Shown: positions 1 through 51,147 of the stretch, piece by piece
Layout of the letters: the number at the start of each line of letters is the position of its first letter
Numbering within the stretch: position 1 is the stretch's first letter
Assembly (NCBI GenBank): GCA_036768735.1
Contig: DAIPML010000002.1
Coordinates: 1-51,147, forward strand
DNA: 51,147 nucleotides
From: Clostridiales bacterium
GTDB taxonomy: Bacteria > Bacillota > Clostridia > DSM-8532
Direction of reading: 5' to 3'
Made by a program: the position numbers and the translations under genes
The notes under the pieces: generated by a model
What the model saw: only the letters and a program-made list of their open reading frames with translations
Databases searched by the model: none
What the model was told of the DNA's origin: nothing

Positions 1-79
1 TGGATTTAACGATGCCAACTATTTCAGCAGGGTTTTCAGAAAATACAAAGGTAAGTCACCTTCTGCCATGAAATTTTAG
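1..79 (+). CDS. AraC/XylS-family transcriptional regulator, C-terminal end only (gene starts upstream of the window)
   Basis: Frame 2 reads GFNDANYFSRVFRKYKGKSPSAMKF, then TAG at 77-79. This is the typical second HTH and tail of AraC-type regulators. Confidence 0.75.
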   Translation, partial: GFNDANYFSRVFRKYKGKSPSAMKF

Positions 80-83
80 TCAG

Positions 84-148
84 CTCGTTCAGCAGAAGCT
101 GAACATCAAGCGCTTCGGTGGGGGTCTCAGGATTTTGATGACCGAAGC
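84..148. repeat. Family G hairpin repeat, copy 1
   Basis: ctcgttcagcAGaagctgaacatc...cttcggtgggggtctc(ag)gattttgat is nearly identical to 353-396 and resembles 49129-49152. It contains the hairpins gttcagc/gctgaac and gcttcggt/accgaagc. Confidence 0.7.
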
Positions 149-196
149 AATTACAAATCTCAATTTTCACACAGCTCATAAATTTTATAAAACTGC

Positions 197-225
197 TTGC
201 ACCGAATTGAATTTTGTATTATAAT
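197..225 (+). promoter_or_regulatory. Candidate sigmaA promoter (TTGCAC-17-TATAAT) upstream of tRNA-Gln
   Basis: TTGCAC lies at 197-202 and TATAAT at 220-225, with a 17-nt spacer. The assignment to the tRNA about 240 nt downstream is an inference. Confidence 0.3.
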
Positions 226-352
226 ATATTTCGTTGCGATTACTTGGGTATAATTGATTACAAGTTAAGCGTAGCTTTTTAGGTTATTAGTAATGAGGGA
301 CCTCTGAGGTTTATCTTGGCGCTCATACAATTATGCCTGTCAAAACAGTGAA

Positions 353-460
353 CTCGTTCAGCTAAAGCTGAACATCGGGACTTCGGTGGGGGACTCTACC
401 CCCACCGAAGCAAGAATAAGGAACCCCCACTTATAGAAGTGGAGGTCTTGGAATTTTGAT
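353..460. repeat. Family G hairpin repeat, copy 2 (extended)
   Basis: It has the same 5' module as 84-128. It then forms a perfect 12-bp hairpin cttcggtggggg/cccccaccgaag (381-410), followed by gtggaggtcttggaattttgat. Confidence 0.7.
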
Positions 461-467
461 AAAATAA

Positions 468-541
468 TGCGGACTGGTGTAATGGTAGCACGAATGACTC
501 TGGCTCATTTTGTTAGGGTTCAAATCCTTAGTCCGCAGCCA
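468..541 (+). tRNA. tRNA-Gln (anticodon CUG)
   Basis: The cloverleaf was folded by hand. Acceptor TGCGGAC/GTCCGCA has a U1:A72 pair, discriminator G73 and encoded CCA. D stem is GTGT/GCAC. Anticodon stem AATGA/TCATT carries loop CTCTGGC, giving anticodon CTG. T arm is TAGGG-TTCAAAT-CCTTA. Confidence 0.9.
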
Positions 542-566
542 AAACCGGCTTTTTAGCCGGTTTTTT
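542..566 (+). terminator. Intrinsic terminator after tRNA-Gln
   Basis: Stem CCGGCT/AGCCGG with loop TTTT, followed by TTTTTT. Confidence 0.8.
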
Positions 567-602
567 GTTTTAATGTTTAGAGTGTTTGCATGGTTTCATG
601 CT

Positions 603-636
603 ATAAAAAAAACCCGGTTATCCGGGTTTTTTTTAT
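603..636. terminator. Bidirectional intrinsic terminator (serves ilvE on the minus strand)
   Basis: Perfect palindrome: an A-run, AACCCGG, loop ttat, CCGGGTT, then a T-run. It lies 14 nt beyond the ilvE stop. Confidence 0.8.
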
Positions 637-649
637 AGCAATAACAACC

Positions 650-1711
650 TTAAATTGTTTCAATCCAGTTAAATGTATCGGCAAGATTGCCATATTGAAT
701 TCCTGTCATCGTGTCGTAAAGACGTTGTGACACAGCTCCAATTTTGTTGTCATTCACAGTGATTGACCTGCCATTCCAGTTTAGTTCACCTACAGGGGAG
801 ATGACAGCTGCAGTTCCGGTACCAAAGATTTCCTTCAGTAAACCTTTTTCGTGAGCTTGATAAACCTCGTCGATTGTTATACGACGTTCGTTCATATTAT
901 AGCCCCAGGATTTTAAGAGTTCTATGGATGACTTTCTTGTAATGCCGGGAAGAATACTTCCGGTTAATTTCGGGGTTATAACTTCATCACCGATTATGAA
1001 GAACACGTTCATAGTGCCAACTTCTTCAATGTATTTCTTTTCAACACCGTCAAGCCATAGTACCTGAGTAAAGCCCTTTTTCTTCGCTTCCTCTTGCGCT
1101 TTAAGGCTTGCAGCATAATTAGCAGACGCTTTTGCTTCACCAAGACCACCCACAACAGCACGGACGTAATTAGCTTCAACATATATTTTAACCGGATTTA
1201 TGCCCTCTTTATAATATGCTCCTACGGGCCCTGTAATAATAACAAAGCTGTATGTGTCTGAAGGTCGGACACCAAGGTAAGGGTCGGTTGCAAAAACAAA
1301 AGGACGAATATATAAAGATGTGTCAGGTTCTTCCGGTACCCAATCCCTGTCAATGTCAACAAGCTTTCTTATAGCTTCCACACCCAAAGCTTCATCTATT
1401 GTGGGTATGCACAACCTTTGGCAAGAGGTATTAAGTCGACGAATATTCTCGAGAGGTCTAAACAGATTGACTTTTTTATCCGTTGTTTTATATGCTTTTA
1501 GACCTTCAAAAATGCTCTGCCCGTAATGAAAAGTCATAAGCGCAGGAGATATGGGAAGATTCTGATATGGAATTATGCGAGAGTTATGCCAACCCTTATC
1601 AGGTGCATAGTCGCAAACAAACATATGATCAGAAAAAGTAGATCCAAAGACAAGATGTTCGCTCGCTGGCTTTTGTTTGGGGTTTTTTGATTTTTCAACA
1701 GAAATTGTCAT
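650..1711 (-). CDS. ilvE: Branched-chain amino acid aminotransferase
   Basis: 353-aa ORF with fold-type IV aminotransferase motifs (FEGLKAYK, GGLGEAKASANYAASL, EVGTMNVFF, LPGITR). Confidence 0.92.
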   Translation of the reverse strand: MTISVEKSKNPKQKPASEHLVFGSTFSDHMFVCDYAPDKGWHNSRIIPYQNLPISPALMTFHYGQSIFEGLKAYKTTDKKVNLFRPLENIRRLNTSCQRLCIPTIDEALGVEAIRKLVDIDRDWVPEEPDTSLYIRPFVFATDPYLGVRPSDTYSFVIITGPVGAYYKEGINPVKIYVEANYVRAVVGGLGEAKASANYAASLKAQEEAKKKGFTQVLWLDGVEKKYIEEVGTMNVFFIIGDEVITPKLTGSILPGITRKSSIELLKSWGYNMNERRITIDEVYQAHEKGLLKEIFGTGTAAVISPVGELNWNGRSITVNDNKIGAVSQRLYDTMTGIQYGNLADTFNWIETI

Positions 1712-1774
1712 TTATAATCACGCTCCTATTTAAATAATTGCACTTTGTATTGGATACCATAAAAAATAATATAT

Positions 1775-1840
1775 GCTGCAACTTCCTGCAGGTAAACCTG
1801 AAAGAAAAAGTCGTTTCACGACTTTCTGGGAAGCAATCAT
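1775..1840. repeat. Family B repeat, right-hand module only
   Basis: gctgcaacttcctgcaggtaaacctgaaagaaaaagtcgtttcacgactttctgggaagcaatcat is nearly identical to 47120-47185. The core hairpin is gaaaaagtcg/cgactttct. Confidence 0.8.
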
Positions 1841-2142
1841 AATATAGTTACAATTTATGTATTATTGGTATCACTGTTAAAAGCCGCATATTGACTTTAT
1901 TACTGTGATAAATAATAATGTTTACCGGAACTCAATAGCAATCTTCAATATATGTAGGGTTCGGTTCTTATTGTGAAACAACAAAGTTACACACACAAGT
2001 TTCCAGAACCCATTAGCAATATCAGTTTGCATTAATGGTGGGGAACATTATTCTAAGTATTCTATCACAACTGCCATGAGGCTGTAAACAAAATCTTGCA
2101 TAGAAATATTAAGTTTGGTATGATACCACAAGGAGGTTATTT

Positions 2143-2634
2143 ATGGGTAAGGGTTTGCAACCTGATCTTTTTGTGAAATCGATATTTTCACTAGATATAA
2201 GCTGGCTTAAGAACAGAGGGATTAAAGGTGTTCTTCTTGATATAGATAATACACTTATAACGCATAAGCAAAAAATACCTGATGAAAAGGTTATTGAGTT
2301 AATAAAATTTTTTCAGGATAATGGTATTCAAGCAGCCATTGTTTCTAATGCAACAAAAAGACGTGTAGATGTATTTAATGAAAAACTTGGTTTATATGCC
2401 CGTTACCGTGCGTTTAAACCATCAGCCAGAGGTTTTCACAAAGCAATGTCAAAGTTGAAATTAATCCCATCAGAAACAGCTGTCATTGGGGATCAGCTTT
2501 TTACTGACATCCGGGGGGGTAATAAATTAGGTTTAACAACGATTCTTGTTGAGCCTCTTGATGAAAATGAGCCTGTTTCTGTCCGCATAAAAAGAATTTT
2601 TGAAAAATTATTTGTAAAGAAAAAACCTATATAA
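2143..2634 (+). CDS. yqeG: YqeG-family HAD-IIIA phosphatase
   Basis: 163 aa with HAD motif I DIDNTL and the downstream motif GDQLFTDI. AGGAGG lies 6 nt upstream of the ATG. A shikimate-dehydrogenase-like gene follows shortly downstream, comparable to the Bacillus yqeG cluster, which also contains a shikimate dehydrogenase gene. Confidence 0.85.
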   Translation: MGKGLQPDLFVKSIFSLDISWLKNRGIKGVLLDIDNTLITHKQKIPDEKVIELIKFFQDNGIQAAIVSNATKRRVDVFNEKLGLYARYRAFKPSARGFHKAMSKLKLIPSETAVIGDQLFTDIRGGNKLGLTTILVEPLDENEPVSVRIKRIFEKLFVKKKPI

Positions 2635-2718
2635 AAAAATACTATATAAAAAATTACTATATAAGAGAAAACCTATGAACCTATATTGATATAGATATTA
2701 GGAGTGGGGGAATGCAAA

Positions 2719-3603
2719 ATGCCGGAGCTAAATATTGACGGTAGAACCTCTTTGTATGCGCTAGCAGGGAAGTACATAGGTTTTTCGCCGATTCCGGGTT
2801 TTTTAAATACAATTATTAGCTTTATGGGTTATAATTCAATAATGATGCCATTTGATACTAATCATTACGATGTTCACATGGTTTTGGACGCTTTGCAAAT
2901 TTTAAACTGCAAAGGGATATATATAGACACGCCCCACAGGTGTGATCTGGACGGAATTTTAAGTACGCAGACTGAAGAAGCCCGCATTAGTGGTGCAGTT
3001 AACGTTGTTCGAACAGACGGAAGAGGATACTGTGGCAACAATACCGAAATAAAAGCATTTCAAAAAGCATTTCCTTTGATTTCCGGCGATGAGCTTGCCG
3101 GAAAAGAAATTTTTCTTATAGGATCTGGAGGTATAGCAAGATCAATCGCAGTTGCATGTGTATATGAATCATGCAAAAGGCTCACTATAATCAATCGTAC
3201 ACAGGAAAAATCAAAGCAATTGTGCGAAAGAATAAATGAACGCTTTGGAAATGTTTCAATGGCTGCTGATGTTAACGAATCTGAAACCATACATAGTTTT
3301 TATAATGCTGATATTATTATAAATGCCACATCTGTTGGTATGTTTCCGGATATAGACAAGCATTCATTACCTGAAAATTATAATTTCTTACCACATCATC
3401 TTGTATTTGATGTGATATACAGCCCTCCTCAGACGAAATTTATACAGCTTGCCGCTAATAAATGCTGCAGAGCGGTAAACGGTAAAGATATTATGTTTTA
3501 CAGTTGCATAGAAGCTTTCCAATGGTGGACAAATGTCAAAATTGACGAAGAAGCTGAAAATAAACTATTTCACCTTTGGAAAGAAATGATATATAATATA
3601 TGA
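2719..3603 (+). CDS. Shikimate dehydrogenase-family paralog with non-canonical active-site residues
   Basis: Rossmann motifs GSGGIARSI, NRTQEKSKQL, DIIINATSVGM and FDVIYSPPQT align to AroE. The canonical NVTxPxK is YIDTPHR and NTD is NTE. Start chosen at ATG 2719 (GGGGGA 7 nt upstream); the ORF opens at GTG 2704. Confidence 0.75.
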   Translation: MPELNIDGRTSLYALAGKYIGFSPIPGFLNTIISFMGYNSIMMPFDTNHYDVHMVLDALQILNCKGIYIDTPHRCDLDGILSTQTEEARISGAVNVVRTDGRGYCGNNTEIKAFQKAFPLISGDELAGKEIFLIGSGGIARSIAVACVYESCKRLTIINRTQEKSKQLCERINERFGNVSMAADVNESETIHSFYNADIIINATSVGMFPDIDKHSLPENYNFLPHHLVFDVIYSPPQTKFIQLAANKCCRAVNGKDIMFYSCIEAFQWWTNVKIDEEAENKLFHLWKEMIYNI

Positions 3604-3606
3604 CAA

Positions 3607-3629
3607 GAGGTGGGGTCCATCTAAGCCTC
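3607..3629 (+). repeat. Short palindromic module gaggtggggtccatctaagcctc
   Basis: The same module occurs at 14197-14218. Its reverse complement occurs at 37143-37164 and 50955-50977, at the 5' end of family A copies. Confidence 0.65.
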
Positions 3630-3656
3630 GTTATAAAACAGAGGGAGAGGTTTAAT

Positions 3657-3932
3657 ATGATTATTAAAAACTATATGGAGGAAATTGTCTACAACAGCAT
3701 TGATGAAATTTTGACAGATATCAATATGTGTAAATGTGAGAGATGCATCAGTGATATAGCCGCAAAAGCTTTAAATTATCTGCCTCCCCAGTATGTTGTA
3801 ACAAAAAAGGGTGAGGTCTACTCGAAAATTAATAATCTAAAGATGCAATTTGAAGTTGATGTTATTTCAGCAATAACAAAAGCTGCAATTCTGGTGAAAA
3901 GAAATCCGCGCCATGACATGAATATTGAATAA
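3657..3932 (+). CDS. ComFB-family protein (late competence development protein ComFB domain)
   Basis: 91 aa with the ComFB pattern MCKCERCISDIAAKALNYLPPQYV. Start at ATG 3657 with GAGGGAGAGG upstream; the 5' extension to 3600 runs through a repeat module. Confidence 0.7.
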   Translation: MIIKNYMEEIVYNSIDEILTDINMCKCERCISDIAAKALNYLPPQYVVTKKGEVYSKINNLKMQFEVDVISAITKAAILVKRNPRHDMNIE

Positions 3933-4123
3933 CGCTCACAATACGTTGCATACTTTAATGCATGTCATATTTTCACAATAACATTAGACTTGAAGCAGAA
4001 CTGCTACATACGAGGTAAAGCACCTAAGAAACCCCAATTTATATGTTGAGGTTTATGGTGCTTTACTCTATTCGTGGTAACCCATATTATGTTCTAAGCA
4101 TATACTGTCTATGTATCCGGAAC

Positions 4124-4909
4124 ATGGGGGAGATTCTTTTGCTACCTGCTGTACAAGTTGAAAACATTTCGAAAAAATACCATACAACATATGGGGAAAT
4201 CGCTGCTCTTGCTGATATATCTTTTAACGTTTCCGAGGGTGAATTTGTAGGAATTGTTGGTCCAAGTGGGTGTGGCAAGTCAACCCTATTGTCAATAATA
4301 GCCGGTCTATTAAAGCCCTCAAAAGGGAAAATATCTGTTTTTGGAGAGCCTTTAGAAGGGGTTAGCCCAAGAGTTGGTTATATGCTTCAAAGAGACAGTC
4401 TGTTTGAGTGGCGTACAATTTATAAGAATGTTATTCTTGGTCTGGAAATTCAAAATCGGGTTACAGCGGATGATATCAATCATGTGGAAGCATTGCTGAA
4501 AAAATATGATTTGTATATGTTTAAAAATCATTATCCGTCACAGTTATCCGGTGGAATGCGTCAAAGAGCAGCATTAATTCGTACTTTGGCTGTGAAACCT
4601 GATATTCTGCTCTTGGATGAAGCATTTTCCGCTCTAGATTATCAAACCAGGCTTGCTGTTAATGATGATATTTATAAAATAATTAAAAGTGAAAACAAAA
4701 CAGCAATAATGGTAACTCACGATATTTCAGAAGCTATAAGCATGTCAGAACGTCTATATGTATTATCAAAACGCCCCGGTAGAATTAAGCTGTGCGAGGA
4801 CATTAACTTTAAAATGGATAAAAGAACACCGTTGTCATCCCGGGAAGCTCCTGAATTTCGAGGATATTTCAACAAAATATGGAGGGAGTTGGACGTACAT
4901 GTCTCTTGA
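4124..4909 (+). CDS. ABC transporter ATP-binding protein, NitT/TauT (SsuB/TauB-like) family
   Basis: Walker A GPSGCGKST, signature LSGGMRQR, Walker B LLLDEAFSALD. The start is uncertain: ATG 4124, or TTG 4139 with GGGGGAG upstream. The track start at 4043 is unlikely. Confidence 0.85.
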   Translation: MGEILLLPAVQVENISKKYHTTYGEIAALADISFNVSEGEFVGIVGPSGCGKSTLLSIIAGLLKPSKGKISVFGEPLEGVSPRVGYMLQRDSLFEWRTIYKNVILGLEIQNRVTADDINHVEALLKKYDLYMFKNHYPSQLSGGMRQRAALIRTLAVKPDILLLDEAFSALDYQTRLAVNDDIYKIIKSENKTAIMVTHDISEAISMSERLYVLSKRPGRIKLCEDINFKMDKRTPLSSREAPEFRGYFNKIWRELDVHVS

Positions 4910-5702
4910 AAAAACATCTGCAGAACAAATGCAGTATTTAAAAAAGATAAAAAGGCGAAAATGCATAATCCTGTTATTAAGAATATTGGTGCTTGTTATA
5001 TTAATCTCTGTCTGGGAGATTGCGACGCAAGCCCAATGGATGGATTCATTTATATTTAGCAGCCCTTCAAGGATTGTGGATACCTTTTTCAGACTATATA
5101 GCGATGGAAGTATTTGGACTCATGTATGGACCACTTTGTGGGAAACGGTTGTTGGGTTTTTATTGGGCACAATATTTGGGATATTAATAGCCATAATCTT
5201 ATGGGTTTCTGAAACATGCTCAAAAGTATTGGAACCCTATCTTGTTGTAGGAAATGCACTGCCCAAAATTGCTCTTGGACCGGTTTTTATTGTTTGGCTG
5301 GGAGCAGGCTCAACTTCAATTATAGCAGTTGCTGTAAGTGTATCTCTTATTGTAACGGTTCTTGAGGTATATACCGGATTTAAAGAGGCTGATCCTGAAA
5401 AAATCAGATTAGTTAGAAGCTTTGGTGCTACTAAAAGGCAAGTAATGGAAAAGGTAATTCTACCATCGTCATTCCCTGTAATGATGAACGCTTTAAAGGT
5501 TAATGTTGGCCTTTCATGGGTTGGAGTTATTGTAGGTGAGTTCCTTGTTTCAAGAGCTGGCCTTGGATATCTGATTGTATACGGAGGTCAGGTGTTTCAA
5601 CTTGATCTTGTTATGACCAGTGTTGTGATTCTATCAATTTTGGCAGCCCTGATGTATTTTGGAGTACAGCTTCTCGGAAAGGGTATATCTTCGAAATATT
5701 AA
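4899..5702 (+). CDS. ABC transporter permease (NitT/TauT family)
   Basis: Multi-TM protein with a binding-protein-dependent permease core (GNALPKIALGPVFIVWLG). ATG 4899 overlaps the ATPase stop, and GGAGGGA lies upstream. Confidence 0.85.
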   Translation: MSLEKTSAEQMQYLKKIKRRKCIILLLRILVLVILISVWEIATQAQWMDSFIFSSPSRIVDTFFRLYSDGSIWTHVWTTLWETVVGFLLGTIFGILIAIILWVSETCSKVLEPYLVVGNALPKIALGPVFIVWLGAGSTSIIAVAVSVSLIVTVLEVYTGFKEADPEKIRLVRSFGATKRQVMEKVILPSSFPVMMNALKVNVGLSWVGVIVGEFLVSRAGLGYLIVYGGQVFQLDLVMTSVVILSILAALMYFGVQLLGKGISSKY

Positions 5703-5724
5703 TTTTATGAAGGAGGATTGTTTT

Positions 5725-6714
5725 ATGAAACTGGTTCGCTTTATTTTAGTCTCTTTAATTATCATAATGCTGGTTTTACCAGGCTGCGGAACAAAAGAGT
5801 TAAAAGAAATAACATTATGTGAGGTTACCCATTCTATTTTTTATGCCCCACAGTATGCTGCAATAAGTAAAGGATTTTTTGAGGAGGAAGGATTAAAAGT
5901 TACATTAGTAAACGGTGCAGGTGCGGATAAGGTAATGACAGCAGTATTGTCCGGCCAGGCAGACATAGGCTTTTCAGGTCCGGAAGCTTGTGTTTATGTA
6001 TACAATGAGGGCAAGGAGGACTTTGGTGTTGTTTTTGCTCAGCTGACAAAAAGAGATGGATCGTTTTTTGTTGCCAGAGAGCCAATGCCGGATTTCAAAT
6101 GGGAAGATGTAAGAGGAAAGTACATAATAGGTGGAAGAAAGGGCGGAGTTCCGGAGATGACTCTGGAATATGTTCTAAGGCAGAATAAAGTAATTCCGGG
6201 TGTGGATGTTGAGGTTGATACATCAATACAGTTTGCACTAATGGGAGGAGCTTTTATATCAGGTCAGGGTGATTTTGTAACATTGTTTGAGCCTGTTGCG
6301 TCAAGCCTTGAAAGAGAAGGTAAGGGTTATATTGTTGCATCCATCGGTGCTGAGAGTGGTGAAATACCTTACACCGCATATTATGCGAAAAGAAGCTACA
6401 TTAATAAAAATAAGGATGTAATTCAGGCTTTTACAAATGCAATTTATAAAGGTCAGCAATGGGTTGAAAACAGTAGTAATAAGGAAGTTGCTAAGGTTCT
6501 TTTAGAAGCTTTCCCCGAAACAGATTTGGAGTTGCTTGAAACAGTTGTTGCGCGTTATAAGGAGCAGGATACATGGAATAAAACCCCGGTAATGAAAGAA
6601 GAGGCACTACTTAGGTTGCAAGAGGTTATGAAAGAAGCAGGAGAATTAAAAAACATAGCACCGTTCAGTGAGTTAGTTGATAACAAGTTTGCAGAAGAAG
6701 CAATAAAGAAATAG
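5725..6714 (+). CDS. ABC transporter substrate-binding lipoprotein (NMT1/SsuA-like)
   Basis: Signal peptide with lipobox LVLPGC. AGGAGG lies 8 nt upstream of ATG 5725. The NMT1/THI5-like binding-protein architecture fits its position in an ATPase-permease-SBP operon. Confidence 0.8.
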   Translation: MKLVRFILVSLIIIMLVLPGCGTKELKEITLCEVTHSIFYAPQYAAISKGFFEEEGLKVTLVNGAGADKVMTAVLSGQADIGFSGPEACVYVYNEGKEDFGVVFAQLTKRDGSFFVAREPMPDFKWEDVRGKYIIGGRKGGVPEMTLEYVLRQNKVIPGVDVEVDTSIQFALMGGAFISGQGDFVTLFEPVASSLEREGKGYIVASIGAESGEIPYTAYYAKRSYINKNKDVIQAFTNAIYKGQQWVENSSNKEVAKVLLEAFPETDLELLETVVARYKEQDTWNKTPVMKEEALLRLQEVMKEAGELKNIAPFSELVDNKFAEEAIKK

Positions 6715-6730
6715 AGAGGAATGTCTGACC

Positions 6731-6752
6731 TGTAACCGGCTTGCCGGTTACA
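6731..6752 (+). terminator. Strong hairpin after the ABC operon (possible terminator, no U-tract)
   Basis: 9-bp stem TGTAACCGG/CCGGTTACA with loop CTTG, 17 nt after the stop. There is no following T-run, so its function is uncertain. Confidence 0.35.
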
Positions 6753-6837
6753 TCCAAAGAATGAAACACCTGAGTGCAGGTGTGCACCCACTGGAGCACA
6801 CCACAAGCCTCGTGAGCCCGTGGACTTTAGCTGTTAA

Positions 6838-6927
6838 CCCCACCTCTTCGCATATTTTCAACCATTCTGGTTGAAAAATGCTTGGTGACGTGTATCTGTT
6901 TCTCACAACAGGTGGTGAGTCAAAATA
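6838..6927 (+). repeat. Family A repeat, copy A1
   Basis: ccccacctcttcgcatattttcaaccattctggttgaaaaatgcttggtg...acaacaggtggtgagtcaaaat is close to 50965-51057. It includes the hairpin tttcaacc/ggttgaaa. Confidence 0.85.
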
Positions 6928-6940
6928 TAGAAATATGGGC

Positions 6941-6969
6941 TTGTAATGAGAGATTTATTATGTTAAAAT
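6941..6969 (+). promoter_or_regulatory. Candidate promoter with extended -10 (TTGTAA-17-TGtTAAAAT)
   Basis: TTGTAA at 6941-6946, TG at 6961-6962 and TAAAAT at 6964-6969. It lies upstream of the ECF S-component leader. Confidence 0.5.
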
Positions 6970-7022
6970 CAAATGACGGTTCGAAGACCGATATAAATCT
7001 TTATCACGAAGATGAAGATATT

Positions 7023-7063
7023 AGCTGCGAAAGCGATTAAATGCCTTTGGCAGCTTTTTTGTT
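7023..7063 (+). terminator. Intrinsic terminator inside the 5' leader of the ECF S-component gene (attenuator-like)
   Basis: AGCTGC(g)AAAG ... CTTT(g)GCAGCT followed by TTTTTTgTT. It lies about 55 nt after the putative promoter and about 75 nt before ATG 7137. Confidence 0.6.
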
Positions 7064-7136
7064 ATGTTTTGTATGAACAAAAAAGCGTTACTGGCAAAAC
7101 AATAAGTTAGTACATTTTCGTAAAGGGGATTCGAAC

Positions 7137-7664
7137 ATGAAGAAATTGATTTCAACAAAAGAATTGGCTTTAGGCGGCTTGTTTTTGGCCTTGGGTGTTA
7201 TTGTTCCTCAAGCATTTCATCTTGTAGGAATGACAGCAGGGCAAATATTCCTGCCAATGCACATACCTGTTATGTTTGCAGGTTTTTTTACAGGTCCATT
7301 AATAGGCTTGATTGCAGGAATCTTATCACCTGTATTAAGCTCATTGATTACCGGTATGCCTCCGGTTCCCGGATTGTATTTCATGATTTTTGAGCTGGGT
7401 GCATACGGTTTATCTGCAGGATTACTGTTTAGAAAATATAAAATAAATGTATATATTTCGTTAATATTAAGTATGCTGTTTGGACGCCTTGTATACGGGT
7501 TGGTTCTTCTTGTTGCAGTGCATGTTCTTGGAATAAGCGCTCTTTCAAAAATAAGCATTATAGGTGCAACTATCACAGGCGTTCCGGGTCTTGTCATACA
7601 GCTTGTCTTTATTCCTGCTGTTGTTTATCTTGTAGAAAGGAGACTGAAACTTGGAAGGGATTGA
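7137..7664 (+). CDS. ECF transporter S-component, substrate unknown
   Basis: 175 aa, highly hydrophobic with about 6 TM helices. It shows a small S-component/ThiW-like pattern (FLPMHIPVMFAGFFTGP ... ITGMPPVPG). No EcfA or EcfT genes are nearby. Confidence 0.7.
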   Translation: MKKLISTKELALGGLFLALGVIVPQAFHLVGMTAGQIFLPMHIPVMFAGFFTGPLIGLIAGILSPVLSSLITGMPPVPGLYFMIFELGAYGLSAGLLFRKYKINVYISLILSMLFGRLVYGLVLLVAVHVLGISALSKISIIGATITGVPGLVIQLVFIPAVVYLVERRLKLGRD

Positions 7665-8085
7665 GTTGGCAAAATCAGAGCTAATACATAACAATTATAC
7701 CTGCGTGGTAGTACAGGGGAAAGAAGTTATAATGACCTCATTTCATAATGGGGTCAGACCTCTAATCGAGTTTTACGATACGCAAAATGGCACGAATAGA
7801 AGTTTTCTCCCACCACCGGTACTTGCAGACAAGGTGATAGGAAGGGCAGCTGCGTTGCTTGCTGTTCTTTGTGGAATTACTTCGATATATACTCATATAA
7901 TCAGTGAAGAGGCAAAAAAAGTATTGGATTTTTATAAAATACCCGTTGCATATGTAAAATTGGTACCATACATTATAAACCGCAGTGGTGATGGTCTTTG
8001 CCCCATGGAGAAATTATCCATAGGTGTTAACGAGCCAATTGAGATGTATAATAAAATTATGAAGTGGCTTGCAGAAAGAAATTGA
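7651..8085 (+). CDS. DUF1893 (TM1506-like) domain protein
   Basis: 144 aa. TTG start with AAGGAG 8 nt upstream, overlapping the S-component stop by 14 nt. Motifs ADKVIGRAAALL and SGDGLCPME match my recollection of the DUF1893/TM1506 family. Confidence 0.55.
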   Translation: MEGIELAKSELIHNNYTCVVVQGKEVIMTSFHNGVRPLIEFYDTQNGTNRSFLPPPVLADKVIGRAAALLAVLCGITSIYTHIISEEAKKVLDFYKIPVAYVKLVPYIINRSGDGLCPMEKLSIGVNEPIEMYNKIMKWLAERN

Positions 8086-8133
8086 AAGAGATCTACCATT
8101 CATGCGATAATACTACCCAAAACATTAAAAAAT

Positions 8134-8340
8134 TCAACTTTCCCACAGTGTATATAGGTTATCCTTATTGGAGGAGCGTTTTGGTAGGCTAGGGTAAATC
8201 TTTATTAGGAGAGCATTCCGGTTGGCTAAGGTAAATTCTTCTTAAGGGAGCGTTCAAGTAGGGATGCTCCTTTGGTACGCCCCTTAGATTTGGCGTATAC
8301 ATCAATAGCAGGAACCGATTGAAGTGTGATATCACACCTG
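8134..8340 (+). repeat. Family D repeat, copy D1, with three internal ~35-nt degenerate units
   Basis: It starts with caactttcccacagtg and ends with gaagtgtgatatcacacctg. Internal units at 8155-8258 resemble TAGGGTwAtCCTTmTTrGGrGAGCrTTyyGGT. It is the reverse complement of 18091-18292. Confidence 0.85.
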
Positions 8341-8385
8341 AAAAAATAGATATCAGCGTTACAAAACACAATAGAGAGCCGATTG

Positions 8386-8988
8386 TTAATCAAAAATCAA
8401 AACGACAATTCCCTGCAGTATGCCGATTAAAAAGCCTAGTACTGCTCCTAAATACTCAATATGCTTAAGCTCGTTTTTTACAACCCCTGTTACCATTGCT
8501 TCAAACGAAACTAAATCAAGAGCCTCAATTTTTTCAATAACCATCTCAGAAATTGAGAAATTTTGTGTTGCATTGGTTATAACATTTCCAATCATTTCAC
8601 GGATATATCTGTCACCGTCTTTATCCATGAATGAATCAAGCTGCTTTTTAATTGTTTTATCGGTAAATCCATGCAAAATTCCAGGCAGCTTATTCTTTAA
8701 AATTTTAACTACATTTTCAACGATAGAAACTTTTAGTTTAGCTATATCTTTATCATTAATAATGCTATTTAATATCTCATCTTTTGACAAAAGCTGTTTT
8801 TCAATAACATTACCAATAGAAACTGCAAGCTCAGATTTTCTCGCAGGCAGAACACCATGTATTTTATATCCAAACGGGAATTTAATTGGCTTTAAAGGCT
8901 TGAATAATAACTTAACTGCAATTAAATTTGTAATCCACCCGATAAAGCCACCAACCAGGGATAAAACAAACAATTCCAATAACTTCAT
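8386..8988 (-). CDS. DUF445-family membrane protein
   Basis: N- and C-terminal TM segments flank a soluble core (GWITNLIAVKLLFKP ... LGAVLGFLIGILQG). Start at ATG 8988 with GGAGGA upstream. Confidence 0.6.
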   Translation of the reverse strand: MKLLELFVLSLVGGFIGWITNLIAVKLLFKPLKPIKFPFGYKIHGVLPARKSELAVSIGNVIEKQLLSKDEILNSIINDKDIAKLKVSIVENVVKILKNKLPGILHGFTDKTIKKQLDSFMDKDGDRYIREMIGNVITNATQNFSISEMVIEKIEALDLVSFEAMVTGVVKNELKHIEYLGAVLGFLIGILQGIVVLIFD

Positions 8989-9128
8989 ATGAGTCCTCCG
9001 AATCAAGTACAAACCAAACATCTAAAAGCACAATGGCTTTTCAATTTAATAGTATAACACAGAGAGTATAGCACAATAAGATTAAAACACCATTAAAATT
9101 GTTACTGTTGTTTTGCAGGCTGTTATCA

Positions 9129-9158
9129 TTGACATAATGCGTCATATGAATCTATAAT
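9129..9158 (+). promoter_or_regulatory. Candidate sigmaA promoter (TTGACA-18-TATAAT) for the MBOAT/DHHW operon
   Basis: TTGACA at 9129-9134 and TATAAT at 9153-9158. Confidence 0.5.
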
Positions 9159-9213
9159 TGAAGCAATACTAAGAGATAAATGAATTTTTTGCCACACTAT
9201 TGGGGGTGCTGGA

Positions 9214-10629
9214 TTGGTCTTCTCAAGTCTAATATTTTTATATCTCTTTTTTCCTTTAAGCTTATTGTTCTATTTTCTGTCAAAAAATCTTACATACCGG
9301 AATATAGTATTGATTGTTTTTTCTTTGGCTTTTTACGCTTGGGGAGAGCCGGTCTGGATTATCTTGCTTATCTTAAGTGCCAGCATAGATTTTTTTCACA
9401 GCCTGCTTATTAAAAAGTATCGCAGTACGTGGGTTCCGAAAGCAGCATTGATTTCATCCATTATTCTAAACCTTTCACTACTTGTTTTTTTCAAATATTC
9501 AGCTTTTCTTGTTCAGAACATAAATCTGATTTTCGGAATAAATATCCCATTCAGCGAGTTCAGCCTGCCTATCGGAATATCATTTTACACTTTTCAAACC
9601 ATGTCTTATACCATTGATGTCTACCGTGGCGACACAAAAGCACAGCAATCTTATTTCAAATTCCTGTTGTATGTTTCACTCTTTCATCAGTTGGTGGCAG
9701 GACCTATTGTACGCTACAGTGATATAGCTAATGAAATTGAGTGTCGTAGTATAAATATTTCTGAAGTTTACAGCGGAATTAACCGTTTTGTCATTGGGCT
9801 GGGTAAAAAGGTGCTTATAGCCAATACCGCAGGAGAACTGGCCGAACCTTTATTGAATGGGAACCTTCAGCATCTTACAACCACCGGAGCGTGGCTCGGG
9901 ATCCTCACTTTTACAATACAAATATATTTTGATTTTTCTGGGTACTCCGATATGGCTATTGGAATGGGGAAAATGGTAGGATTCCATTACAAAGAGAATT
10001 TCAACTACCCATATATGGCATCATCGGTAACAGATTTCTGGAGGAGATGGCATATCTCTCTTGGCAGCTTCTTCCGAGACTATTTATACATTCCTTTAGG
10101 TGGAAATAGGAGCCATTATATAAGAAACATTATAGTTGTTTGGTTTTTAACCGGGCTTTGGCATGGTGCAAGCTGGAATTTTGTTGTATGGGGCTTGTTT
10201 TACGGGTTTTTTATTATATTAGAGAAAAAGTTTCTCTTGGAGTTTTTTAAAAAGCTGCCTGCATTCGTTTCGCACATTTATCTTCTGTTTCTTGTTGTCA
10301 TAGGGTGGGTTTTCTTTCAATTCACTAACCTTGAAACCGGATTCAATTACTTAGGGATAATGTTCGGAATTGGAGGAAACGGCTTTTTTAGTGTAGAAGA
10401 CGGTATTTTAATGTCGGGAAATTTGTTGTTTCTAATTATCGCTGCTGTAGGCTGTACACCTATGATATCCAATCTAAGGATGAGGCTTATGGAGCGTATT
10501 AAAGAATGGAAATACAGTGACTGGGTACCTGCTTTATGGCATCCAGCTATAAATATTTTATTACTGATTTTATGCACTGCATTTTTAATAGGAAAATCCT
10601 ATAACCCGTTTTTATACTTCAGGTTTTAG
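9214..10629 (+). CDS. MBOAT-family O-acyltransferase (AlgI/DltB-like)
   Basis: 471 aa, polytopic, with the N-terminus MVFSS typical of AlgI-like proteins. MBOAT His motifs WRRWHISL and GLWHGASW are present. TTG start follows GGGGGTG. Confidence 0.88.
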   Translation: MVFSSLIFLYLFFPLSLLFYFLSKNLTYRNIVLIVFSLAFYAWGEPVWIILLILSASIDFFHSLLIKKYRSTWVPKAALISSIILNLSLLVFFKYSAFLVQNINLIFGINIPFSEFSLPIGISFYTFQTMSYTIDVYRGDTKAQQSYFKFLLYVSLFHQLVAGPIVRYSDIANEIECRSINISEVYSGINRFVIGLGKKVLIANTAGELAEPLLNGNLQHLTTTGAWLGILTFTIQIYFDFSGYSDMAIGMGKMVGFHYKENFNYPYMASSVTDFWRRWHISLGSFFRDYLYIPLGGNRSHYIRNIIVVWFLTGLWHGASWNFVVWGLFYGFFIILEKKFLLEFFKKLPAFVSHIYLLFLVVIGWVFFQFTNLETGFNYLGIMFGIGGNGFFSVEDGILMSGNLLFLIIAAVGCTPMISNLRMRLMERIKEWKYSDWVPALWHPAINILLLILCTAFLIGKSYNPFLYFRF

Positions 10630-10641
10630 CGGAGGGTTTAC

Positions 10642-12363
10642 ATGAATAAGAAGTGTTTAAATATTATTTGTTTTTTTGCATGTGTGTTCAGTATCGGGAT
10701 ATTGAATTTATTTACAGAAAACAGAAATATTTCAGACTATGAAAATCGTACACTGGAGCAGTTTCCAGAATTCACTTCTCAAGGTCTTTTTTCGGGTGAT
10801 TATTCTTCTGGTATTGAGATGTGGTTTGCTGACCAGTTTCTCTTAAGGGATACATTTGTTCAAATCAGCAGTACGATGAAGGAATATAAGGGGCTGCCCG
10901 GAAACAGCGGGGCTCAGATTATTTTCCAGGATGGCTTTAATGCGTTTGAACAGCAGGTAGCTGTTGTGTTCGATGAAGCACAAGTACCGTATGAATTATC
11001 GACTCAGAACTCCACGCAGATTCCATCCGCCGAAAGCCAAACTATCGTGCCCACGAATGTACCAATAACGCAAGACTCAACTCAGACGGGAGTAAATTTG
11101 GGTGTGCAAAAGGATACTCTCCCTTTATCTGAAAGAGTGAAGACTGAAGATATGCAAAATGACAGTTTGTTAAATGAAAGCTTGACAAATGGAAGCTTGG
11201 CAAATGAGAGTTCGCCAAATAGAAGTTTGGAAAATGAAGGTTTATTAAATGAAGGCTTATCAGAACGTTCACCAAATGAAGGTTTGTTAAATGATGGCTT
11301 ACTAAAAAGTTCGTCAAATGAAAGTTTGTTAAATGATAGTTCGTCAAATGAAGGTTTGTCAGAAATCTCACAAATTGAAGGTTTACTAAACAATAATATA
11401 ACAAATGAGAGTTTACCGGCTTTAAAACCAACACCGTCTGAAGCTGCATCAACAACGGAGAAAGCGCCGGAAAGAGATGACAACGGAAGAACCATCGGTA
11501 AAATCCTGATTTACAAAAATAGTGCTATGGCTTTATTCCCGTTTTATGCCGGCCCCACAGCACATTATGCAAATACTTTGAATGACTTCAAAGAAAAGGC
11601 GGGAGTAGAGATTCAAACTTACTCATTGCTAGCACCGACCAATACCGAGTTTATTGATAACTCAAAATATAAGAGTCTGTCCGATTCTCAAAAAGAAGCT
11701 ATTGCATATGTGAACGCAAGACTTAAGGGTATCATTCCTGTAGACGCATATACCTCAATTAGTGAACACAAGGATGAATACATTTATTTCAGAACAGATC
11801 ATCATTGGACTGCGTTAGGAGCCTATTATGCCTATACCGGCTTTGCTGAGGCAGCTGGCTTCGAAGCTGTGCCCTTGGATACCTTTGAAACCGAGAACAT
11901 TGAAAACTACTTAGGTTCGATGTATGATATGACATCCAGCTCTACACTTAGGAAACACCCGGATATTATAACCGTATACAAGCCAAATGTGAAAAACGAA
12001 TATAACGTTTACTACGAAAGCCCAATAAAAATGAAAGTTATTGATATGTCACATGCGGATAAGAAAATTAAATACAGGGTATTCATCAGTGGCGACAGAC
12101 CTTTAGGCATTATTAAAACTGAAGTGAAAAACGGGAAAAAGCTCTTAGTTATCAAGGATTCATACGGCAATGCTATGGTACCATTCCTCCTTCCACATTA
12201 TCAGGAAATATTCGTTATTGACCCTCGACAATATAATAAAAATGTGTTTACGCTAATAAAAGAAAACGGTATTCAAGAGGTGCTTTTCCTAAATTATGTT
12301 TCCATACTTTCTGAATACGGTTTTTCCGATTTGATTGTTAAGATGATGGAAGCCGATAATTAA
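10642..12363 (+). CDS. DHHW-family protein (AlgX/AlgJ-like SGNH partner of the MBOAT)
   Basis: 573 aa with an N-terminal TM anchor and a C-terminal domain carrying FRTDHHWT. It lies 12 nt downstream of the MBOAT gene. A long low-complexity linker is present. Confidence 0.8.
   Translation: MNKKCLNIICFFACVFSIGILNLFTENRNISDYENRTLEQFPEFTSQGLFSGDYSSGIEMWFADQFLLRDTFVQISSTMKEYKGLPGNSGAQIIFQDGFNAFEQQVAVVFDEAQVPYELSTQNSTQIPSAESQTIVPTNVPITQDSTQTGVNLGVQKDTLPLSERVKTEDMQNDSLLNESLTNGSLANESSPNRSLENEGLLNEGLSERSPNEGLLNDGLLKSSSNESLLNDSSSNEGLSEISQIEGLLNNNITNESLPALKPTPSEAASTTEKAPERDDNGRTIGKILIYKNSAMALFPFYAGPTAHYANTLNDFKEKAGVEIQTYSLLAPTNTEFIDNSKYKSLSDSQKEAIAYVNARLKGIIPVDAYTSISEHKDEYIYFRTDHHWTALGAYYAYTGFAEAAGFEAVPLDTFETENIENYLGSMYDMTSSSTLRKHPDIITVYKPNVKNEYNVYYESPIKMKVIDMSHADKKIKYRVFISGDRPLGIIKTEVKNGKKLLVIKDSYGNAMVPFLLPHYQEIFVIDPRQYNKNVFTLIKENGIQEVLFLNYVSILSEYGFSDLIVKMMEADN
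11158..11418 (+). repeat. In-frame degenerate 15-nt (pentapeptide) tandem repeat within the DHHW gene
   Basis: About 18 units of the type N-E-[SG]-L-[LS]: NDSLL NESLT NGSLA NESSP NRSLE NEGLL NEGLS ... NESLP. Both large antisense ORFs here (11042-11495) are artefacts of this repeat. Confidence 0.9.
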
Positions 12364-12641
12364 GAATTCTATCAACAAAACCTCACATTGATCATCATTC
12401 ATCTTTATTTTTAACATCTTTTATGATAAGCTTTTTCCAGTAAGAAGCTTATTAAAATAACCAATAAAAACAGTAACATTGGAACAATTGGAATCATCAT
12501 AATGTTTGAACATCGTAAATACTTGAACATGGAAACATCATAATATTTGGACATCAGAAACATCGTAACATCGGAATATCAAAACGGCCCAAAATAGGAA
12601 ATTTATATTTTTAAAATCCAAAACTAAATGCGGAGGTGCTT

Positions 12642-12994
12642 ATGCAAATGAGCAGGTTGTTAAATTTAACTGGTCTGTCAGAAGAACAGTTACAAGCCGT
12701 TAACGAAATATCAGATATTTTGGGAATATCAATTTCAAATGACAGTATACCGATAAAATGCTGCAAAAAGGATCGTCTTGAATATGGTTTTGACGGTCAA
12801 AACGGTCATATCTTTTATGTCTCTGATCACCAATTTACAAGAGGTCTTGTATACAAACTCTCGCTCATTTGGGAAGAATTCTGCATTGGAGTGCTTTTTC
12901 AGAAGTCCATGATTGCAATGATATATTACTTGCCGATAGTGAAAAGACCTATGAGTTGATTGATTCAATGTTTAGCACTATGTCAAAAAACCTT
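12642..12994 (+). pseudogene. Remnant of a GH20 beta-N-acetylhexosaminidase (GcnA-like) gene, internally deleted, frameshifted and truncated
   Basis: Frame A (12642-12959) matches the GcnA N-terminus as I recall it: LTGLSEEQLQAV...GHIFYVSDHQFTRGLVYKLSLI. Frame B (about 12899-12994), DILLADSEKTYELIDSMFSTMSKNL, matches a region about 200 aa into GcnA. The reading frame then runs into a family B repeat. Confidence 0.45.
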
Positions 12995-12995
12995 A

Positions 12996-13026
12996 CCAGA
13001 GAAAGTCGCTTTGTGACTTTCTGGGA
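12996..13026. repeat. Family B core hairpin
   Basis: ccagagaaagtcgctttgtgactttctggg is the palindromic core shared with 1804-1830, 38885-38963, 47012-47036 and 47148-47175. Confidence 0.8.
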
Positions 13027-13145
13027 GATAACCTTATTATTAATTCAACATTAATGCGGGTTTTTTAACCATTGACAGAAAAGATATAATAGAAGTATAG
13101 AGAAAACGGGCAAGCTAATCGGTTTTAAAATAAAAGGAAGTGTCT

Positions 13146-14081
13146 ATGTTATATTACAAGTTTTCAGATTATTTAGCTAAAGCATATGGAGAAAAAGTTT
13201 ACAAAATTCCTGTTAATCTTCCGGTTTCTTGTCCAAACAGAGATGGGCGTATCAGCTGTGACGGCTGTGTTTTCTGCGGAGAGGAAGGCACAGGTTTTGA
13301 GAATTTATCTGCCACTTTGTCTGTAAAGGAGCAGCTTAATAAAAATATCGACTTTATATCCGAAAAATATCATGCTAAAAAGTTTATAGCGTATTTTCAG
13401 AACTACTCAAACACATACTTACCCGTTGAAGAGTTTAAACGGTACCTTCACGAGGCATTAATTGATGACATTGTAGCATTGTATATTTCTACAAGACCGG
13501 ATTGTCTTAATGACAAGTATTTTGAAGCAATGAATGAAGTAAGGGAAAAGGCAAATGTGGACATTGTTGTGGAGCTTGGCCTTCAAACAGTAAATTATCA
13601 CACTCTGAAAGAGTTAAACCGAGGGCATGGTCTTGCAGAGTTCATTGATAGTGTTATAAGAGCAAAGAAATACGGAATACAAACATGTGCTCATATGATT
13701 ACTGATCTTCCTATGGATAACATCGAAGATGTTATAGAGGGTGCTAGAATACTGTCGGCTATCGGTGTAGAACAAGTAAAATGTCATTCCCTGTATATCC
13801 TAAAGGAAACAAAAATGGGGGAATGGTATAGCCGTGGGCTTATTCAACCTCACACCATGGGCAGTTTTATTGAGAGAACGATTGCTTTTTTAGAATATCT
13901 ATCACCGGAGATTGTAATTCAAAGGTTAATAGGAAGAGCTCCGGAGGAAAGATGTCTCTTTTGCAGCTGGGAAACAAGCTGGTGGAAGGTGGTTGAATTA
14001 TTGGAGAATCAGATGAGAGCAAACGGTAGTTATCAAGGCAGAAAATTTCATTATCTTAATGGTTCTGTCTGTAGTATGTAA
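13146..14081 (+). CDS. TIGR01212-family radical SAM protein (YtqA-like)
   Basis: Cys-rich N-terminus SCPNRDGRISCDGCVFCGEEG together with an Elp3-like radical SAM core. Start at ATG 13146 or GTG 13140, after AAGGAAG. Confidence 0.8.
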   Translation: MLYYKFSDYLAKAYGEKVYKIPVNLPVSCPNRDGRISCDGCVFCGEEGTGFENLSATLSVKEQLNKNIDFISEKYHAKKFIAYFQNYSNTYLPVEEFKRYLHEALIDDIVALYISTRPDCLNDKYFEAMNEVREKANVDIVVELGLQTVNYHTLKELNRGHGLAEFIDSVIRAKKYGIQTCAHMITDLPMDNIEDVIEGARILSAIGVEQVKCHSLYILKETKMGEWYSRGLIQPHTMGSFIERTIAFLEYLSPEIVIQRLIGRAPEERCLFCSWETSWWKVVELLENQMRANGSYQGRKFHYLNGSVCSM

Positions 14082-14196
14082 CCGGTTTAAAAACAACGGA
14101 AAAAATTGCTTATAACCATTTTTTGCGAAGCAAAATGATGTACTTTAAATTATATGCTTGCGTATCAAGCTATAATTTAAACACACTGTTTCAAAG

Positions 14197-14218
14197 AGGT
14201 TGGGGTCATCTGAGCCTC
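14197..14218 (+). repeat. Short palindromic module gaggttggggtcatctgagcctc
   Basis: Same module as 3607-3629, located 41 nt upstream of the trmFO start. Confidence 0.65.
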
Positions 14219-14258
14219 AATTACAATACAACTTATGTCAGATGGGAGACTTTGCTAT

Positions 14259-15602
14259 ATGGAAAATATAATAAGTGTTATAGGTGCTGGGCTTGCGGGG
14301 TGTGAAGCAGCGTGGCAGATTGCAAAACATGGTGGTAAAGTCAGGCTGTATGAAATGAAACCAAACAAAAAAACTCCGGCTCATCATCTTGACAGCTTTG
14401 CAGAACTTGTTTGCTCTAACTCCTTGCGCTCCAACCAAATAGAAAATGCAGTGGGACTTTTGAAAGAGGAATTAAGGCGCATGGGCTCCTTGATTATGCA
14501 ATGTGCAGATGAAAATGCTGTTCCTGCCGGTGGTGCTCTTGCTGTGGATAGGGAAGAGTTTTCAAAATGTGTTACCGATAAAATAAAAGAAAATAAAAAC
14601 ATTGAAGTGATTTATGAAGAGGTTATGCAAATTGATGAAAGCGAAATGACGATTATTGCAACCGGTCCTTTAACTTCAGACCCTTTGGCACAAAGGATTG
14701 CAGAAATAACCGGGATTGAATCATTATCTTTCTTTGATGCTGCATCTCCGATTGTAGTCACAGAGACCATTGATTTCATCAAAGTTTTTTCTGCTTCTCG
14801 TTATAATAAAGGTACAGGTGATTACTTGAATTGCCCCATGAACAAAGAGGAGTACCTTACGTTTTACAATGAGCTTATTAATGCCGAGGTTGCCGAGGTA
14901 AAAGACTTTGAAAAGAACATGGTTTTTGAAGGGTGCATGCCTGTTGAGGTAATGGCAGGAAAAGGTATAGATACATTGCGCTTTGGGCCACTAAAGCCGG
15001 TAGGGCTAATTAATCATGTCACAGGAACAGAACCCTACGCCGTTGTGCAATTGAGGAAAGATAATAAAGCCGGAACATTATATAATCTGGTGGGCTTTCA
15101 GACTCATTTGAAATGGGGAGAACAGAAAAGAGTGTTTTCACTTATTCCAGGTCTGGAAAAAGCTGAATTCATTCGCTATGGTGTTATGCATAGAAACACA
15201 TTCATAAATTCACCAAAGCTTATTTCGCCAACTTATCGTTTTAAAGAAGTAAAAAACTTATATTTTGCAGGACAGATAACAGGAGTGGAGGGGTATGTGG
15301 AATCAACAGCCTCAGGTCTTGTTGCCGGGTTAAATGCAATACGGGAGCTAAAAGGTCTGGGTGAATTGGTTTTTCCAAGCTCTACAGCCATAGGAGCATT
15401 GGCTCATTATGTTTCTTCATATTCAGGAGGAGCGTTTCAACCCATGAATATTAATTTCGGTATTATTGATGGGCTGTCTCAGGAGTCAAACGACATGTCA
15501 AGCAATGTAAATAAAAAGTTTTTTAAAAAGGATAAACACTTAAAAAACAGGATGATTGCAGAAAGATCTCTGAATATTATTGATTCTTTGAAAGACAAAT
15601 AA
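14259..15602 (+). CDS. trmFO: Methylenetetrahydrofolate--tRNA-(uracil-5-)-methyltransferase
   Basis: FAD-binding N-terminus [16 protein letters not shown] and TrmFO/Gid-type length and motifs ([21 protein letters not shown]). ATG 14259 is preferred over the track start at 14235. Confidence 0.92.
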
Positions 15603-15688
15603 AGTTTTGTAACGTATTATTATTAAGTGATTTCACTGCAAACAAAGTAAAAAGCCTGAAGAACATAATAATTTATTGGGAGGTTTAT

Positions 15689-16639
15689 ATGAAAAAATTT
15701 TCAAAATCTATATTACTTTTGCTTTTATTGATAATTACCGGGATATGGCTTGGAACAGGTTTTTACACTCTAAAATCTGACGGTGGTGAACAGGCAGCCA
15801 TAACACGGTTTGGAAAGTTAATAAGAGTTGAAATGGAAGCAGGTCTAAAATGGCATTGGCCGGCACCTATTGAAAAAGCTGAAATAATAAAAAGCGATTC
15901 ACTTCGCAGTATGACTTTTGGCTACTCAACCGTTCAAGCAGGAGATGTAGGCAAACAAGCACAATTTAGAGCGGATCCATATGAAGCGCTAATGATAACC
16001 GGAGACGAAAACCTTGTTAATACCGAAACAGTTGTTCAATACCGGATTACAAACATAAAAGACTATCTCTTTAAAGTAAACAATCCTGAGGCATCGCTGC
16101 GTATGGCTGCTGAAGCCTCTATCCGAAGGGCTGTGGCCAGTTACACTATGGATGATGTATTAACATACCAAAAAGAACTGATACAGACGGAGATTAAACA
16201 GGAACTACAGGATGTATGTAATTTCTATGGGTTGGGAATCCATATAAGCGAAGTTTCTCTTCAGGCAGTATATGCTCCGGCTGAGGTTGAAGAGGCTTTC
16301 AATGATGTTTTAAAAGCACGGGAAGACAAAAACCGTTATGTAAATGAAGCCAACAAATCAAGGAACGAAATTGTACCACAAGCAGAGGGTAACGCCGCGG
16401 AAATGCTGAATGAGGCAAACGCTTATAAAGAAAAACGGATTGCCGAAGCCAGGGGTGATGTTGAAAACTTCAGTCAGGTTCTAAATAATTATGAGCTTGG
16501 CAAGGAGGTTACACGCACAAGAATGTATCTTGAAACCATGAGGGAAGTATTGCCGAGTGCAAAAATTTATATAATGGACAGCAGCGACAATATTCTAAAA
16601 TTCCTGCCTATGGACAGTTTACAAGCGGACAGTAAATAA
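15689..16639 (+). CDS. hflK: SPFH/band-7 protein, FtsH modulator HflK
   Basis: N-terminal TM helix, then the SPFH domain (ITRFGKLIRVEMEAGLKWHWPAPIEK) and a coiled-coil tail. It is paired with hflC. Confidence 0.85.
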   Translation: MKKFSKSILLLLLLIITGIWLGTGFYTLKSDGGEQAAITRFGKLIRVEMEAGLKWHWPAPIEKAEIIKSDSLRSMTFGYSTVQAGDVGKQAQFRADPYEALMITGDENLVNTETVVQYRITNIKDYLFKVNNPEASLRMAAEASIRRAVASYTMDDVLTYQKELIQTEIKQELQDVCNFYGLGIHISEVSLQAVYAPAEVEEAFNDVLKAREDKNRYVNEANKSRNEIVPQAEGNAAEMLNEANAYKEKRIAEARGDVENFSQVLNNYELGKEVTRTRMYLETMREVLPSAKIYIMDSSDNILKFLPMDSLQADSK

Positions 16640-16870
16640 TTTGGATTTAACAAACGCCTTAGAACCCCTGCCTCTGTGCGTACTTTAAGTCTTTTGGGAT
16701 TAAAATCTTTTGCCAGGGGCAAACCAAATTTTGCTTCAGCCGGGGTTCGTTTAGAATAAGGAGCATCTTTATGTGTCCATGAGGGGCTTTCTTTGAAAAA
16801 GAATGAGTGAGAAAATGAAGTATTTGAAAGTACAATAAGTATCTGAAAATATATTGAGGGGGAATTTATC

Positions 16871-17878
16871 ATGGATCAAAACAATCCATTTGACACCAAC
16901 AACAAAAAAGTTGTAGATCTTGACAAGTTAAAAATGAAATCTTACTTAAAATATATAGTAATAATATTCGGAGTTTTTATTGCGTTTCTGATATTATTTA
17001 ACACTTTTACCTTTACAGTGGATGAAAGGGAACAGGTGGTTATAACGCAATTTGACAAAATCATACGTGTTATTGTAGATGATAAATCAGATCCATCTAT
17101 TGAGATGATTGTGAATAATGATAATTTTAAAAATATAAAAATCGAAGAGGGGAAAGGGCTGTTTTTCAAATTACCTTTCCTGCATAAAATTATACCCTTT
17201 TCAAATCAACTACTTACATATGATGCACCAGCAGATGAGGTTCTGACTTTAGATAAGAAATCCATCGTACTGGATTCTTATGCTCAATGGAGGATCAATA
17301 ATCCAGTTTTATTTATGCAAGCTATGGGAGACACTTCATATGCTAATCAAAGGATCGACGAATATATTGATTCAAAAATACGTGAGGAAATTGGTAGAAT
17401 TGATGCACATATACTCGTTACCGACAAAAACTATATGACGGAAATGCTTGTTAGGGTTAAGGATTATATAAATAGTCAACTAATAACTACAGGTGTTGTT
17501 GTAGGTGATATACGCATAAAAAGGACGGAATACCCTGAGGCTACATACCAGAATATTTTTGAGCAAATGAGATCCGAACGCCAAGCTGTTGCTACAGAAT
17601 ACCGCTCGGAAGGTTTGAAAGAGGCTCAGAGCATACGTTCTTCTGCTGAAAGAGAAGCCACAATTATTGAGGCTCAGGCATACGAGCAGGCTCAAAAGCT
17701 TCGCGGTGAAGGTGATGCTGAGGCTTTGAAAATTTACGCAGAGGCATATAACAAAGATCCTGAGTTTTATGCTTTTTGGCAGACACTGCAGACATATAAG
17801 GATGTTATAGACAAGGATACAACCATAATTATCAGCCCGGATTCTGATTTTGCTAAGTATATTTATGGAAAGGACTAA
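16871..17878 (+). CDS. hflC: SPFH/band-7 protein, FtsH modulator HflC
   Basis: TM helix plus SPFH domain (VDEREQVVITQFDKIIRV ... GLFFKLPFLHKI) and a C-terminal coiled coil. GAGGGGGA lies upstream. Confidence 0.85.
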   Translation: MDQNNPFDTNNKKVVDLDKLKMKSYLKYIVIIFGVFIAFLILFNTFTFTVDEREQVVITQFDKIIRVIVDDKSDPSIEMIVNNDNFKNIKIEEGKGLFFKLPFLHKIIPFSNQLLTYDAPADEVLTLDKKSIVLDSYAQWRINNPVLFMQAMGDTSYANQRIDEYIDSKIREEIGRIDAHILVTDKNYMTEMLVRVKDYINSQLITTGVVVGDIRIKRTEYPEATYQNIFEQMRSERQAVATEYRSEGLKEAQSIRSSAEREATIIEAQAYEQAQKLRGEGDAEALKIYAEAYNKDPEFYAFWQTLQTYKDVIDKDTTIIISPDSDFAKYIYGKD

Positions 17879-18090
17879 GAATTGAGAAGTATCCTTCTAA
17901 GCAAGAAAAGGGAATGTACCCTTGAAATCCTTTGTTGTGGATGGTTTCTGCAGATATACTATACTGCGAGCAAAGGGATATCTCTCTTTAATTGCTTTGG
18001 AAAGTATATTTCACTATACATTAGGGTGAACACATTTCATGCATAAAACGCCAATGTAAGGCTTTCACCATGGATGCAATATATTTTAGT

Positions 18091-18292
18091 GCGAGTAGTG
18101 TTTTGAGGTGCTGGTACCGACATGCTGAGGTGTGGTATCGCCTCGCCGTCGGTACCAGCTATGCAGACAAGCGCCCAATACAGGTGCGTACCTAAGGAGC
18201 GTACCAACCGGAACGCTCCCCCAAGAAGGATAACCCTAATCACTGGAACGCACCCCCAAGAAGGGTAGCCCTAAAGTACTGTGGGAAAGTTG
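18091..18292 (-). repeat. Family D repeat, copy D2 (two internal units)
   Basis: The reverse complement starts with caactttcccacagtac, 2 nt after the lipid-kinase stop. It contains the perfect 12-bp inverted repeat gctggtaccgac (18110-18121) / gtcggtaccagc (18148-18159). Confidence 0.85.
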
Positions 18293-18294
18293 GG

Positions 18295-19191
18295 TTAATC
18301 AATTTTATTAACAAACAGTTTTACAGCAGGGTGTATACACTTAACATGTATTGGAAGCAGGGTGCCCGATTCGCCATCTACACATATTTGAACCTGTTTT
18401 TCGGATTGAATTCTGCACTCTTTAGCGCGGATATGGATCATTCGACTGTCGCTGGACAATTCTTTTGACATTATTTTAATGAGTAGATTCAAAAGCTCTT
18501 TTGGCTTTGAATTTTTAAAAAGCAGGATATCAATGAGCCCATCTTCGATGTCGGCTTCCTTGAAAAAATCAGAGAAACCGGCAACGTTTCTTCCGTTAAT
18601 AACAAGAAACAGAATAACATCTTCATTAATGCGACAGTTTTCTGTTTCAACAGACAGGTTAAAAGTTTCAACCTTGGGCAAGGCATCGAAGGCTTTAAGA
18701 TAATAGGCAACAATACCGATGCTTTTTTTTAACTCGTTTCCCGTATGTATGGAGACATTGGAAAACAAACCTCCGCAGAGATTGCCCAGAAAGTAATGAT
18801 GATCATTTATTAAACCTGCATCAATTTCTTTTATTTTGCCTGACATAATTACATTTATCCAGTCGTCTATGTTGTTTGTCATTCCGATGCTGCGGGCAAA
18901 ATCATTGCAGGTACCACCGGGGAAAATACCTATTGGAATTGTTATACCGTTTTTAATATAGAAATTAACCATGTAATTCACGCTACCGTCACCACCTGAA
19001 ACAATAGAAAAGGAATAAGAATCTGAATGGAAAATTTCCTTAAGCGACGATGTACAATCATCATTTTGAAATAATCTGAAAGGAACAAGTAAAACTCCGG
19101 CCTCTTGAAATTTCTCAAACAAATAATCGAGGTTGTTTTTTATGCTGTGGTCCCCAGATTTAGGATTATAAATAAAAAGCCCTTTTTGCAT
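18295..19191 (-). CDS. Diacylglycerol kinase-family lipid kinase (DagK/YegS-like)
   Basis: 298 aa with DAGK catalytic-domain motifs NPKSG, VSGGDGSVN and GTCNDFARSIG. Confidence 0.85.
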   Translation of the reverse strand: MQKGLFIYNPKSGDHSIKNNLDYLFEKFQEAGVLLVPFRLFQNDDCTSSLKEIFHSDSYSFSIVSGGDGSVNYMVNFYIKNGITIPIGIFPGGTCNDFARSIGMTNNIDDWINVIMSGKIKEIDAGLINDHHYFLGNLCGGLFSNVSIHTGNELKKSIGIVAYYLKAFDALPKVETFNLSVETENCRINEDVILFLVINGRNVAGFSDFFKEADIEDGLIDILLFKNSKPKELLNLLIKIMSKELSSDSRMIHIRAKECRIQSEKQVQICVDGESGTLLPIHVKCIHPAVKLFVNKID

Positions 19192-19241
19192 TAGTATCTC
19201 CTAAAAAATAATTTGTTTATTTTAAAGAGGTAACAAGATAG

Positions 19242-19330
19242 CCCCGCCCAAACTCTTTGCATACTTTCGACAATTAGGGTTGAAAAACGTCTGGCGGTGG
19301 TACCGTTTACCAAAATCAGACGGCGAGCTT
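19242..19330 (+). repeat. Family A repeat, diverged copy A5
   Basis: ccccgcccaaactctttgcatactttcgacaattagggttgaaaaacgtctggcggtgg...cagacggcgagc is collinear with 46840-46910 and 50970-51057. Confidence 0.6.
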
Positions 19331-19598
19331 ATCTATAACCTAGATGTATAGTCGAGCAGACCGGTACATGGGCGACTAGCTTCGACATAACAGTGCTTCA
19401 CAATTGTAAAAAAAAACTTGCTCGGTTAAAAGGGTATGTAAATATGTTGCCCAACAAACTCTATATAATAATAGATTATAAAAAAAAATAGTGGTAAAAT
19501 AAAAGTCGAAGTACGTTGAATTAGGAATTTAAAAATATAGATATAAATTGATACATGTTCCATTATCTAAAATATGAAACACAGGATGGTTTTTTCAG

Positions 19599-21479
19599 AT
19601 GGATAAGAAAAATCGGTTTTTGAGTGGCGTTTACCATGATATATATGAAAAAAAGGATCAATTTCCTGATAAAAAAGGGCAATCTCCTGAAAAAGACGGA
19701 CAATCACATTTAAAACATCCAAATCAGGAGAACTCCCTTGAAAATGAACTGAATTCACTCATGGATGATTTCTATAAAAAGCAGGGGCTTGTGATGTCGG
19801 AAGAATTAAATACACCGCCATTTAAAGCTGAAGAAATCCGTGGTGAAATTGAAAAACTCATAGGGTTATCAAATATAAAAGAAGATATTGAAGCTTTAAT
19901 GGATTTTGTCAAAATACAAAAGCTTCGGCAGGAGCATGGGCTTAGCGAGAGCAATCTATCATTGCATACTGCATTTATCGGAAATCCCGGTACAGGCAAG
20001 ACTACAGTTGCAAGGTTAATGGGTGAATATTTTAAATCTCTTGGTATTTTAAAAAAAGGGCATCTTGTTGAAGTAACCCGCTCCGACTTGGTCGCCCAAT
20101 ATGTAGGCGGTACTGCAGTAAAAACAAATAAAGTAATTGATAAAGCCATCGATGGCATACTTTTTATAGATGAAGCCTATGCTCTTTCCGAAGGCGGTGA
20201 AAACGATTTTGGTAAAGAGGTAATAAATATTCTTGTAGATCGCATGGAAAAAGACAGGAACAGGCTTGCTGTTTTTCTTGCCGGATATGAAGAAAACATG
20301 AAAACATTTCTAAATTCCAACCCGGGCTTGGGTTCAAGAGTAAGCAGAAAGTTTTATTTCAATGATTATACGGGCTTTGAGCTTATGCAAATTTTTAAGC
20401 TTCAAATGGATAAGAGCCAGTATATTATGAATGAAGAATGCCTTGCTAAAATGGAGCAGTACTTCACATACTTATATGACATACGTGATCATCACTTTGG
20501 TAACGGACGTGTTGTGCGTAATACCCTTGAAATGTTAATCAAATATCAGTCCGACAGGCTTGCTGAGGAAGAAAATGTAACTGTTGAGATGCTTAAAGAG
20601 ATAACACTCGAAGACATTGAGAGAGCGGTTCCGATAAACAACATAATCGTAACAGATGATAAGCTTGGAAATGTTATGGACGAACTGAACCGGTATGTTG
20701 GGCTTAAAAATATTAAAGAGCATATATCAAGCCTTGTTAATATGATAAAGACAAATCAGAAGAGGGAAGAGATGGGGCTTCCTGTTAAACAGCTCTCATA
20801 CCATGCAATTTTTTGCGGCTCACCCGGTACTGGTAAAACCACTATTGCCAGGATTTTAGGGAAAATTTATCAAACCCTTGGTATATTAAAAAAAGGCCAT
20901 GTGGTTGAAGTTGATAGAAGCGGTCTTGTTGCGGGCTATGTTGGACAGACCGAGGAAAAAACCAGCAAGGTTATAGATAGGGCAATGGACGGGATTTTAT
21001 TTATTGACGAGGCTTATGCTCTTACAGGAGGGAGCAATGATTTTGGTAGGAATGCAATAGATACAATACTTAAAAGGATGGATGATAACAGAGACCGATT
21101 GATTGTAATTGCAGCCGGGTATACAAATAAAATGAAAACATTCATAAATTCAAACCCAGGGCTTAAAGATCGTTTTAACTGGACCTTTGAATTTCATGAT
21201 TATACCGAAACCGAGCTCTATGATATATTTTTAACTTTTTCACAAAAGCAGCAATATGTATTAAGCGAGGATGCACAAAAAATGCTTAAAGAGCACTTCA
21301 AATCCATATATAAGCTAAGAAATGAGCAATTCGGTAATGGACGATATGTTAGAAACCTCTTTGAAAAGATTGTCATGGAGCAGTCAAATAGAATTGGCTC
21401 GAATATCGAAACCATAGAAAAAGAGGATTTGTCTTTAATCACCGAAGGAGATGTAAGTCGAGCGTTTCTGTTGCTATAG
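19599..21479 (+). CDS. Tandem AAA+ ATPase of the SpoVK/CbbX family (two complete modules)
   Basis: Walker A GNPGTGKTT and GSPGTGKTT. Walker B ILFIDEAY occurs twice, and both modules carry VFLAGY/VIAAGY and NPGLxSR motifs. The low-complexity N-terminus makes the start uncertain (ATG 19599, 19761 or 19794). Confidence 0.85.
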   Translation: MDKKNRFLSGVYHDIYEKKDQFPDKKGQSPEKDGQSHLKHPNQENSLENELNSLMDDFYKKQGLVMSEELNTPPFKAEEIRGEIEKLIGLSNIKEDIEALMDFVKIQKLRQEHGLSESNLSLHTAFIGNPGTGKTTVARLMGEYFKSLGILKKGHLVEVTRSDLVAQYVGGTAVKTNKVIDKAIDGILFIDEAYALSEGGENDFGKEVINILVDRMEKDRNRLAVFLAGYEENMKTFLNSNPGLGSRVSRKFYFNDYTGFELMQIFKLQMDKSQYIMNEECLAKMEQYFTYLYDIRDHHFGNGRVVRNTLEMLIKYQSDRLAEEENVTVEMLKEITLEDIERAVPINNIIVTDDKLGNVMDELNRYVGLKNIKEHISSLVNMIKTNQKREEMGLPVKQLSYHAIFCGSPGTGKTTIARILGKIYQTLGILKKGHVVEVDRSGLVAGYVGQTEEKTSKVIDRAMDGILFIDEAYALTGGSNDFGRNAIDTILKRMDDNRDRLIVIAAGYTNKMKTFINSNPGLKDRFNWTFEFHDYTETELYDIFLTFSQKQQYVLSEDAQKMLKEHFKSIYKLRNEQFGNGRYVRNLFEKIVMEQSNRIGSNIETIEKEDLSLITEGDVSRAFLLL

Positions 21480-21691
21480 GTAAAGCCATATTTACAATGA
21501 GATTAGAGGATACTAAAATATAACGAGGTTCGGAAGTCCATTTAATTGCAAATCTTAGCTTTCTTTTTTCAACTTAATTTATCTGCTCTGATTTGACCAT
21601 AACAGATACAGCAACAAGAACTGGTATATTATTGTCAGATTTCTTCAGCCACAGGATTTCGACAATTTATTATTCTTTTTTCTTTTTATCC

Positions 21692-21720
21692 TTGTATACA
21701 AAAAACATTTATATTATAAT
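21692..21720 (+). promoter_or_regulatory. Candidate sigmaA promoter (TTGTAT-17-TATAAT) for pta-ackA
   Basis: TTGTAT at 21692-21697 and TATAAT at 21715-21720. Confidence 0.4.
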
Positions 21721-21849
21721 TGTATTGGTTTAGAAAGCTTGCAAATAGCTTATTATAAGGTTTTAATACTAGGTCATAATTACGTTTGATGTTATCAATA
21801 ATGACTATACAAAAACGATCGAAAAGCAGTATCGTTAAAAGTATTATAG

Positions 21850-22875
<1,026 letters not shown>

Positions 22876-22899
22876 CATATAATTGGGGGATTAAGACAC

Positions 22900-24099
22900 A
22901 TGAAAATACTCGTAATAAATACAGGAAGCTCTTCATTAAAATATCAATTAATTGACACTGAAAATGTAATTGTTCTTGCTAAAGGACTTTGCGAAAGAAT
23001 TGGGCTTGGAGATTCGATTATTAAGCAGTCTGATTATTTAGGCAAGTCATTCAAAAAAGAGATTGAGCTTAATAATCATAATGACGCAATAAAAGAAGTT
23101 ATCAACGCTTTAACATGCAAGGAATATGGTGTAATTTCAAGTATGGACGAAATTTCGTCCGTTGGTCACCGAGTTGTTCATGGTGGAGAGAAATTTTATA
23201 AATCAGTCGTTATTGATGATGAAGTTCTTGAAGCAATAGAGGAATGTATTATTATGGCTCCGCTTCATAACGGACCTAACATGATTGGTATTAAAGCCTG
23301 TAAAGCAATACTGCCAAATGTTCCGATGGTTGCAGTTTTTGATACCGCTTTTCATCAGTCAATGCCAAAAGAAGCCTTTATTTTTGCTTTACCGTACAGC
23401 TTTTATGAGGATAACGGGATTCGTAGATATGGCTTCCACGGTACTTCCCATAAGTATGTTTCGGAAAGAGCAGCAGCTTTGCTGGACAAACCATATGAAT
23501 CACTAAAAATTGTTACCTGTCACTTGGGTAATGGTTCGAGTATATGCGCTGTAAAAAACGGTAAATCTATTGATACGAGCATGGGATATACGCCATTGGA
23601 TGGTCTCCCAATGGGCACAAGATGTGGTTCAATTGATCCTGCTATTGTTACAGGCTTAATTGAACACGAAAATTATGATGCGGCAATGCTTAATGATCTA
23701 TTAAATAAAAAATCCGGTGTTTTGGGCATATCCGGCGTCAGCAGTGATTTTAGAGATCTGGAGGATGCAGCTGAAAAAGGTAACGAACGTGCCAAGCTTG
23801 CTCTTGATGTTTTCGTTTACAGTGTTAAAAAGTATATAGGTGCTTATGCTGCTGCAATGGGTGGAATTGATGCACTGGTATTCACTGCTGGTATCGGAGA
23901 AAACAATGGCACTCTAAGAAAGCAAGCGGTATCAGGGTTAGAATTCTTAGGCATCGGTATAGATGATGAGAAAAACAATCAAAGAGGAAAAGAATTGGAT
24001 ATTAGTACAGCGGATGCAAAAGTAAGAACACTTGTTATTCCAACAAATGAAGAGCTTGCTATTGCTAGGGAAACTGTTAGGCTTATTGGAAAAAAATAA
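22900..24099 (+). CDS. ackA: Acetate kinase
   Basis: 399 aa with [32 protein letters not shown] and TAGIGEN. Confidence 0.95.
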
Positions 24100-24145
24100 A
24101 GAAATTCTTCATTGACAAGATATAAAACCACATGATACATTTTAG

Positions 24146-24183
24146 GGTGAAGTTAATGAATAATTATACTTCACCTTATTTAA
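24146..24183 (+). terminator. Probable terminator after ackA
   Basis: 8-bp stem GGTGAAGT/ACTTCACC with a 14-nt loop, followed by TTATTT. A TTGACA box at 24112-24117 means it could instead lie in a lysC leader. Confidence 0.45.
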
Positions 24184-24221
24184 TGCTCAAAATAACAGAA
24201 TTGCTGTGCAATTTCAACACA

Positions 24222-24305
24222 CCCCGGTTGCATGGGCGAGCAGCAAACAAAGTTTGCGACCAGCCCCGGTTGCATGGGCGAGCAGCAAACGAAGTTTGCG
24301 ACCAG
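24222..24305 (+). repeat. 42-bp direct tandem repeat x2 (family C module)
   Basis: ccccggttgcatgggcgagcagcaaacAaagtttgcgaccag occurs at 24222-24263 and again at 24264-24305 with one mismatch. It is related to 51072-51107. An inverted family A core (atacgcgaagaggtgtgg) lies at 24329-24347. Confidence 0.9.
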
Positions 24306-24479
24306 CCATTTCAACGGGGCGGGGGAAAGATACGCGAAGAGGTGTGGAATATGACATATTTTGGGCCAGTAAAGTGAAATCACATATTGAACAAGAAACT
24401 GAACATAAACATATATATATAAGTGAACTGATGCTCGATCCAATTCACGTATATATAGCGGATTTTCGGAGGGAAGTAA

Positions 24480-25841
24480 ATGAAGGTTTGTAAATTTGGA
24501 GGTACATCATTAGCTTCGGCAGATCAGATTAAAAAGGTTTGCGACATAGTTACATCTGATCCTGAACGGAGATTAGTGGTTGTTTCAGCACCGGGGAAAG
24601 AATTTGATGACGATATTAAAGTAACCGACCTTTTGATAAATTTGGCGGAAGCCTATTTAAAAACTCAAAATTGTGATAAAGAGCTTAATCAGGTCGTTTC
24701 GAGATATCAAAGAATCGCTGAAGGGCTTAATTTAGGTGATGGAATTGTCAAAGATATTGAAAACAATTTAAAGACAAGAATTTCACTGGGTTATGACCAT
24801 AAAGAAAAATTTATCGACAGAATGAAAGCTGCTGGTGAGGATAATAGTGCGCGCCTGGTAGCAAAGTATTTAAGGAGTCTGGGTTACAATGCAAAATATA
24901 TTAATCCTAAGGATGCCGGACTATATTTAAGTGATGAATATGGTAATGCTCGTATATTGCCTCAATCCTTTAAAAATCTTTCAAAACTCAGAGATATGGA
25001 TGGAATATTAATTTTCCCTGGGTTTTTTGGTTATTCATTGTCAGGCGAAGTAGTAACATTCTCAAGAGGTGGCTCTGATATTACCGGTTCCATACTTGCA
25101 GCTGCGATTGAGGCTGATATTTACGAAAACTTTACCGACGTCAACTCTGTTTATGCTGCAAATCCGAAATTAATAAAAAATCCCAAGGCTATTTCGGTTT
25201 TAACATACCGTGAAATGAGAGAGCTTGCGTATGCGGGTTTTTCTGTGCTTCATGAAGAAACCCTTGCTCCGGTTTTCAGAAAAGGGATACCTGTAAACAT
25301 CAGAAATACCAACAATCCTGAATCCAAAGGAACAATAATAGCCACAACGAGAAAAATTACCAATGGTCCAGTATCAGGCATCGCCGGTACAGGTGGCTTT
25401 TTAACAATTAATATTCATAAATATTTGATGAACAGAGAAATTGGTTTTGTTAGAAAGGTTCTTTCAATACTTGAAGAAGAATCTGTTTCGTTTGAGCATG
25501 TTCCTTCCGGTATTGATGATATCTCTATTATTCTGCGCAAAAAGCATATTGATGATGACAAGGTTTCCCGTATAATGGAACGTATTGCACATAACCTGGT
25601 TGTTGACAGTATTACAATTGGCTATGACCTTGCCCTTGTTATGGTTGTAGGTGAAGGCATGATGAACAGCATTGGAGTTGCAGGCAGAGCAACCACAGCT
25701 CTCGCAAAGGGTGGAGTAAATATAAGAATGATTAATCAGGGCTCGTCTGAAGTGAGTATAATGTTCGGAATTGATGAAAAGGATCTGGATGCTGCAATAA
25801 TTGCATTATATGATGAGTTTTTTGACGAAAACAATGAATGA
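24480..25841 (+). CDS. lysC: Aspartate kinase (monofunctional, about 450-aa class)
   Basis: N-terminus MKVCKFGGTSLASA, a kinase core and two C-terminal ACT-like regions. GGAGGG lies upstream. Confidence 0.9.
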   Translation: MKVCKFGGTSLASADQIKKVCDIVTSDPERRLVVVSAPGKEFDDDIKVTDLLINLAEAYLKTQNCDKELNQVVSRYQRIAEGLNLGDGIVKDIENNLKTRISLGYDHKEKFIDRMKAAGEDNSARLVAKYLRSLGYNAKYINPKDAGLYLSDEYGNARILPQSFKNLSKLRDMDGILIFPGFFGYSLSGEVVTFSRGGSDITGSILAAAIEADIYENFTDVNSVYAANPKLIKNPKAISVLTYREMRELAYAGFSVLHEETLAPVFRKGIPVNIRNTNNPESKGTIIATTRKITNGPVSGIAGTGGFLTINIHKYLMNREIGFVRKVLSILEEESVSFEHVPSGIDDISIILRKKHIDDDKVSRIMERIAHNLVVDSITIGYDLALVMVVGEGMMNSIGVAGRATTALAKGGVNIRMINQGSSEVSIMFGIDEKDLDAAIIALYDEFFDENNE

Positions 25842-25843
25842 CG

Positions 25844-25932
25844 CAACTTTCCCGTCACGGCTTGCGAGTGATATTTTTTGAGCACTGATAACGACATTCA
25901 GAGGTGTGATATCACGCCGTCAGTAGCTAAAA
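25844..25932 (+). repeat. Family D repeat, short copy D3
   Basis: It starts with caactttcccgtcac 3 nt after the lysC stop and contains cagaggtgtgatatcacgccgtc. Confidence 0.75.
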
Positions 25933-26020
25933 TCAAGATGAACCTTTTGCCCGTAAAATGTTGAAATTGTGCTGCCAATACTTCCATTGTTGTAAACTCA
26001 TAAAATGCGAGGTGAAATGT

Positions 26021-26605
26021 ATGCAAAAAAATCAGCCGGCAATTGATAACTTCTGTACCACACTCCCTGCTTACATTACTGAATTGCTTCAAAACGATGT
26101 AGACAGGAAAAAAAGCACTCTTTCAGATGTGCTTCAAAATACCTTAGAAACGCATTACGGTTTAGGTGGCTGGAAAGAGAAGCTGATTCAGGACATCCAA
26201 TATAGTACAAATAGAGAAATGACACCCTATGGTAAAGATAAGTGGAATGAAGAGATTTCAGAGGATGGAAAAACTATAAAAACTTGCTTTTTAGTAGATC
26301 TTCCATTTAAATCAGACATTATTCTTGAGATCGACAGAGCTAGGTATAGCTTGCAGTTTATTGCTTATACTGCTTCAAAAAATTATAGAAAGCAATTTAG
26401 AGGTTTTTATTCTCATTCAAGAGACGGGCTGCTTAATAGAGATATGCAAATAAATGAGTTTGCACGTTTCGCAACAATTGGTTATAAGCGAAATTTCACA
26501 GCTTTAATAATACAGGATATACTTGCGGGTTCTTTCTTTGCGGAAGATCTTATAAATGATTGTATGTTTTTAATGAATATTATTAAAATGTATAAGTGGG
26601 GGTAA
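26021..26605 (+). CDS. Hypothetical protein (194 aa), no family recognised
   Basis: GAGGTG lies 6 nt upstream of ATG 26021. The N-terminal ~45 aa (TTLPAYITELLQNDVDRKKSTLSDVLQNTLETHY) could be a strand-helix-helix DNA-binding motif. The rest is unrecognised. Confidence 0.6.
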   Translation: MQKNQPAIDNFCTTLPAYITELLQNDVDRKKSTLSDVLQNTLETHYGLGGWKEKLIQDIQYSTNREMTPYGKDKWNEEISEDGKTIKTCFLVDLPFKSDIILEIDRARYSLQFIAYTASKNYRKQFRGFYSHSRDGLLNRDMQINEFARFATIGYKRNFTALIIQDILAGSFFAEDLINDCMFLMNIIKMYKWG

Positions 26606-26756
26606 TGTACTGTTCAGAATATCTATCATAGTAGCAGATGGTTATGAAGTTTAAAGCTCTTGCAGGTTTTACAGTATACTTTGAACGGTACTGTTCAAAC
26701 CTTCTATAATTCCTCGTTACTTAAAAGGTATTAACTTTCCGGGTAGTTTATTCTGG

Positions 26757-26848
26757 TTCACTCCCTCTATATTTCCACAGCTGCCTTTGAACGTTATTAT
26801 TCACACCCTCATATTTCCACAGTTACCTTTGAACAGTTACCTTTAAAT
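26757..26848 (+). repeat. Family E repeat, two tandem 43-nt units plus a partial third
   Basis: ttcacTccctctatatttccacagCTGcctttgaac occupies 26757-26793, and ttcacAccctcatatttccacagTTAcctttgaac occupies 26800-26835. Related modules lie at 37114-37130 and 48923-48955. Confidence 0.85.
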
Positions 26849-26875
26849 AATTTGTTAAATAGTAAGAAAAATTTG

Positions 26876-26905
26876 TTGACAGATTTAACTGTATAAGCAT
26901 ATAAT
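26876..26905 (+). promoter_or_regulatory. Candidate sigmaA promoter (TTGACA-18-TATAAT) upstream of the aromatic leader
   Basis: TTGACA at 26876-26881 and TATAAT at 26900-26905. Confidence 0.55.
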
Positions 26906-27094
26906 ATGTTCTAACACTTACAGAATGAAGTTGAACCGGTTGGAATAAAAAACCATCGATGAAAACAAAAAACAGGTTTTTGACATCAAGTTATACCTTT
27001 ACCGGTATCAGCAAAGCTTCAAACTCGATAGTGTAAAGTAACTTATGAAAACGCAACTAAGACTTATGTTTAAAACTCATTGGAGGATACGAAA

Positions 27095-27202
27095 ATGAAT
27101 ATCCTTAACTTAAACAGCAGTTTTGTATTTTTTTACTTTTTTAGCTTTGCTTTTTACTTTACGTATTTTAGCACAGCCAATTTAATATGTAAAAAAGTAT
27201 AA
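27095..27202 (+). CDS. 35-codon Phe/Tyr-rich ORF: candidate leader peptide of the aro operon (alternatively a small hydrophobic protein)
   Basis: GGAGGA (27082-27087) lies 7 nt upstream of the ATG. The peptide is MNILNLNSSFVFFYFFSFAFYFTYFSTANLICKKV, with 9 Phe and 3 Tyr between residues 10 and 25. It ends 44 nt before a terminator and 163 nt before aroF. Confidence 0.45.
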   Translation: MNILNLNSSFVFFYFFSFAFYFTYFSTANLICKKV

Positions 27203-27245
27203 ATACAATCAATGGGTTATAACATAAAGATATAAGAATTTTAAC

Positions 27246-27277
27246 AGAGACTCGATTGTGGGTCTCTTATTTTTTTA
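27246..27277 (+). terminator. Intrinsic terminator between the leader ORF and aroF
   Basis: Stem AGAGACUC/GGGUCUCU (8 bp including one G-U pair), loop GATTGT, followed by TATTTTTTTATT. Confidence 0.7.
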
Positions 27278-27305
27278 TTAAAGCATATTTTATGTTTTAT
27301 GAGAA

Positions 27306-27333
27306 TTGAACAGAAAGCATACCTTTTTATACT
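27306..27333 (+). promoter_or_regulatory. Possible second promoter (TTGAAC-16-TATACT) downstream of the terminator
   Basis: TTGAAC at 27306-27311 and TATACT at 27328-27333. If active, it would drive aroF independently of the leader. Confidence 0.3.
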
Positions 27334-27364
27334 TTTAATTAATGTTGAGGGAGGATGAAAACAT

Positions 27365-28384
27365 ATGGTAGTTGTTTTAAAACCTAATGTGCCGGTAGAA
27401 AAAAGAAATGAGCTAATAAGAGAAATTGAATCCATGGGAGTTCGGGTTCAAGTCACAGAAGGTGTTGATGTATCAATTCTTGGACTTGTGGGTGATACCA
27501 CTAACCTGAATAAATACAGAATAGCGTCCAATGAAATTGTCGCTAATATACTTAGAGTTCAAGAGCCCTTTAAAAAGGCAAACAAAATGTTTAAACCTGA
27601 TAATACAATTATAGAAGTGTCGGGAAGAAAAATTGGCGAAGGTTATTTTACAGTAATCACAGGACCGTGCTCAGTAGAAAGTGAGGATCAGATTGAGGGA
27701 ATAGCAAAGGTTGTTAAGGAAAACAAGGCAGCTTTTCTCCGCGGCGGAGCCTATAAACCGAGAACATCTCCTTATGCCTTTCAGGGATTGGGTCTTGAAG
27801 GCCTTGAATATTTAAAACATGCCAAGACACATACGGGATTACCAATTGTTTCTGAGATCATGTCGGTTGATATGGTGCAGCGCTTTGTTGACGATGTGGA
27901 TATTATTCAGATTGGTGCGAGAAATATGCAAAATTTTGTTCTGCTAAAGGAATTAGGGAAAACAAACAAGCCAATTCTTTTAAAGCGTGGATTAGCCGCA
28001 ACAATCGAAGAGTGGCTTATGTCAGCTGAATACATTATGAGTGAAGGTAATGATCAGGTTATTCTTTGCGAAAGAGGTATCAGGACATTTGAGACATACA
28101 CAAGGAACACACTTGATTTAAGCTCCATCCCCGCTATAAAAAAGCTCAGCCATTTACCGGTTATTGTTGACCCAAGCCATGCTACAGGGAAAGCCTGGAT
28201 GGTTGAAAGTATGTCAAAGGCTGCTGTCGTTGCGGGAGGTGACGGCCTCATAATTGAAGTTCACAATAATCCTGCTTGCGCACTGTGTGACGGACAGCAA
28301 TCCATTACACCCGATGAGTATTCTGTGTTGATGAAAAAAATCGAAAAACTGGTTGAGTTTGAAGGTAAAACACTGGTATGCTGA
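27365..28384 (+). CDS. aroF: 3-deoxy-7-phosphoheptulonate (DAHP) synthase, type I-beta with an N-terminal ferredoxin-like regulatory domain
   Basis: 339 aa. The N-terminal ~65-aa domain (MVVVLKPNVPVEKRNELIREIESMG) precedes a KDO8PS-like core (GPCSVES, LRGGAYKPRTSPY, DPSH). Confidence 0.9.
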   Translation: MVVVLKPNVPVEKRNELIREIESMGVRVQVTEGVDVSILGLVGDTTNLNKYRIASNEIVANILRVQEPFKKANKMFKPDNTIIEVSGRKIGEGYFTVITGPCSVESEDQIEGIAKVVKENKAAFLRGGAYKPRTSPYAFQGLGLEGLEYLKHAKTHTGLPIVSEIMSVDMVQRFVDDVDIIQIGARNMQNFVLLKELGKTNKPILLKRGLAATIEEWLMSAEYIMSEGNDQVILCERGIRTFETYTRNTLDLSSIPAIKKLSHLPVIVDPSHATGKAWMVESMSKAAVVAGGDGLIIEVHNNPACALCDGQQSITPDEYSVLMKKIEKLVEFEGKTLVC

Positions 28385-28398
28385 TAATATGATTGTTT

Positions 28399-28568
28399 AC
28401 CGGAAAGTCAAGAATTAATTTTTTCCATAAATTTGCTTGCAGTAAGTTACAGCCTACTGCAACCTGTTGAATTACAATATGGTTATCCGGTCTACTTTTG
28501 AGGTTGATGAATTTATGATATCTTTATTTCACCAGAATAAGCGAAGTGGCTTTCCGGGTAAAACCATA
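28399..28568 (-). repeat. Family B composite repeat (reverse orientation) in the aroF-aroB spacer
   Basis: Its reverse complement aligns over about 170 nt with 46995-47185 (e.g. cggataaccatattgtaattcaacaggttgcagtaggctgtaacttactgc versus ggataaccataatgtgattgcactaggttgcaacaagctgcaacttcctgc). The ends ccggaaagtca / gtggctttccgg form an inverted repeat. Confidence 0.8.
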
Positions 28569-28589
28569 AAATAATATAGGAGGCTAAAA

Positions 28590-29669
28590 ATGCAAAAAAT
28601 AGATGTAAAACTTACTCACAAAAATTATCCGATTTATATTGAAAACGGACTATTTAAAAAAGCAGGTTCCATACTTTCAGAGTTTCTTGCTGAAAAAAAA
28701 GTAATTATAGTCACAGACAGTAATTTATCGTCCTCCTATGGCAATGAGCTCTTACAAAGCTTAAGGGCTGATAAGATTGAATCAGAAATATGCATTATTC
28801 CCGCCGGAGAAAAAAGTAAAAGCATAGATGTGCTTACAAAGCTTTATAATTCATTTGCTGGTTTTGGTATAACAAGGAATGATTTTGTGATTGCTCTGGG
28901 TGGGGGTGTTACAGGTGATTTAACAGGATTCGCAGCATCCACCTGGCTTCGGGGCACAGGATTTATTCAAATACCCACGTCACTTCTTTCAATGGTTGAT
29001 TCCAGTATTGGAGGAAAAGTTGCTATAAACCTGCAAATCGGAAAAAATTTGGTCGGTAGCTTTTATCATCCTGAAGTTGTACTTATTGATCCCGTACTGC
29101 TTGAAACAATACCAAACAGATATTTTGCAGATGGAATGGCTGAGGTTATAAAATATGGTTGTATTGATGGAACAGAGCTTTTTGACAGTTTAAAAAATCT
29201 AAAGAACCGCCAAAGTACAATGAAAATCATCGATAGCATCATATTCCGATGTTGTGATATAAAGCGCAGGATAGTTGAGTTGGACGAACGAGAAAGTAAT
29301 ATTAGAATGGTGCTGAATTTTGGGCACACAATTGGACATGCAATAGAAAAGTATTTTGATTATAAAAAATATACTCATGGTGAGGCAGTTTCACTGGGTA
29401 TGGTATTTATAGCCGAATTATCCCATAAGCTTGGATATTGCAACAAAGATATTCCCGACAGGATTACGATTCTTCTTAAGCAGTCAGGTCTCCCGGTTGT
29501 TATTCCGGAAATGGAGCCGAAAGCTGTTATTGATACGGTTTTTGTTGATAAAAAAGCAAGAACAAATGATATAAATCTGATACTTATAAAGGATATTGGA
29601 AATGTAATAATTGAAAAATTCCCAAAGGATAAAATCGGAGGTCATATCTATGAAATGCTTAACAATTAA
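28590..29669 (+). CDS. aroB: 3-dehydroquinate synthase
   Basis: 359 aa with GGGVTGDLTGFAA, SMVDSSIGGKVAIN and NFGHTIGHAIE. Confidence 0.93.
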   Translation: MQKIDVKLTHKNYPIYIENGLFKKAGSILSEFLAEKKVIIVTDSNLSSSYGNELLQSLRADKIESEICIIPAGEKSKSIDVLTKLYNSFAGFGITRNDFVIALGGGVTGDLTGFAASTWLRGTGFIQIPTSLLSMVDSSIGGKVAINLQIGKNLVGSFYHPEVVLIDPVLLETIPNRYFADGMAEVIKYGCIDGTELFDSLKNLKNRQSTMKIIDSIIFRCCDIKRRIVELDERESNIRMVLNFGHTIGHAIEKYFDYKKYTHGEAVSLGMVFIAELSHKLGYCNKDIPDRITILLKQSGLPVVIPEMEPKAVIDTVFVDKKARTNDINLILIKDIGNVIIEKFPKDKIGGHIYEMLNN

Positions 29670-30933
29670 GCCGTCAAAGCTAACCGGCAGGGTATTAGTG
29701 CCACCATCTAAAAGCATGGTACACCGTGCTGTTATCTGTGCTTTTCTTTCCGAGGGTACAAGTGAGATTAGTAATGTGGAGCTGTCAAATGATATAATTG
29801 CAACCTGTAGCGCTGTGGAAGCTCTCGGGGCAGAAATAGACATTCTGGATAATGGGATACCCGGCCGCAAAAAACTTATTATCACCGGAAATGGCATGGT
29901 TAAAGTTAAAAAGAGCAGAATTAATTGCAAAGAATCCGGTACAACAGCGCGCTTTATCATGCCCATAAGCAGGCTTTCTTCGGAGCAAATAATAATTGAT
30001 GGAGAAAATAAGCTTGTTGAACGTCCATTCGATGTGTTTTTTGATATCTTTCAAAACCATGGCATCAGCTTTGAAGCCAATAACAACAAGTTACCAATAA
30101 CTCTAAAAGGGAAGCTGAACCCCGGTACTTTTGAAATAAGGGGTGATGTCAGCTCACAGTTTATATCCGGTCTTTTACTTGCATTGCCGCTCCTGCCGGG
30201 TGATTCTGAAATAAAAATAACCACATCTTTAGAGTCTGCAGGATATATAGATATGACTCTTCAAATGCAGAAGCTGTTTGGCATAAACATTCAATTTAAC
30301 CGCGAAGAAAACAAGCTGTTTATCCCAGGGTGGCAGAAATATACACCATGTAGATACGAAGCAGAAGGGGACTGGTCTCAAGCAGCTTTTTGGCTGGCTG
30401 CCGGAGCATTGACGGGTCCGGTGGAGATACTAGGATTAAACCCGGAATCAATTCAAGGCGATAGAGTCATTGAAAGCATTATGCAAAGGATGGGTATTAA
30501 TTTAATTTGGAAAGACGGCGTTGTTACAGCGGAAAGAAAAAAGCTTAAAAGCATTGATATCGATGTCTCGCAGTGCCCGGATCTTGTTCCAATACTTGCT
30601 GTTTTGTTCTCTGTTGGGGAAGGTAAGGCGAAAATATTTAATGCAGCGAGGCTTCGTTTAAAGGAATGTGATAGGCTAAATGCTGTTACTGTTGAATTAA
30701 AAGCACTTGGTGCGGATATTAGTGAGGGTGACGACTTTCTTAATATTAATGGAGTTAATAAGCTTAAGGGCGGAAGAGTTTACGACTGGAATGATCATAG
30801 GATTGTTATGGCTGCTGCTGTTGCTGCTTCAGTCTGTGAGAAAAATGTTATAATCGAAGGGTATGAAGCGGTAAATAAATCATATCCAACTTTCTGGGAT
30901 CACTATAAAGACCTTGGGGGTGAAGTGTTTTGA
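29650..30933 (+). CDS. aroA: 3-phosphoshikimate 1-carboxyvinyltransferase (EPSP synthase)
   Basis: Start at ATG 29650 (GGAGG 8 nt upstream), overlapping the aroB end. Motifs PPSKSMVHRA, KESGTTARF and RLKECDR. Confidence 0.92.
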   Translation: MKCLTIKPSKLTGRVLVPPSKSMVHRAVICAFLSEGTSEISNVELSNDIIATCSAVEALGAEIDILDNGIPGRKKLIITGNGMVKVKKSRINCKESGTTARFIMPISRLSSEQIIIDGENKLVERPFDVFFDIFQNHGISFEANNNKLPITLKGKLNPGTFEIRGDVSSQFISGLLLALPLLPGDSEIKITTSLESAGYIDMTLQMQKLFGINIQFNREENKLFIPGWQKYTPCRYEAEGDWSQAAFWLAAGALTGPVEILGLNPESIQGDRVIESIMQRMGINLIWKDGVVTAERKKLKSIDIDVSQCPDLVPILAVLFSVGEGKAKIFNAARLRLKECDRLNAVTVELKALGADISEGDDFLNINGVNKLKGGRVYDWNDHRIVMAAAVAASVCEKNVIIEGYEAVNKSYPTFWDHYKDLGGEVF

Positions 30934-32015
30934 GTAGTATTTGGGGTGAGAACATTAAGATTTCAGTATTCGGTGAGTCCCATGGGGAAGCCATCGGTGT
31001 TGTTGTTGACGGATTACCTCCGGGGATAAAGCTTGATATTGACAAGATTAATCTTGAAATGGATAGAAGAAAACCGGGGCAGAATGCATACACGACACAG
31101 AGAAAAGAAGCCGACCGGGTTGAAATTGTCAGCGGCTTTTTTAACGGTTTCACGACCGGTACTCCTTTATGTGGAATCATCCGCAACACTGATAAAAGAT
31201 CGGTGGACTATGACAAAATCAAAAGCATTATGCGCCCAAGCCATGCGGATTATACCGGTAGAATATTATATAAAGGGTTTGGGGATTATCGCGGTGGCGG
31301 GCATTTCTCCGGTAGACTCACAGCGCCTGTAGTTTTTGCCGGGGCAATAGCATATCAATATCTTGAGCAAGCTGGAATAACCATTGGTACGCATTTATTA
31401 AAAATAGGAGAAATCGAAGACATACGGATTGATCCGGTTAACATTAGTGCAAAAGAACTTATAAGCCTTAGACATATGCATTTCCCGGTTATTAATAAAG
31501 ATGTCGGTGAAAATATGAAAAAAGTAATAAGCGACGCTAAAACAAGCGGTGATTCCGTAGGCGGTGTCTTGGAGACATCTATTATAAACTTACCGGAAGG
31601 TCTTGGTTCTCCAATGTTTCAATCGGTAGAGAGCAGGTTATCGTCTTTTATATTTTCAATACCGGCTGTAAAAGGTATTGAGTTTGGAGCCGGGTTTGGT
31701 TTTACTGATATGAGTGGTTTTGAAGCGAATGATTCATTTTATATTGAAGGCGATAAGGTGAAAACAAAAACAAACCACTCCGGCGGAATTAATGGCGGAA
31801 TTACAAACGGCATGCCTGTTATATTCAGAACAGCAATGCGTCCAACACCGTCCATTGCTAAGATGCAGCAAACAATAGATGCAGACACTATGACGGAAAC
31901 AGAATTTAGTGTTCATGGCAGGCATGATCCTTGTATAGCTTTGCGAGCAGTCCCTGTGTTGGATGCAGCTGCAGCGATAGTTATATTGGATTTATGCATG
32001 AAGAAAGAAGGGTAA
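30930..32015 (+). CDS. aroC: Chorismate synthase
   Basis: The TTG start overlaps the aroA stop. Motifs FGESHG, RPSHADYT and GGISNG-like GGINGGITNG. Confidence 0.92.
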   Translation: MSSIWGENIKISVFGESHGEAIGVVVDGLPPGIKLDIDKINLEMDRRKPGQNAYTTQRKEADRVEIVSGFFNGFTTGTPLCGIIRNTDKRSVDYDKIKSIMRPSHADYTGRILYKGFGDYRGGGHFSGRLTAPVVFAGAIAYQYLEQAGITIGTHLLKIGEIEDIRIDPVNISAKELISLRHMHFPVINKDVGENMKKVISDAKTSGDSVGGVLETSIINLPEGLGSPMFQSVESRLSSFIFSIPAVKGIEFGAGFGFTDMSGFEANDSFYIEGDKVKTKTNHSGGINGGITNGMPVIFRTAMRPTPSIAKMQQTIDADTMTETEFSVHGRHDPCIALRAVPVLDAAAAIVILDLCMKKEG

Positions 32016-32018
32016 CCG

Positions 32019-33170
32019 ATGGGGCATGAGCTTAATGATATAAGAATAAAAATAAATGATATTGATAAAAAAATGGTAGAGCTTTTTGAAGAGCGTCTTA
32101 CTATAGTGTCAGAAGTTGCGGCTTATAAAAAACAAAATAATCTAAAGATATTTGATAAAGAACGTGAAAAAGAGGTTATAAAAAGAGCTTCTTCCTATTT
32201 AAAAAACAATGAACATGAAAAGTATTTAAATGTCTTTATGGATGAGCTGATGACTCTTTGCAGACAATATCAGATTGACATAATCAAAGATTATGGAACT
32301 GTGCAAGATGAAAAAGAGACATTCCCAGAGGGTTATTCCGTTATTGGTTATTTAGGTGTGACAGGTTCATACAGCGAAGAAGCAGCCAGCATGTATTTTG
32401 GAGAAAGCTTTACAAAAAGAGCTTTTGGACATTTTGATGAAATAGTAAATGCTCTGTTAAAATGCGAAATTGATGTTGCAGTATTACCGGTTGAGAATTC
32501 TTCAACAGGCACGATCAGTAGGGTTATAGATCTTATAAGCAGTAATAATGTTTACATAACGGGAGAGCATATATCACCAATATGCCACAATTTGCTGACT
32601 TTGCCCGGTACGAAGCTTACTGACATAAAAAAAGTCTATTCACATCACCAGGGTTTGGAGCAGAGCAGAAATTTCTTAAAGCAATATCCTTGGGAGCTGA
32701 TTGAATATAAAAGCACCGCCGACAGTGCAAAGCTCGTTCATGATTTGCAGGATAAATCAATAGCTGCTGTTGCATCACACCACTGCGCTGAAATTTACGG
32801 GCTTGAAATTGTTGTACCGAATATAAACTATGAAAATAATTATACCCGTTTTATTATGGTTGGCAGAGAGCTTACAATTAATAAAAGCTGTAATAAGATC
32901 AGTGTGGCAATGGATATCGCTCATAAGCCAGGTGCCCTGTTTAAGATTTTAAGGCTTTTTAAGGATAGAAACATAAATTTATTAAAGATCGAATCCAGAC
33001 CTATTCTCGGAAAACCTTGGGAGTACTTATTTTTCTTTGATTTTGAAGGTAACCTTTTAGATGACAGGATTAAGGATTTGATTGAATGCTTAAAGGATGC
33101 GGTAAACGACTTTCGCATATTGGGAAACTACCGTGCGTATGAGAAGAATATTAAAAATAATGGGATATAG
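32019..33170 (+). CDS. pheA: Bifunctional chorismate mutase / prephenate dehydratase (P-protein) with a C-terminal ACT domain
   Basis: An N-terminal AroQ-type chorismate mutase helix (LNDIRIKINDIDKKMVELFEERL) is followed by a prephenate dehydratase core (LPVENSSTGTI, TRFIMVG) and an ACT domain (PGALFKILRLF ... ESRP). Confidence 0.88.
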   Translation: MGHELNDIRIKINDIDKKMVELFEERLTIVSEVAAYKKQNNLKIFDKEREKEVIKRASSYLKNNEHEKYLNVFMDELMTLCRQYQIDIIKDYGTVQDEKETFPEGYSVIGYLGVTGSYSEEAASMYFGESFTKRAFGHFDEIVNALLKCEIDVAVLPVENSSTGTISRVIDLISSNNVYITGEHISPICHNLLTLPGTKLTDIKKVYSHHQGLEQSRNFLKQYPWELIEYKSTADSAKLVHDLQDKSIAAVASHHCAEIYGLEIVVPNINYENNYTRFIMVGRELTINKSCNKISVAMDIAHKPGALFKILRLFKDRNINLLKIESRPILGKPWEYLFFFDFEGNLLDDRIKDLIECLKDAVNDFRILGNYRAYEKNIKNNGI

Positions 33171-33191
33171 TGTCCATTAAGAAGTAAGTCT

Positions 33192-33278
33192 GTGGCTTGC
33201 GATGCTGGACATATCAGAACAAAAACAACCATTGAAGCAGTGATATGTCCACCTAAGTTATGTCCACCTAAGTTATGT
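33192..33278 (+). repeat. Family D-like fragment plus a 15-nt tandem repeat in the pheA-aroE spacer
   Basis: gtggcttgcgatgctggacatatca...cattgaagcagtgatatgtccacc parallels D3 (ggcttgcgagtgatat...cattcagaggtgtgatatcacgcc). A 10-bp inverted repeat ggacatatca/tgatatgtcc lies at 33207-33216 and 33241-33250. atgtccacctaagtt occurs twice at 33245-33274. Confidence 0.7.
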
Positions 33279-33404
33279 ACTACTAGTTTAGTTTCCAAAG
33301 CCGCTTAATCTCACAATTTTATTTAATCGACCACAGAATAACCACTGTATTTTACCAATCAATGAAGTTGTTTATTGAATTTTGACTTACGAAAGGAGTC
33401 TCGT

Positions 33405-34397
33405 ATGAAGTATGGTTTAATAGGTGAAAAGCTCAGTCATAGTCTATCTCCTGACATTCATAGGATTTTCTTCGAACTGACAGGAAAAAAAGGTGATTAC
33501 GGGCTTTTTGAGCTTTCAATAGAGGAACTTCAGCCTTTTCTTTTGAATGCTTCTGATAAAGGCTTTAAAGGCTTGAATGTGACGATTCCATATAAAAAAA
33601 AGGTTATTTCGTATATCAATGAATTATCCAAAGAAGCAATGAAAATTGGTGCGGTGAATACAATTGTGCCTGGGAACATGTTGAAAGGCTATAATACCGA
33701 TTATTATGGAATAGATTATACTCTAAGAAAATATCATGAAAGCTTTTATTGGGACAGAGCTCTTGTATTGGGTAGTGGCGGGGCAGCAAATGCAGTTATC
33801 ACTTATCTTGAAGACAATAAAGACAATGAATTCAATGAAGAAGGTATAGACAATGCAGACAAAAAAGACAACATAGATTATAAAAAAAATAAAGACAATA
33901 AAGAAAATAAAGACAATGCAAACAAAAATGAAGACTATGAAAGAAATGAAAGCAACAAATACAATGAAACCAATGGAATCAATGAAATTAATAAAAGAAG
34001 CAGTGTTGTAAGCAAAATCTATCTGGCAAGCAGAGATAAAATAGCTGCAAAAAATAAATTTCCACATGCTAATACGGTTTCATATGATGAAATAGCTGAT
34101 TATTCACCATTTGACATAATAGTAAACACTACACCGGTGGGAATGTTTCCATCGGTAGGAGCTTCTCCATTAACAAAAGAGCAAATTAATGGCTCCGGCT
34201 TTTTGTTTGACTTAATTTATAACCCTGCTAAAACAAGGCTGATGGAGCTTTCAGATGAATTAGGCATACCTAATGTAAATGGGCTGTATATGCTGGTAGC
34301 CCAAGCTGTAAAAGCACAGGAAATATGGAATGGAGAAGAGTATGGGCAGGATTTGGTAGATGCTGTATACTTGAGGTTCTTGGGGGAACGAGCTTAA
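33405..34397 (+). CDS. aroE: Shikimate dehydrogenase (canonical catalytic motifs) carrying a ~65-aa low-complexity insertion
   Basis: SHSLSP, NVTIPYKK, GYNTDYYG, GSGGAANA and NTTPVGM are present. AAAGGAG lies upstream of ATG 33405. An N/K/D/E-rich insert is encoded at about 33811-34005. Confidence 0.9.
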   Translation: MKYGLIGEKLSHSLSPDIHRIFFELTGKKGDYGLFELSIEELQPFLLNASDKGFKGLNVTIPYKKKVISYINELSKEAMKIGAVNTIVPGNMLKGYNTDYYGIDYTLRKYHESFYWDRALVLGSGGAANAVITYLEDNKDNEFNEEGIDNADKKDNIDYKKNKDNKENKDNANKNEDYERNESNKYNETNGINEINKRSSVVSKIYLASRDKIAAKNKFPHANTVSYDEIADYSPFDIIVNTTPVGMFPSVGASPLTKEQINGSGFLFDLIYNPAKTRLMELSDELGIPNVNGLYMLVAQAVKAQEIWNGEEYGQDLVDAVYLRFLGERA

Positions 34398-34522
34398 GAA
34401 AGGAATATAAAAAGTTAATTGCCAGTCATTTCAAGTGTAAACGTTGATTTATCATGAGGTTTGTAACTATAAATATGTTAACTTAAACTTCATAAATAAT
34501 ATTTTAAAAGGAATGAAGTAAA

Positions 34523-35023
34523 ATGATAAAAAATATTGTGTTAACAGGAATTATGGGCTGCGGCAAAACAACAATTGGTAAAAAAATTGCTGCCAAGTTA
34601 AGCATGGAATTTCTGGATTTGGATCATTATATTGAAGAAAAATGGGGCAGGATTCCTGAGCTTTTTTTACATGGTGAAGAGCATTTCAGGAATATTGAAA
34701 GTATTGCGGTATCGGAAGCCGGGAACAAAGAACACACGGTTATCGCAACCGGTGGTGGAATAATAAAACGAGACAAAAACATCTTTAGCCTGAAAAGAAA
34801 CGGTATAATTTTTTTCATTGATCGTCCTATAGAAGATATTATGAAAGACATCGAAATCTCAGAAAGACCTCTTTTGTTAGATGGTAAGGAAAAGCTTTTA
34901 AATATCTATAAGGATAGGTACCAAAAATACATAGAAACCTGTGATTTCCACATAAAAAATGCAAGCAGCATCGATAATGTGTTAGACGAGATTATCCGTA
35001 TTTGGGAGTTGAAAAACAATTAA
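34523..35023 (+). CDS. aroK: Shikimate kinase
   Basis: 166 aa with P-loop GIMGCGKTTIGK, plus FRNIES and GGGII. Confidence 0.9.
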   Translation: MIKNIVLTGIMGCGKTTIGKKIAAKLSMEFLDLDHYIEEKWGRIPELFLHGEEHFRNIESIAVSEAGNKEHTVIATGGGIIKRDKNIFSLKRNGIIFFIDRPIEDIMKDIEISERPLLLDGKEKLLNIYKDRYQKYIETCDFHIKNASSIDNVLDEIIRIWELKNN

Positions 35024-35032
35024 ATGCTCTTT

Positions 35033-35770
35033 TCACTCCAAAAGACTTTCTTCATATTGTTTCATAAGTTTTTCCCATGTACTAATATTAACAATTCCTG
35101 TTTGAGCGAGTTTGACATCTGTTTGGAATCTATAAACTGCTTTTTTAGTTTCCGTGCTGAATTTTCCGTTACACCAATTATGAAAATAACCCAATTTCTT
35201 TAGAGCGATTTGTACTTTATACACATCAGAGCCAAAATCGCCATCCTTAAGGTTTCTAAAAGGCTGATTTTCAAAAACAATAGTTACTTTTGTACCATGA
35301 GGGATATACTGATATAAATCCTTTGCATCTTCACTATTCATACGGATACAACCACCTGATACATTTTCTTTTCCTATTGCCCAGGGTTGCCTAGTCCCAT
35401 GTATCCCGTATTTACCCCAGGGTACATTAAGCCCAATCCATGCTCCGCCAAATCCATCTCCCCATTTTTCTTTTTCTATAATAACCCATTCACCAGTAGG
35501 AGAGGGGGATTTAATTTTACCGCCTGAAACAAGGTAAGTTTTATATATTTCATTATTTTTAAACACATACATTTTCTGCTCATCAAGGTTAATGTGGATA
35601 CGATAGGGGCTTTTTTCGGAAATATAAGAGTTGACTTCAAATTCTCCATAGTCGGAATAGAAATTTACTTTTTGCACTGTATTTTTAAGCAACAGAATAA
35701 AGATGAGCAGTATTCCCAATTGCAGTAAACTTACTAAAGCTTTCATTTTAATTTTATCTAATACAAGCAT
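35033..35770 (-). CDS. L,D-transpeptidase (YkuD domain) with a C-terminal PG_binding_1 domain
   Basis: Catalytic motif HGT...SGGCIRM, with C-terminal GDFGSDVYKVQIALKKLGY...TETKKAVYRFQ. An N-terminal TM anchor is present. Confidence 0.88.
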   Translation of the reverse strand: MLVLDKIKMKALVSLLQLGILLIFILLLKNTVQKVNFYSDYGEFEVNSYISEKSPYRIHINLDEQKMYVFKNNEIYKTYLVSGGKIKSPSPTGEWVIIEKEKWGDGFGGAWIGLNVPWGKYGIHGTRQPWAIGKENVSGGCIRMNSEDAKDLYQYIPHGTKVTIVFENQPFRNLKDGDFGSDVYKVQIALKKLGYFHNWCNGKFSTETKKAVYRFQTDVKLAQTGIVNISTWEKLMKQYEESLLE

Positions 35771-35905
35771 GTGAAAACACCTCCTTTATCTATATGATTA
35801 AAAGCTTCTTTTCATATCAGTTCTACCTTTTAATTTTCAGGTTGTACTAAATATTTTATAAAATAAATATATATATCATAGTCAAAGAAACAGGGGGATA
35901 CAATT

Positions 35906-37096
35906 GTGAAAAGATTTCTTGCCTGCATAATAATTTCAATGATTTTTTTTTTAACAGTAATATATGCGGATGACATAAATGAGGATGCTCCGGTTTCATC
36001 TATTTTTGATGATATTGCAGTTGAAGTGTATAATGATGATGCTCCTAATATTAATGCGCGTTCAGCCATTGTTATTGATTTTGAATCCGGGCGGGTTCTA
36101 TACGAGAAATATGCATATCAAAAGCGTCCGATGGCAAGCACTACGAAAATTATGACTGCAATTGTAGCACTTGAAAATGGTAATTTGGATGATATTGTAA
36201 CTGTTAGCAAAAACGCTGCATCCATATGGGGTTCTACCATAAATTTAACTGTCGGCGAACAGCTTACCTTAAGAGAATTAATGTATGGTCTTTTAATGCG
36301 CTCTGGAAATGATGCGGCCATAGCAATTGCTGAACACATCGGTGGAAGTGTGGATTCATTTTTAGAAATGATGAATAAAAAAGCGAAAGAATTAGGAGCA
36401 CTAAATAGCAATTTTACAAGCCCTCATGGTCTTGATGGGACAGGTCATTACTCTACAGCTTATGATATGGCGATATTGACCAGACACGCTCTTAACATTC
36501 CAATATTCAATGATATTGTAAAAACAAAAACAATTCAGGTTGGCAAACGATTTATGAGCAATACAAATGAAATGTTAACAGGTTATGAGGGCGCTGACGG
36601 TGTAAAAACAGGCTATACAGGAAGAGCCGGGAGATGCCTTGTTACCTCAGCTACAAGGGATGGTAGAAGATTTATTTCAGTTGCTCTATTTTGCGACAGC
36701 AGAAATCTTAGGGCACTAAGCAGTAAAAAAATACTGGACTATGCTTTTGAGAATTATTTTCCTTATAATATTATAGAAAATGGTAATTTTGGTGAGATTC
36801 CTGTTTACAAAGGTTATGAAGAGTCAGTGCCCATCATAATAAATAAGTCAGTAACAATGCCTTTAACAGAATTTGAATCTGAGAATCTTTATACAAAAGT
36901 GTCTCTTCCTGATATTATAACAGCTCCGGTAGAAAGAGGTTCAGTATTAGGTACAATGTCCGTATACCTAAACGATGAGATACTGTGCGAATCAACTCTA
37001 ATCGCCGGAAAAACAATAAAACAGAAAAAAATGCTTGAGCATATGCTAGATGTTATTCAAGTTTGGCTACAGCTCATGAAGGAACCTAGAACATAG
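35906..37096 (+). CDS. D-alanyl-D-alanine carboxypeptidase (PBP5/S11 family, DacB/DacF-like)
   Basis: SxxK (ASTTK), SGN (RSGND) and KTG (VKTGYT) motifs are present. GTG start follows AGGGGGA. A signal peptide is present. Confidence 0.88.
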   Translation: MKRFLACIIISMIFFLTVIYADDINEDAPVSSIFDDIAVEVYNDDAPNINARSAIVIDFESGRVLYEKYAYQKRPMASTTKIMTAIVALENGNLDDIVTVSKNAASIWGSTINLTVGEQLTLRELMYGLLMRSGNDAAIAIAEHIGGSVDSFLEMMNKKAKELGALNSNFTSPHGLDGTGHYSTAYDMAILTRHALNIPIFNDIVKTKTIQVGKRFMSNTNEMLTGYEGADGVKTGYTGRAGRCLVTSATRDGRRFISVALFCDSRNLRALSSKKILDYAFENYFPYNIIENGNFGEIPVYKGYEESVPIIINKSVTMPLTEFESENLYTKVSLPDIITAPVERGSVLGTMSVYLNDEILCESTLIAGKTIKQKKMLEHMLDVIQVWLQLMKEPRT

Positions 37097-37113
37097 AGAA
37101 ATGATGGTTATTG

Positions 37114-37452
37114 TTCACACCCTCTATATTCTGAGATATAGCGAGGCTCAGATGTCCCCACCTCTTCGCGTATTTTCAACCATTATGGCTATTGAAGGAC
37201 GTTCTTTTGCTTTGCAAAAAACGGATCAAGCAATTTCTTCCGTTATTTTAACCGTGCAATCACAATATGGTTATCTCTCAGAAAGTCACATAGTGATTAT
37301 TTGATGCAATTTAAGATATTTTAAATTTCATCTGCTTTCAAAAGAAGGCTGGAAAATTATATTGAGATTACACTTGGTTGTAGCTTGACACGACTTCCTG
37401 CGGATTGACCAGCAAGAAAAATACGTTTCACGATTTTAAGGTAGAAATCATA
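37114..37452 (+). repeat. Mosaic array: family E module, family A copy A3, and family B composite copy
   Basis: ttcacaccctctatatt lies at 37114-37130. gaggctcagatgtccccacctcttcgcgtattttcaacc begins at 37143. The span 37266-37452 is collinear with 46995-47185. Confidence 0.85.
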
Positions 37453-37623
37453 ATAATAAATTAAAATGAATTATTTAAAATTTTAACTTGCAATATTATA
37501 TGAAAAGTATTAATATAAAAAAAAGAATTATCAGCCACTCATATATGCACATTCTTTTTTTCAATAGTTGCATGAAAAATGAGAATAATAGGCTGTATAA
37601 GATTACTGGGGGAAATAATTAAC

Positions 37624-38880
37624 ATGTATGAAGGATTTAACAGAGAGAAGTTAAAACAGCGCAAACAAGATATCGAAAATAAATATAATAACTATAAACT
37701 GCAAAACTTAAAGCTTGACATGTCCAGGGGTAAGCCATCTTGGGATCAGCTTAATCTGTCTAACGGTATATATGAAAATGTTGATGATTTTATATCCGAT
37801 GGAGGGGTTGATAGTAGAAACTATGGTATTCTGGATGGGTTATTGGAAATGAGAAAGCTTTTTGCCCAGATTATTGGTGTTTCACCTGATGAAGTTATCG
37901 CCGGTGACAGCTCCAGCCTGAATATGATGTATGATGCCATTTCCAGGGCTTTTAATCATGGGATAATGGGTAATGAACCATGGTGTAAGCTTGATAAAGT
38001 GAAATTTCTATGCCCAAGTCCAGGGTATGACAGGCATTTTGCTATATGTGAGTTATTTAAAATTGAAATGATAACTATACCCATGGACAATAATGGACCT
38101 GATATGGATATGGTTGAAGCTATAGTGGGTGAGGATGATTCTGTTAAAGGTATATGGTGTAACCCTATGTATAGCAATCCAACCGGTATTATATATTCAG
38201 ATGAGGTTATAGAGCGCTTAGCGGTTATGAAAACAAAAGCAAAGGATTTTCGTATATTCTGGGATAATGCATATGCACTGCATCATTTATATGAGGAAAA
38301 TACTCAATTAAATATATTGAATGAGTGCAAAAAAGCCGGCAATGAGGATAGGGTTTTTATGTTTTATTCAACCGCAAAAATTTCATTTGCCGGAGCAGGC
38401 GTTGCTGCGATAGCAGCTAGTAAAGGAAACATTGAGAATATAAAAAAGCTTATTTCCATACAGACAATAGGACCAAATAAAATAAATCAGCTGCTTCATG
38501 TGCGTTTTTTCAAGGATTTGGAAGGTGTCAAAGCCCATATGAAAAAGCATGCAGAAATTTTAAGACCGAAGTTTGAAGCCGTATTATATATTCTAGATAA
38601 AAACCTTGGAAATCTTAATATAGCAAAATGGACGAACCCAAAGGGTGGATATTTCATAAGCTTTGATACGCCAAAGGGATGTGCAAAAGAAGTGGTGGCT
38701 AAAGCTAAGGAGGCAGGGGTTTCATTTACGAATGCCGGTGCAACTTACCCGTATGGGATTGATCCGGATGATAAAAACATTCGTATTGCTCCGTCATACC
38801 CACAAATTGAAGAGCTTAAAAAGGCAATGGAGATATTCTGTATATGTGTTGAATTAGTAGTGTTGCAAAAATTATTATGA
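37624..38880 (+). CDS. PLP-dependent aminotransferase, class I/II fold (putative aspartate aminotransferase-like family)
   Basis: About 418 aa with LDMSRGKP near the N-terminus and a candidate PLP-lysine region YSTAKISFAGAG. The precise specificity cannot be determined from the sequence. Confidence 0.7.
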   Translation: MYEGFNREKLKQRKQDIENKYNNYKLQNLKLDMSRGKPSWDQLNLSNGIYENVDDFISDGGVDSRNYGILDGLLEMRKLFAQIIGVSPDEVIAGDSSSLNMMYDAISRAFNHGIMGNEPWCKLDKVKFLCPSPGYDRHFAICELFKIEMITIPMDNNGPDMDMVEAIVGEDDSVKGIWCNPMYSNPTGIIYSDEVIERLAVMKTKAKDFRIFWDNAYALHHLYEENTQLNILNECKKAGNEDRVFMFYSTAKISFAGAGVAAIAASKGNIENIKKLISIQTIGPNKINQLLHVRFFKDLEGVKAHMKKHAEILRPKFEAVLYILDKNLGNLNIAKWTNPKGGYFISFDTPKGCAKEVVAKAKEAGVSFTNAGATYPYGIDPDDKNIRIAPSYPQIEELKKAMEIFCICVELVVLQKLL

Positions 38881-38884
38881 TTAC

Positions 38885-38963
38885 CCTGAAAGCCACGAAG
38901 TGACTTCTAATGATTATCGAATCGTCTTTAATAACGACTAAAGTTACTTCATGACTTTCTGGG
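38885..38963. repeat. Family B core hairpins (two half-elements)
   Basis: cctgaaagccacgaagtgacttct lies at 38885-38908 and agttacttcatgactttctggg at 38942-38963. Confidence 0.7.
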
Positions 38964-39135
38964 AGATAATCAGATAACAACAATAAAAAACTCACATCGT
39001 TAAAAATAGTAAATTATATCTGGATTTTTAGAGAGAAAGAATATATAATAGATATGTCATGCAACAGATTTGAACATTATGTAAGAACTTCATGTCGTCT
39101 TAACAATGACAACATAAACTTGGAGGAAAAAAATC

Positions 39136-39240
39136 TTGCAAAAAAATTCCTATGGTAATTCTTTAGATACAAGGTATGCAAGCAAAGAAATGCAACTTCT
39201 TTTTTCATCTGACACAAAATTCAAAACTTAGCGAAAGCTA
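39136..39240 (+). pseudogene. 5' remnant of an adenylosuccinate lyase (purB, ADSL-type) gene
   Basis: GGAGGA lies upstream of the TTG start. The translation LQKNSYGNSLDTRYASKEMQLLFSSDTKFKT*RKL matches the conserved ASL N-terminus (...PL.tRYASkEM..lFS...KF.tWRkLW...), with TAG replacing the Trp codon. Similarity is lost after RKL. Confidence 0.6.
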
Positions 39241-39391
39241 TTAATCTTAACGTGTAGTAATATAACATTTAATTCACTTCGTTGAATAAGACTTAAGTAC
39301 TAATGATAAAATTTTTAAACAGAACTCTTGAATATTATTATTCAACCTGATATGATGTAAGAACATAATTACAACATTATGTTTTAAATAT

Positions 39392-40159
39392 GTGATGCAA
39401 ATGGGGGTAAGAGACGTGGGCGCAATAAATAAGTACAGTACTGTGCCATTATATTGTCAACTTAGAAACATAATTCTTAAAAAAATAGAATCTGGTTTTT
39501 TTGCAGAGGATTCCAAGATTCCTTCAGAGCAGGATTTGTGTGAAAAATATGGTATCAGCCGTCCTACAGTCAGACAAGCAATTAATGAGCTGACAAATAA
39601 TGGGCAGTTATATAAGCTAAAGGGTAAGGGAACCTTTGTTACAAAAAGAAAATCCAATATAAACATTAAGGATTATAATGGCTTTACAGATTCAATTCTT
39701 GATAGCCTTGAACCTGAAAAAAAGAATATAACATCTATTACCACTGTTACTACAGATGAAATAGGAAAACTGAAGGATATATTTAATATAAAAGCAGAAA
39801 AACATGAATTCGCTTCCATTACATATGTAAATACTCGAAATGAAGAGGCTTTTTCAATCAATACATCATATATCCCACTAAATCTTTTTCCGGATTTAAT
39901 TGATGACATTAATAATAAAAAGCCATCATTTGAAATACTTCGAGGGAAATATCCTTTGGTGCCATGTAGCTCAAAAAGCTCTCTTGAGGTTATTTATACA
40001 GATCAATCAGATGCCGGACTGTTGCAGCTGCAACCCGGACAAGCCCTTATAGAGGTAAATAATGTACTTTTCTCAAAAAGCGGTCAGCCTGTTGAATATA
40101 TTGTCTCGAAATACAGAGCAGATAAGTGCAAGCTGATGTTTGAAAATTATAAAAAATAG
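39392..40159 (+). CDS. GntR-family transcriptional regulator, HutC/UTRA subfamily
   Basis: Winged HTH PSEQDLCEKYGISRPTVRQAINELTNNGQLYKLKGKGTFV, followed by a UTRA-like effector domain. The start is uncertain (GTG 39392, ATG 39395/39401 or GTG 39416). Confidence 0.85.
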   Translation: MMQMGVRDVGAINKYSTVPLYCQLRNIILKKIESGFFAEDSKIPSEQDLCEKYGISRPTVRQAINELTNNGQLYKLKGKGTFVTKRKSNINIKDYNGFTDSILDSLEPEKKNITSITTVTTDEIGKLKDIFNIKAEKHEFASITYVNTRNEEAFSINTSYIPLNLFPDLIDDINNKKPSFEILRGKYPLVPCSSKSSLEVIYTDQSDAGLLQLQPGQALIEVNNVLFSKSGQPVEYIVSKYRADKCKLMFENYKK

Positions 40160-40160
40160 T

Positions 40161-40303
40161 AATGGTTAAGATGCTGAAATGATAGGAAAATAAAAACACT
40201 AAAAAATAATAAAGGCAAAATTTTGAAATGATAGTAGTTTAAAATGCCGAAATGATAGCAGATTAATATATTGAAATGATATTAATGGTTAAAATACTGG
40301 AAA
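40161..40303 (+). repeat. Degenerate ~24-nt direct repeats sharing GAAATGATA
   Basis: GAAATGATA occurs at 40176, 40225, 40249 and 40273. aatggttaaRatRctg occurs at 40161 and 40284. Confidence 0.7.
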
Positions 40304-40335
40304 ATTTGTATAACCAGAAATTTAAGAAAAGCATA

Positions 40336-40366
40336 GAGAAAAGCGTTGAGAAAAGCGTTGAGAAAA
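40336..40366 (+). repeat. 12-nt tandem repeat gagaaaagcgtt (about 2.6 copies)
   Basis: Read directly from the sequence: gagaaaagcgtt gagaaaagcgtt gagaaaa. Confidence 0.85.
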
Positions 40367-40376
40367 CTTGGAATAT

Positions 40377-40432
40377 ATACATACATACATACATACATAC
40401 ATACATACATACATACATACATACATACATAC
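40377..40432 (+). repeat. Tetranucleotide microsatellite (ATAC)14
   Basis: 14 perfect ATAC units were counted from the sequence. The run lies between the convergent 3' ends of the GntR gene and the coat-protein gene. Confidence 0.95.
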
Positions 40433-40511
40433 AAATAGAAAAAGCCTGGAGAAAACTCCGGGCTTTAAATGTGTGGCAAATGAGTGCTTCAATTCAAAAA
40501 TGCTTTATTTT

Positions 40512-40793
40512 TTACCCGCTGATACCTTGCTTTAATTGACCTAATTTTTGCACTGCCTGCTGCAATTCATTCATTTCCGCATTTTTTGCCTGGTACCAAC
40601 CTCTTTGCTTCATATGGTCATAGATTTCATATTGTACTTGCTGGTTATCTGCGATTATCTGGTTAAGTTCTTGCCTTAGCTGCTGGCATGTTGCTTCTGC
40701 AAGATAAGTTCCATATGATGTAATTGACTGCTTTTCCGTGTTTAAAGCATCGGTCATCATATCCTGCTCATTTAAATTTTGATTAGTATGCAT
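40512..40793 (-). CDS. Spore coat protein, CotF-like (Coat_F domain)
   Basis: 93 aa. DMMTDALNTEKQSITSYGTYLAEATCQQLRQEL fits the Coat_F helical pattern. Confidence 0.6.
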   Translation of the reverse strand: MHTNQNLNEQDMMTDALNTEKQSITSYGTYLAEATCQQLRQELNQIIADNQQVQYEIYDHMKQRGWYQAKNAEMNELQQAVQKLGQLKQGISG

Positions 40794-40810
40794 ATCTTGT
40801 CTCCTTTCAA

Positions 40811-41059
40811 TTATTGCATCTGGGCTGGTTTGTTATGAGAATTTAAATAATTATAAAGAGTATCAAAATGCTTTTTATGCATTTGAGCTGCTTTTTGGCA
40901 TACTGTTTTTAATTGCTGATCATTACATGAGTTTGCATACATATTCATTTTTTTGTAGTTTAAAGCTTCCTTACTCATTTGGTCATCCAAAATTGTTAAA
41001 TTTTTCGAAGAAAGCATGGCTTTATTAGCCTGATTTTGATTTTGCATATTACTGTTCAT
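40811..41059 (-). CDS. Small Q/N/K-rich protein co-oriented with the CotF-like gene (possible coat-associated protein)
   Basis: 82-aa ORF lying 17 nt upstream of the CotF-like gene, with AAGGAGG upstream. No family was recognised with confidence. Confidence 0.5.
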   Translation of the reverse strand: MNSNMQNQNQANKAMLSSKNLTILDDQMSKEALNYKKMNMYANSCNDQQLKTVCQKAAQMHKKHFDTLYNYLNSHNKPAQMQ

Positions 41060-41634
41060 TTAATTGCCTCCTTGTTATTTAAATATGCCGACATAAAGAT
41101 AGCGTCTGCAAACTAATTTAAAATATACGTAAAACAAATTTAAAGCTTCGTTAAAATAAAGAAATGAATAAGAACCCCGCTTTTTGCAAAGCTAAAACTA
41201 TACCGTATTTTCAATGCTTTCAAATTAAATTTTTTCATTGCTTCTCAGTAACTTACTGATGCAAAACATTAATAAACAAGAATATTCATGTTTTGCATCT
41301 ATGAGTTCCTATATTGGGGTGTAGGCTAAGCCTACTTTAGATTTTAAAGATCAGAAGTTTAGTTTTAGGTACTCATTAGCCAATGTGTGTTTGTATTCAA
41401 TAATGCTTTTGCATACCTGTACATTCGAAATTATATACGTATTCAATTAAAGCCCACAGGTAAAGCAAAAATTTTTTTTTATATACTGTTTCAAATGCAA
41501 AAAATGTGTTAAAATAATAACAAGCGAATAGTAATCTAAGCTGTGGGCAAAGAAGCTGCAGTAAGGATTTCTTATTTTACATACCTGATAACATGGAGGA
41601 ATCTTTGTGGAGGGGAAGGTAATTACCACTGCCC

Positions 41635-41657
41635 GCCCAAATGATTTGGGCTTTTTT
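41635..41657 (+). terminator. Intrinsic terminator inside the 5' leader of the second ABC operon
   Basis: Stem GCCCAAA/TTTGGGC, loop TGA, then TTTTTT. It lies 58 nt upstream of ATG 41715. Confidence 0.7.
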
Positions 41658-41714
41658 AATTGCATAAGAAAGTAATTTTTACTATGCAATACTATCTATT
41701 AATGGAGGATTATT

Positions 41715-42773
41715 ATGAAAAAGAAAGTTCTAATTTTTACTGCTATGCTGATTTCCGTGTTTTTTTTAGCTTCGTGTGCATTTACTAACAATGGGACAGA
41801 TGTCACCGGTTCAGAAACTATAGGTACAACTGTAACAGACAATCAGACTGTCACAACACAAACTGAAACCCCTGAGAAAAAACCGGAACAAGTTAAAGTT
41901 GTTGCTCCTGCCGGTGCTACTGCTGTAAGCATCGTAAAACCTATGAAAGATACAAAAGAGGTAAATGGTACAAAGGTGGAATATGAAGTAGTACCGACAA
42001 CTGATCTGATTGTTGCAAGACTCACTTCTAAGGAAGCTGACTTTGCAGTAATGCCGGTTAACCTTGCCGCACAATTATACCAAAAACAAATGCCTTACAA
42101 GCTGACTTCTGTTGTTACCTGGGGGAACCTTTATATTGCTTCATCTGAGAGCATTGAGGGATGGGAGTTCTTAAAAGGTGAAGATATTTATATGATGGGA
42201 AAAGGTCTTGTACCCGATATAGTATTCAGGACGCTTTTACAAAAGAACAATATTGATCCTGATAAGGATGTAAACTTGATTTACCTGTCCGGTGCAACAG
42301 AGCTTGCCCCGAACTTCCTGGCGGGAAAAGCAAAAATCTCAATGCTTCCCGAACCCATTTTAACAACAGTCAAAACAAAAAAACCTGACACCAATGTATT
42401 TTTAGATTTGCAGGAGGAGTGGAAGAAATCTTTCGAAACCACGGCAGGATACCCTCAAGCAGGTATTTTTGTAAAGGAAGACCTAATAAATGAAAGTCCG
42501 GGCTTTGTTAAGGAATATGTTAATATACTGGCAGACGGAATGGCTTGGAACAACGAAAATCCATCATTGGCAGGTGTTTATGCAGAAGAAATGGGGCTTG
42601 GTCTTCAAGCGGCAGTTGTTGAAAAATCCATGCCTGGAAATAATATAAGACATGAATTTATTGGAGACGTAAAAAAGGAGCTTAATGACTTTTATAAGAT
42701 CCTCTTTGATTTTAATCCTACAACCGTTGGTGGAGCTATTCCTGATGAAGGATTATATTATGAAATCCGGTAG
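41715..42773 (+). CDS. ABC transporter substrate-binding lipoprotein (NMT1/SsuA-like)
   Basis: Lipobox FFLASC and a Thr-rich linker, followed by an NMT1/SsuA-type binding domain. GGAGGA lies upstream. Confidence 0.8.
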   Translation: MKKKVLIFTAMLISVFFLASCAFTNNGTDVTGSETIGTTVTDNQTVTTQTETPEKKPEQVKVVAPAGATAVSIVKPMKDTKEVNGTKVEYEVVPTTDLIVARLTSKEADFAVMPVNLAAQLYQKQMPYKLTSVVTWGNLYIASSESIEGWEFLKGEDIYMMGKGLVPDIVFRTLLQKNNIDPDKDVNLIYLSGATELAPNFLAGKAKISMLPEPILTTVKTKKPDTNVFLDLQEEWKKSFETTAGYPQAGIFVKEDLINESPGFVKEYVNILADGMAWNNENPSLAGVYAEEMGLGLQAAVVEKSMPGNNIRHEFIGDVKKELNDFYKILFDFNPTTVGGAIPDEGLYYEIR

Positions 42774-42779
42774 GTAAAT

Positions 42780-43535
42780 ATGAAGAAACACACGCAAAAG
42801 CTGTATTATCTTATTTTTATTGTAGTGTTGGTTATTATTTGGCATTTCTTATCGCTGGGAAGGGAATCCTTGATTTTCCCTTCCCCTTATGAAGTGTTAC
42901 TTTCCTTTGTTTCTATAATGCAGAGCAAAGCGTTCCTGCCATCTGTAATGAATACAGTGAAAGCTGTTTTTGTAAGCTTTGCCATAGCTATTATACCGGC
43001 ACTTGTTTTTGGTATTTTAAGTAAACTTTTGCCACCGGTATACGTGGTTATGGACAAGATTTCAGGTATAATCCGCTCAATTCCTTCCGTTGCCCTAATC
43101 TTGATAGCTCTTTTACTACTGCCTGTTTCCATTACACCTATTGTTATTTGTTTTTTCGTTGTTTTTCCTGTTTTATACACAAATATTGCCGAAGGGCTTG
43201 CAGGTGTTGATAAGAAGCTTCTCGAAATGGCAAGTGTTTACGACGTAAGCAGAAAGAAAATAATTATGGGAATATATTTACCTTCTCTGTACACTTATTT
43301 AATAGCCGGAGCCCGTTCTGCTTTGGGGCTTAATTTTAAAATAATGGTGACAGCTGAGGTGTTCAATTTTGTAAATCATAACACAATCGGAGCACAAATG
43401 TACATGCAAAAAATTCAGATAGATATTGCAGGAATCATAGCGTGGGCAGTAATAGTGGTTGTGATATCTCTTCTTTTTGATTTTTTATTAAAAAAATTAT
43501 TTGAGAGGAGAGATTTTTATGCCGGAAATGATTAA
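42780..43535 (+). CDS. ABC transporter permease (NitT/TauT family)
   Basis: 251 aa, 6 TM, with a BPD-type permease core. Confidence 0.85.
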   Translation: MKKHTQKLYYLIFIVVLVIIWHFLSLGRESLIFPSPYEVLLSFVSIMQSKAFLPSVMNTVKAVFVSFAIAIIPALVFGILSKLLPPVYVVMDKISGIIRSIPSVALILIALLLLPVSITPIVICFFVVFPVLYTNIAEGLAGVDKKLLEMASVYDVSRKKIIMGIYLPSLYTYLIAGARSALGLNFKIMVTAEVFNFVNHNTIGAQMYMQKIQIDIAGIIAWAVIVVVISLLFDFLLKKLFERRDFYAGND

Positions 43536-44232
43536 TATTCATAAAAGCTTTGGACAGATAAATGTATTGGAAGGTCTTAGTATGTCGTTTGAGGATAGTA
43601 GCATTACATCTATTTTAGGACCCTCCGGTTGTGGAAAAACAACGCTTCTTAACATTGCCGCAGGAGTTATTGTGCCTGATAGCGGCGAGCTTGTTGGTAT
43701 GGATAATAAAAAAATAAGTTTTTTGTTTCAGGAAACAAGACTGCTTCCATGGAAAAATGCTATAGATAACTTGGAATTTGTGTTGCCCGACACACTTGAT
43801 AAGAAAACAAAGCTTCAGTTATGCATTGAAATTTTAGATGGAGTTGGTCTTAAAGGTTATGAGAAGCATTACCCATCTCAGCTTAGTGGAGGAATGAATC
43901 AGCGCCTCGCAATGGCAAGAGCATTTATAGTAAAATCGGATATTTTGTTTATGGATGAACCATTTCAATCATTGGATTTAAAAAGGCGTACACAAATGAT
44001 AACTATGTTTAAAAAATTATGGCTTTCTACAAAGCTTGCCGTTTTAATGGTTACGCATGATGTGCAGGAAGCTCTTCTGTTATCAGACAAAATTTATGTT
44101 CTTTCTGATAAACCCGCTAAGATTCTGCTTGAGCTTAAAAATCCAATGCCCTTCAACATGCGTACGGTAAAAAATCCGGATTTTTATGAGCTGGAGCAGA
44201 AAATTATCAATCAATATATTCTCACAGAATAA
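43519..44232 (+). CDS. ABC transporter ATP-binding protein (NitT/TauT family)
   Basis: Walker A GPSGCGKTT, signature LSGGMNQR, Walker B ILFMDEPFQSLD. ATG 43519 follows AGGAGA and overlaps the permease end. Confidence 0.88.
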   Translation: MPEMINIHKSFGQINVLEGLSMSFEDSSITSILGPSGCGKTTLLNIAAGVIVPDSGELVGMDNKKISFLFQETRLLPWKNAIDNLEFVLPDTLDKKTKLQLCIEILDGVGLKGYEKHYPSQLSGGMNQRLAMARAFIVKSDILFMDEPFQSLDLKRRTQMITMFKKLWLSTKLAVLMVTHDVQEALLLSDKIYVLSDKPAKILLELKNPMPFNMRTVKNPDFYELEQKIINQYILTE

Positions 44233-44436
44233 AGACACGCAATTGATTAGTAATTACTTCTCATTTACCTAACTTTATTGTAGTATTATGAACACTTGCC
44301 TGCATAGCAGGCTATTGACAACTTTAGGATATTACGCCTCAACATGTCGATTCCATAAGAGTTGTCTTTAAATAGTAACTCATTAGAAAATCACTTCGTG
44401 TATTTATGTAAGATAATCATAGCATTTCTTCGAAAT

Positions 44437-44593
44437 CATGATATAATAACCTCACCCGTTACCGAAATCAAAGATTTCGAACGGGTACCCGAGAACATTG
44501 TATCATGAATTATGCAGCCGATGCTCGTCTGCTCTCGGTTACACCGAGTGATAAGCTGACGCTTTCCATGAATTCATGGTATAATAACCTCAC
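44437..44593 (+). promoter_or_regulatory. Duplicated 19-mer carrying an extended -10 box, flanking a structured 119-nt spacer upstream of queA
   Basis: catgAtataataacctcac lies at 44437-44455 and catgGtataataacctcac at 44575-44593; each contains TGnTATAAT. Between them is a 13-bp interrupted hairpin at 44455-44485. Confidence 0.45.
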
Positions 44594-44645
44594 TACTGAG
44601 GATATTTTTAGTTATGTTTTTGTGTATTAAGAAAGGTATATAAAC

Positions 44646-45671
44646 ATGCATCTTAATGACTTTCACTATGAATTACCGGAATCATTGATTGCACAAAGCC
44701 CTCCAAAGAGGAGGGATCAATCAAGGCTTTTGGTTTTAGATAGATTTACTGGAGAAGTAAATCATAAGCATTTTTACGACATTAAAAGCTTTTTAAAACC
44801 CGGGGACTGTCTAGTTGTTAACAATACAAGGGTTATTCCGGCTAGACTTATTGGAGAACGAATAGATACAGGCGGAAAAATTGAATTTGTTCTTTTAAAA
44901 AGAATTAAAGATGATATTTGGGAGGTTATTTTAAAGCCAGGTAAAAGGGCTAAGCCAGGAACACGCTTTGTTTTCGGCAGTGGAGCCTTAATAGCGGAAA
45001 TTATTAACATAGTGGATGATGGAAACAGATTGGTTAGGTTTTTTTATGAAGGAATTTTTGAAGAAATCCTGGATCATATTGGAATCATGCCGCTTCCGCC
45101 ATATATAACAGCAAGTCTTGAGGATAAAGAGCGTTATCAAACTGTTTATTCGAGGCTTAAGGGATCTGCCGCAGCTCCTACTGCGGGGCTTCATTTTACA
45201 AAAGAATTGATTGATCAAATAAAATCCTTGGGAATTGAATTTGCTGAATTAACTCTGCACGTTGGAATTGGAACCTTCAGACCTGTAAAAACAGAAAATA
45301 TTCTTGAGCATCACATGCACTCTGAGCATTTTTCAATAAGCCGGGAGACATGTGATATAATTAACAATACAAAAGAGCGCAACGGACGTGTTATTGCTGT
45401 GGGTACCACAAGCTGCCGAGTGCTCGAAACCGTTGCTTTAGATAATGGAAAAGTTAGCCCGGGAGAAGGGGAGACCGATATATTTATATATCCCGGATAT
45501 CGCTTTAAGGCTATTGATGGGCTTATAACAAACTTTCACCTGCCTGAATCCACGTTGTTAATGCTGGTTAGCGCTTTTGCGGGAAGAGAGAATATACTTT
45601 CTGCATACAAAGAGGCCATAGAACATAAATATAGGTTTTTCAGCTTCGGGGATGCAATGCTCATTATATAA
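44646..45671 (+). CDS. queA: S-adenosylmethionine:tRNA ribosyltransferase-isomerase
   Basis: 341 aa with [21 protein letters not shown] and [10 protein letters not shown]. Confidence 0.95.
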
Positions 45672-45840
45672 CGCTATAAGAAAAGTTACACACTATAAGA
45701 AAAGTCACACACTCATTTTTTTATGTGTTTTTCTGAAAAAGCGTTAAAAAATGATGTTAGTCAGAGCTTAGCCATTTTTTAAAAAAGAAGCATGTAAAAA
45801 TGCATGTAATTATTATAAAATCATGGAAAGGATGATTTTA

Positions 45841-46680
45841 ATGCTTAATAAAAAAATTAAAATCTGGGATGATGTAAAAACAGACAAGGCTTACAATGAC
45901 GATTTTGATCCTATTCTTGAAACATACATCTTGTCAGGTAATAAAAAAAGAGCTGCTGTTTTGATTTGTCCCGGCGGAGGATACGCTTATACCTCAGAGA
46001 GGGAAGCGGAACCCATTGCAATGCAGTTCAATGCAAATGGATACCATGCATTTGTTTTGAATTACAGTGTTGCGCCAAGGCGGCATCCCCAACCAATTTT
46101 GGATTGCTCTCGTGCTATGTGCCTGATTCGCAGTAACGCCGAAGAATGGAATATCGATAGCTTTAAAATAGCCGTTTGTGGTTTTTCTGCAGGTGCTCAC
46201 CTTGCAGCAAGTCTTGGTGTCCATTGGAACAAACCTTTACTTGATGTTAGTGGAATACATATCGGAATGAATAAACCGGATGCTTTAATATTGGCTTATC
46301 CTGTGATTTCAATGAAAAATTATTGCCATATTGGTTCAAGAGAAAACTTATTGGGAAAAAACCCGGAGATAAATCTTGTAGAGGAAATGTCTCTTGAAAC
46401 ACAGGTTTCAAGAAACACACCACCGTCTTTTATATGGCATACGGTTGAAGATGTAGCGGTTCCAGTTGAAAACAGCCTTATGTTTGCTAGCGCGTTGCGA
46501 AAAGAAAAAATCCCTTTCGAACTACATGTTTACACTAAAGGACCGCATGGTTTATCACTTGCCACTGAAGAAACGGATGTTGCAAAAAACGGCTCATTTC
46601 CTCATATAGCCGGATGGGTAAAGCTTAGCATTGAATGGCTGGAGGAGATTTTTACACCACAATCTTTTTTTAGTCTATAA
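45841..46680 (+). CDS. Alpha/beta hydrolase (esterase, BD-FAE/arylesterase-like)
   Basis: Oxyanion region CPGGGYAY, nucleophile elbow GFSAGAHLA and a C-terminal His region GPHGLSL. Confidence 0.8.
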   Translation: MLNKKIKIWDDVKTDKAYNDDFDPILETYILSGNKKRAAVLICPGGGYAYTSEREAEPIAMQFNANGYHAFVLNYSVAPRRHPQPILDCSRAMCLIRSNAEEWNIDSFKIAVCGFSAGAHLAASLGVHWNKPLLDVSGIHIGMNKPDALILAYPVISMKNYCHIGSRENLLGKNPEINLVEEMSLETQVSRNTPPSFIWHTVEDVAVPVENSLMFASALRKEKIPFELHVYTKGPHGLSLATEETDVAKNGSFPHIAGWVKLSIEWLEEIFTPQSFFSL

Positions 46681-46814
46681 CTCAACTTTCCCATTTTAAC
46701 TTGCGACTAGTGTTTTGAGGCGCTGGTGCCGACATGCTGAGGTGGGATATCACATCGCCGTCGGTAGCCTGCTGTGCAGGCAAGCGCCCTAAAACACTGT
46801 GAGAAAGTTGAGTT
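46681..46814 (+). repeat. Family D repeat, compact copy D4 with terminal inverted repeats
   Basis: It begins ctcaactttccca 1 nt after the esterase stop and ends ctgtgagaaagttgag. The two arms (agtgttttgaggcgctggtgccgac / gtcggtagcc...gcgccctaaaacact) form a long imperfect hairpin. Confidence 0.88.
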
Positions 46815-46820
46815 AATAGT

Positions 46821-46910
46821 GAGGCAACAAGATGTACCTCATATCTTCGCGTATTTTCAACAATTAGAGTTAAAAAACGTCTGGTTGCGGGTATGTGGTG
46901 GAATCAAAAT
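46821..46910 (+). repeat. Family A repeat, diverged copy A4
   Basis: gaggcaacaagatgtacctcatatcttcgcgtattttcaacaattagagttaaaaaacgtctggttgcgg... Confidence 0.7.
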
Positions 46911-46994
46911 TTAATAATAATTAAACTCCGAGAGTGATTTCTAATTAAACTTTAATGAATGGCTAACGCTTTTTTCATAGTAACAGTCTATAAT

Positions 46995-47185
46995 TATATT
47001 ATGGTTACCATCCAGAAAGTCACAAAGTGGCTTTCTAATGAAATCTAAGATATCTTTAATTTAATAGCCTTCGAATGAAGGCTGGATAACCATAATGTGA
47101 TTGCACTAGGTTGCAACAAGCTGCAACTTCCTGCTGGTAAATCTGCAGGAAAAAGTCGTTTCACGACTTTCTGGGAAGTAATCAT
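46995..47185 (+). repeat. Family B composite repeat (about 190 nt), reference copy
   Basis: Left hairpin ccagaaagtcacaaagtggctttct, central ggataaccataatgtgattgcactaggttgcaac, right hairpin ggaaaaagtcgtttcacgactttctggg. It is collinear with 37266-37452 and with the reverse complement of 28399-28568. Confidence 0.88.
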
Positions 47186-47238
47186 GTTGTAGTTAAATCT
47201 AGCAAATTATGTGATTGCTCTGAAGGAGGATGAAATAT

Positions 47239-47778
47239 ATGAGTCGGAATACAAGTGGTAAATTTGGGTGGGGTGCTATTTTAGTAACAATCGGATTATT
47301 GCTCTTTCTTTCAAACCTTGGCATAGTACCAAGCATTTGGCAGTTAATGGGTAAATTTTGGCCTATGATTATTATTTTTGCATCATTACTATTCCATGTA
47401 GGTTATTATTCAAACACAAAAAATGTTGGACTTTTAGTGCCGGGTGGGATTTTGCTTACTGTGGGAATTGTATGTCAATGCTCCATGCTTTGGGGTTTGT
47501 GGGGATTTATGTGGCCAGGTTTTATACTTGCCCCAGCGGTTGGCCTTTTTGAATTATATATATTTGGAAAGCAAGATAAGGGTTTACTAATACCGGTAGG
47601 TATTTTAACAGGAATGTCGCTTATATTCTTTTCAATGTCATTTAGAGCCCTTGGAAGTTTTGCAAAATACTTAGTTCCTGTTTCACTTATAGTTATAGGA
47701 CTTGTCATTCTTGCTAAAAATAAGAGAGAGTCAAATGATAAAGACGACCCGAATGATTTCAACAACAACGGTTTTTAG
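47239..47778 (+). CDS. Integral membrane protein, function unknown (LiaF/DUF5668-like N-terminal TM pattern)
   Basis: About 5 TM helices and a charged C-terminal tail. ATG 47239 is preferred because GGAGG directly abuts ATG 47230. Confidence 0.65.
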   Translation: MSRNTSGKFGWGAILVTIGLLLFLSNLGIVPSIWQLMGKFWPMIIIFASLLFHVGYYSNTKNVGLLVPGGILLTVGIVCQCSMLWGLWGFMWPGFILAPAVGLFELYIFGKQDKGLLIPVGILTGMSLIFFSMSFRALGSFAKYLVPVSLIVIGLVILAKNKRESNDKDDPNDFNNNGF

Positions 47779-47788
47779 TATATTGTAA

Positions 47789-48955
<1,167 letters not shown>

Positions 48956-49086
48956 TTGATATATATATGTACAATAACGGAAACTACGCTTCATTTGCAA
49001 GAGCTGCATTCCGATAATGCATCCTAATATTGCACATATATGTTTTCTGAGTTACCTCTAAACAGTAGCGTTAAAAAATCATTCAT

Positions 49087-49152
49087 CCCCCACCGACACT
49101 TTCACTGTCATGAATAAGGTAGTTTTGAGGTGGGGGTCTTCAGATTTATCTG
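49087..49152. repeat. Family G-like hairpin
   Basis: cccccacc (49087-49094) pairs with ggtggggg (49129-49136). ggtgggggtcttcagatttatctg resembles 118-140. Confidence 0.55.
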
Positions 49153-49162
49153 AAATAAATAG

Positions 49163-49191
49163 TTGAATTGACTTTTGTAATTGTGTATAAT
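49163..49191 (+). promoter_or_regulatory. Candidate sigmaA promoter (TTGAAT-17-TATAAT) for yajC
   Basis: TTGAAT at 49163-49168 and TATAAT at 49186-49191. Confidence 0.5.
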
Positions 49192-49270
49192 GTTTTTGTG
49201 CTTACAGAAATAAGGTTTTATACCGAGCTATAAGTGTAGCTTCGTTTTCATTGAAAGGAGAACAAGACAT

Positions 49271-49615
49271 ATGAATTGGTTAATTACAGCTTTTGCCGAA
49301 GGTGCTGCAGCAACAGGTGAAATTCCAGAAGGCAATGATCTGATGTTGTTCTTGATACAATTTGGGCCGATAATTCTTTTGTTTGGTTTAATGTATGTTA
49401 TTCTTATATTACCTCAAAAGAAAAAAGAAAAAAAAGCCCGCCAGTTGATCGAACAGGCCATTGTCGGAGATAAAGTCGTTTCCATAGGTGGAATTATCGG
49501 CAAGATAGTTAATATTAAAGATGATGAATTTACAATTGAAAGCGGTAATGAAAGAACAAAGATAACCGTTAAGAAATGGGCTATAAAAGAAGTTGACAAA
49601 CCAATTTCAGAATAA
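49271..49615 (+). CDS. yajC: Preprotein translocase subunit YajC
   Basis: 114 aa with a single TM helix, then QKKKEKKARQLIEQ...GDKVVSIGGIIGKIV, typical of YajC. Confidence 0.88.
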   Translation: MNWLITAFAEGAAATGEIPEGNDLMLFLIQFGPIILLFGLMYVILILPQKKKEKKARQLIEQAIVGDKVVSIGGIIGKIVNIKDDEFTIESGNERTKITVKKWAIKEVDKPISE

Positions 49616-49667
49616 GGTATACGAGTGCATACTCTTAAGCCTATGCCCGTAAAACAAAAAGATAAAA

Positions 49668-49698
49668 CCCTGGCGGGGCTTTGCCGGGGTTTTGTTGT
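49668..49698 (+). terminator. Intrinsic terminator after yajC
   Basis: Stem CCCTGGC/GCCGGGG (one G-U pair), loop GGGGCTTT, followed by TTTTGTTGT. Confidence 0.65.
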
Positions 49699-49724
49699 AA
49701 CTATATAAATTGGAGGAAGTAATT

Positions 49725-50237
49725 TTGGAAGAGTACCTTTCAGTGGGTAAAATTATAAACACGCATGGTGTTAGAGGTGAAATGAGGGTTTTACCATTGA
49801 CTTCCGATATCTCACGCTTTGATTATTTAAAGCTTGTATGGGTGGAGGAAAATGGGAAGATGGTTCGTTATTTTGTTGAAAAAGCCAGGTACAGTAAACA
49901 GTATGTGCTTATAAAGCTTCGTGGTATTGACGATATGGACAGAGCATACGAGCTAAAGGATCATTTTTTAAAAGTGGATCGTAAAAATTCTCGGCCATTA
50001 GATGAGGATGAATATTTTATAGCGGATTTAATTGACTGTGAAGTATACGAAAATGATATCCTGCTTGGCAAAGTTACGGATGTTCTTCAGGCTGGCGGAA
50101 ATGATTGCTATGTGGTTAATGGTCTGTTATATGGCGAAATTCTTATACCGGCCGTTAGTTCTGTTGTCTGTGAGGTAGATATAGAAAATAAAAAAATATC
50201 TGTTTTGCTACCCGAAGGGTTGGTAGATAGAAAATGA
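49725..50237 (+). CDS. rimM: Ribosome maturation factor RimM
   Basis: VGKIINTHGVRGEMRV near the N-terminus and a PRC barrel at the C-terminus. TTG 49725 is preferred because GGAGGA (49712-49717) lies 7 nt upstream; the track start at 49710 overlaps that RBS. Confidence 0.88.
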   Translation: MEEYLSVGKIINTHGVRGEMRVLPLTSDISRFDYLKLVWVEENGKMVRYFVEKARYSKQYVLIKLRGIDDMDRAYELKDHFLKVDRKNSRPLDEDEYFIADLIDCEVYENDILLGKVTDVLQAGGNDCYVVNGLLYGEILIPAVSSVVCEVDIENKKISVLLPEGLVDRK

Positions 50238-50953
50238 TTTTTGATATTTTAACACTGTTTCCGGAAAGCATTGACAATTTTTTATCTGAAAGCATAATCG
50301 GAAGAGCTCGTGATAAAGACATAATAAAAATAAAAGCCCACAATATAAGGGATTTTTCCGCAGACAAGCATAAAAAGGTTGATGATTATCCCTACGGTGG
50401 CGGTACAGGTATGGTCATGACACCTCAGCCAATTTATGATGCATGGCAGCATGTTACTAAGGATTTACCTTATAAGCCTAAAACCATATACATGAGCCCT
50501 CAGGGAAAGGTGTTAACCCAAGATATAGCCAATGAGCTTAAGAAGGAAAAGCATATAGTAATACTTTGTGGTCATTATGAAGGTATTGACGAACGGATTA
50601 TTGAAGAAATAATAGATATAGAAATTTCCATAGGTGATTATGTATTAACCGGTGGTGAACTGCCGGCTATGGTTCTTGTTGATTGTATAAGCCGCCTTGT
50701 TGAGGGGGTTTTACCATCGGAAGAGGCTTTTTCCCAGGAATCTCATTATGATGGGTTGCTGGAGTATCCCCAATACACTCGTCCACCTGAATTTATGTCG
50801 AGATGCGTGCCTGACATCCTGCTGTCTGGACATCATGCCAACATAGAAAAATGGCGTCAAGATAAAAAAGTAGAAAGAACCCGTAAAAAAAGACCGGATT
50901 TATATAGGAAGTATATGCGTAAGCTGAAAAAAAATAATCAACCTGATAAATAA
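50234..50953 (+). CDS. trmD: tRNA (guanine37-N1)-methyltransferase
   Basis: 239 aa with ILTLFPE, YPYGGGTGMVM, CGHYEGIDERI and SIGDYVLTGGELPAMV. The start overlaps the rimM stop. Confidence 0.95.
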   Translation: MIFDILTLFPESIDNFLSESIIGRARDKDIIKIKAHNIRDFSADKHKKVDDYPYGGGTGMVMTPQPIYDAWQHVTKDLPYKPKTIYMSPQGKVLTQDIANELKKEKHIVILCGHYEGIDERIIEEIIDIEISIGDYVLTGGELPAMVLVDCISRLVEGVLPSEEAFSQESHYDGLLEYPQYTRPPEFMSRCVPDILLSGHHANIEKWRQDKKVERTRKKRPDLYRKYMRKLKKNNQPDK

Positions 50954-50954
50954 C

Positions 50955-51133
50955 GAGGCTAAGATGTCCCCCACCTCTTCGCATATTTTCAACCAGAATG
51001 GTTGAAAAATGCCTGGTGGCGGGTACATATTTCACACAACAGGCGGCGAGTCAAAATCTCCCGCATAGGATGCATAGGCGAGCAGCAGGCTCTGCCTGCG
51101 ACCAGCCTCGTTGAAATGGTGTGTTGAAAATAT
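50955..51133 (+). repeat. Family A copy A2 followed by a family C module (runs towards the window end)
   Basis: gaggctaagatgtcccccacctcttcgcatattttcaaccagaatggttgaaaaatgcctggtggcg starts 2 nt after the trmD stop. gcataggcgagcagcaggctctgcctgcgaccagcc (about 51072-51107) parallels the 42-bp unit at 24222. Confidence 0.85.
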
Positions 51134-51147
51134 AGCTTGCTACGCAA

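Follow-up and report, generated by a model that had tools for sequence, protein, structure and literature searches.

The aroF-aroB-aroA-aroC-pheA-aroE-aroK operon of this clostridial contig is probably governed by a ribosome-mediated leader-peptide transcription attenuator, a reading to which we assign a probability of about 0.8 from sequence comparison and RNA folding. A Phe/Tyr-sensing attenuator at this site had been proposed in the initial annotation, and the proposal is supported by the recurrence of the leader, by covariation of the terminator and by co-evolution of the antiterminator. The elements of the locus, all on the forward strand of the window (the whole stretch of DNA analysed, 51,147 nucleotides), are as follows.

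26876..26905, +, sigma-A type promoter of the leader-aro transcript, TTGACA-18-TATAAT, matching the consensus at 12/12 positions
26906..27081, +, long 5' UTR from promoter to leader Shine-Dalgarno (SD) sequence, a lineage-specific insertion
27082..27087, +, leader SD, GGAGGA, 7 nt before the ATG at 27095 (direct sequence reading)
27095..27202, +, leader peptide ORF of 35 codons plus TAA, translation MNILNLNSSFVFFYFFSFAFYFTYFSTANLICKKV
27122..27169, +, regulatory codon run from F10 to F25, with nine TTT (Phe), two TAC and one TAT (Tyr)
27122..27203, +, hairpin 'P1' around the regulatory codons, predicted from minimum free energy (MFE) folds
27205..27218, +, putative antiterminator 5' strand, ACAATC AAT GGGTT, beginning 3 nt past the leader stop codon
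27249..27259, +, putative antiterminator 3' strand, running from the inner terminator 5' arm through the loop to the opening base of the 3' arm
27246..27277, +, intrinsic terminator, a hairpin at 27246-27267 followed by TATTTTTTTA
27349..27355, +, aroF SD, GGGAGGA (direct sequence reading)
27365..28384, +, aroF, the first regulated gene, encoding a DAHP synthase with an N-terminal ferredoxin-like regulatory domain (Pfam PF00793 and PF18152)
28590..35023, +, remaining regulated operon of aroB, aroA, aroC, pheA (CM-PDT-ACT), aroE and aroK (Pfam)

In the mechanism that we propose, transcription would begin at 26876-26905, and a ribosome would load at the SD at 27082-27087 and read the 35-codon leader. 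When charged tRNA-Phe or tRNA-Tyr is scarce, the ribosome would stall within codons 10-25 (27122-27169), leaving 27205-27218 free to pair with 27249-27259 as the latter emerges from RNA polymerase. With the loop and the inner half of the terminator 5' arm tied up in this pairing, polymerase would read on into aroF. With Phe and Tyr plentiful, the ribosome would instead reach the TAA at 27200-27202 and cover or unwind the antiterminator 5' strand; the hairpin at 27246-27267 and its U-tract would then form, ending transcription before aroF. Within this scheme, the response to tRNA charging and the timing of ribosome and polymerase are what we infer from the arrangement of the parts.

The anatomy itself was read directly from the window. 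The promoter is the sole perfect match to TTGACA-18-TATAAT in 26000-28000, and homologous promoters are kept in three related loci (L001, L002 and L154), as is the leader SD segment TTGGAGGA. The promoter, the SD with its ATG at 27095 and 35-codon ORF, the nine Phe codons (all TTT) and three Tyr codons among residues 10-25, and the intrinsic terminator at 27246-27277 had all been described in the initial annotation, and each was recovered at the same place. Its gene order for the operon was likewise borne out by Pfam, which places DHQ synthase, EPSP synthase, chorismate synthase, CM-PDT-ACT, shikimate dehydrogenase and shikimate kinase after aroF, and no terminator-like site was found in the operon's two 205-nt internal gaps. 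The window and L001 share the long 5' UTR insertion; L002 and L154 lack it and have the same promoter directly next to the leader SD. We assign no role to this insert, since the folding of 26912-27094 is no better than that of shuffled sequences (z = -0.5) and the insert has no Rfam match.

The leader recurs widely in Clostridia and Negativicutes. Homologous aromatic-rich short ORFs, defined by six or more aromatic residues in 12, were found upstream of aroF in at least 44 of 79 related loci, among them Clostridium butyricum, C. difficile, Pelosinus, Megasphaera, Ruminococcus, Roseburia and Christensenellales. At seven or more aromatics in 12, the feature occurs upstream of aroF in 32/79 loci, as against 6/790 dinucleotide shuffles, 3/79 reverse complements and 0/73 control regions. 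An SD-like motif accompanies 38 of the 44 family ORFs, and a hairpin with a T-run lies between leader and aroF in 43 of them (42 identified with a hairpin finder and L005 by re-search, with L016 unconfirmed). At the nucleotide level, the ORF of the window is homologous to aroF-upstream leaders in 18 other aligned loci, and among the C. butyricum-type leaders the reading frame is preserved by 3-nt indels. Alignment of aroF upstream regions, which had been suggested as a check, thus shows a conserved F/Y-rich ORF and terminator together with compensatory changes. Leader length ranges from 16 to 56 residues, and what is conserved is the aromatic composition and the RNA pairing rather than the peptide sequence. 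A scan of metagenomes with the pattern TATTTTTTTRCTTTTTTAGC returned 119 matches with just three true relatives, the pattern being too low in complexity for a specific search; among the metagenome relatives, L099 and L154 are near-identical and L182 resembles L002.

The composition of these peptides points to the aromatic amino acids as a group. Tyr is found in all 42 leaders analysed, Phe in 41 and Trp in 22; Phe and Tyr make up 16% and 11% of family leader residues, compared with 2.7% and 1.6% in AroF, and in relatives up to 11 of 12 consecutive residues are aromatic. Sensing of Trp-tRNA charging in addition is the best explanation of the relatives' attenuators, judged from their codons. We lean slightly towards the broader proposition that these loci form a large unrecognised family of tri-aromatic (Phe/Tyr/Trp) attenuators gating entry into the shikimate pathway in Clostridia and Negativicutes, with C. 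difficile and many gut commensals as members, in which a conserved core UUUAGCGCUGGCUAU...UGCAAAAAA would build a tiered hairpin around the regulatory codons. Six leader peptides were scanned against Pfam and NCBIfam without a family match, and the leader family is without any Rfam, Pfam or NCBIfam entry. At present its short ORFs are missed by annotation or labelled 'hypothetical protein'.

The terminator hairpin comprises eight Watson-Crick or GU pairs plus a terminal G.U, with a folding energy of -10.4 kcal/mol. In an alignment of 19 sequences (A2), compensatory changes occur in 7/10 pairs of the stem and 90.5% of cells are paired, so that the terminator covaries in relatives. Because the RNA around the leader stop is complementary to the 5' arm and loop of its cognate terminator, we take it to be the antiterminator. 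In the window, 27205-27218 pairs with the terminator 5' arm and loop at -8.7 kcal/mol (RNAduplex), and the resulting helix, of 10-11 bp with a 3-nt bulge and an internal loop of about 30 nt, forms in the MFE fold of the nascent RNA. The initial annotation had noted a pairing of 27205-27210 with 27254-27259 and regarded it as weak; this pairing is real, is extended by 27214-27218 with 27249-27253, and corresponds by homology to the AATGAGT/ACTCATT of relatives. The 5' strand is conserved in L001, L002 and L154, and in L001 an A:T to G:C double change occurs at positions 27205/27259.

Across the family, the RNA between -48 and +20 relative to the leader stop prefers the cognate terminator 5' arm and loop over non-cognate ones (median rank 4/43, Wilcoxon p = 3.6e-8). 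The pairing reaches p <= 0.05 against shuffles in 16/43 loci, and the aligned helix is paired in 79% of cells compared with 27-49% in slid controls. The antiterminator predicted for the window would be weak, with a nascent MFE of -4.4 kcal/mol against -10.4 for the terminator; taken by itself it falls short of significance (z = -1.3, p = 0.12), and its significance comes from the family.

The initial annotation had also called for folding under ribosome occupancy, and here the outcome was mixed: a difference was seen in the nascent RNA and no switch at equilibrium. In the equilibrium fold with a ribosome mask, the terminator stem of the window has a probability of about 0.8 at every ribosome position, and equilibrium thermodynamics therefore cannot reveal a switch. 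We accordingly computed pairing probabilities on nascent RNA in which the terminator 3' arm had not yet been made. Across the family, a ribosome stalled at the last aromatic codon leaves the terminator 5' arm sequestered with a median probability of 0.75; for a ribosome at the stop codon the median is 0.41 (+13 footprint) or 0.35 (+16 footprint). Sequestration is higher in the stalled state in 35/37 loci with the +13 footprint and in 33/35 with the +16 footprint, a comparison with some built-in bias, since a larger mask invariably takes away potential partners. For the window the values are 0.64 when stalled, 0.61 at stop+13 and 0.25 at stop+16, so the switch appears with the +16 footprint and the standard +13 footprint brings barely any change; L001 shows no occupancy effect. 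In untranslated RNA, sequestration of the terminator arm lies below that of the stalled state in about a third of relatives.

These figures bear on a second reading, in which the terminator is constitutive and partly leaky, or a relic, aroF is transcribed mainly from a downstream promoter at 27306-27333, and the leader is translated here without regulating anything. It would fit a weak antiterminator and a terminator favoured at equilibrium whatever the position of the ribosome. It would also fit L001 and L154, close relatives whose leader stop lies 20-22 nt earlier and so is not adjacent to the antiterminator strand, which a ribosome at the stop would therefore miss. The 97-nt spacer between terminator and aroF does hold the TTGAAC-16-TATACT that the initial annotation had put forward as a second promoter; yet this site matches the consensus at 9/12 positions only, is unconserved and stands at chance level, the region having nine promoter-like sites where 7.1 are expected from shuffled sequence. 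Terminator and aroF are 25-60 nt apart in most loci, and this promoter is impossible in L001 and L154 because aroF there starts 21 nt and about 40 nt (sequence reading) past the terminator. We therefore rejected the second promoter. Leader, antiterminator strand and terminator are, moreover, kept with compensatory changes in four diverged relatives, and the antiterminator signal across the family argues for function. On this evidence, we regard a non-regulatory leader at this locus as unlikely.

The attenuator that we favour would carry a further layer of RNA structure around its regulatory codons. In P1, the U-rich Phe codons are predicted to pair with the A-rich TGTAAAAAAGTATAAA, with an inner stem formed by AGCTTTGCT and AGCACAGC, and in the folds of the window P1 excludes the antiterminator strand. 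Similar tiered hairpins enclose the aromatic codons in relatives, with modest covariation support for P1 (58-83% of cells paired). Folding suggests that P1 possibly serves as a pause or synchronisation element. Such a tiered layer around regulatory codons is not described for classical attenuators, and it might also slow the ribosome. No clear 1:2 anti-antiterminator emerged that could impose termination on an untranslated leader, and an AGCGCU:AGUGCU pairing noticed by eye for this part was dropped, as it is not general across relatives. RNAalifold predicts a small conserved hairpin, UAGC-GCUG-GCUA, in relatives; it is broken in the window by TAGCACAGCCAA and hence lies outside the mechanism of the window.

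This structure raises the question of whether the leader RNA itself, rather than its translation, could be the sensor, the ORF being secondary: a conserved structured RNA would control the terminator through a ligand (protein, tRNA or small molecule) bound at P1 and the conserved core UUUAGCGCUGGCUAU or at TRAP-like UAG repeats. Apart from the tiered hairpins enclosing the aromatic codons, such a reading could draw on the core of the relatives, in which the synonymous positions of the Ser-Ala-Gly codons are fixed, the share of AGC among Ser codons being 49% in leaders and 25% in aroF, and that of GGC among Gly codons 55% and 37%. UUUAGC repeats also occur in some leaders, for example L033. A TRAP site comprises 9-11 UAG triplets, however, and the window has just two. 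The window lacks the conserved core (there TAGCACAGCCAA) and retains the aromatic ORF, and very divergent leaders such as MKSNIYYVFAFYFYGGYVR and MKNMIISRISNAYYYYYGYLR have in common only aromatic composition, an SD with start codon, and a terminator. Nor did Rfam yield a candidate: cmscan of 26550-27450 at E <= 10 gave four chance-level matches and no leader family, whether Phe_leader, Trp_leader, His_leader, Leu_leader, Thr_leader or leu/phe leader, the whole-window scan at gathering thresholds gave nothing relevant, and no gathering-score match was found upstream of aroF in 40 related loci. We thus consider an RNA sensor distinctly unlikely. The T-box model RF00230 matched neither the window nor related aroF upstream regions, in line with the initial annotation, which had seen no T-box core; the same model does find a T-box elsewhere, in L006. 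T-box and known Rfam leader readings were rejected on these scans.

It was also conceivable that the ORF encodes a small hydrophobic peptide in its own right, whether type-I-toxin-like or a membrane peptide, with its own terminator and no part in aro regulation, a caveat raised in the initial annotation. The peptide is indeed hydrophobic with a basic C-terminus (CKKV), and the ORF has its own promoter, SD and terminator. Against such a gene stands the strict synteny with aroF: in many families, the leader ORF is always co-oriented with aroF and immediately upstream of it. Aromatic composition and RNA pairing are conserved instead of the peptide's sequence or length, and the C-terminal 'LICKKV' is untranslated in L001 and L154, its nucleotides nevertheless being conserved. 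The peptide matches no Pfam or NCBIfam family, and no convincing antisense promoter or RNA was seen, the one 10/12 minus-strand match lying inside the ORF (27193-27165). These observations contradict the caveat and leave an independent peptide gene very improbable. The reading of the ORF as a chance product of T-rich DNA, also raised as a caveat and in keeping with the 30% GC of the leader's intergenic region, is effectively refuted: the 12 aromatic residues in its 16-residue stretch make it an extreme outlier among the 871 six-frame ORFs of the window (the other 870 reach at most 8), shuffles almost never attain the observed values, and aromatic composition is conserved in relatives, in at least 44 loci.

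If leader-peptide attenuation operates as proposed, many Clostridia and Negativicutes, C. difficile and abundant gut anaerobes among them, would gate the committed aromatic step through a leader peptide, and one peptide would read the availability of Phe, Tyr and often Trp. Leader peptides, not T-boxes, would then be the commonest aro-operon sensor in the sampled loci of these classes, and the common picture of Firmicutes, in which T-boxes, TRAP or repressors control the aromatic pathway, would need correcting. The short ORFs now overlooked would gain an annotation rule, and deletion of the leader or terminator would offer a target for derepressing the shikimate pathway in clostridial engineering.

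Experimental evidence from C. difficile bears on the same gene. Premature transcription termination was detected in the aroF 5' UTR of strain 630 (PMC8237595, Fuchs et al. 2021); that study classes it as without similarity to known riboregulators and makes no mention of a leader peptide. The locus is orthologous to that of the window: in L015 and L024 of our set, a homologous leader, MKGILKELTAKLYSFYYFMFWGFYFSAGYFFYKN..., and a terminator precede aroF. The published data are experimental evidence that the terminator of the strain 630 orthologue works in vivo (PMC8237595), and an attenuator of the kind proposed would explain a premature termination to which no mechanism had been assigned. The putative aroF leader promoter of strain 630 reads TTGACA-N17-TGCTATAAT, and the T-run of its terminator lies some 36-44 nt ahead of the aroF ATG.

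The initial annotation had held that a leader attenuator on a clostridial aro operon would be unusual, which overstates the case, as precedents exist in aroR, in uORFC-13-1 and in the his and ilv leaders of Firmicutes. Leader peptides have been described for his genes in the Bacillus cereus group and C. difficile (PMC2965389, cited in PMC4833913), and a Leu-rich attenuator peptide for ilv-leu in Staphylococcus aureus (PMC5794164). These belong to the same mechanism class and the same phylum and serve other amino acids and operons, none of them aromatic; T-boxes are therefore not the sole amino-acid sensors of the phylum.

The Escherichia coli pheL-pheA and trpL leaders likewise combine a short ORF, a run of regulatory codons, a terminator and an antiterminator dependent on ribosome position, although no Rfam leader family, Phe_leader and Trp_leader included, is matched here in sequence or structure. 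Where pheL governs pheA alone, the operon described here would bring the common shikimate pathway and pheA under one leader. Its codons are mixed Phe and Tyr, with Trp in relatives, and they lie inside the predicted hairpin P1, with no clear 1:2 anti-antiterminator seen.

The uORFC-13-1 motif (PMC8632094, Brewer et al. 2021) is described as a uORF candidate with a promoter, a ribosome-binding site and a run of U that encodes Phe, placed immediately 5' of an intrinsic terminator and before no gene other than aroF. Its proposed role is to gauge how fast Phe is incorporated, and its 24 representatives, each with 'at least one' Phe, are given as coming from Acholeplasma and environmental sequences only (PMC8632094). 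Compared by its text description, the motif shares aroF context, uORF and terminator with the present family, and it belongs, as the present family does, to the wider Bacillota/Mycoplasmatota neighbourhood. The two Anaeroplasmataceae loci in our set, L070 and L074, are without the Clostridium-type leader.

The same logic is found in aroR-aroF of Corynebacterium glutamicum, which has Phe/Tyr leader codons and the same regulated gene, the DAHP synthase aroF. There, aroR (Phe-Tyr-Phe) lies upstream of aroF and responds to Phe limitation (PMC11802643, reporting Neshat et al. 2014; PMC4046766, Mentz et al. 2013), ribosome stalling under this limitation being reported to increase aroF transcription (PMC11802643). 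Set side by side by description, the actinobacterial aroR has Phe-Tyr-Phe only, whereas 12 of 16 residues are aromatic here, and the operon here holds the whole common pathway together with pheA. Given the precedents of aroR-aroF, uORFC-13-1 and the Firmicutes his and ilv leaders, the mechanism is not new, and the locus, while lacking a named family, would be a further case of a known class of attenuation.

The aro operon of the window is preceded by a leader region. The initial annotation had described a promoter, a Shine-Dalgarno (SD) sequence, a short ORF and a terminator in front of the operon, and all of them were recovered where it had placed them:

26876-26905, + strand: promoter TTGACA-18-TATAAT, 12/12 consensus match
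27082-27087, + strand: SD sequence GGAGGA of the leader, 7 nt 5' of the ATG at 27095
27095-27202, + strand: leader ORF, by translation MNILNLNSSFVFFYFFSFAFYFTYFSTANLICKKV*
27246-27267, + strand: terminator hairpin, then TATTTTTTTA; sole terminator-like site in the 2 kb scanned

The promoter is the sole perfect match in a promoter scan of 2 kb, and the terminator hairpin has a predicted stability of -10.4 kcal/mol. Residues 10-25 of the leader include nine Phe, all encoded by TTT, and three Tyr. By Pfam, the first operon gene encodes a DAHP synthase with an N-terminal ferredoxin-like domain (aroF), followed by genes for DHQ synthase, EPSP synthase, chorismate synthase, CM-PDT-ACT (pheA), shikimate dehydrogenase and shikimate kinase. 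The 205-nt non-coding gaps between aroF and aroB (28385-28589) and between pheA and aroE (33171-33374) are unusually long for operon spacing, and both lack terminator-like sites and convincing promoters.

About 175 nt (26906-27081) separate the -10 box from the leader SD. This segment is shorter in L001, one of the related loci encoding AroF relatives, and missing from two others, L002 and L154, in both of which the SD directly follows the homologous promoter; in the window it shows no significant structure (z = -0.5) and no Rfam match. Directly 5' of the promoter lies a repeat cluster (26607-26848) containing two copies of a 24-nt direct repeat, ATATTTCCACAG(C/T)T(G/A)CCTTTGAAC, with a third degenerate copy, a palindrome with perfect arms TTTGAACGGT/ACTGTTCAAA at 26680-26699, and several TTTGAAC/GTTCAAA-like half-sites. 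These repeats could be transcription-factor operators, providing a second control layer, or remnants of repeat elements. A 215-aa ORF (25958-26605, + strand), directly 5' of the leader region, has no match in Pfam or NCBIfam. The acetate kinase and aspartokinase-like (AA_kinase plus ACT) genes 5' of the aro region (22900-25841) and a tRNA-Gln (CTG) at 468-541 (+ strand) are ordinary context.

Ribosome-mediated attenuation is a textbook mechanism class, and its classical form is the best-supported reading of the aro leader. The Phe/Tyr leader-peptide attenuator proposed initially is upheld: the anatomy, its conservation in the family, terminator covariation and antiterminator co-evolution are demonstrated, and we infer that the attenuator responds to tRNA charging and is coupled to the polymerase. 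Under a shortage of charged tRNA-Phe or tRNA-Tyr, a ribosome would stall within 27122-27169, leaving 27205-27218 free to capture 27249-27259, and the polymerase would read through into aroF...pheA...aroK. With ample supply, the ribosome would get to the stop at 27200-27202 and occlude the 27205-27218 strand, and the 27246-27267 hairpin and U-tract would then terminate transcription.

Conservation was assessed in 80 loci with relatives of the window AroF, taken from a one-genome-per-species collection; two Clostridiaceae MAGs are nearest, at 91% and 84% identity, and no other exceeds 65%. Short ORFs with seven or more Phe/Tyr/Trp per 12 residues occurred within the 400 nt 5' of aroF in 32 of 79 loci. 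Dinucleotide shuffles gave such an ORF in 6 of 790 cases and reverse complements in 3 of 79; among 73 control regions, located 900-1300 nt upstream, none did. The window leader packs 12 aromatics into 16 residues, and none of the other 870 six-frame ORFs of the window has more than 8. At a looser threshold of 6/12, 44 loci qualified, 38 of them with an SD-like motif. A hairpin finder detected a hairpin and T-run separating the short ORF from aroF in 42 of the 44, and a re-search added L005; they were not confirmed in L016. Taxa with the aromatic ORF include Clostridium butyricum, C. chromiireducens, C. nigeriense, Clostridioides difficile, Alkalibacter, Monoglobus, Ruminococcus, Roseburia faecis and Christensenellales, as well as the Negativicutes Pelosinus, Megasphaera, Phascolarctobacterium and Acidaminococcus.

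A typical family leader peptide is MKKDNNITVMQKLYSFFYFMNWGFYFSAGYFFCKKLNKTFLMSA; in highly divergent ones, such as MKSNIYYVFAFYFYGGYVR and MKNMIISRISNAYYYYYGYLR, the aromatic run is the sole common feature. Over 42 leaders, Phe and Tyr make up 16% and 11% of residues (2.7% and 1.6% in AroF), with Tyr present in 42/42, Phe in 41/42 and Trp in 22/42. MAFFT alignment identified the window leader as a nucleotide-level homologue of the family (TTTAGCACAGCCAATTTAATATGTAAAAAAGTAT vs TTTAGCGCTGGCTATTTCTTTTGCAAAAAACTGAAT), with leader indels between close relatives in multiples of three. TTT accounts for 83% of Phe codons in the 42 leader ORFs (9/9 in the window) vs 53% in the adjacent aroF, a bias that might reflect selection for a wobble-decoded, slower codon, or U-richness for pairing with an A-rich segment.

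Ruminococcus-type aroF loci without a leader ORF (L044, L046, L048, L049, L052, L058, L061 and L068) have a conserved promoter region about 60-30 nt 5' of aroF, TTGA(C/T)T...CGCTTTAAAGTG(A/G)TAAAAT, that includes the palindrome CTTTAAAG; this may be a repressor operator, which would be a different regulatory solution for aroF. In Clostridium loci L028, L029, L035, L045, L056 and L060, aroF lies directly 3' of a same-strand ORF, with a TAGTA(C/T)(A/G)GGAGG motif before its start codon and neither leader nor terminator 5' of it, and is apparently an internal gene of a longer operon.

On a 19-sequence family alignment, RNAalifold recovered the terminator, and pair counting gave both-sided changes at 7 of its 10 pairs, with 90.5% of cells paired. 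In the closest relatives, the stem AGAGAC/GTCTCT becomes AGAGGC/GCCTCT in L002 and L154, and GGGAGAC/GTCTCCC in L001. The aromatic ORF, terminator and compensatory changes, whose conservation the initial annotation had proposed to check in aroF upstream regions of related Clostridia, all recur. The antiterminator helix is 79% paired on the alignment, vs 27-49% with the partner slid by 1-3 columns. Its two sides change jointly in C. nigeriense-type loci (AAGTGAGTT with AACTCCTT), and other lineages have unrelated yet complementary sequences, for example CGTTTGGTGTGCG with CGACACCAAAC; in the C. butyricum type, the leader's final codons (..LMSV*, TTAATGAGTG) are complementary to the terminator 5' arm and loop, ACTCATTAA. 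Antiterminator pairing beats 95% of mononucleotide shuffles in 16 of 43 loci. Pairing of the zone from -48 to +20 of the leader stop with its own terminator arm, ranked against pairing with the arms of other loci, had a median rank of 4/43 (Wilcoxon p = 3.6e-8), a conservative test because relatives share sequence. In the window, the helix comprises C27206-C27210/G27254-G27258 and G27214-T27218/G27249-C27253 with an AAU bulge between; an extra pair, A27205:T27259, becomes G:C in L001. It starts 3 nt 3' of the leader stop codon, with a duplex energy of -8.7 kcal/mol. The pairing of 27205-27210 with 27254-27259, initially dismissed as weak, proves to be part of the family antiterminator, although the helix is still predicted to be weak in this window, a main weakness.

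Equilibrium folding favoured the terminator at every ribosome position (probability ~0.8), the behaviour anticipated of a switch under kinetic control, and did not discriminate the states; we therefore folded nascent RNA ending at the terminator loop, with the 3' arm not yet made. Among 38 family members, the median predicted pairing probability of the terminator 5' arm was 0.75 with a ribosome stalled at the last aromatic codon, and 0.41 (+13 footprint) or 0.35 (+16) with the ribosome at the stop. Stalling gave the larger value in 35 of 37 loci with the +13 footprint and in 33 of 35 with +16, a difference that is partly built in because more masking always removes potential partners. The window values, 0.59 without a ribosome, 0.64 stalled, 0.61 at stop+13 and 0.25 at stop+16, predict a modest and footprint-dependent switch at this locus. 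About one third of relatives were predicted to form less antiterminator in untranslated RNA than in the stalled state, the classical three-state logic.

A nucleotide core, TTTAGCGCTGGCTATTT-N4-TGCAAAAAA, is conserved in L003-L019, L040, L043 and L065 (alignment A2, the 19-sequence alignment, columns 104-138). MFE folds place it as the 3' half of a tiered hairpin that encloses the aromatic codons, with tiers AUGCAAAA/UUUUGCA, UAUAGC/GCUAUA and GGGCU/AGCGCU, and its Ser-Ala-Gly codons are nearly fixed at synonymous positions (AGC Ser, GCT Ala, GGC Gly). The window analogue would pair U-rich Phe codons (from 27122) with an A-rich segment, TGTAAAAAAGTATAAA (to 27203), whose nucleotides are kept even where untranslated (L001, L154). 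Covariation is modest (58-83% of cells paired, few double changes), so we take this hairpin as plausible, not established; it may be a pause/synchronisation element or a partial 1:2 structure.

Compared with the window, the leader ends 20-22 nt sooner in L001 (about 2880-2900), via a 1-nt deletion in a T-run, and in L154 (reverse strand, about 2030-2060), via TTA-to-TAA; nucleotides past the early stop, TGTAAAAAAATAT...CAATCAATGGG, are still conserved in both. A ribosome at the earlier stop would not mask the antiterminator strand, which makes these stops a main weakness of the attenuator reading. The explanation is either an RNA-level role for the A-rich segment or, for L001, an error in the assembly.

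An RNA-only or factor-binding sensor is disfavoured, as the window retains the aromatic ORF without the conserved core, distant members have only composition and architecture in common, and there is no Rfam match. A constitutive terminator with aroF transcribed from a second, downstream promoter, a start initially considered plausible, is unlikely, the promoter being a chance-level match that is not conserved. The type-I-toxin-like alternative raised earlier, a stand-alone hydrophobic peptide or toxin gene, is highly improbable given strict synteny with aroF, lengths varying from 16 to 56 aa, tail nucleotides conserved though untranslated, and no protein-family match (Pfam, NCBIfam). A chance ORF in T-rich DNA, another early caveat, is excluded by the shuffle and control counts and by the leader's outlier rank among window ORFs.

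The candidate attenuator represents in effect a newly recognised, widespread family of a known kind, mechanistically unsurprising, with no counterpart in Rfam, Pfam or NCBIfam. Its value lies in annotation, in insight into how gut anaerobes and C. difficile control aromatic amino acids, and in accounting for an orphan termination event. An aromatic leader peptide 5' of aroF in Clostridia or Negativicutes is undescribed in the searchable literature; Lopatovskaya et al. 2010, who reportedly surveyed attenuators across phyla, might list cases. In the C. difficile 630 aroF 5' UTR, Fuchs et al. detected premature transcription termination, which they class as unlike known riboregulators, with no leader peptide mentioned (PMC8237595). 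L015 and L024, orthologous to that locus, each carry a family member, the C. difficile peptide is labelled solely 'hypothetical protein' in NCBI, and the termination event backs the mechanism indirectly. Documented Firmicutes leader peptides include those of his (PMC2965389, PMC4833913) and S. aureus ilv-leu (PMC5794164). Precedents for an aromatic leader at aroF itself are uORFC-13-1 (Breaker laboratory), a uORF candidate in Acholeplasma (PMC8632094) that shares with our family, by its published description, the context of aroF, uORF and terminator, and C. glutamicum aroR (Phe-Tyr-Phe), which is reported to show Phe-dependent read-through (PMC4046766, PMC11802643).

Follow-up and report, generated by a model that had tools for sequence, protein, structure and literature searches.

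Correia elements of Neisseria and the RUP elements of pneumococcus are MITEs with TA target sites that are present in hundreds of copies. In pneumococcus and S. suis, BOX elements have the modular structure boxA-boxB(n)-boxC (Croucher et al. 2011, PMC3049150), and in pneumococcus BOX, RUP and SPRITE form mixed clusters in one spacer and have internal modules that are shared between families (PMC3049150). An initial annotation of a 51,147-nt stretch of clostridial DNA (the window), made from the sequence alone, had described two spacers as built from repeat modules reminiscent of BIME/REP, Correia or BOX/RUP systems. Our analyses bear out that likeness to dense, modular, dispersed repeats, in that terminal modules surrounding variable numbers of tandem units are the BOX pattern. 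Both spacers are indeed accumulations of short, hairpin-forming, non-coding mobile repeats from several unrelated families, whose sequences are undescribed but whose type (MITE, BOX, BIME-like) is well known.

The window has a G+C content of ~37% and its genes are nearly all housekeeping genes that are co-oriented. Positions 36352-40432 have 99.9% identity to a contig in an ENA bin labelled "uncultured Anaerocolumna sp.", while the NCBI MAG proteins that are at least 90% identical to those of the window are labelled Ruminiclostridium sp. and the closest AroF homologues carry the labels Clostridiaceae, Ruminiclostridium or Thermoclostridium. Judged from these matches, the host is an uncultured Clostridia bacterium of fermentation reactors, for which the genus label is uncertain because the ENA, NCBI and AroF-homologue labels differ. 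For the identification of repeats, the window was compared with itself and with unlinked sequence, ~290 kb in total, that comes from this organism or one very close to it. When public metagenome contigs were scanned with the core of the A module, 42 loci (364 kb) were identified that collapse to about 30 distinct places, and alignments with flanks, in which the element ends are sharp, were prepared for 44 A copies, 8 full B copies and 13 D copies. Loci and contigs other than the window are cited below by L numbers. Numbers of copies per genome are extrapolated from ~70 kb of contiguous sequence and from loci that were chosen for carrying A. When one genome per species was scanned in the same way, most matches were due to chance, because the species representative (L022) is a fragmented bin, but A-like ends were recognised in another species. 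One relative, L084, is syntenic with the window at a nucleotide identity of about 92-95%.

The families of the window recur in 27 or more (about 30 distinct) loci that are unlinked and belong to this or a very similar organism. None of the 42 A-core loci is syntenic with the window and no coding similarity links them. All of the window-to-locus matches fall in window spacers and cover modules A, B, C, D and X, and further families of the window, at 347-465, 41247-41340, 44416-44453 and 48931-49159, match unlinked loci as well. Annotation with a module library identified 51 A, 31 B and 18 D matches within 342 kb. In addition, A-like ends form a ~65-nt inverted pair in a related species (L010, L078), and the A family is therefore not confined to one species. 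The restriction of the repeats to spacers is also apparent from the numbers of bases involved, as 29.7% of the intergenic bases of the window match another place in the window or the ~290 kb of unlinked sequence, versus 0.47% of the coding bases. A module was present in 13-14 of the 20 window spacers of at least 190 nt, in agreement with the original impression that most of the longer spacers carry one. In ~19 kb flanking the window, which was unselected for repeats, repeat-covered bases made up 4.3%.

In the first focal spacer (37097-37578), 74% of the sequence is repeated at least twice elsewhere and in the second (46681-47229) 80% is covered by sequence repeated at least twice. Self-BLAST, find_repeats and Tandem Repeats Finder recovered every family that the initial annotation had named, in the place where it had put it, although its maps of the two spacers had to be re-drawn (Table 1). 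For 37114-37452 it had proposed the order E, A, B, and all three are present, but E is only a 17-25-nt motif (37114-37130) and the segment 37201-37251, previously included in B, is an X2 end that belongs with A, so that an A-X2 element (37138-37251) is followed by B (37262-37455). For 46681-47185 the proposed D, A and B do occur in that order, but the A-type element is truncated (46816-46921, directly after D at 46678-46815) and is separated from B (46995-47189) by 73 nt of unique sequence (46922-46994). The order of A then B that had been noted in both spacers is real, yet A and B do not form a fixed unit. The focal B copies are only 73% alike and the copy at 46995-47189 has 87.5% identity to unlinked copies, on which basis the two were probably inserted independently. 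This arrangement of the spacers recurs in at least 8 independent assemblies.

Table 1. Repeat elements and modules located in the window, in order of position
Feature	Position	Strand	Details
Solo B_R half-element	1775-1863	+	Self-comparison
Remnant of A left end	3595-3641	-	Short spacer before comFB
A element without canonical left terminus	6838-6926	+	Self-comparison, unlinked loci, A alignment
D element, long form	8121-8369	-	Self-BLAST, tandem-repeat search
Solo B end hairpin	13000-13045	-	Self-comparison, module annotation
Degenerate A-X2-type element	14082-14234	-	Fills 153-nt spacer
D element, long form	18083-18306	+	Two 33-35-nt G units at 18207-18274
A-type element, sub-family of the 46816 copy, then C-like units	19227-19384	+	Self-comparison, A alignment
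A(truncated)-C-C-X composite	24189-24352 (A 24298-24352; two C units 24222-24305)	-	L095 has three C units; L093 is without the element
Partial D element	25838-25927	+	Self-comparison, module annotation
Tandem, about two copies, of a 42-nt unit starting with the E motif	26757-26848	+	Tandem Repeats Finder 26757-26839, period 42, 1.9 copies
Full B element	28386-28598	-	Fills aroF-aroB spacer; begins directly after aroF TGA (28382-28385)
E motif TTCACACCCTCTATATT	37114-37130	+	Also at 26694, 26757, 26799, 48939
A-X2 element, internally deleted	37138-37251	+	A left end 37138-37188; X2 right end 37201-37251 ending ...CTTCCGTTATTT+TAA
B element	37262-37455	+	~195 nt; ~40-nt inverted ends with hairpin
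Solo B end hairpin, degenerate	38936-38978	+	Self-comparison, module annotation
Partial D element	44263-44349	-	Self-comparison, D alignment
D element, short form	46678-46815	+	17-nt terminal inverted repeats TAACTCAACTTTCCCAC / GTGGGAAAGTTGAGTTA; first TAA is the upstream stop codon
Truncated A-type element	46816-46921 (A match 46816-46893)	+	Sub-family with left end ATAGTGAGGCAAC; adjoins D directly
B element	46995-47189	+	B_L 46995-47100; B_R 47101-47189
Full A-C-X composite, cut by window end	50947-51147 (A 50950-51056; C 51064-51105)	+	Starts at trmD TAA stop; strain presence/absence

Annotation of all loci with a small module library revealed that A is not a whole element but forms the left end of a composite similar to BOX. 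These composites, referred to here as A...X, begin with A and end with X or X2; between the two lie zero to three G units (33-35 nt) and/or zero to three C units (42 nt), which can have either orientation, giving a size range of 115-560 nt. Strings of the type A-(G)n-(C)n-X were found in the window and in L039, L067, L064 and L057. Consistent with this structure, the two places at which A and C had initially been seen in combination, 24206-24350 and 50955-51133, both correspond to composite elements. Alignment of the 44 A copies showed a conserved left end, TAACGAGGC..., with a sharp left boundary at (T)ATAACGAGGC, and a core that is an imperfect palindrome of ~57 nt (CCCCCACCTCTTCGCATATTTTCAACCA / TGGTTGAAAAATGCCTGGTGGCGGG), the rightward continuation of which is copy-specific. 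X and X2 share the terminus ...GCAATTTCTTCCGTTATTT, and X begins with GCCTCGTT, the complement of the left AACGAGGC. No inverted repeat was found at the extreme ends of A...X, only this sub-terminal pair and the palindromic core. Across the families, the element ends read TAACGAGGC...CCGTTATTT, ATAATATGGTTATC...GCAATCATAATAT and TAACTCAACTTTCCCAC. Many copies of A...X are internally deleted, such that a truncated A is fused to the last ~25 nt of X, and the A-X2 element of the first focal spacer has the same architecture as elements in L055 and L070. Nearly all copies have TAAC to their left, and six of the eight complete ones have TAA to their right. The C units differ from one another by paired changes that keep the hairpin (AAAC/GTTT versus AGGC/GCCT). 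For the A hairpin, the asymmetry of G-U versus A-C pairs was used to compare RNA-level with DNA-level pairing, and wobble counts were similar on both strands. At 3600-3932, comFB has a possible 110-aa reading that begins within the A remnant; most public calls are of 91 aa, which places the start near 3657 and leaves the remnant intergenic. In the spacer at 21480-21873, 166 nt are missing from L090, and these include a reversed TATAACGAGG end. The spacer had been counted among those free of modules but thus contains a degenerate element of the A type.

The B and D families are ordinary MITE-like elements. The 8 full B copies that were aligned are ~195 nt in length with ~40-nt inverted ends, each of which has an 11-bp hairpin, CAGAAAGTCAC-AAA-GTGACTTTCTG. 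B is made up of two self-closed halves, B_L and B_R, each with its own terminal stem, and the halves are also found alone, while the end hairpins occur as singlets and inverted doublets. The 13 aligned D copies are ~135-250 nt, with 17-nt inverted ends and, in the long form, optional G units, which are common to A...X and D. As single strands, the elements had fold z-scores of -4.8 to -7.7, far below those of shuffled controls: the D element of the second focal spacer folds as one long hairpin (z = -7.65), and the B element of that spacer gave z-scores of -6.97 and -4.78. E is the weakest of the modules, being a motif of 17-25 nt for which 4 matches were found when up to 3 mismatches were allowed (0.2 expected), mostly just after stop codons; its tandem arrangement at 26757-26848, noted initially, was recovered by Tandem Repeats Finder.

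Several other repeats were observed in the window. A further hairpin-rich family is present at 78-150 and at 347-465, the latter just upstream of tRNA-Gln (468-541). It has the form GTTCAGC-WAAA-GCTGAAC, then CTTCGGTGGGGG...CCCCCACCGAAG, copies of it at 79-100% identity are in L043, L049, L065, L070 and L071, and its GGTGGGGG(A/T)CT motif is common to the A left end and 49118-49140. Two more small families, at 41247-41310 and 44412-44593 (a 28-nt-arm palindrome; a direct pair containing GAAATCATGATATAATAACCTC), have copies in L052, L064, L065, L079 and L084. Within a spacer at 40373-40433 there is an (ATAC)15 microsatellite with length differences between strains of -16 to +24 nt, and at 45674-45713 a 19-nt tandem repeat, CTATAAGAAAAGTCACACA, of 2.1 copies, one unit of which was gained or lost between strains. 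In-frame tandem repeats that are unrelated to the intergenic families are located inside a gene for a DHHW-family protein (11157-11361, period 15 nt) and in the N-terminal part of a shikimate-dehydrogenase-like protein (33811-33946, period 9 nt).

Comparisons of strains and close relatives showed that the elements are gained or lost as precise units. L086 has the A-C-X composite with which the window ends, and L087 is without it, having exactly 205 nt less with otherwise identical flanks: the empty site reads GATAAA-TAAC-AGC and the filled site GATAAA-TAAC-GAGGC...CCGTTATTT-TAAC-AGC, where TAA is the trmD stop codon. This is the only empty site with perfectly identical flanks. In L084, the first focal spacer is without A-X2 and has a palindromic mini-B there, with an extra reversed B about 100 nt downstream, and the second is without D and the A-type element, having the empty site AGTTAATA^ACTCCGAG and only an inverted B_L; an A2 element is also found in L084 in the spacer separating queA from the next gene, a place at which the window is without one. 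The D element of the second focal spacer is mostly deleted in L006 and is of the long form in L002 (+95 nt of G units), a solo B_R is found in L054 but not in L041, and the number of C units is 2 or 3 between strains. The aroF-aroB spacer is 205 nt and B-filled in the window, versus 61-67 nt or overlapping genes in three relatives, in 10-15 kb of which no module was found; the short spacers of these relatives were not alignable with that of the window, and no duplication was readable at this empty site for B. In L062, an A is nested inside a B. The absence of elements in L093 and L090 is accompanied by replaced sequence and could result from recombination rather than transposition. Among six strains that are 99.6% identical over ~21 kb, most modules are stable and the changes are in the second focal spacer, and therefore activity is either low or past.

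Elements of the A type and D often lie on TAA or TA, in two cases on the stop codon of the upstream gene. The D element (46678-46680) and the A-C-X composite (50951-50953) begin exactly on a TAA stop, and elements targeting TAA would leave the stop codon intact. The L087/L086 junction is ambiguous by four bases, with TAAC on both sides of the 205-nt insert, and it fits a 3-4-nt TAA(C) duplication, insertion beside TAAC without duplication, or insertion into TA^TAA. The flank statistics of A...X (TAAC on the left, TAA on the right) fit all three readings alike, and the TA...TA that flanks D is possibly part of its inverted ends instead. The one clean site and the flank statistics together suggest a TA/TAA target. 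In spacers between co-directional genes, the ratios of sense to antisense orientation relative to transcription were 8:10 for A, 12:7 for B and 6:4 for D. Two other types of end were considered during reading of the alignments and rejected: the element ends are unlike the core-site consensus of integron attC sites and their neighbours are housekeeping operons, and the GGGG run is on the inner, not the outer, side of the end, unlike in Tn3-type ends.

The elements are dispersed, restricted to intergenic DNA, in both orientations and variable in tandem-unit number. The explanation that we consider probable is that the spacers are landing zones, in which unrelated small non-coding, non-autonomous mobile families have inserted beside, and sometimes into, each other. 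Under this explanation, one or more transposases encoded elsewhere in the genome would move the elements in trans, insertion would prefer AT-rich TA(A) sites, and copies would accumulate in intergenic DNA because insertions are tolerated there. Slippage, internal deletion and recombination between inverted ends could then produce the mosaic, and any effects on neighbouring genes, such as those of hairpins in 3' untranslated regions, would be secondary. The presence of both orientations, the absence of terminator-like sites and of any clear excess of promoter-like sites, and the lack of a match to an RNA family led us to favour non-autonomous elements that are mobilised in trans at the DNA level. 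A search of 342 kb, in which no multi-copy sequence exceeded 600 nt except for composite repeats, revealed no parent element with a transposase and matching ends, and no match to the elements was found in collections of plasmids, phages and viral contigs; movement in trans is for that reason something we can only infer.

It is less likely, in our estimation, that the hairpin units, especially the B end hairpin, spread in the REP/BIME manner as single-stranded DNA through a domesticated Y1 (HUH) RAYT or an IS200/IS605-type transposase, with A...X inserting beside a fixed TAAC without duplication. The modules are indeed made of several hairpins, the singlets and inverted doublets of the B end hairpin are suggestive of such a system, and A...X has no terminal inverted repeats and TAAC before nearly every copy, with a clean junction that would fit an insertion on the 3' side of TAAC without duplication. 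Transposition as single strands should yield an orientation bias. However, A showed none (8 sense, 10 antisense), the inverted ends of B and D are long and conventional, the units greatly exceed REPs in length with no GTAG-type head visible in the B alignment, and no Y1 transposase gene was seen in the known fragments of the genome. Slightly more doubtful again is the more specific proposal that A...X and the hairpin-ended B together form a system of the BIME/REPIN kind, with a Y1 (HUH) single-strand transposase as the agent of spread; if true, Clostridia would have a dense system of the REP-RAYT type, for which filled and empty sites occur naturally.

We regard it as improbable that the modules are functional cis-acting elements under selection (terminators, mRNA stabilisers, attenuators or protein-binding sites) and the mosaics therefore regulatory regions. 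Their predicted hairpins are stable, placement right after stop codons is frequent (46678, 50951, 28385), the paired changes in the C units keep the hairpin, and BOX elements are known to affect neighbour genes (PMC3049150). Conversely, the modules occur in both orientations relative to transcription and adjoin unrelated housekeeping genes, and the orthologous spacers of relatives with the same genes are without them. Neither focal spacer has terminator-like sites, and promoter-like sites in both were at or modestly above shuffled counts. In an Rfam scan, only tRNA-Gln reached the gathering score, and nothing was found over the modules even when E values of up to 1 were admitted, in accord with the initial failure to recognise any named family. 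Finally, a local segmental duplication or assembly artefact confined to the two focal spacers is scarcely credible even though both spacers have A then B and the metagenome contig that makes up the window terminates within a repeat, since copies in about 30 unlinked places mean that there was no single segmental duplication, since the same arrangement in at least 8 independent assemblies means that there was no artefact, and since the focal spacers resemble distant copies more than each other. The families are thus dispersed, as the initial annotation had held.

The repeats of the window break metagenome assemblies, as shown by the window ending inside one of them and by several contigs that change partner exactly at an A end. 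Contigs of different samples lose collinearity exactly at an A-type end in L086/L087 (about 17470), in L092 versus the window (about 24640) and in L077/L080, and in L002 (20869-21191) the A at 46.9 kb is joined to window ~349-433; these breaks represent either real rearrangement at repeats or mis-joins by the assembler. The last ~19 nt of the window (51129-51147) differ from the L086 element and resemble the 14.1 kb copy, and the contig end seems to be a repeat-induced assembly ambiguity. The repeats also give rise to spurious small "genes" in public annotations and to fragmentary taxonomic bins. At 37152-37304 (A-X2-B) and 24132-24493 (C units), public calls or ORFs of 50-95 aa lie wholly on modules, and these small proteins are probably spurious. 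The current understanding of bacterial interspersed repeats is unchanged by these families. Rather, they provide a compact example of several small mobile families that share internal units and land on TAA stop codons, and their clean filled and empty alleles among co-occurring strains are usable for finding the mobilising enzyme and for testing effects on neighbour genes.

A literature search found no description of repeats in Anaerocolumna or Ruminiclostridium, nor of these sequences. Going by the published family descriptions alone, bcr1-bcr18 of the Bacillus cereus group (cited in PMC6542083 and PMC3184786) resemble the window repeats in being many coexisting intergenic families of 100-400 nt in a Firmicute, some MITE-like with AT-rich targets and often adjacent, but they are other families in another host lineage. 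MITEPgRS of Porphyromonas gingivalis (PMC4596501) is similarly a MITE with an internal tandem array of variable copy number (a minisatellite); it differs in phylum and sequence and forms one family, with no stacking of several. With Correia elements and RUP, the window elements have in common a non-coding length of 100-200 nt, inverted ends, TA-containing sites that are often at gene ends, and both orientations, although their sequences are unrelated, their TA/TAA target is deduced from one clean site and flank statistics, and no IS630-like parent was found.

Likenesses to BIME/REP (PU) clusters and REPINs lie in the building of intergenic mosaics from a few hairpin units and linkers, in the singlets and inverted doublets and in the high copy number. 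The window repeats differ from these in being units of 100-250 nt with long inverted ends, not palindromes of 20-40 nt, in having no GTAG head and no known RAYT and in showing a clean 205-nt insertion/absence event. For elements derived from IS200/IS605 (PATE type), the TAAC left of nearly all A...X copies and the clean junction are compatible, but a 3-nt TAA duplication fits equally and A...X has no strong orientation bias (A 8:10). Similar to MITEs, the window elements are short (115-560 nt) and non-coding, with many dispersed copies and presence/absence polymorphism at orthologous sites; inverted repeats form the ends of B (~40 nt) and D (17 nt), whereas A...X has only its sub-terminal pair. 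The resemblance of A...X to BOX extends to conserved end modules that pair with each other around variable tandem internal units, to changes in unit number between strains (here 2 versus 3 C units) and to being hairpin-forming, intergenic, a source of spurious small ORFs and clustered with other families. A...X differs from BOX in having no known sequence relationship to it, a Clostridia and not a Streptococcus host, internal units of two kinds, 35 and 42 nt long, that lie in either orientation, and an extra tail of ~45 nt past the pairing end. Yet in both systems different end modules share internal units, as the G units are shared here between A...X and D.

Follow-up and report, generated by a model that had tools for sequence, protein, structure and literature searches.

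Family D, a repeat family with five copies in the DNA stretch analyzed here, is very probably a non-coding MITE (non-autonomous DNA transposon). This identification was based on its inverted ends, 5-bp target duplications, and empty orthologous sites, together with the lack of coding capacity, of an Rfam match, and of a nearby transposase. While the element type is ordinary, its frequent contact with stop codons, mostly in gene-parallel orientation, is unusual. The window, i.e., the whole stretch under analysis, is a 51,147-nt NCBI contig of a metagenome-assembled genome (MAG); a strain nearly identical to it has been labelled Ruminiclostridium sp., and the window sequence recurs in several fermentation metagenomes.

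Copies and architecture of family D

The copies in the window (D4, D2, D3, D1, and D5) were identified by nhmmer using profiles of full copies. A first profile, built from three full-length copies (D4 and two from other genomes), yielded E values of 3e-45 for D4 (46680-46813), 6e-25 for D2 (18086-18182 plus 18268-18294), 2e-11 for D3 (25842-25927), 2e-10 for D5 (44271-44355), and 4e-6 for D1 (8286-8379). A broader profile recovered the same five copies with E values of 1e-16 to 1e-41, and no further match in the whole window. In addition, the terminal 15-mer ACTCAACTTTCCCAC was found to occur eight times at three or fewer mismatches, compared with 1.3 occurrences expected, and none of 100 shuffles reached this count. 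The profile matches demonstrated that the repeat family noted in a preliminary description of this DNA is real and that all four copies listed there are mutually related, with the coordinates corrected as in Table 1; the fifth copy, D5, had been missed. A "D-like fragment" reported after pheA was discarded, as the 9-mer GGCTTGCGA was the sole stretch shared with the family, no profile match was obtained at E ≤ 10, and the alignment score fell within the range of shuffles. All copies are located outside ORFs of at least 100 aa, save for the terminal base that D4, D3, and D2 have in common with a stop codon, and the element was shown to have no protein-coding capacity.

Table 1. Features of family D in the window and in the flagellar region (E values of copies, broader profile; of sub-repeats, unit HMM)
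Feature	Coordinates	Strand	Description
D4	46680..46813	+	Complete short copy, 134 bp, both terminal inverted repeats; nhmmer model positions 1-133
D4 left terminal inverted repeat (end B)	46680..46694	+	ACTCAACTTTCCCAT; 1 mismatch to consensus
D4 right terminal inverted repeat (end A)	46799..46813	-	Minus strand reads ACTCAACTTTCTCAC; pairs with left repeat in the fold
D3	25841..25928	+	Old copy, end B and model positions 1-90, right half lost; E=2e-18
D2	18081..18295 (start approximate)	+ (core)	Long variant; E=7e-28
D2 internal sub-repeats (two)	18204-18238, 18242-18273	-	~35 nt each, nested hairpins; E=7e-8, 2e-6
D1	8132..8380	-	Old long variant; E=1e-16
D1 internal sub-repeats (three)	8157-8189, 8192-8226, 8229-8262	+	E=5e-6, 1e-6, 1e-6
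D5	44267..44356	-	Degenerate, model positions 44-134; E=6e-19
"D-like fragment" after pheA	33192..33252		Outside family D
N1			Complete; 10 nt past scpB stop
Solo end B			Remnant of older copy; directly after N1
c			Fragment; 4 nt past fliI stop
a			Complete; adjoins c and precedes fliJ
b			Complete long variant; 9 nt past stop of MgtE_N-like gene (next after fliJ)
N2			Degenerate; starts at flbD stop

The family D unit is about 133 bp long (core, 133–134 bp), and long variants reach 215–250 bp, all below the limit of about 500 bp taken for MITEs. It is bounded by 14–16-bp terminal inverted repeats, ACTCAACTTTCCCAC...GTGGGAAAGTTGAGT, which match perfectly in the copy at locus L008 and at 12 of 13 positions in D4, in which terminal inverted repeats had already been noted. 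About 14 nt beside the left end (CACCTCAGCTTGCGAG) are unpaired, which renders the element asymmetric and its orientation readable; the left end was thus named B and the right end A, and orientation was judged from the asymmetric interior. Further inward are a second stem, GTGTTTTGAGGCGC/GCGCCCTAAAACAC, and then two inner hairpins, one of which is centered on the palindrome GGTGTGATATCACACC. The fold is a long Y-shaped hairpin on either strand, with energies for D4 RNA of -60.9 kcal/mol (z=-5.5 relative to shuffles) and, for the opposite strand, of -60.5 kcal/mol (z=-7.0).

The ends also resemble those of integron attC sites, whose consensus ends are RYYYAAC (R″) and GTTRRRY (R′). The outermost 7 nt of family D fit this consensus exactly (ACTCAAC and GTTGAGT), 134 bp is a length found among attC sites, and the position right past stop codons would suit attC-like sites or cassette relics placed by an integron integrase. 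However, the inverted ends force the second match once the first is given, so that the coincidence, noticed post hoc, amounts to about 1 in 1000. The terminal stem is a continuous 14–16-bp helix devoid of the unpaired central spacer that separates the R and L boxes of attC sites and of their extrahelical bases, the insertions carry 5-bp duplications, and no integrase is encoded in the window. Moreover, the neighbors are core genes (lysC, uvrC, fliI, and scpB) syntenic with those of species lacking the element, and hence are not cassettes. Membership in the attC group was ruled out on the tested features by the helix, the duplications, and the syntenic core-gene context, leaving an integron origin with scarcely any probability.

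The long variants of the putative MITE carry an array of 35–37-nt units, with additional 13-nt half-units, just inside end A. No unit is present in D4, N1, a, or the copies at L007 and L008, whereas copy b has one unit plus three tandem half-units, D2 has two units, and D1 has three. The extra units of about 35 nt reported for D1 and D2, as well as the modular and length-variable build proposed on their basis, were thereby borne out. The array units form nested hairpins and, since their number varies between copies, the array behaves like an expandable minisatellite. The perfect 12-bp inverted repeat previously noted in D2 (GCTGGTACCGAC/GTCGGTACCAGC) was also found, while the left repeat of this copy is absent or unrecognizable. 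In a covariation analysis of six copies, 91.5% of the cells were paired and two double-sided changes were observed, which is not above shuffles, the copies being few and similar; the two compensatory changes could hint at selection on structure.

Copies outside the window were sought by scanning 185,579 species-representative genomes with a 20–22-nt core pattern and, in a second scan, metagenome contigs. Few loci were returned: two MAGs of uncultured Oscillospiraceae and fermentation metagenomes contained copies, and two metagenome loci (L011 and L014) proved to be chance matches inside G+C-rich coding sequence. Homologues of FliI, encoded beside one metagenomic copy, gave access to a 21-kb flagellar region from the same samples as the window, which harbors six more insertions, all gene-parallel (Table 1). 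Taken together, 11 copies were counted in about 92 kb of this species, five in the window, with 20 kb of flanking DNA included, and six in the flagellar region, corresponding to one per 8–9 kb in a sampling biased to copy-bearing regions. Two contigs (L004 and L006) end inside the element. In another (L003), the left half of D4 is followed by a long variant, which in turn runs into an unrelated repeat, representing either strain polymorphism or an assembly chimera, and this locus was left out.

Target duplications, empty sites, and decay

As proposed in the preliminary description, target-site duplications were looked for, and 5-bp duplications were indeed present at full copies elsewhere. Perfect duplications were observed for TAAGG (L010/L013) and TATTT (L008/L009), and duplications preserved at four of five bases for TACTA/TGCTA (copy N1, L033) and TAAGT/TTAGT (L012). 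Among the seven complete copies, two thus have perfect duplications and two have four-base ones, and the remaining three, D4 (CTATA/TAATA), L007, and copy b, have poor ones. Two perfect pentamers among five complete copies would be expected by chance with a probability of about 2e-5. All the clear duplications start with TA, and the flanks are AT-rich; assigning the terminal A and T to the target would also permit a 7-bp reading.

The empty counterparts of the insertions were found in sister species sharing 79–88% protein identity. Eight of the ten insertion sites of this species, situated in seven spacers (all those examined), were empty in the sister species, namely the spacers after esterase, lysC, lipid kinase, scpB, fliI, the MgtE_N-like gene, and flbD, and the profile search of all the fetched syntenic sister-species loci detected no family D copy. 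The spacer orthologous to that of D4 was empty in five loci from three sister lineages. At the site orthologous to that of D3, which is itself identical in three other assemblies, the sister species have a canonical terminator and no element. Likewise, the convergent spacer orthologous to that of D2 is 105–159 nt long in the sister species and contains a bidirectional terminator and no copy. Within the species, a comparison of strains for presence or absence, also suggested earlier, revealed no polymorphism, as the sampled strains all carry the same copies.

The copies were observed to decay by substitution and by one-sided deletion, half of the hairpin having been lost in D3, D5, and c. Young copies lie beside older remains in three places (N1 and a solo end B, L007 and a solo end A, and a and c), and in one strain copy b (L013) is interrupted by an IS66-family element. 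The notion that one-ended copies always keep the gene-proximal end was dropped, since b is the IS66-interrupted copy and c and N2 lack the proximal end. At L008 and L009, a 400-nt block around the element is 100% identical, with flanks of 83–92% identity; both MAGs come from one co-assembly, and the block, which may result from recombination or from a binning artefact, was not taken as conservation.

The assignment "MITE/REP-like" made in the preliminary description could thus be retained in its first part, on the grounds of the terminal inverted repeats, 5-bp duplications, empty sites, decayed or one-ended copies, and non-coding nature, and was abandoned in its second. Family D is intergenic, palindromic, multicopy, and located at gene 3′ ends, in agreement with an extragenic palindrome of the REP/BIME type, which a RAYT transposase would spread. 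REPs, however, are 20–40 nt long with a conserved GTAG or CGTC head and do not generate target duplications (PMC3733652), whereas family D is 133–250 bp long, has different ends, and makes duplications; a REP/BIME affiliation was accordingly considered most improbable.

The window contains no transposase according to Pfam and the gene tables, in line with the preliminary description. An autonomous element with the same terminal repeats was not found in the approximately 183 kb, of about 400 kb retrieved in total, that was searched with the terminal 15-mer. The transposases seen at other loci belong to the IS66 family (L013) and to DDE_Tnp_1 (L015, L031, and L038) and have other ends or occur in species without the element; in particular, the ends of the transposase gene in L015 were inspected and gave no match to those of family D. 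A search of Rfam for an already described family, at the gathering threshold over the whole window, detected a tRNA alone, and in E-value mode over positions 46600–47250 it returned noise (E>5). Furthermore, D4 had no blastn match in the plasmid or phage collections, and viral contigs, scanned twice by pattern, likewise gave none.

Position at stop codons and gene orientation

Contact with stop codons was revealed to be tighter than originally claimed: with the terminal A taken as the start of the repeat, this A and two bases of flanking DNA make up the stop codon of each of the esterase, lysC, and lipid-kinase genes. The first base of D4 is the last base of the esterase stop codon (TA/A), the first base of D3 completes that of lysC (TG/A), and end A of D2 (18281-18295) supplies the last base of that of the minus-strand lipid-kinase gene (TA/A). 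D1 has its end A (8132-8146) 46 nt past the DUF1893 stop codon and its degenerate end B within 0–6 nt of the converging DUF445 stop codon (8386-8388). The gap separating the element from the upstream stop codon (that of the gene reading inward) was 0 nt for D4, D3, D2, and N2, 3 nt for L007, 4–10 nt for c, b, and N1 (Table 1), 22 nt for L008, and 34 nt for D5, which follows an ABC-ATPase gene. With the available space defined by the lengths of the empty sister-species spacers (15–283 nt), a Fisher combination of the relative positions gave p=3e-6 for crowding against the upstream stop codon, and p=0.004 without D4, D3, and D2, the window cases that had prompted the stop-codon finding.

The statement that all four copies have the same orientation relative to the upstream gene was incorrect: D3 and D4 show end B to the gene, D2 shows end A, and D1 shows end A to DUF1893. 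The evidence given for it was an artefact, because the CAACTTTCCC near the gene is whichever inverted end lies there. When orientation was judged from the interior, nine of the ten copies between co-directional genes were gene-parallel (p=0.02), as were all seven of those outside the window (p=0.016), with five of the independent copies coming from one operon. Hence, the idea of non-random placement and orientation, of which the orientation part did not follow from the argument originally made, gained its support from the stop crowding and gene-parallel arrangement at loci outside the window. The informative inverted copies are D2, relative to the abutting lipid-kinase gene, D5, relative to its co-directional flanking genes, and L008. 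At L012, the copy lies 28 nt ahead of a start codon, in a spacer flanked by divergent genes, and the rule is therefore not absolute.

Ten of 12 copies were also oriented along the presumed leading strand, a tally inseparable from gene orientation in these data. This agreement and the extensive hairpin potential would be compatible with relics of a strand-specific, IS200/IS605-type single-strand transposon (PATE-like, Y1 HUH transposase), whose insertions would share one orientation with respect to replication. Nevertheless, elements of this type have no terminal inverted repeats and produce no target duplication, in contrast to the 14–16-bp inverted ends and 5-bp direct duplications of family D, and tnpA/tnpB genes were not seen nearby. 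Such an origin was thus judged highly improbable.

If family D is a MITE, as we consider very probable, a transposase encoded elsewhere in the genome would bind the repeats ACTCAACTTTCCCAC and make 5-bp staggered cuts at TA-rich pentamers, and the resulting copies would be co-transcribed with the upstream gene as 3′-UTR or intercistronic RNA. Stop crowding could then have two causes. The first would be the preference for TA-rich pentamers: with the A...T ends of the element, TAA or TGA would be rebuilt when the target ends in TA or TG, so that a target ending in TA plus the terminal A gives TAA, and a target starting with TA would likewise rebuild TAA for a gene oriented toward the element from the opposite side. 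An insertion at a stop codon would thus be silent for the protein. The second would be purifying selection, under which the bases just past the stop codon may be the sole harmless site in tight spacers; the sister-species spacers at tight operon junctions are 15–55 nt long. The gene-parallel skew might arise because the opposite orientation is selected against, or because transposition is biased in a replication-linked manner.

The biases in placement and orientation exceed what a neutral parasite model accounts for without an added step of targeting or selection. D4, D3, N1, and b are situated at the very start of ancestral spacers of 118–283 nt, for which selection alone does not obviously suffice; targeting of gene ends is therefore conceivable, though rather unlikely. 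Under this reading, which we likewise regard as rather unlikely in its full form, the distribution would not result from random insertion filtered by selection; either the transposition machinery would target the first TA-rich pentamer at or just past the stop codon in gene-parallel orientation, or the hairpin would have been recruited as the 3′-end structure of many transcripts. In the latter case, it would have replaced the intrinsic terminators that the sister species retain downstream of lysC and in the spacer between Band7 and the lipid-kinase gene.

The family might instead be primarily a host-selected RNA element for gene 3′ ends, i.e., a terminator or a hairpin protecting the upstream mRNA from exonucleases, its spread and placement being due to this function and not to selfish transposition. 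This explanation would account for the placement at the upstream stop codon, the gene-parallel orientation in nearly all co-directional contexts, and the very stable fold. In addition, no canonical terminator was recognizable after lysC or esterase in the window, while the sister species have one after lysC, as well as between the Band7 and lipid-kinase genes; the missing terminators fit either co-transcription through the element or the hairpin as a 3′ structure and prove neither. There is also precedent, as SPRITE, REP/BIME, and ERIC act, or have been proposed to act, on mRNA 3′ ends (PMC2229807, PMC3049150). On the other hand, a terminator search detected no stem followed by a U-tract inside D2, D3, and D4, and no copy at all has a G+C-rich stem followed by a U-tract. 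Copies are also present within the flagellar operon, at the fliI–fliJ junction and at that of flbD with the gene following it, i.e., at sites where a terminator would do damage. The terminator role suggested in the preliminary description is thus unlikely. Furthermore, the occurrence of both orientations (D2, D5, and L008), the copy upstream of a start codon, and the covariation, which did not exceed controls, speak against a 3′-end RNA element in general, and the free decay of old copies with loss of half of the hairpin argues against strong selection on structure. These observations render functional spread of this kind improbable.

Comparison with known repeats and significance

In style, family D appears closest to pneumococcal BOX, ERIC, and bcr1. 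Its likeness to BOX (Streptococcus pneumoniae, boxA-boxB(n)-boxC) was drawn by architecture: both occur in low-G+C Gram-positive hosts, encode no transposase, combine pairing end modules with a variable number of self-folding sub-repeats, vary in length, and have copies that cluster with other repeat families and nest side by side. The modular build, clustering, and weak orientation and position bias of BOX have been documented (PMC3049150). The sub-repeats of family D differ in being 35–37 nt long (13 nt for half-units), in lying near one end, and in being absent from most young copies. BOX elements are on the leading strand in about 61% of cases and peak 50–150 bp from genes, whereas family D abuts stop codons.

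ERIC/IRU of enterobacteria, especially Yersinia, is similarly a MITE (about 127 bp) that has long terminal inverted repeats, forms a hairpin in RNA, and is co-transcribed with flanking genes (PMC2229807), as family D would be. It duplicates the dinucleotide TA rather than 5 bp, has no internal sub-repeat array, and belongs to a different host phylum. De Gregorio and co-workers reportedly found in 2005 that ERIC copies overlapping or adjoining stop codons are mostly in one orientation and that the effect on the upstream mRNA is orientation-dependent.

The bcr1-bcr3 repeats of the Bacillus cereus group are MITE-like, about 155 bp long, and found in a Firmicute, with a 5-nt AT-rich border motif (TTTAT); they are present in tens to more than 100 copies per genome, often in UTRs or intercistronic mRNA regions (PMC6542083, PMC3446304). 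Family D differs from bcr1 in sequence and ends, and its target is not a fixed pentamer (TAAGG, TATTT, TACTA, and others). For bcr1, we know of no report of an association with stop codons.

BrickBuilt of Porphyromonas gingivalis resembles family D as a MITE with an internal variable-copy minisatellite, which is bounded by "leader" and "tail" modules that have small inverted ends (PMC4596501); it is distinguished by a 23-nt unit, copies always 49–591 nt from coding sequences, promoter activity, and a Bacteroidota host. The Correia elements of Neisseria (CREE/NEMIS) are MITEs of 100–155 bp that likewise have inverted ends and short and long variants, and they are transcribed into hairpins affecting mRNA fate (PMC2229807). 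Their TA duplication differs from the 5-bp duplication of family D, and they feature an IHF site, outward promoters, and RNase III processing.

Apart from those of a few pathogens, bacterial MITEs have been catalogued poorly, and no description of one seems to exist for the Ruminiclostridium/Thermoclostridium relatives from fermentation reactors. Family D is apparently an undescribed MITE family in an uncultured Ruminiclostridium-like bacterium. It fragments metagenome assemblies and alters gene ends: the junction restores the stop codon, and the C-terminal tails are not the same as in the sister species. The point worth following is why the copies sit on stop codons, and the family provides a convenient natural system for asking whether target choice or selection gives rise to the distribution of MITEs in compact genomes. 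It could also show whether MITE hairpins alter mRNA fate in Firmicutes, an effect for which ERIC is, as far as we know, the sole well-studied case so far. If the targeting or the recruited hairpin were true, family D would be a MITE inherently coupled to the termination of translation or transcription.

Host gene ends and the esterase–liaF spacer

The element junction was found to coincide with the exact end of two host ORFs, those of the esterase (45823-46680) and LysC (24480-25841), both of which exceed their closest element-free relatives in length. The esterase terminates in ...EEIFTPQSFFSL, as compared with ...EIFAV or ...EIFKR in those relatives, and LysC terminates in ...EFFDENNE, as compared with ...EFFK. 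Because these longer ORFs stop precisely at the junction, the C-terminal tails of both proteins have been reshaped by insertion of family D, the MITE under study, or by the aftermath of such an insertion.

The 549-nt spacer between the esterase and liaF-like genes (46681-47229) holds at least three stacked repeat families, namely D4 (the complete short copy of family D), a second and a third family. Dispersed across the window, the second intergenic family has the form CCCCACCTCTTCGCATATTTTCAACC...GGTTGAAAAATGC..., reaches about 89 nt and shows 62-87% pairwise identity among its copies there, one of which directly follows D4 downstream; the third is built around a hairpin core, AAAGTCGTTTCACGACTTTCTGGGA. 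Upstream of the liaF-like gene, the block ATTTCTAATTAAACTTTAATGAATGGCTAACGCTTTTTTCATAGTA (~46938-46985) shows near-complete nucleotide conservation across three sister lineages, in which the rest of the spacer is unrelated. The block is probably a promoter or operator.

Variation among strains and related genomes

In one assembly (L003 2247-2547), the leftmost 106 nt of D4, which carry two SNPs, lead into a long variant that has three or more internal units and runs on into a 46-nt repeat, GTTAATAAGGAACCCCCACTTATAGAAGTGGAGGTCTTGGAATTTTGAT, in place of the short D4 end. Two contigs, L004 and L006, end exactly at this point. Two explanations fit: the D4 locus is polymorphic in its unit array, or the assembly is chimeric here. 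The window copy of the 46-nt repeat lies just upstream of tRNA-Gln, and the repeat recurs with 100% identity at other places in the genome.

L008 and L009 are loci from two MAGs listed under different species. A 400-nt block (L008 2116-2515), comprising a family D element together with the 3'-terminal part of a GerM-like gene, is 100% identical between them with flanks of 83-92% identity. Either recombination took place recently, or the match is an artefact of co-assembly or binning.

In the flagellar region, copy b, a complete long-variant family D copy, is interrupted in one strain by an IS66-family element (L013 1-944, minus strand; a TnpA-like ORF lies ahead of TnpB_IS66 Orf2, which matches at E = 7e-34), and five other strains lack this insertion. 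The fliF-fliG spacer also differs in length among strains (92 nt versus 211-270 nt). No family D match was found in the four spacers compared (L033-L036), and some other insertion or repeat is probably polymorphic between strains at this site.

Other repeats and the internal units of family D

The coordinates of the repeats are summarized in the table below. The two periodic repeats located within ORFs would encode repetitive, low-complexity protein segments.

Coordinates of repeats and compared spacers (window positions unless a locus is named)
Feature	Positions	Remark
46-nt repeat	415-460; L022 20374-20419, 20858-20890; end of L003	
Strong hairpin CTTCGGTGGGGGACTCTACCCCCACCGAAG	381-410	ahead of 46-nt repeat
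Second family, longest copies	6838-6926, 46837-46925, 50969-51057	
Second family, partial copies	16666-16719, 19247-19300, 37156-37209	
Second family, inverted copies	3595-3641, 24309-24352	
Third family, copies	1775-1850, 47120-47195, 37387-37462, 12998-13040, 38936-38978	
Third family, inverted copies	46991-47041, 37248-37296, 13006-13054	
fliF-fliG spacers	L033 7994-8087; L034 2124-2395; L035 2135-2347; L036 2102-2323	
Motif GGAACGCACCACAAGCCTCG(ACCCG)	6780-6812; L012 6620-6650; L018 ~9027-9049; L019 ~9895-9917	
42-nt CCCCGGTTGCATGGGCGAGCAGCAAAC.AAGTTTGCGACCAG	24222-24305	tandem pair
Same, third copy	51064-51105	71% identical; close to window end
(ACAT)n microsatellite	40365-40441	~70 nt, intergenic
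15-mer TATGTCCACCTAAGT	33243-33272	tandem duplication just downstream of pheA
9-nt periodic repeat	33812-33949	within ORF 33375-34397
15-nt periodic repeat	11133-11372	within ORF 10642-12363

Besides the window, another genome that bears the element and a sister species devoid of family D contain the motif GGAACGCACCACAAGCCTCG(ACCCG). The internal units of family D have CTGGAACGCACC in common with this motif, so they may have been derived from a separate small repeat.
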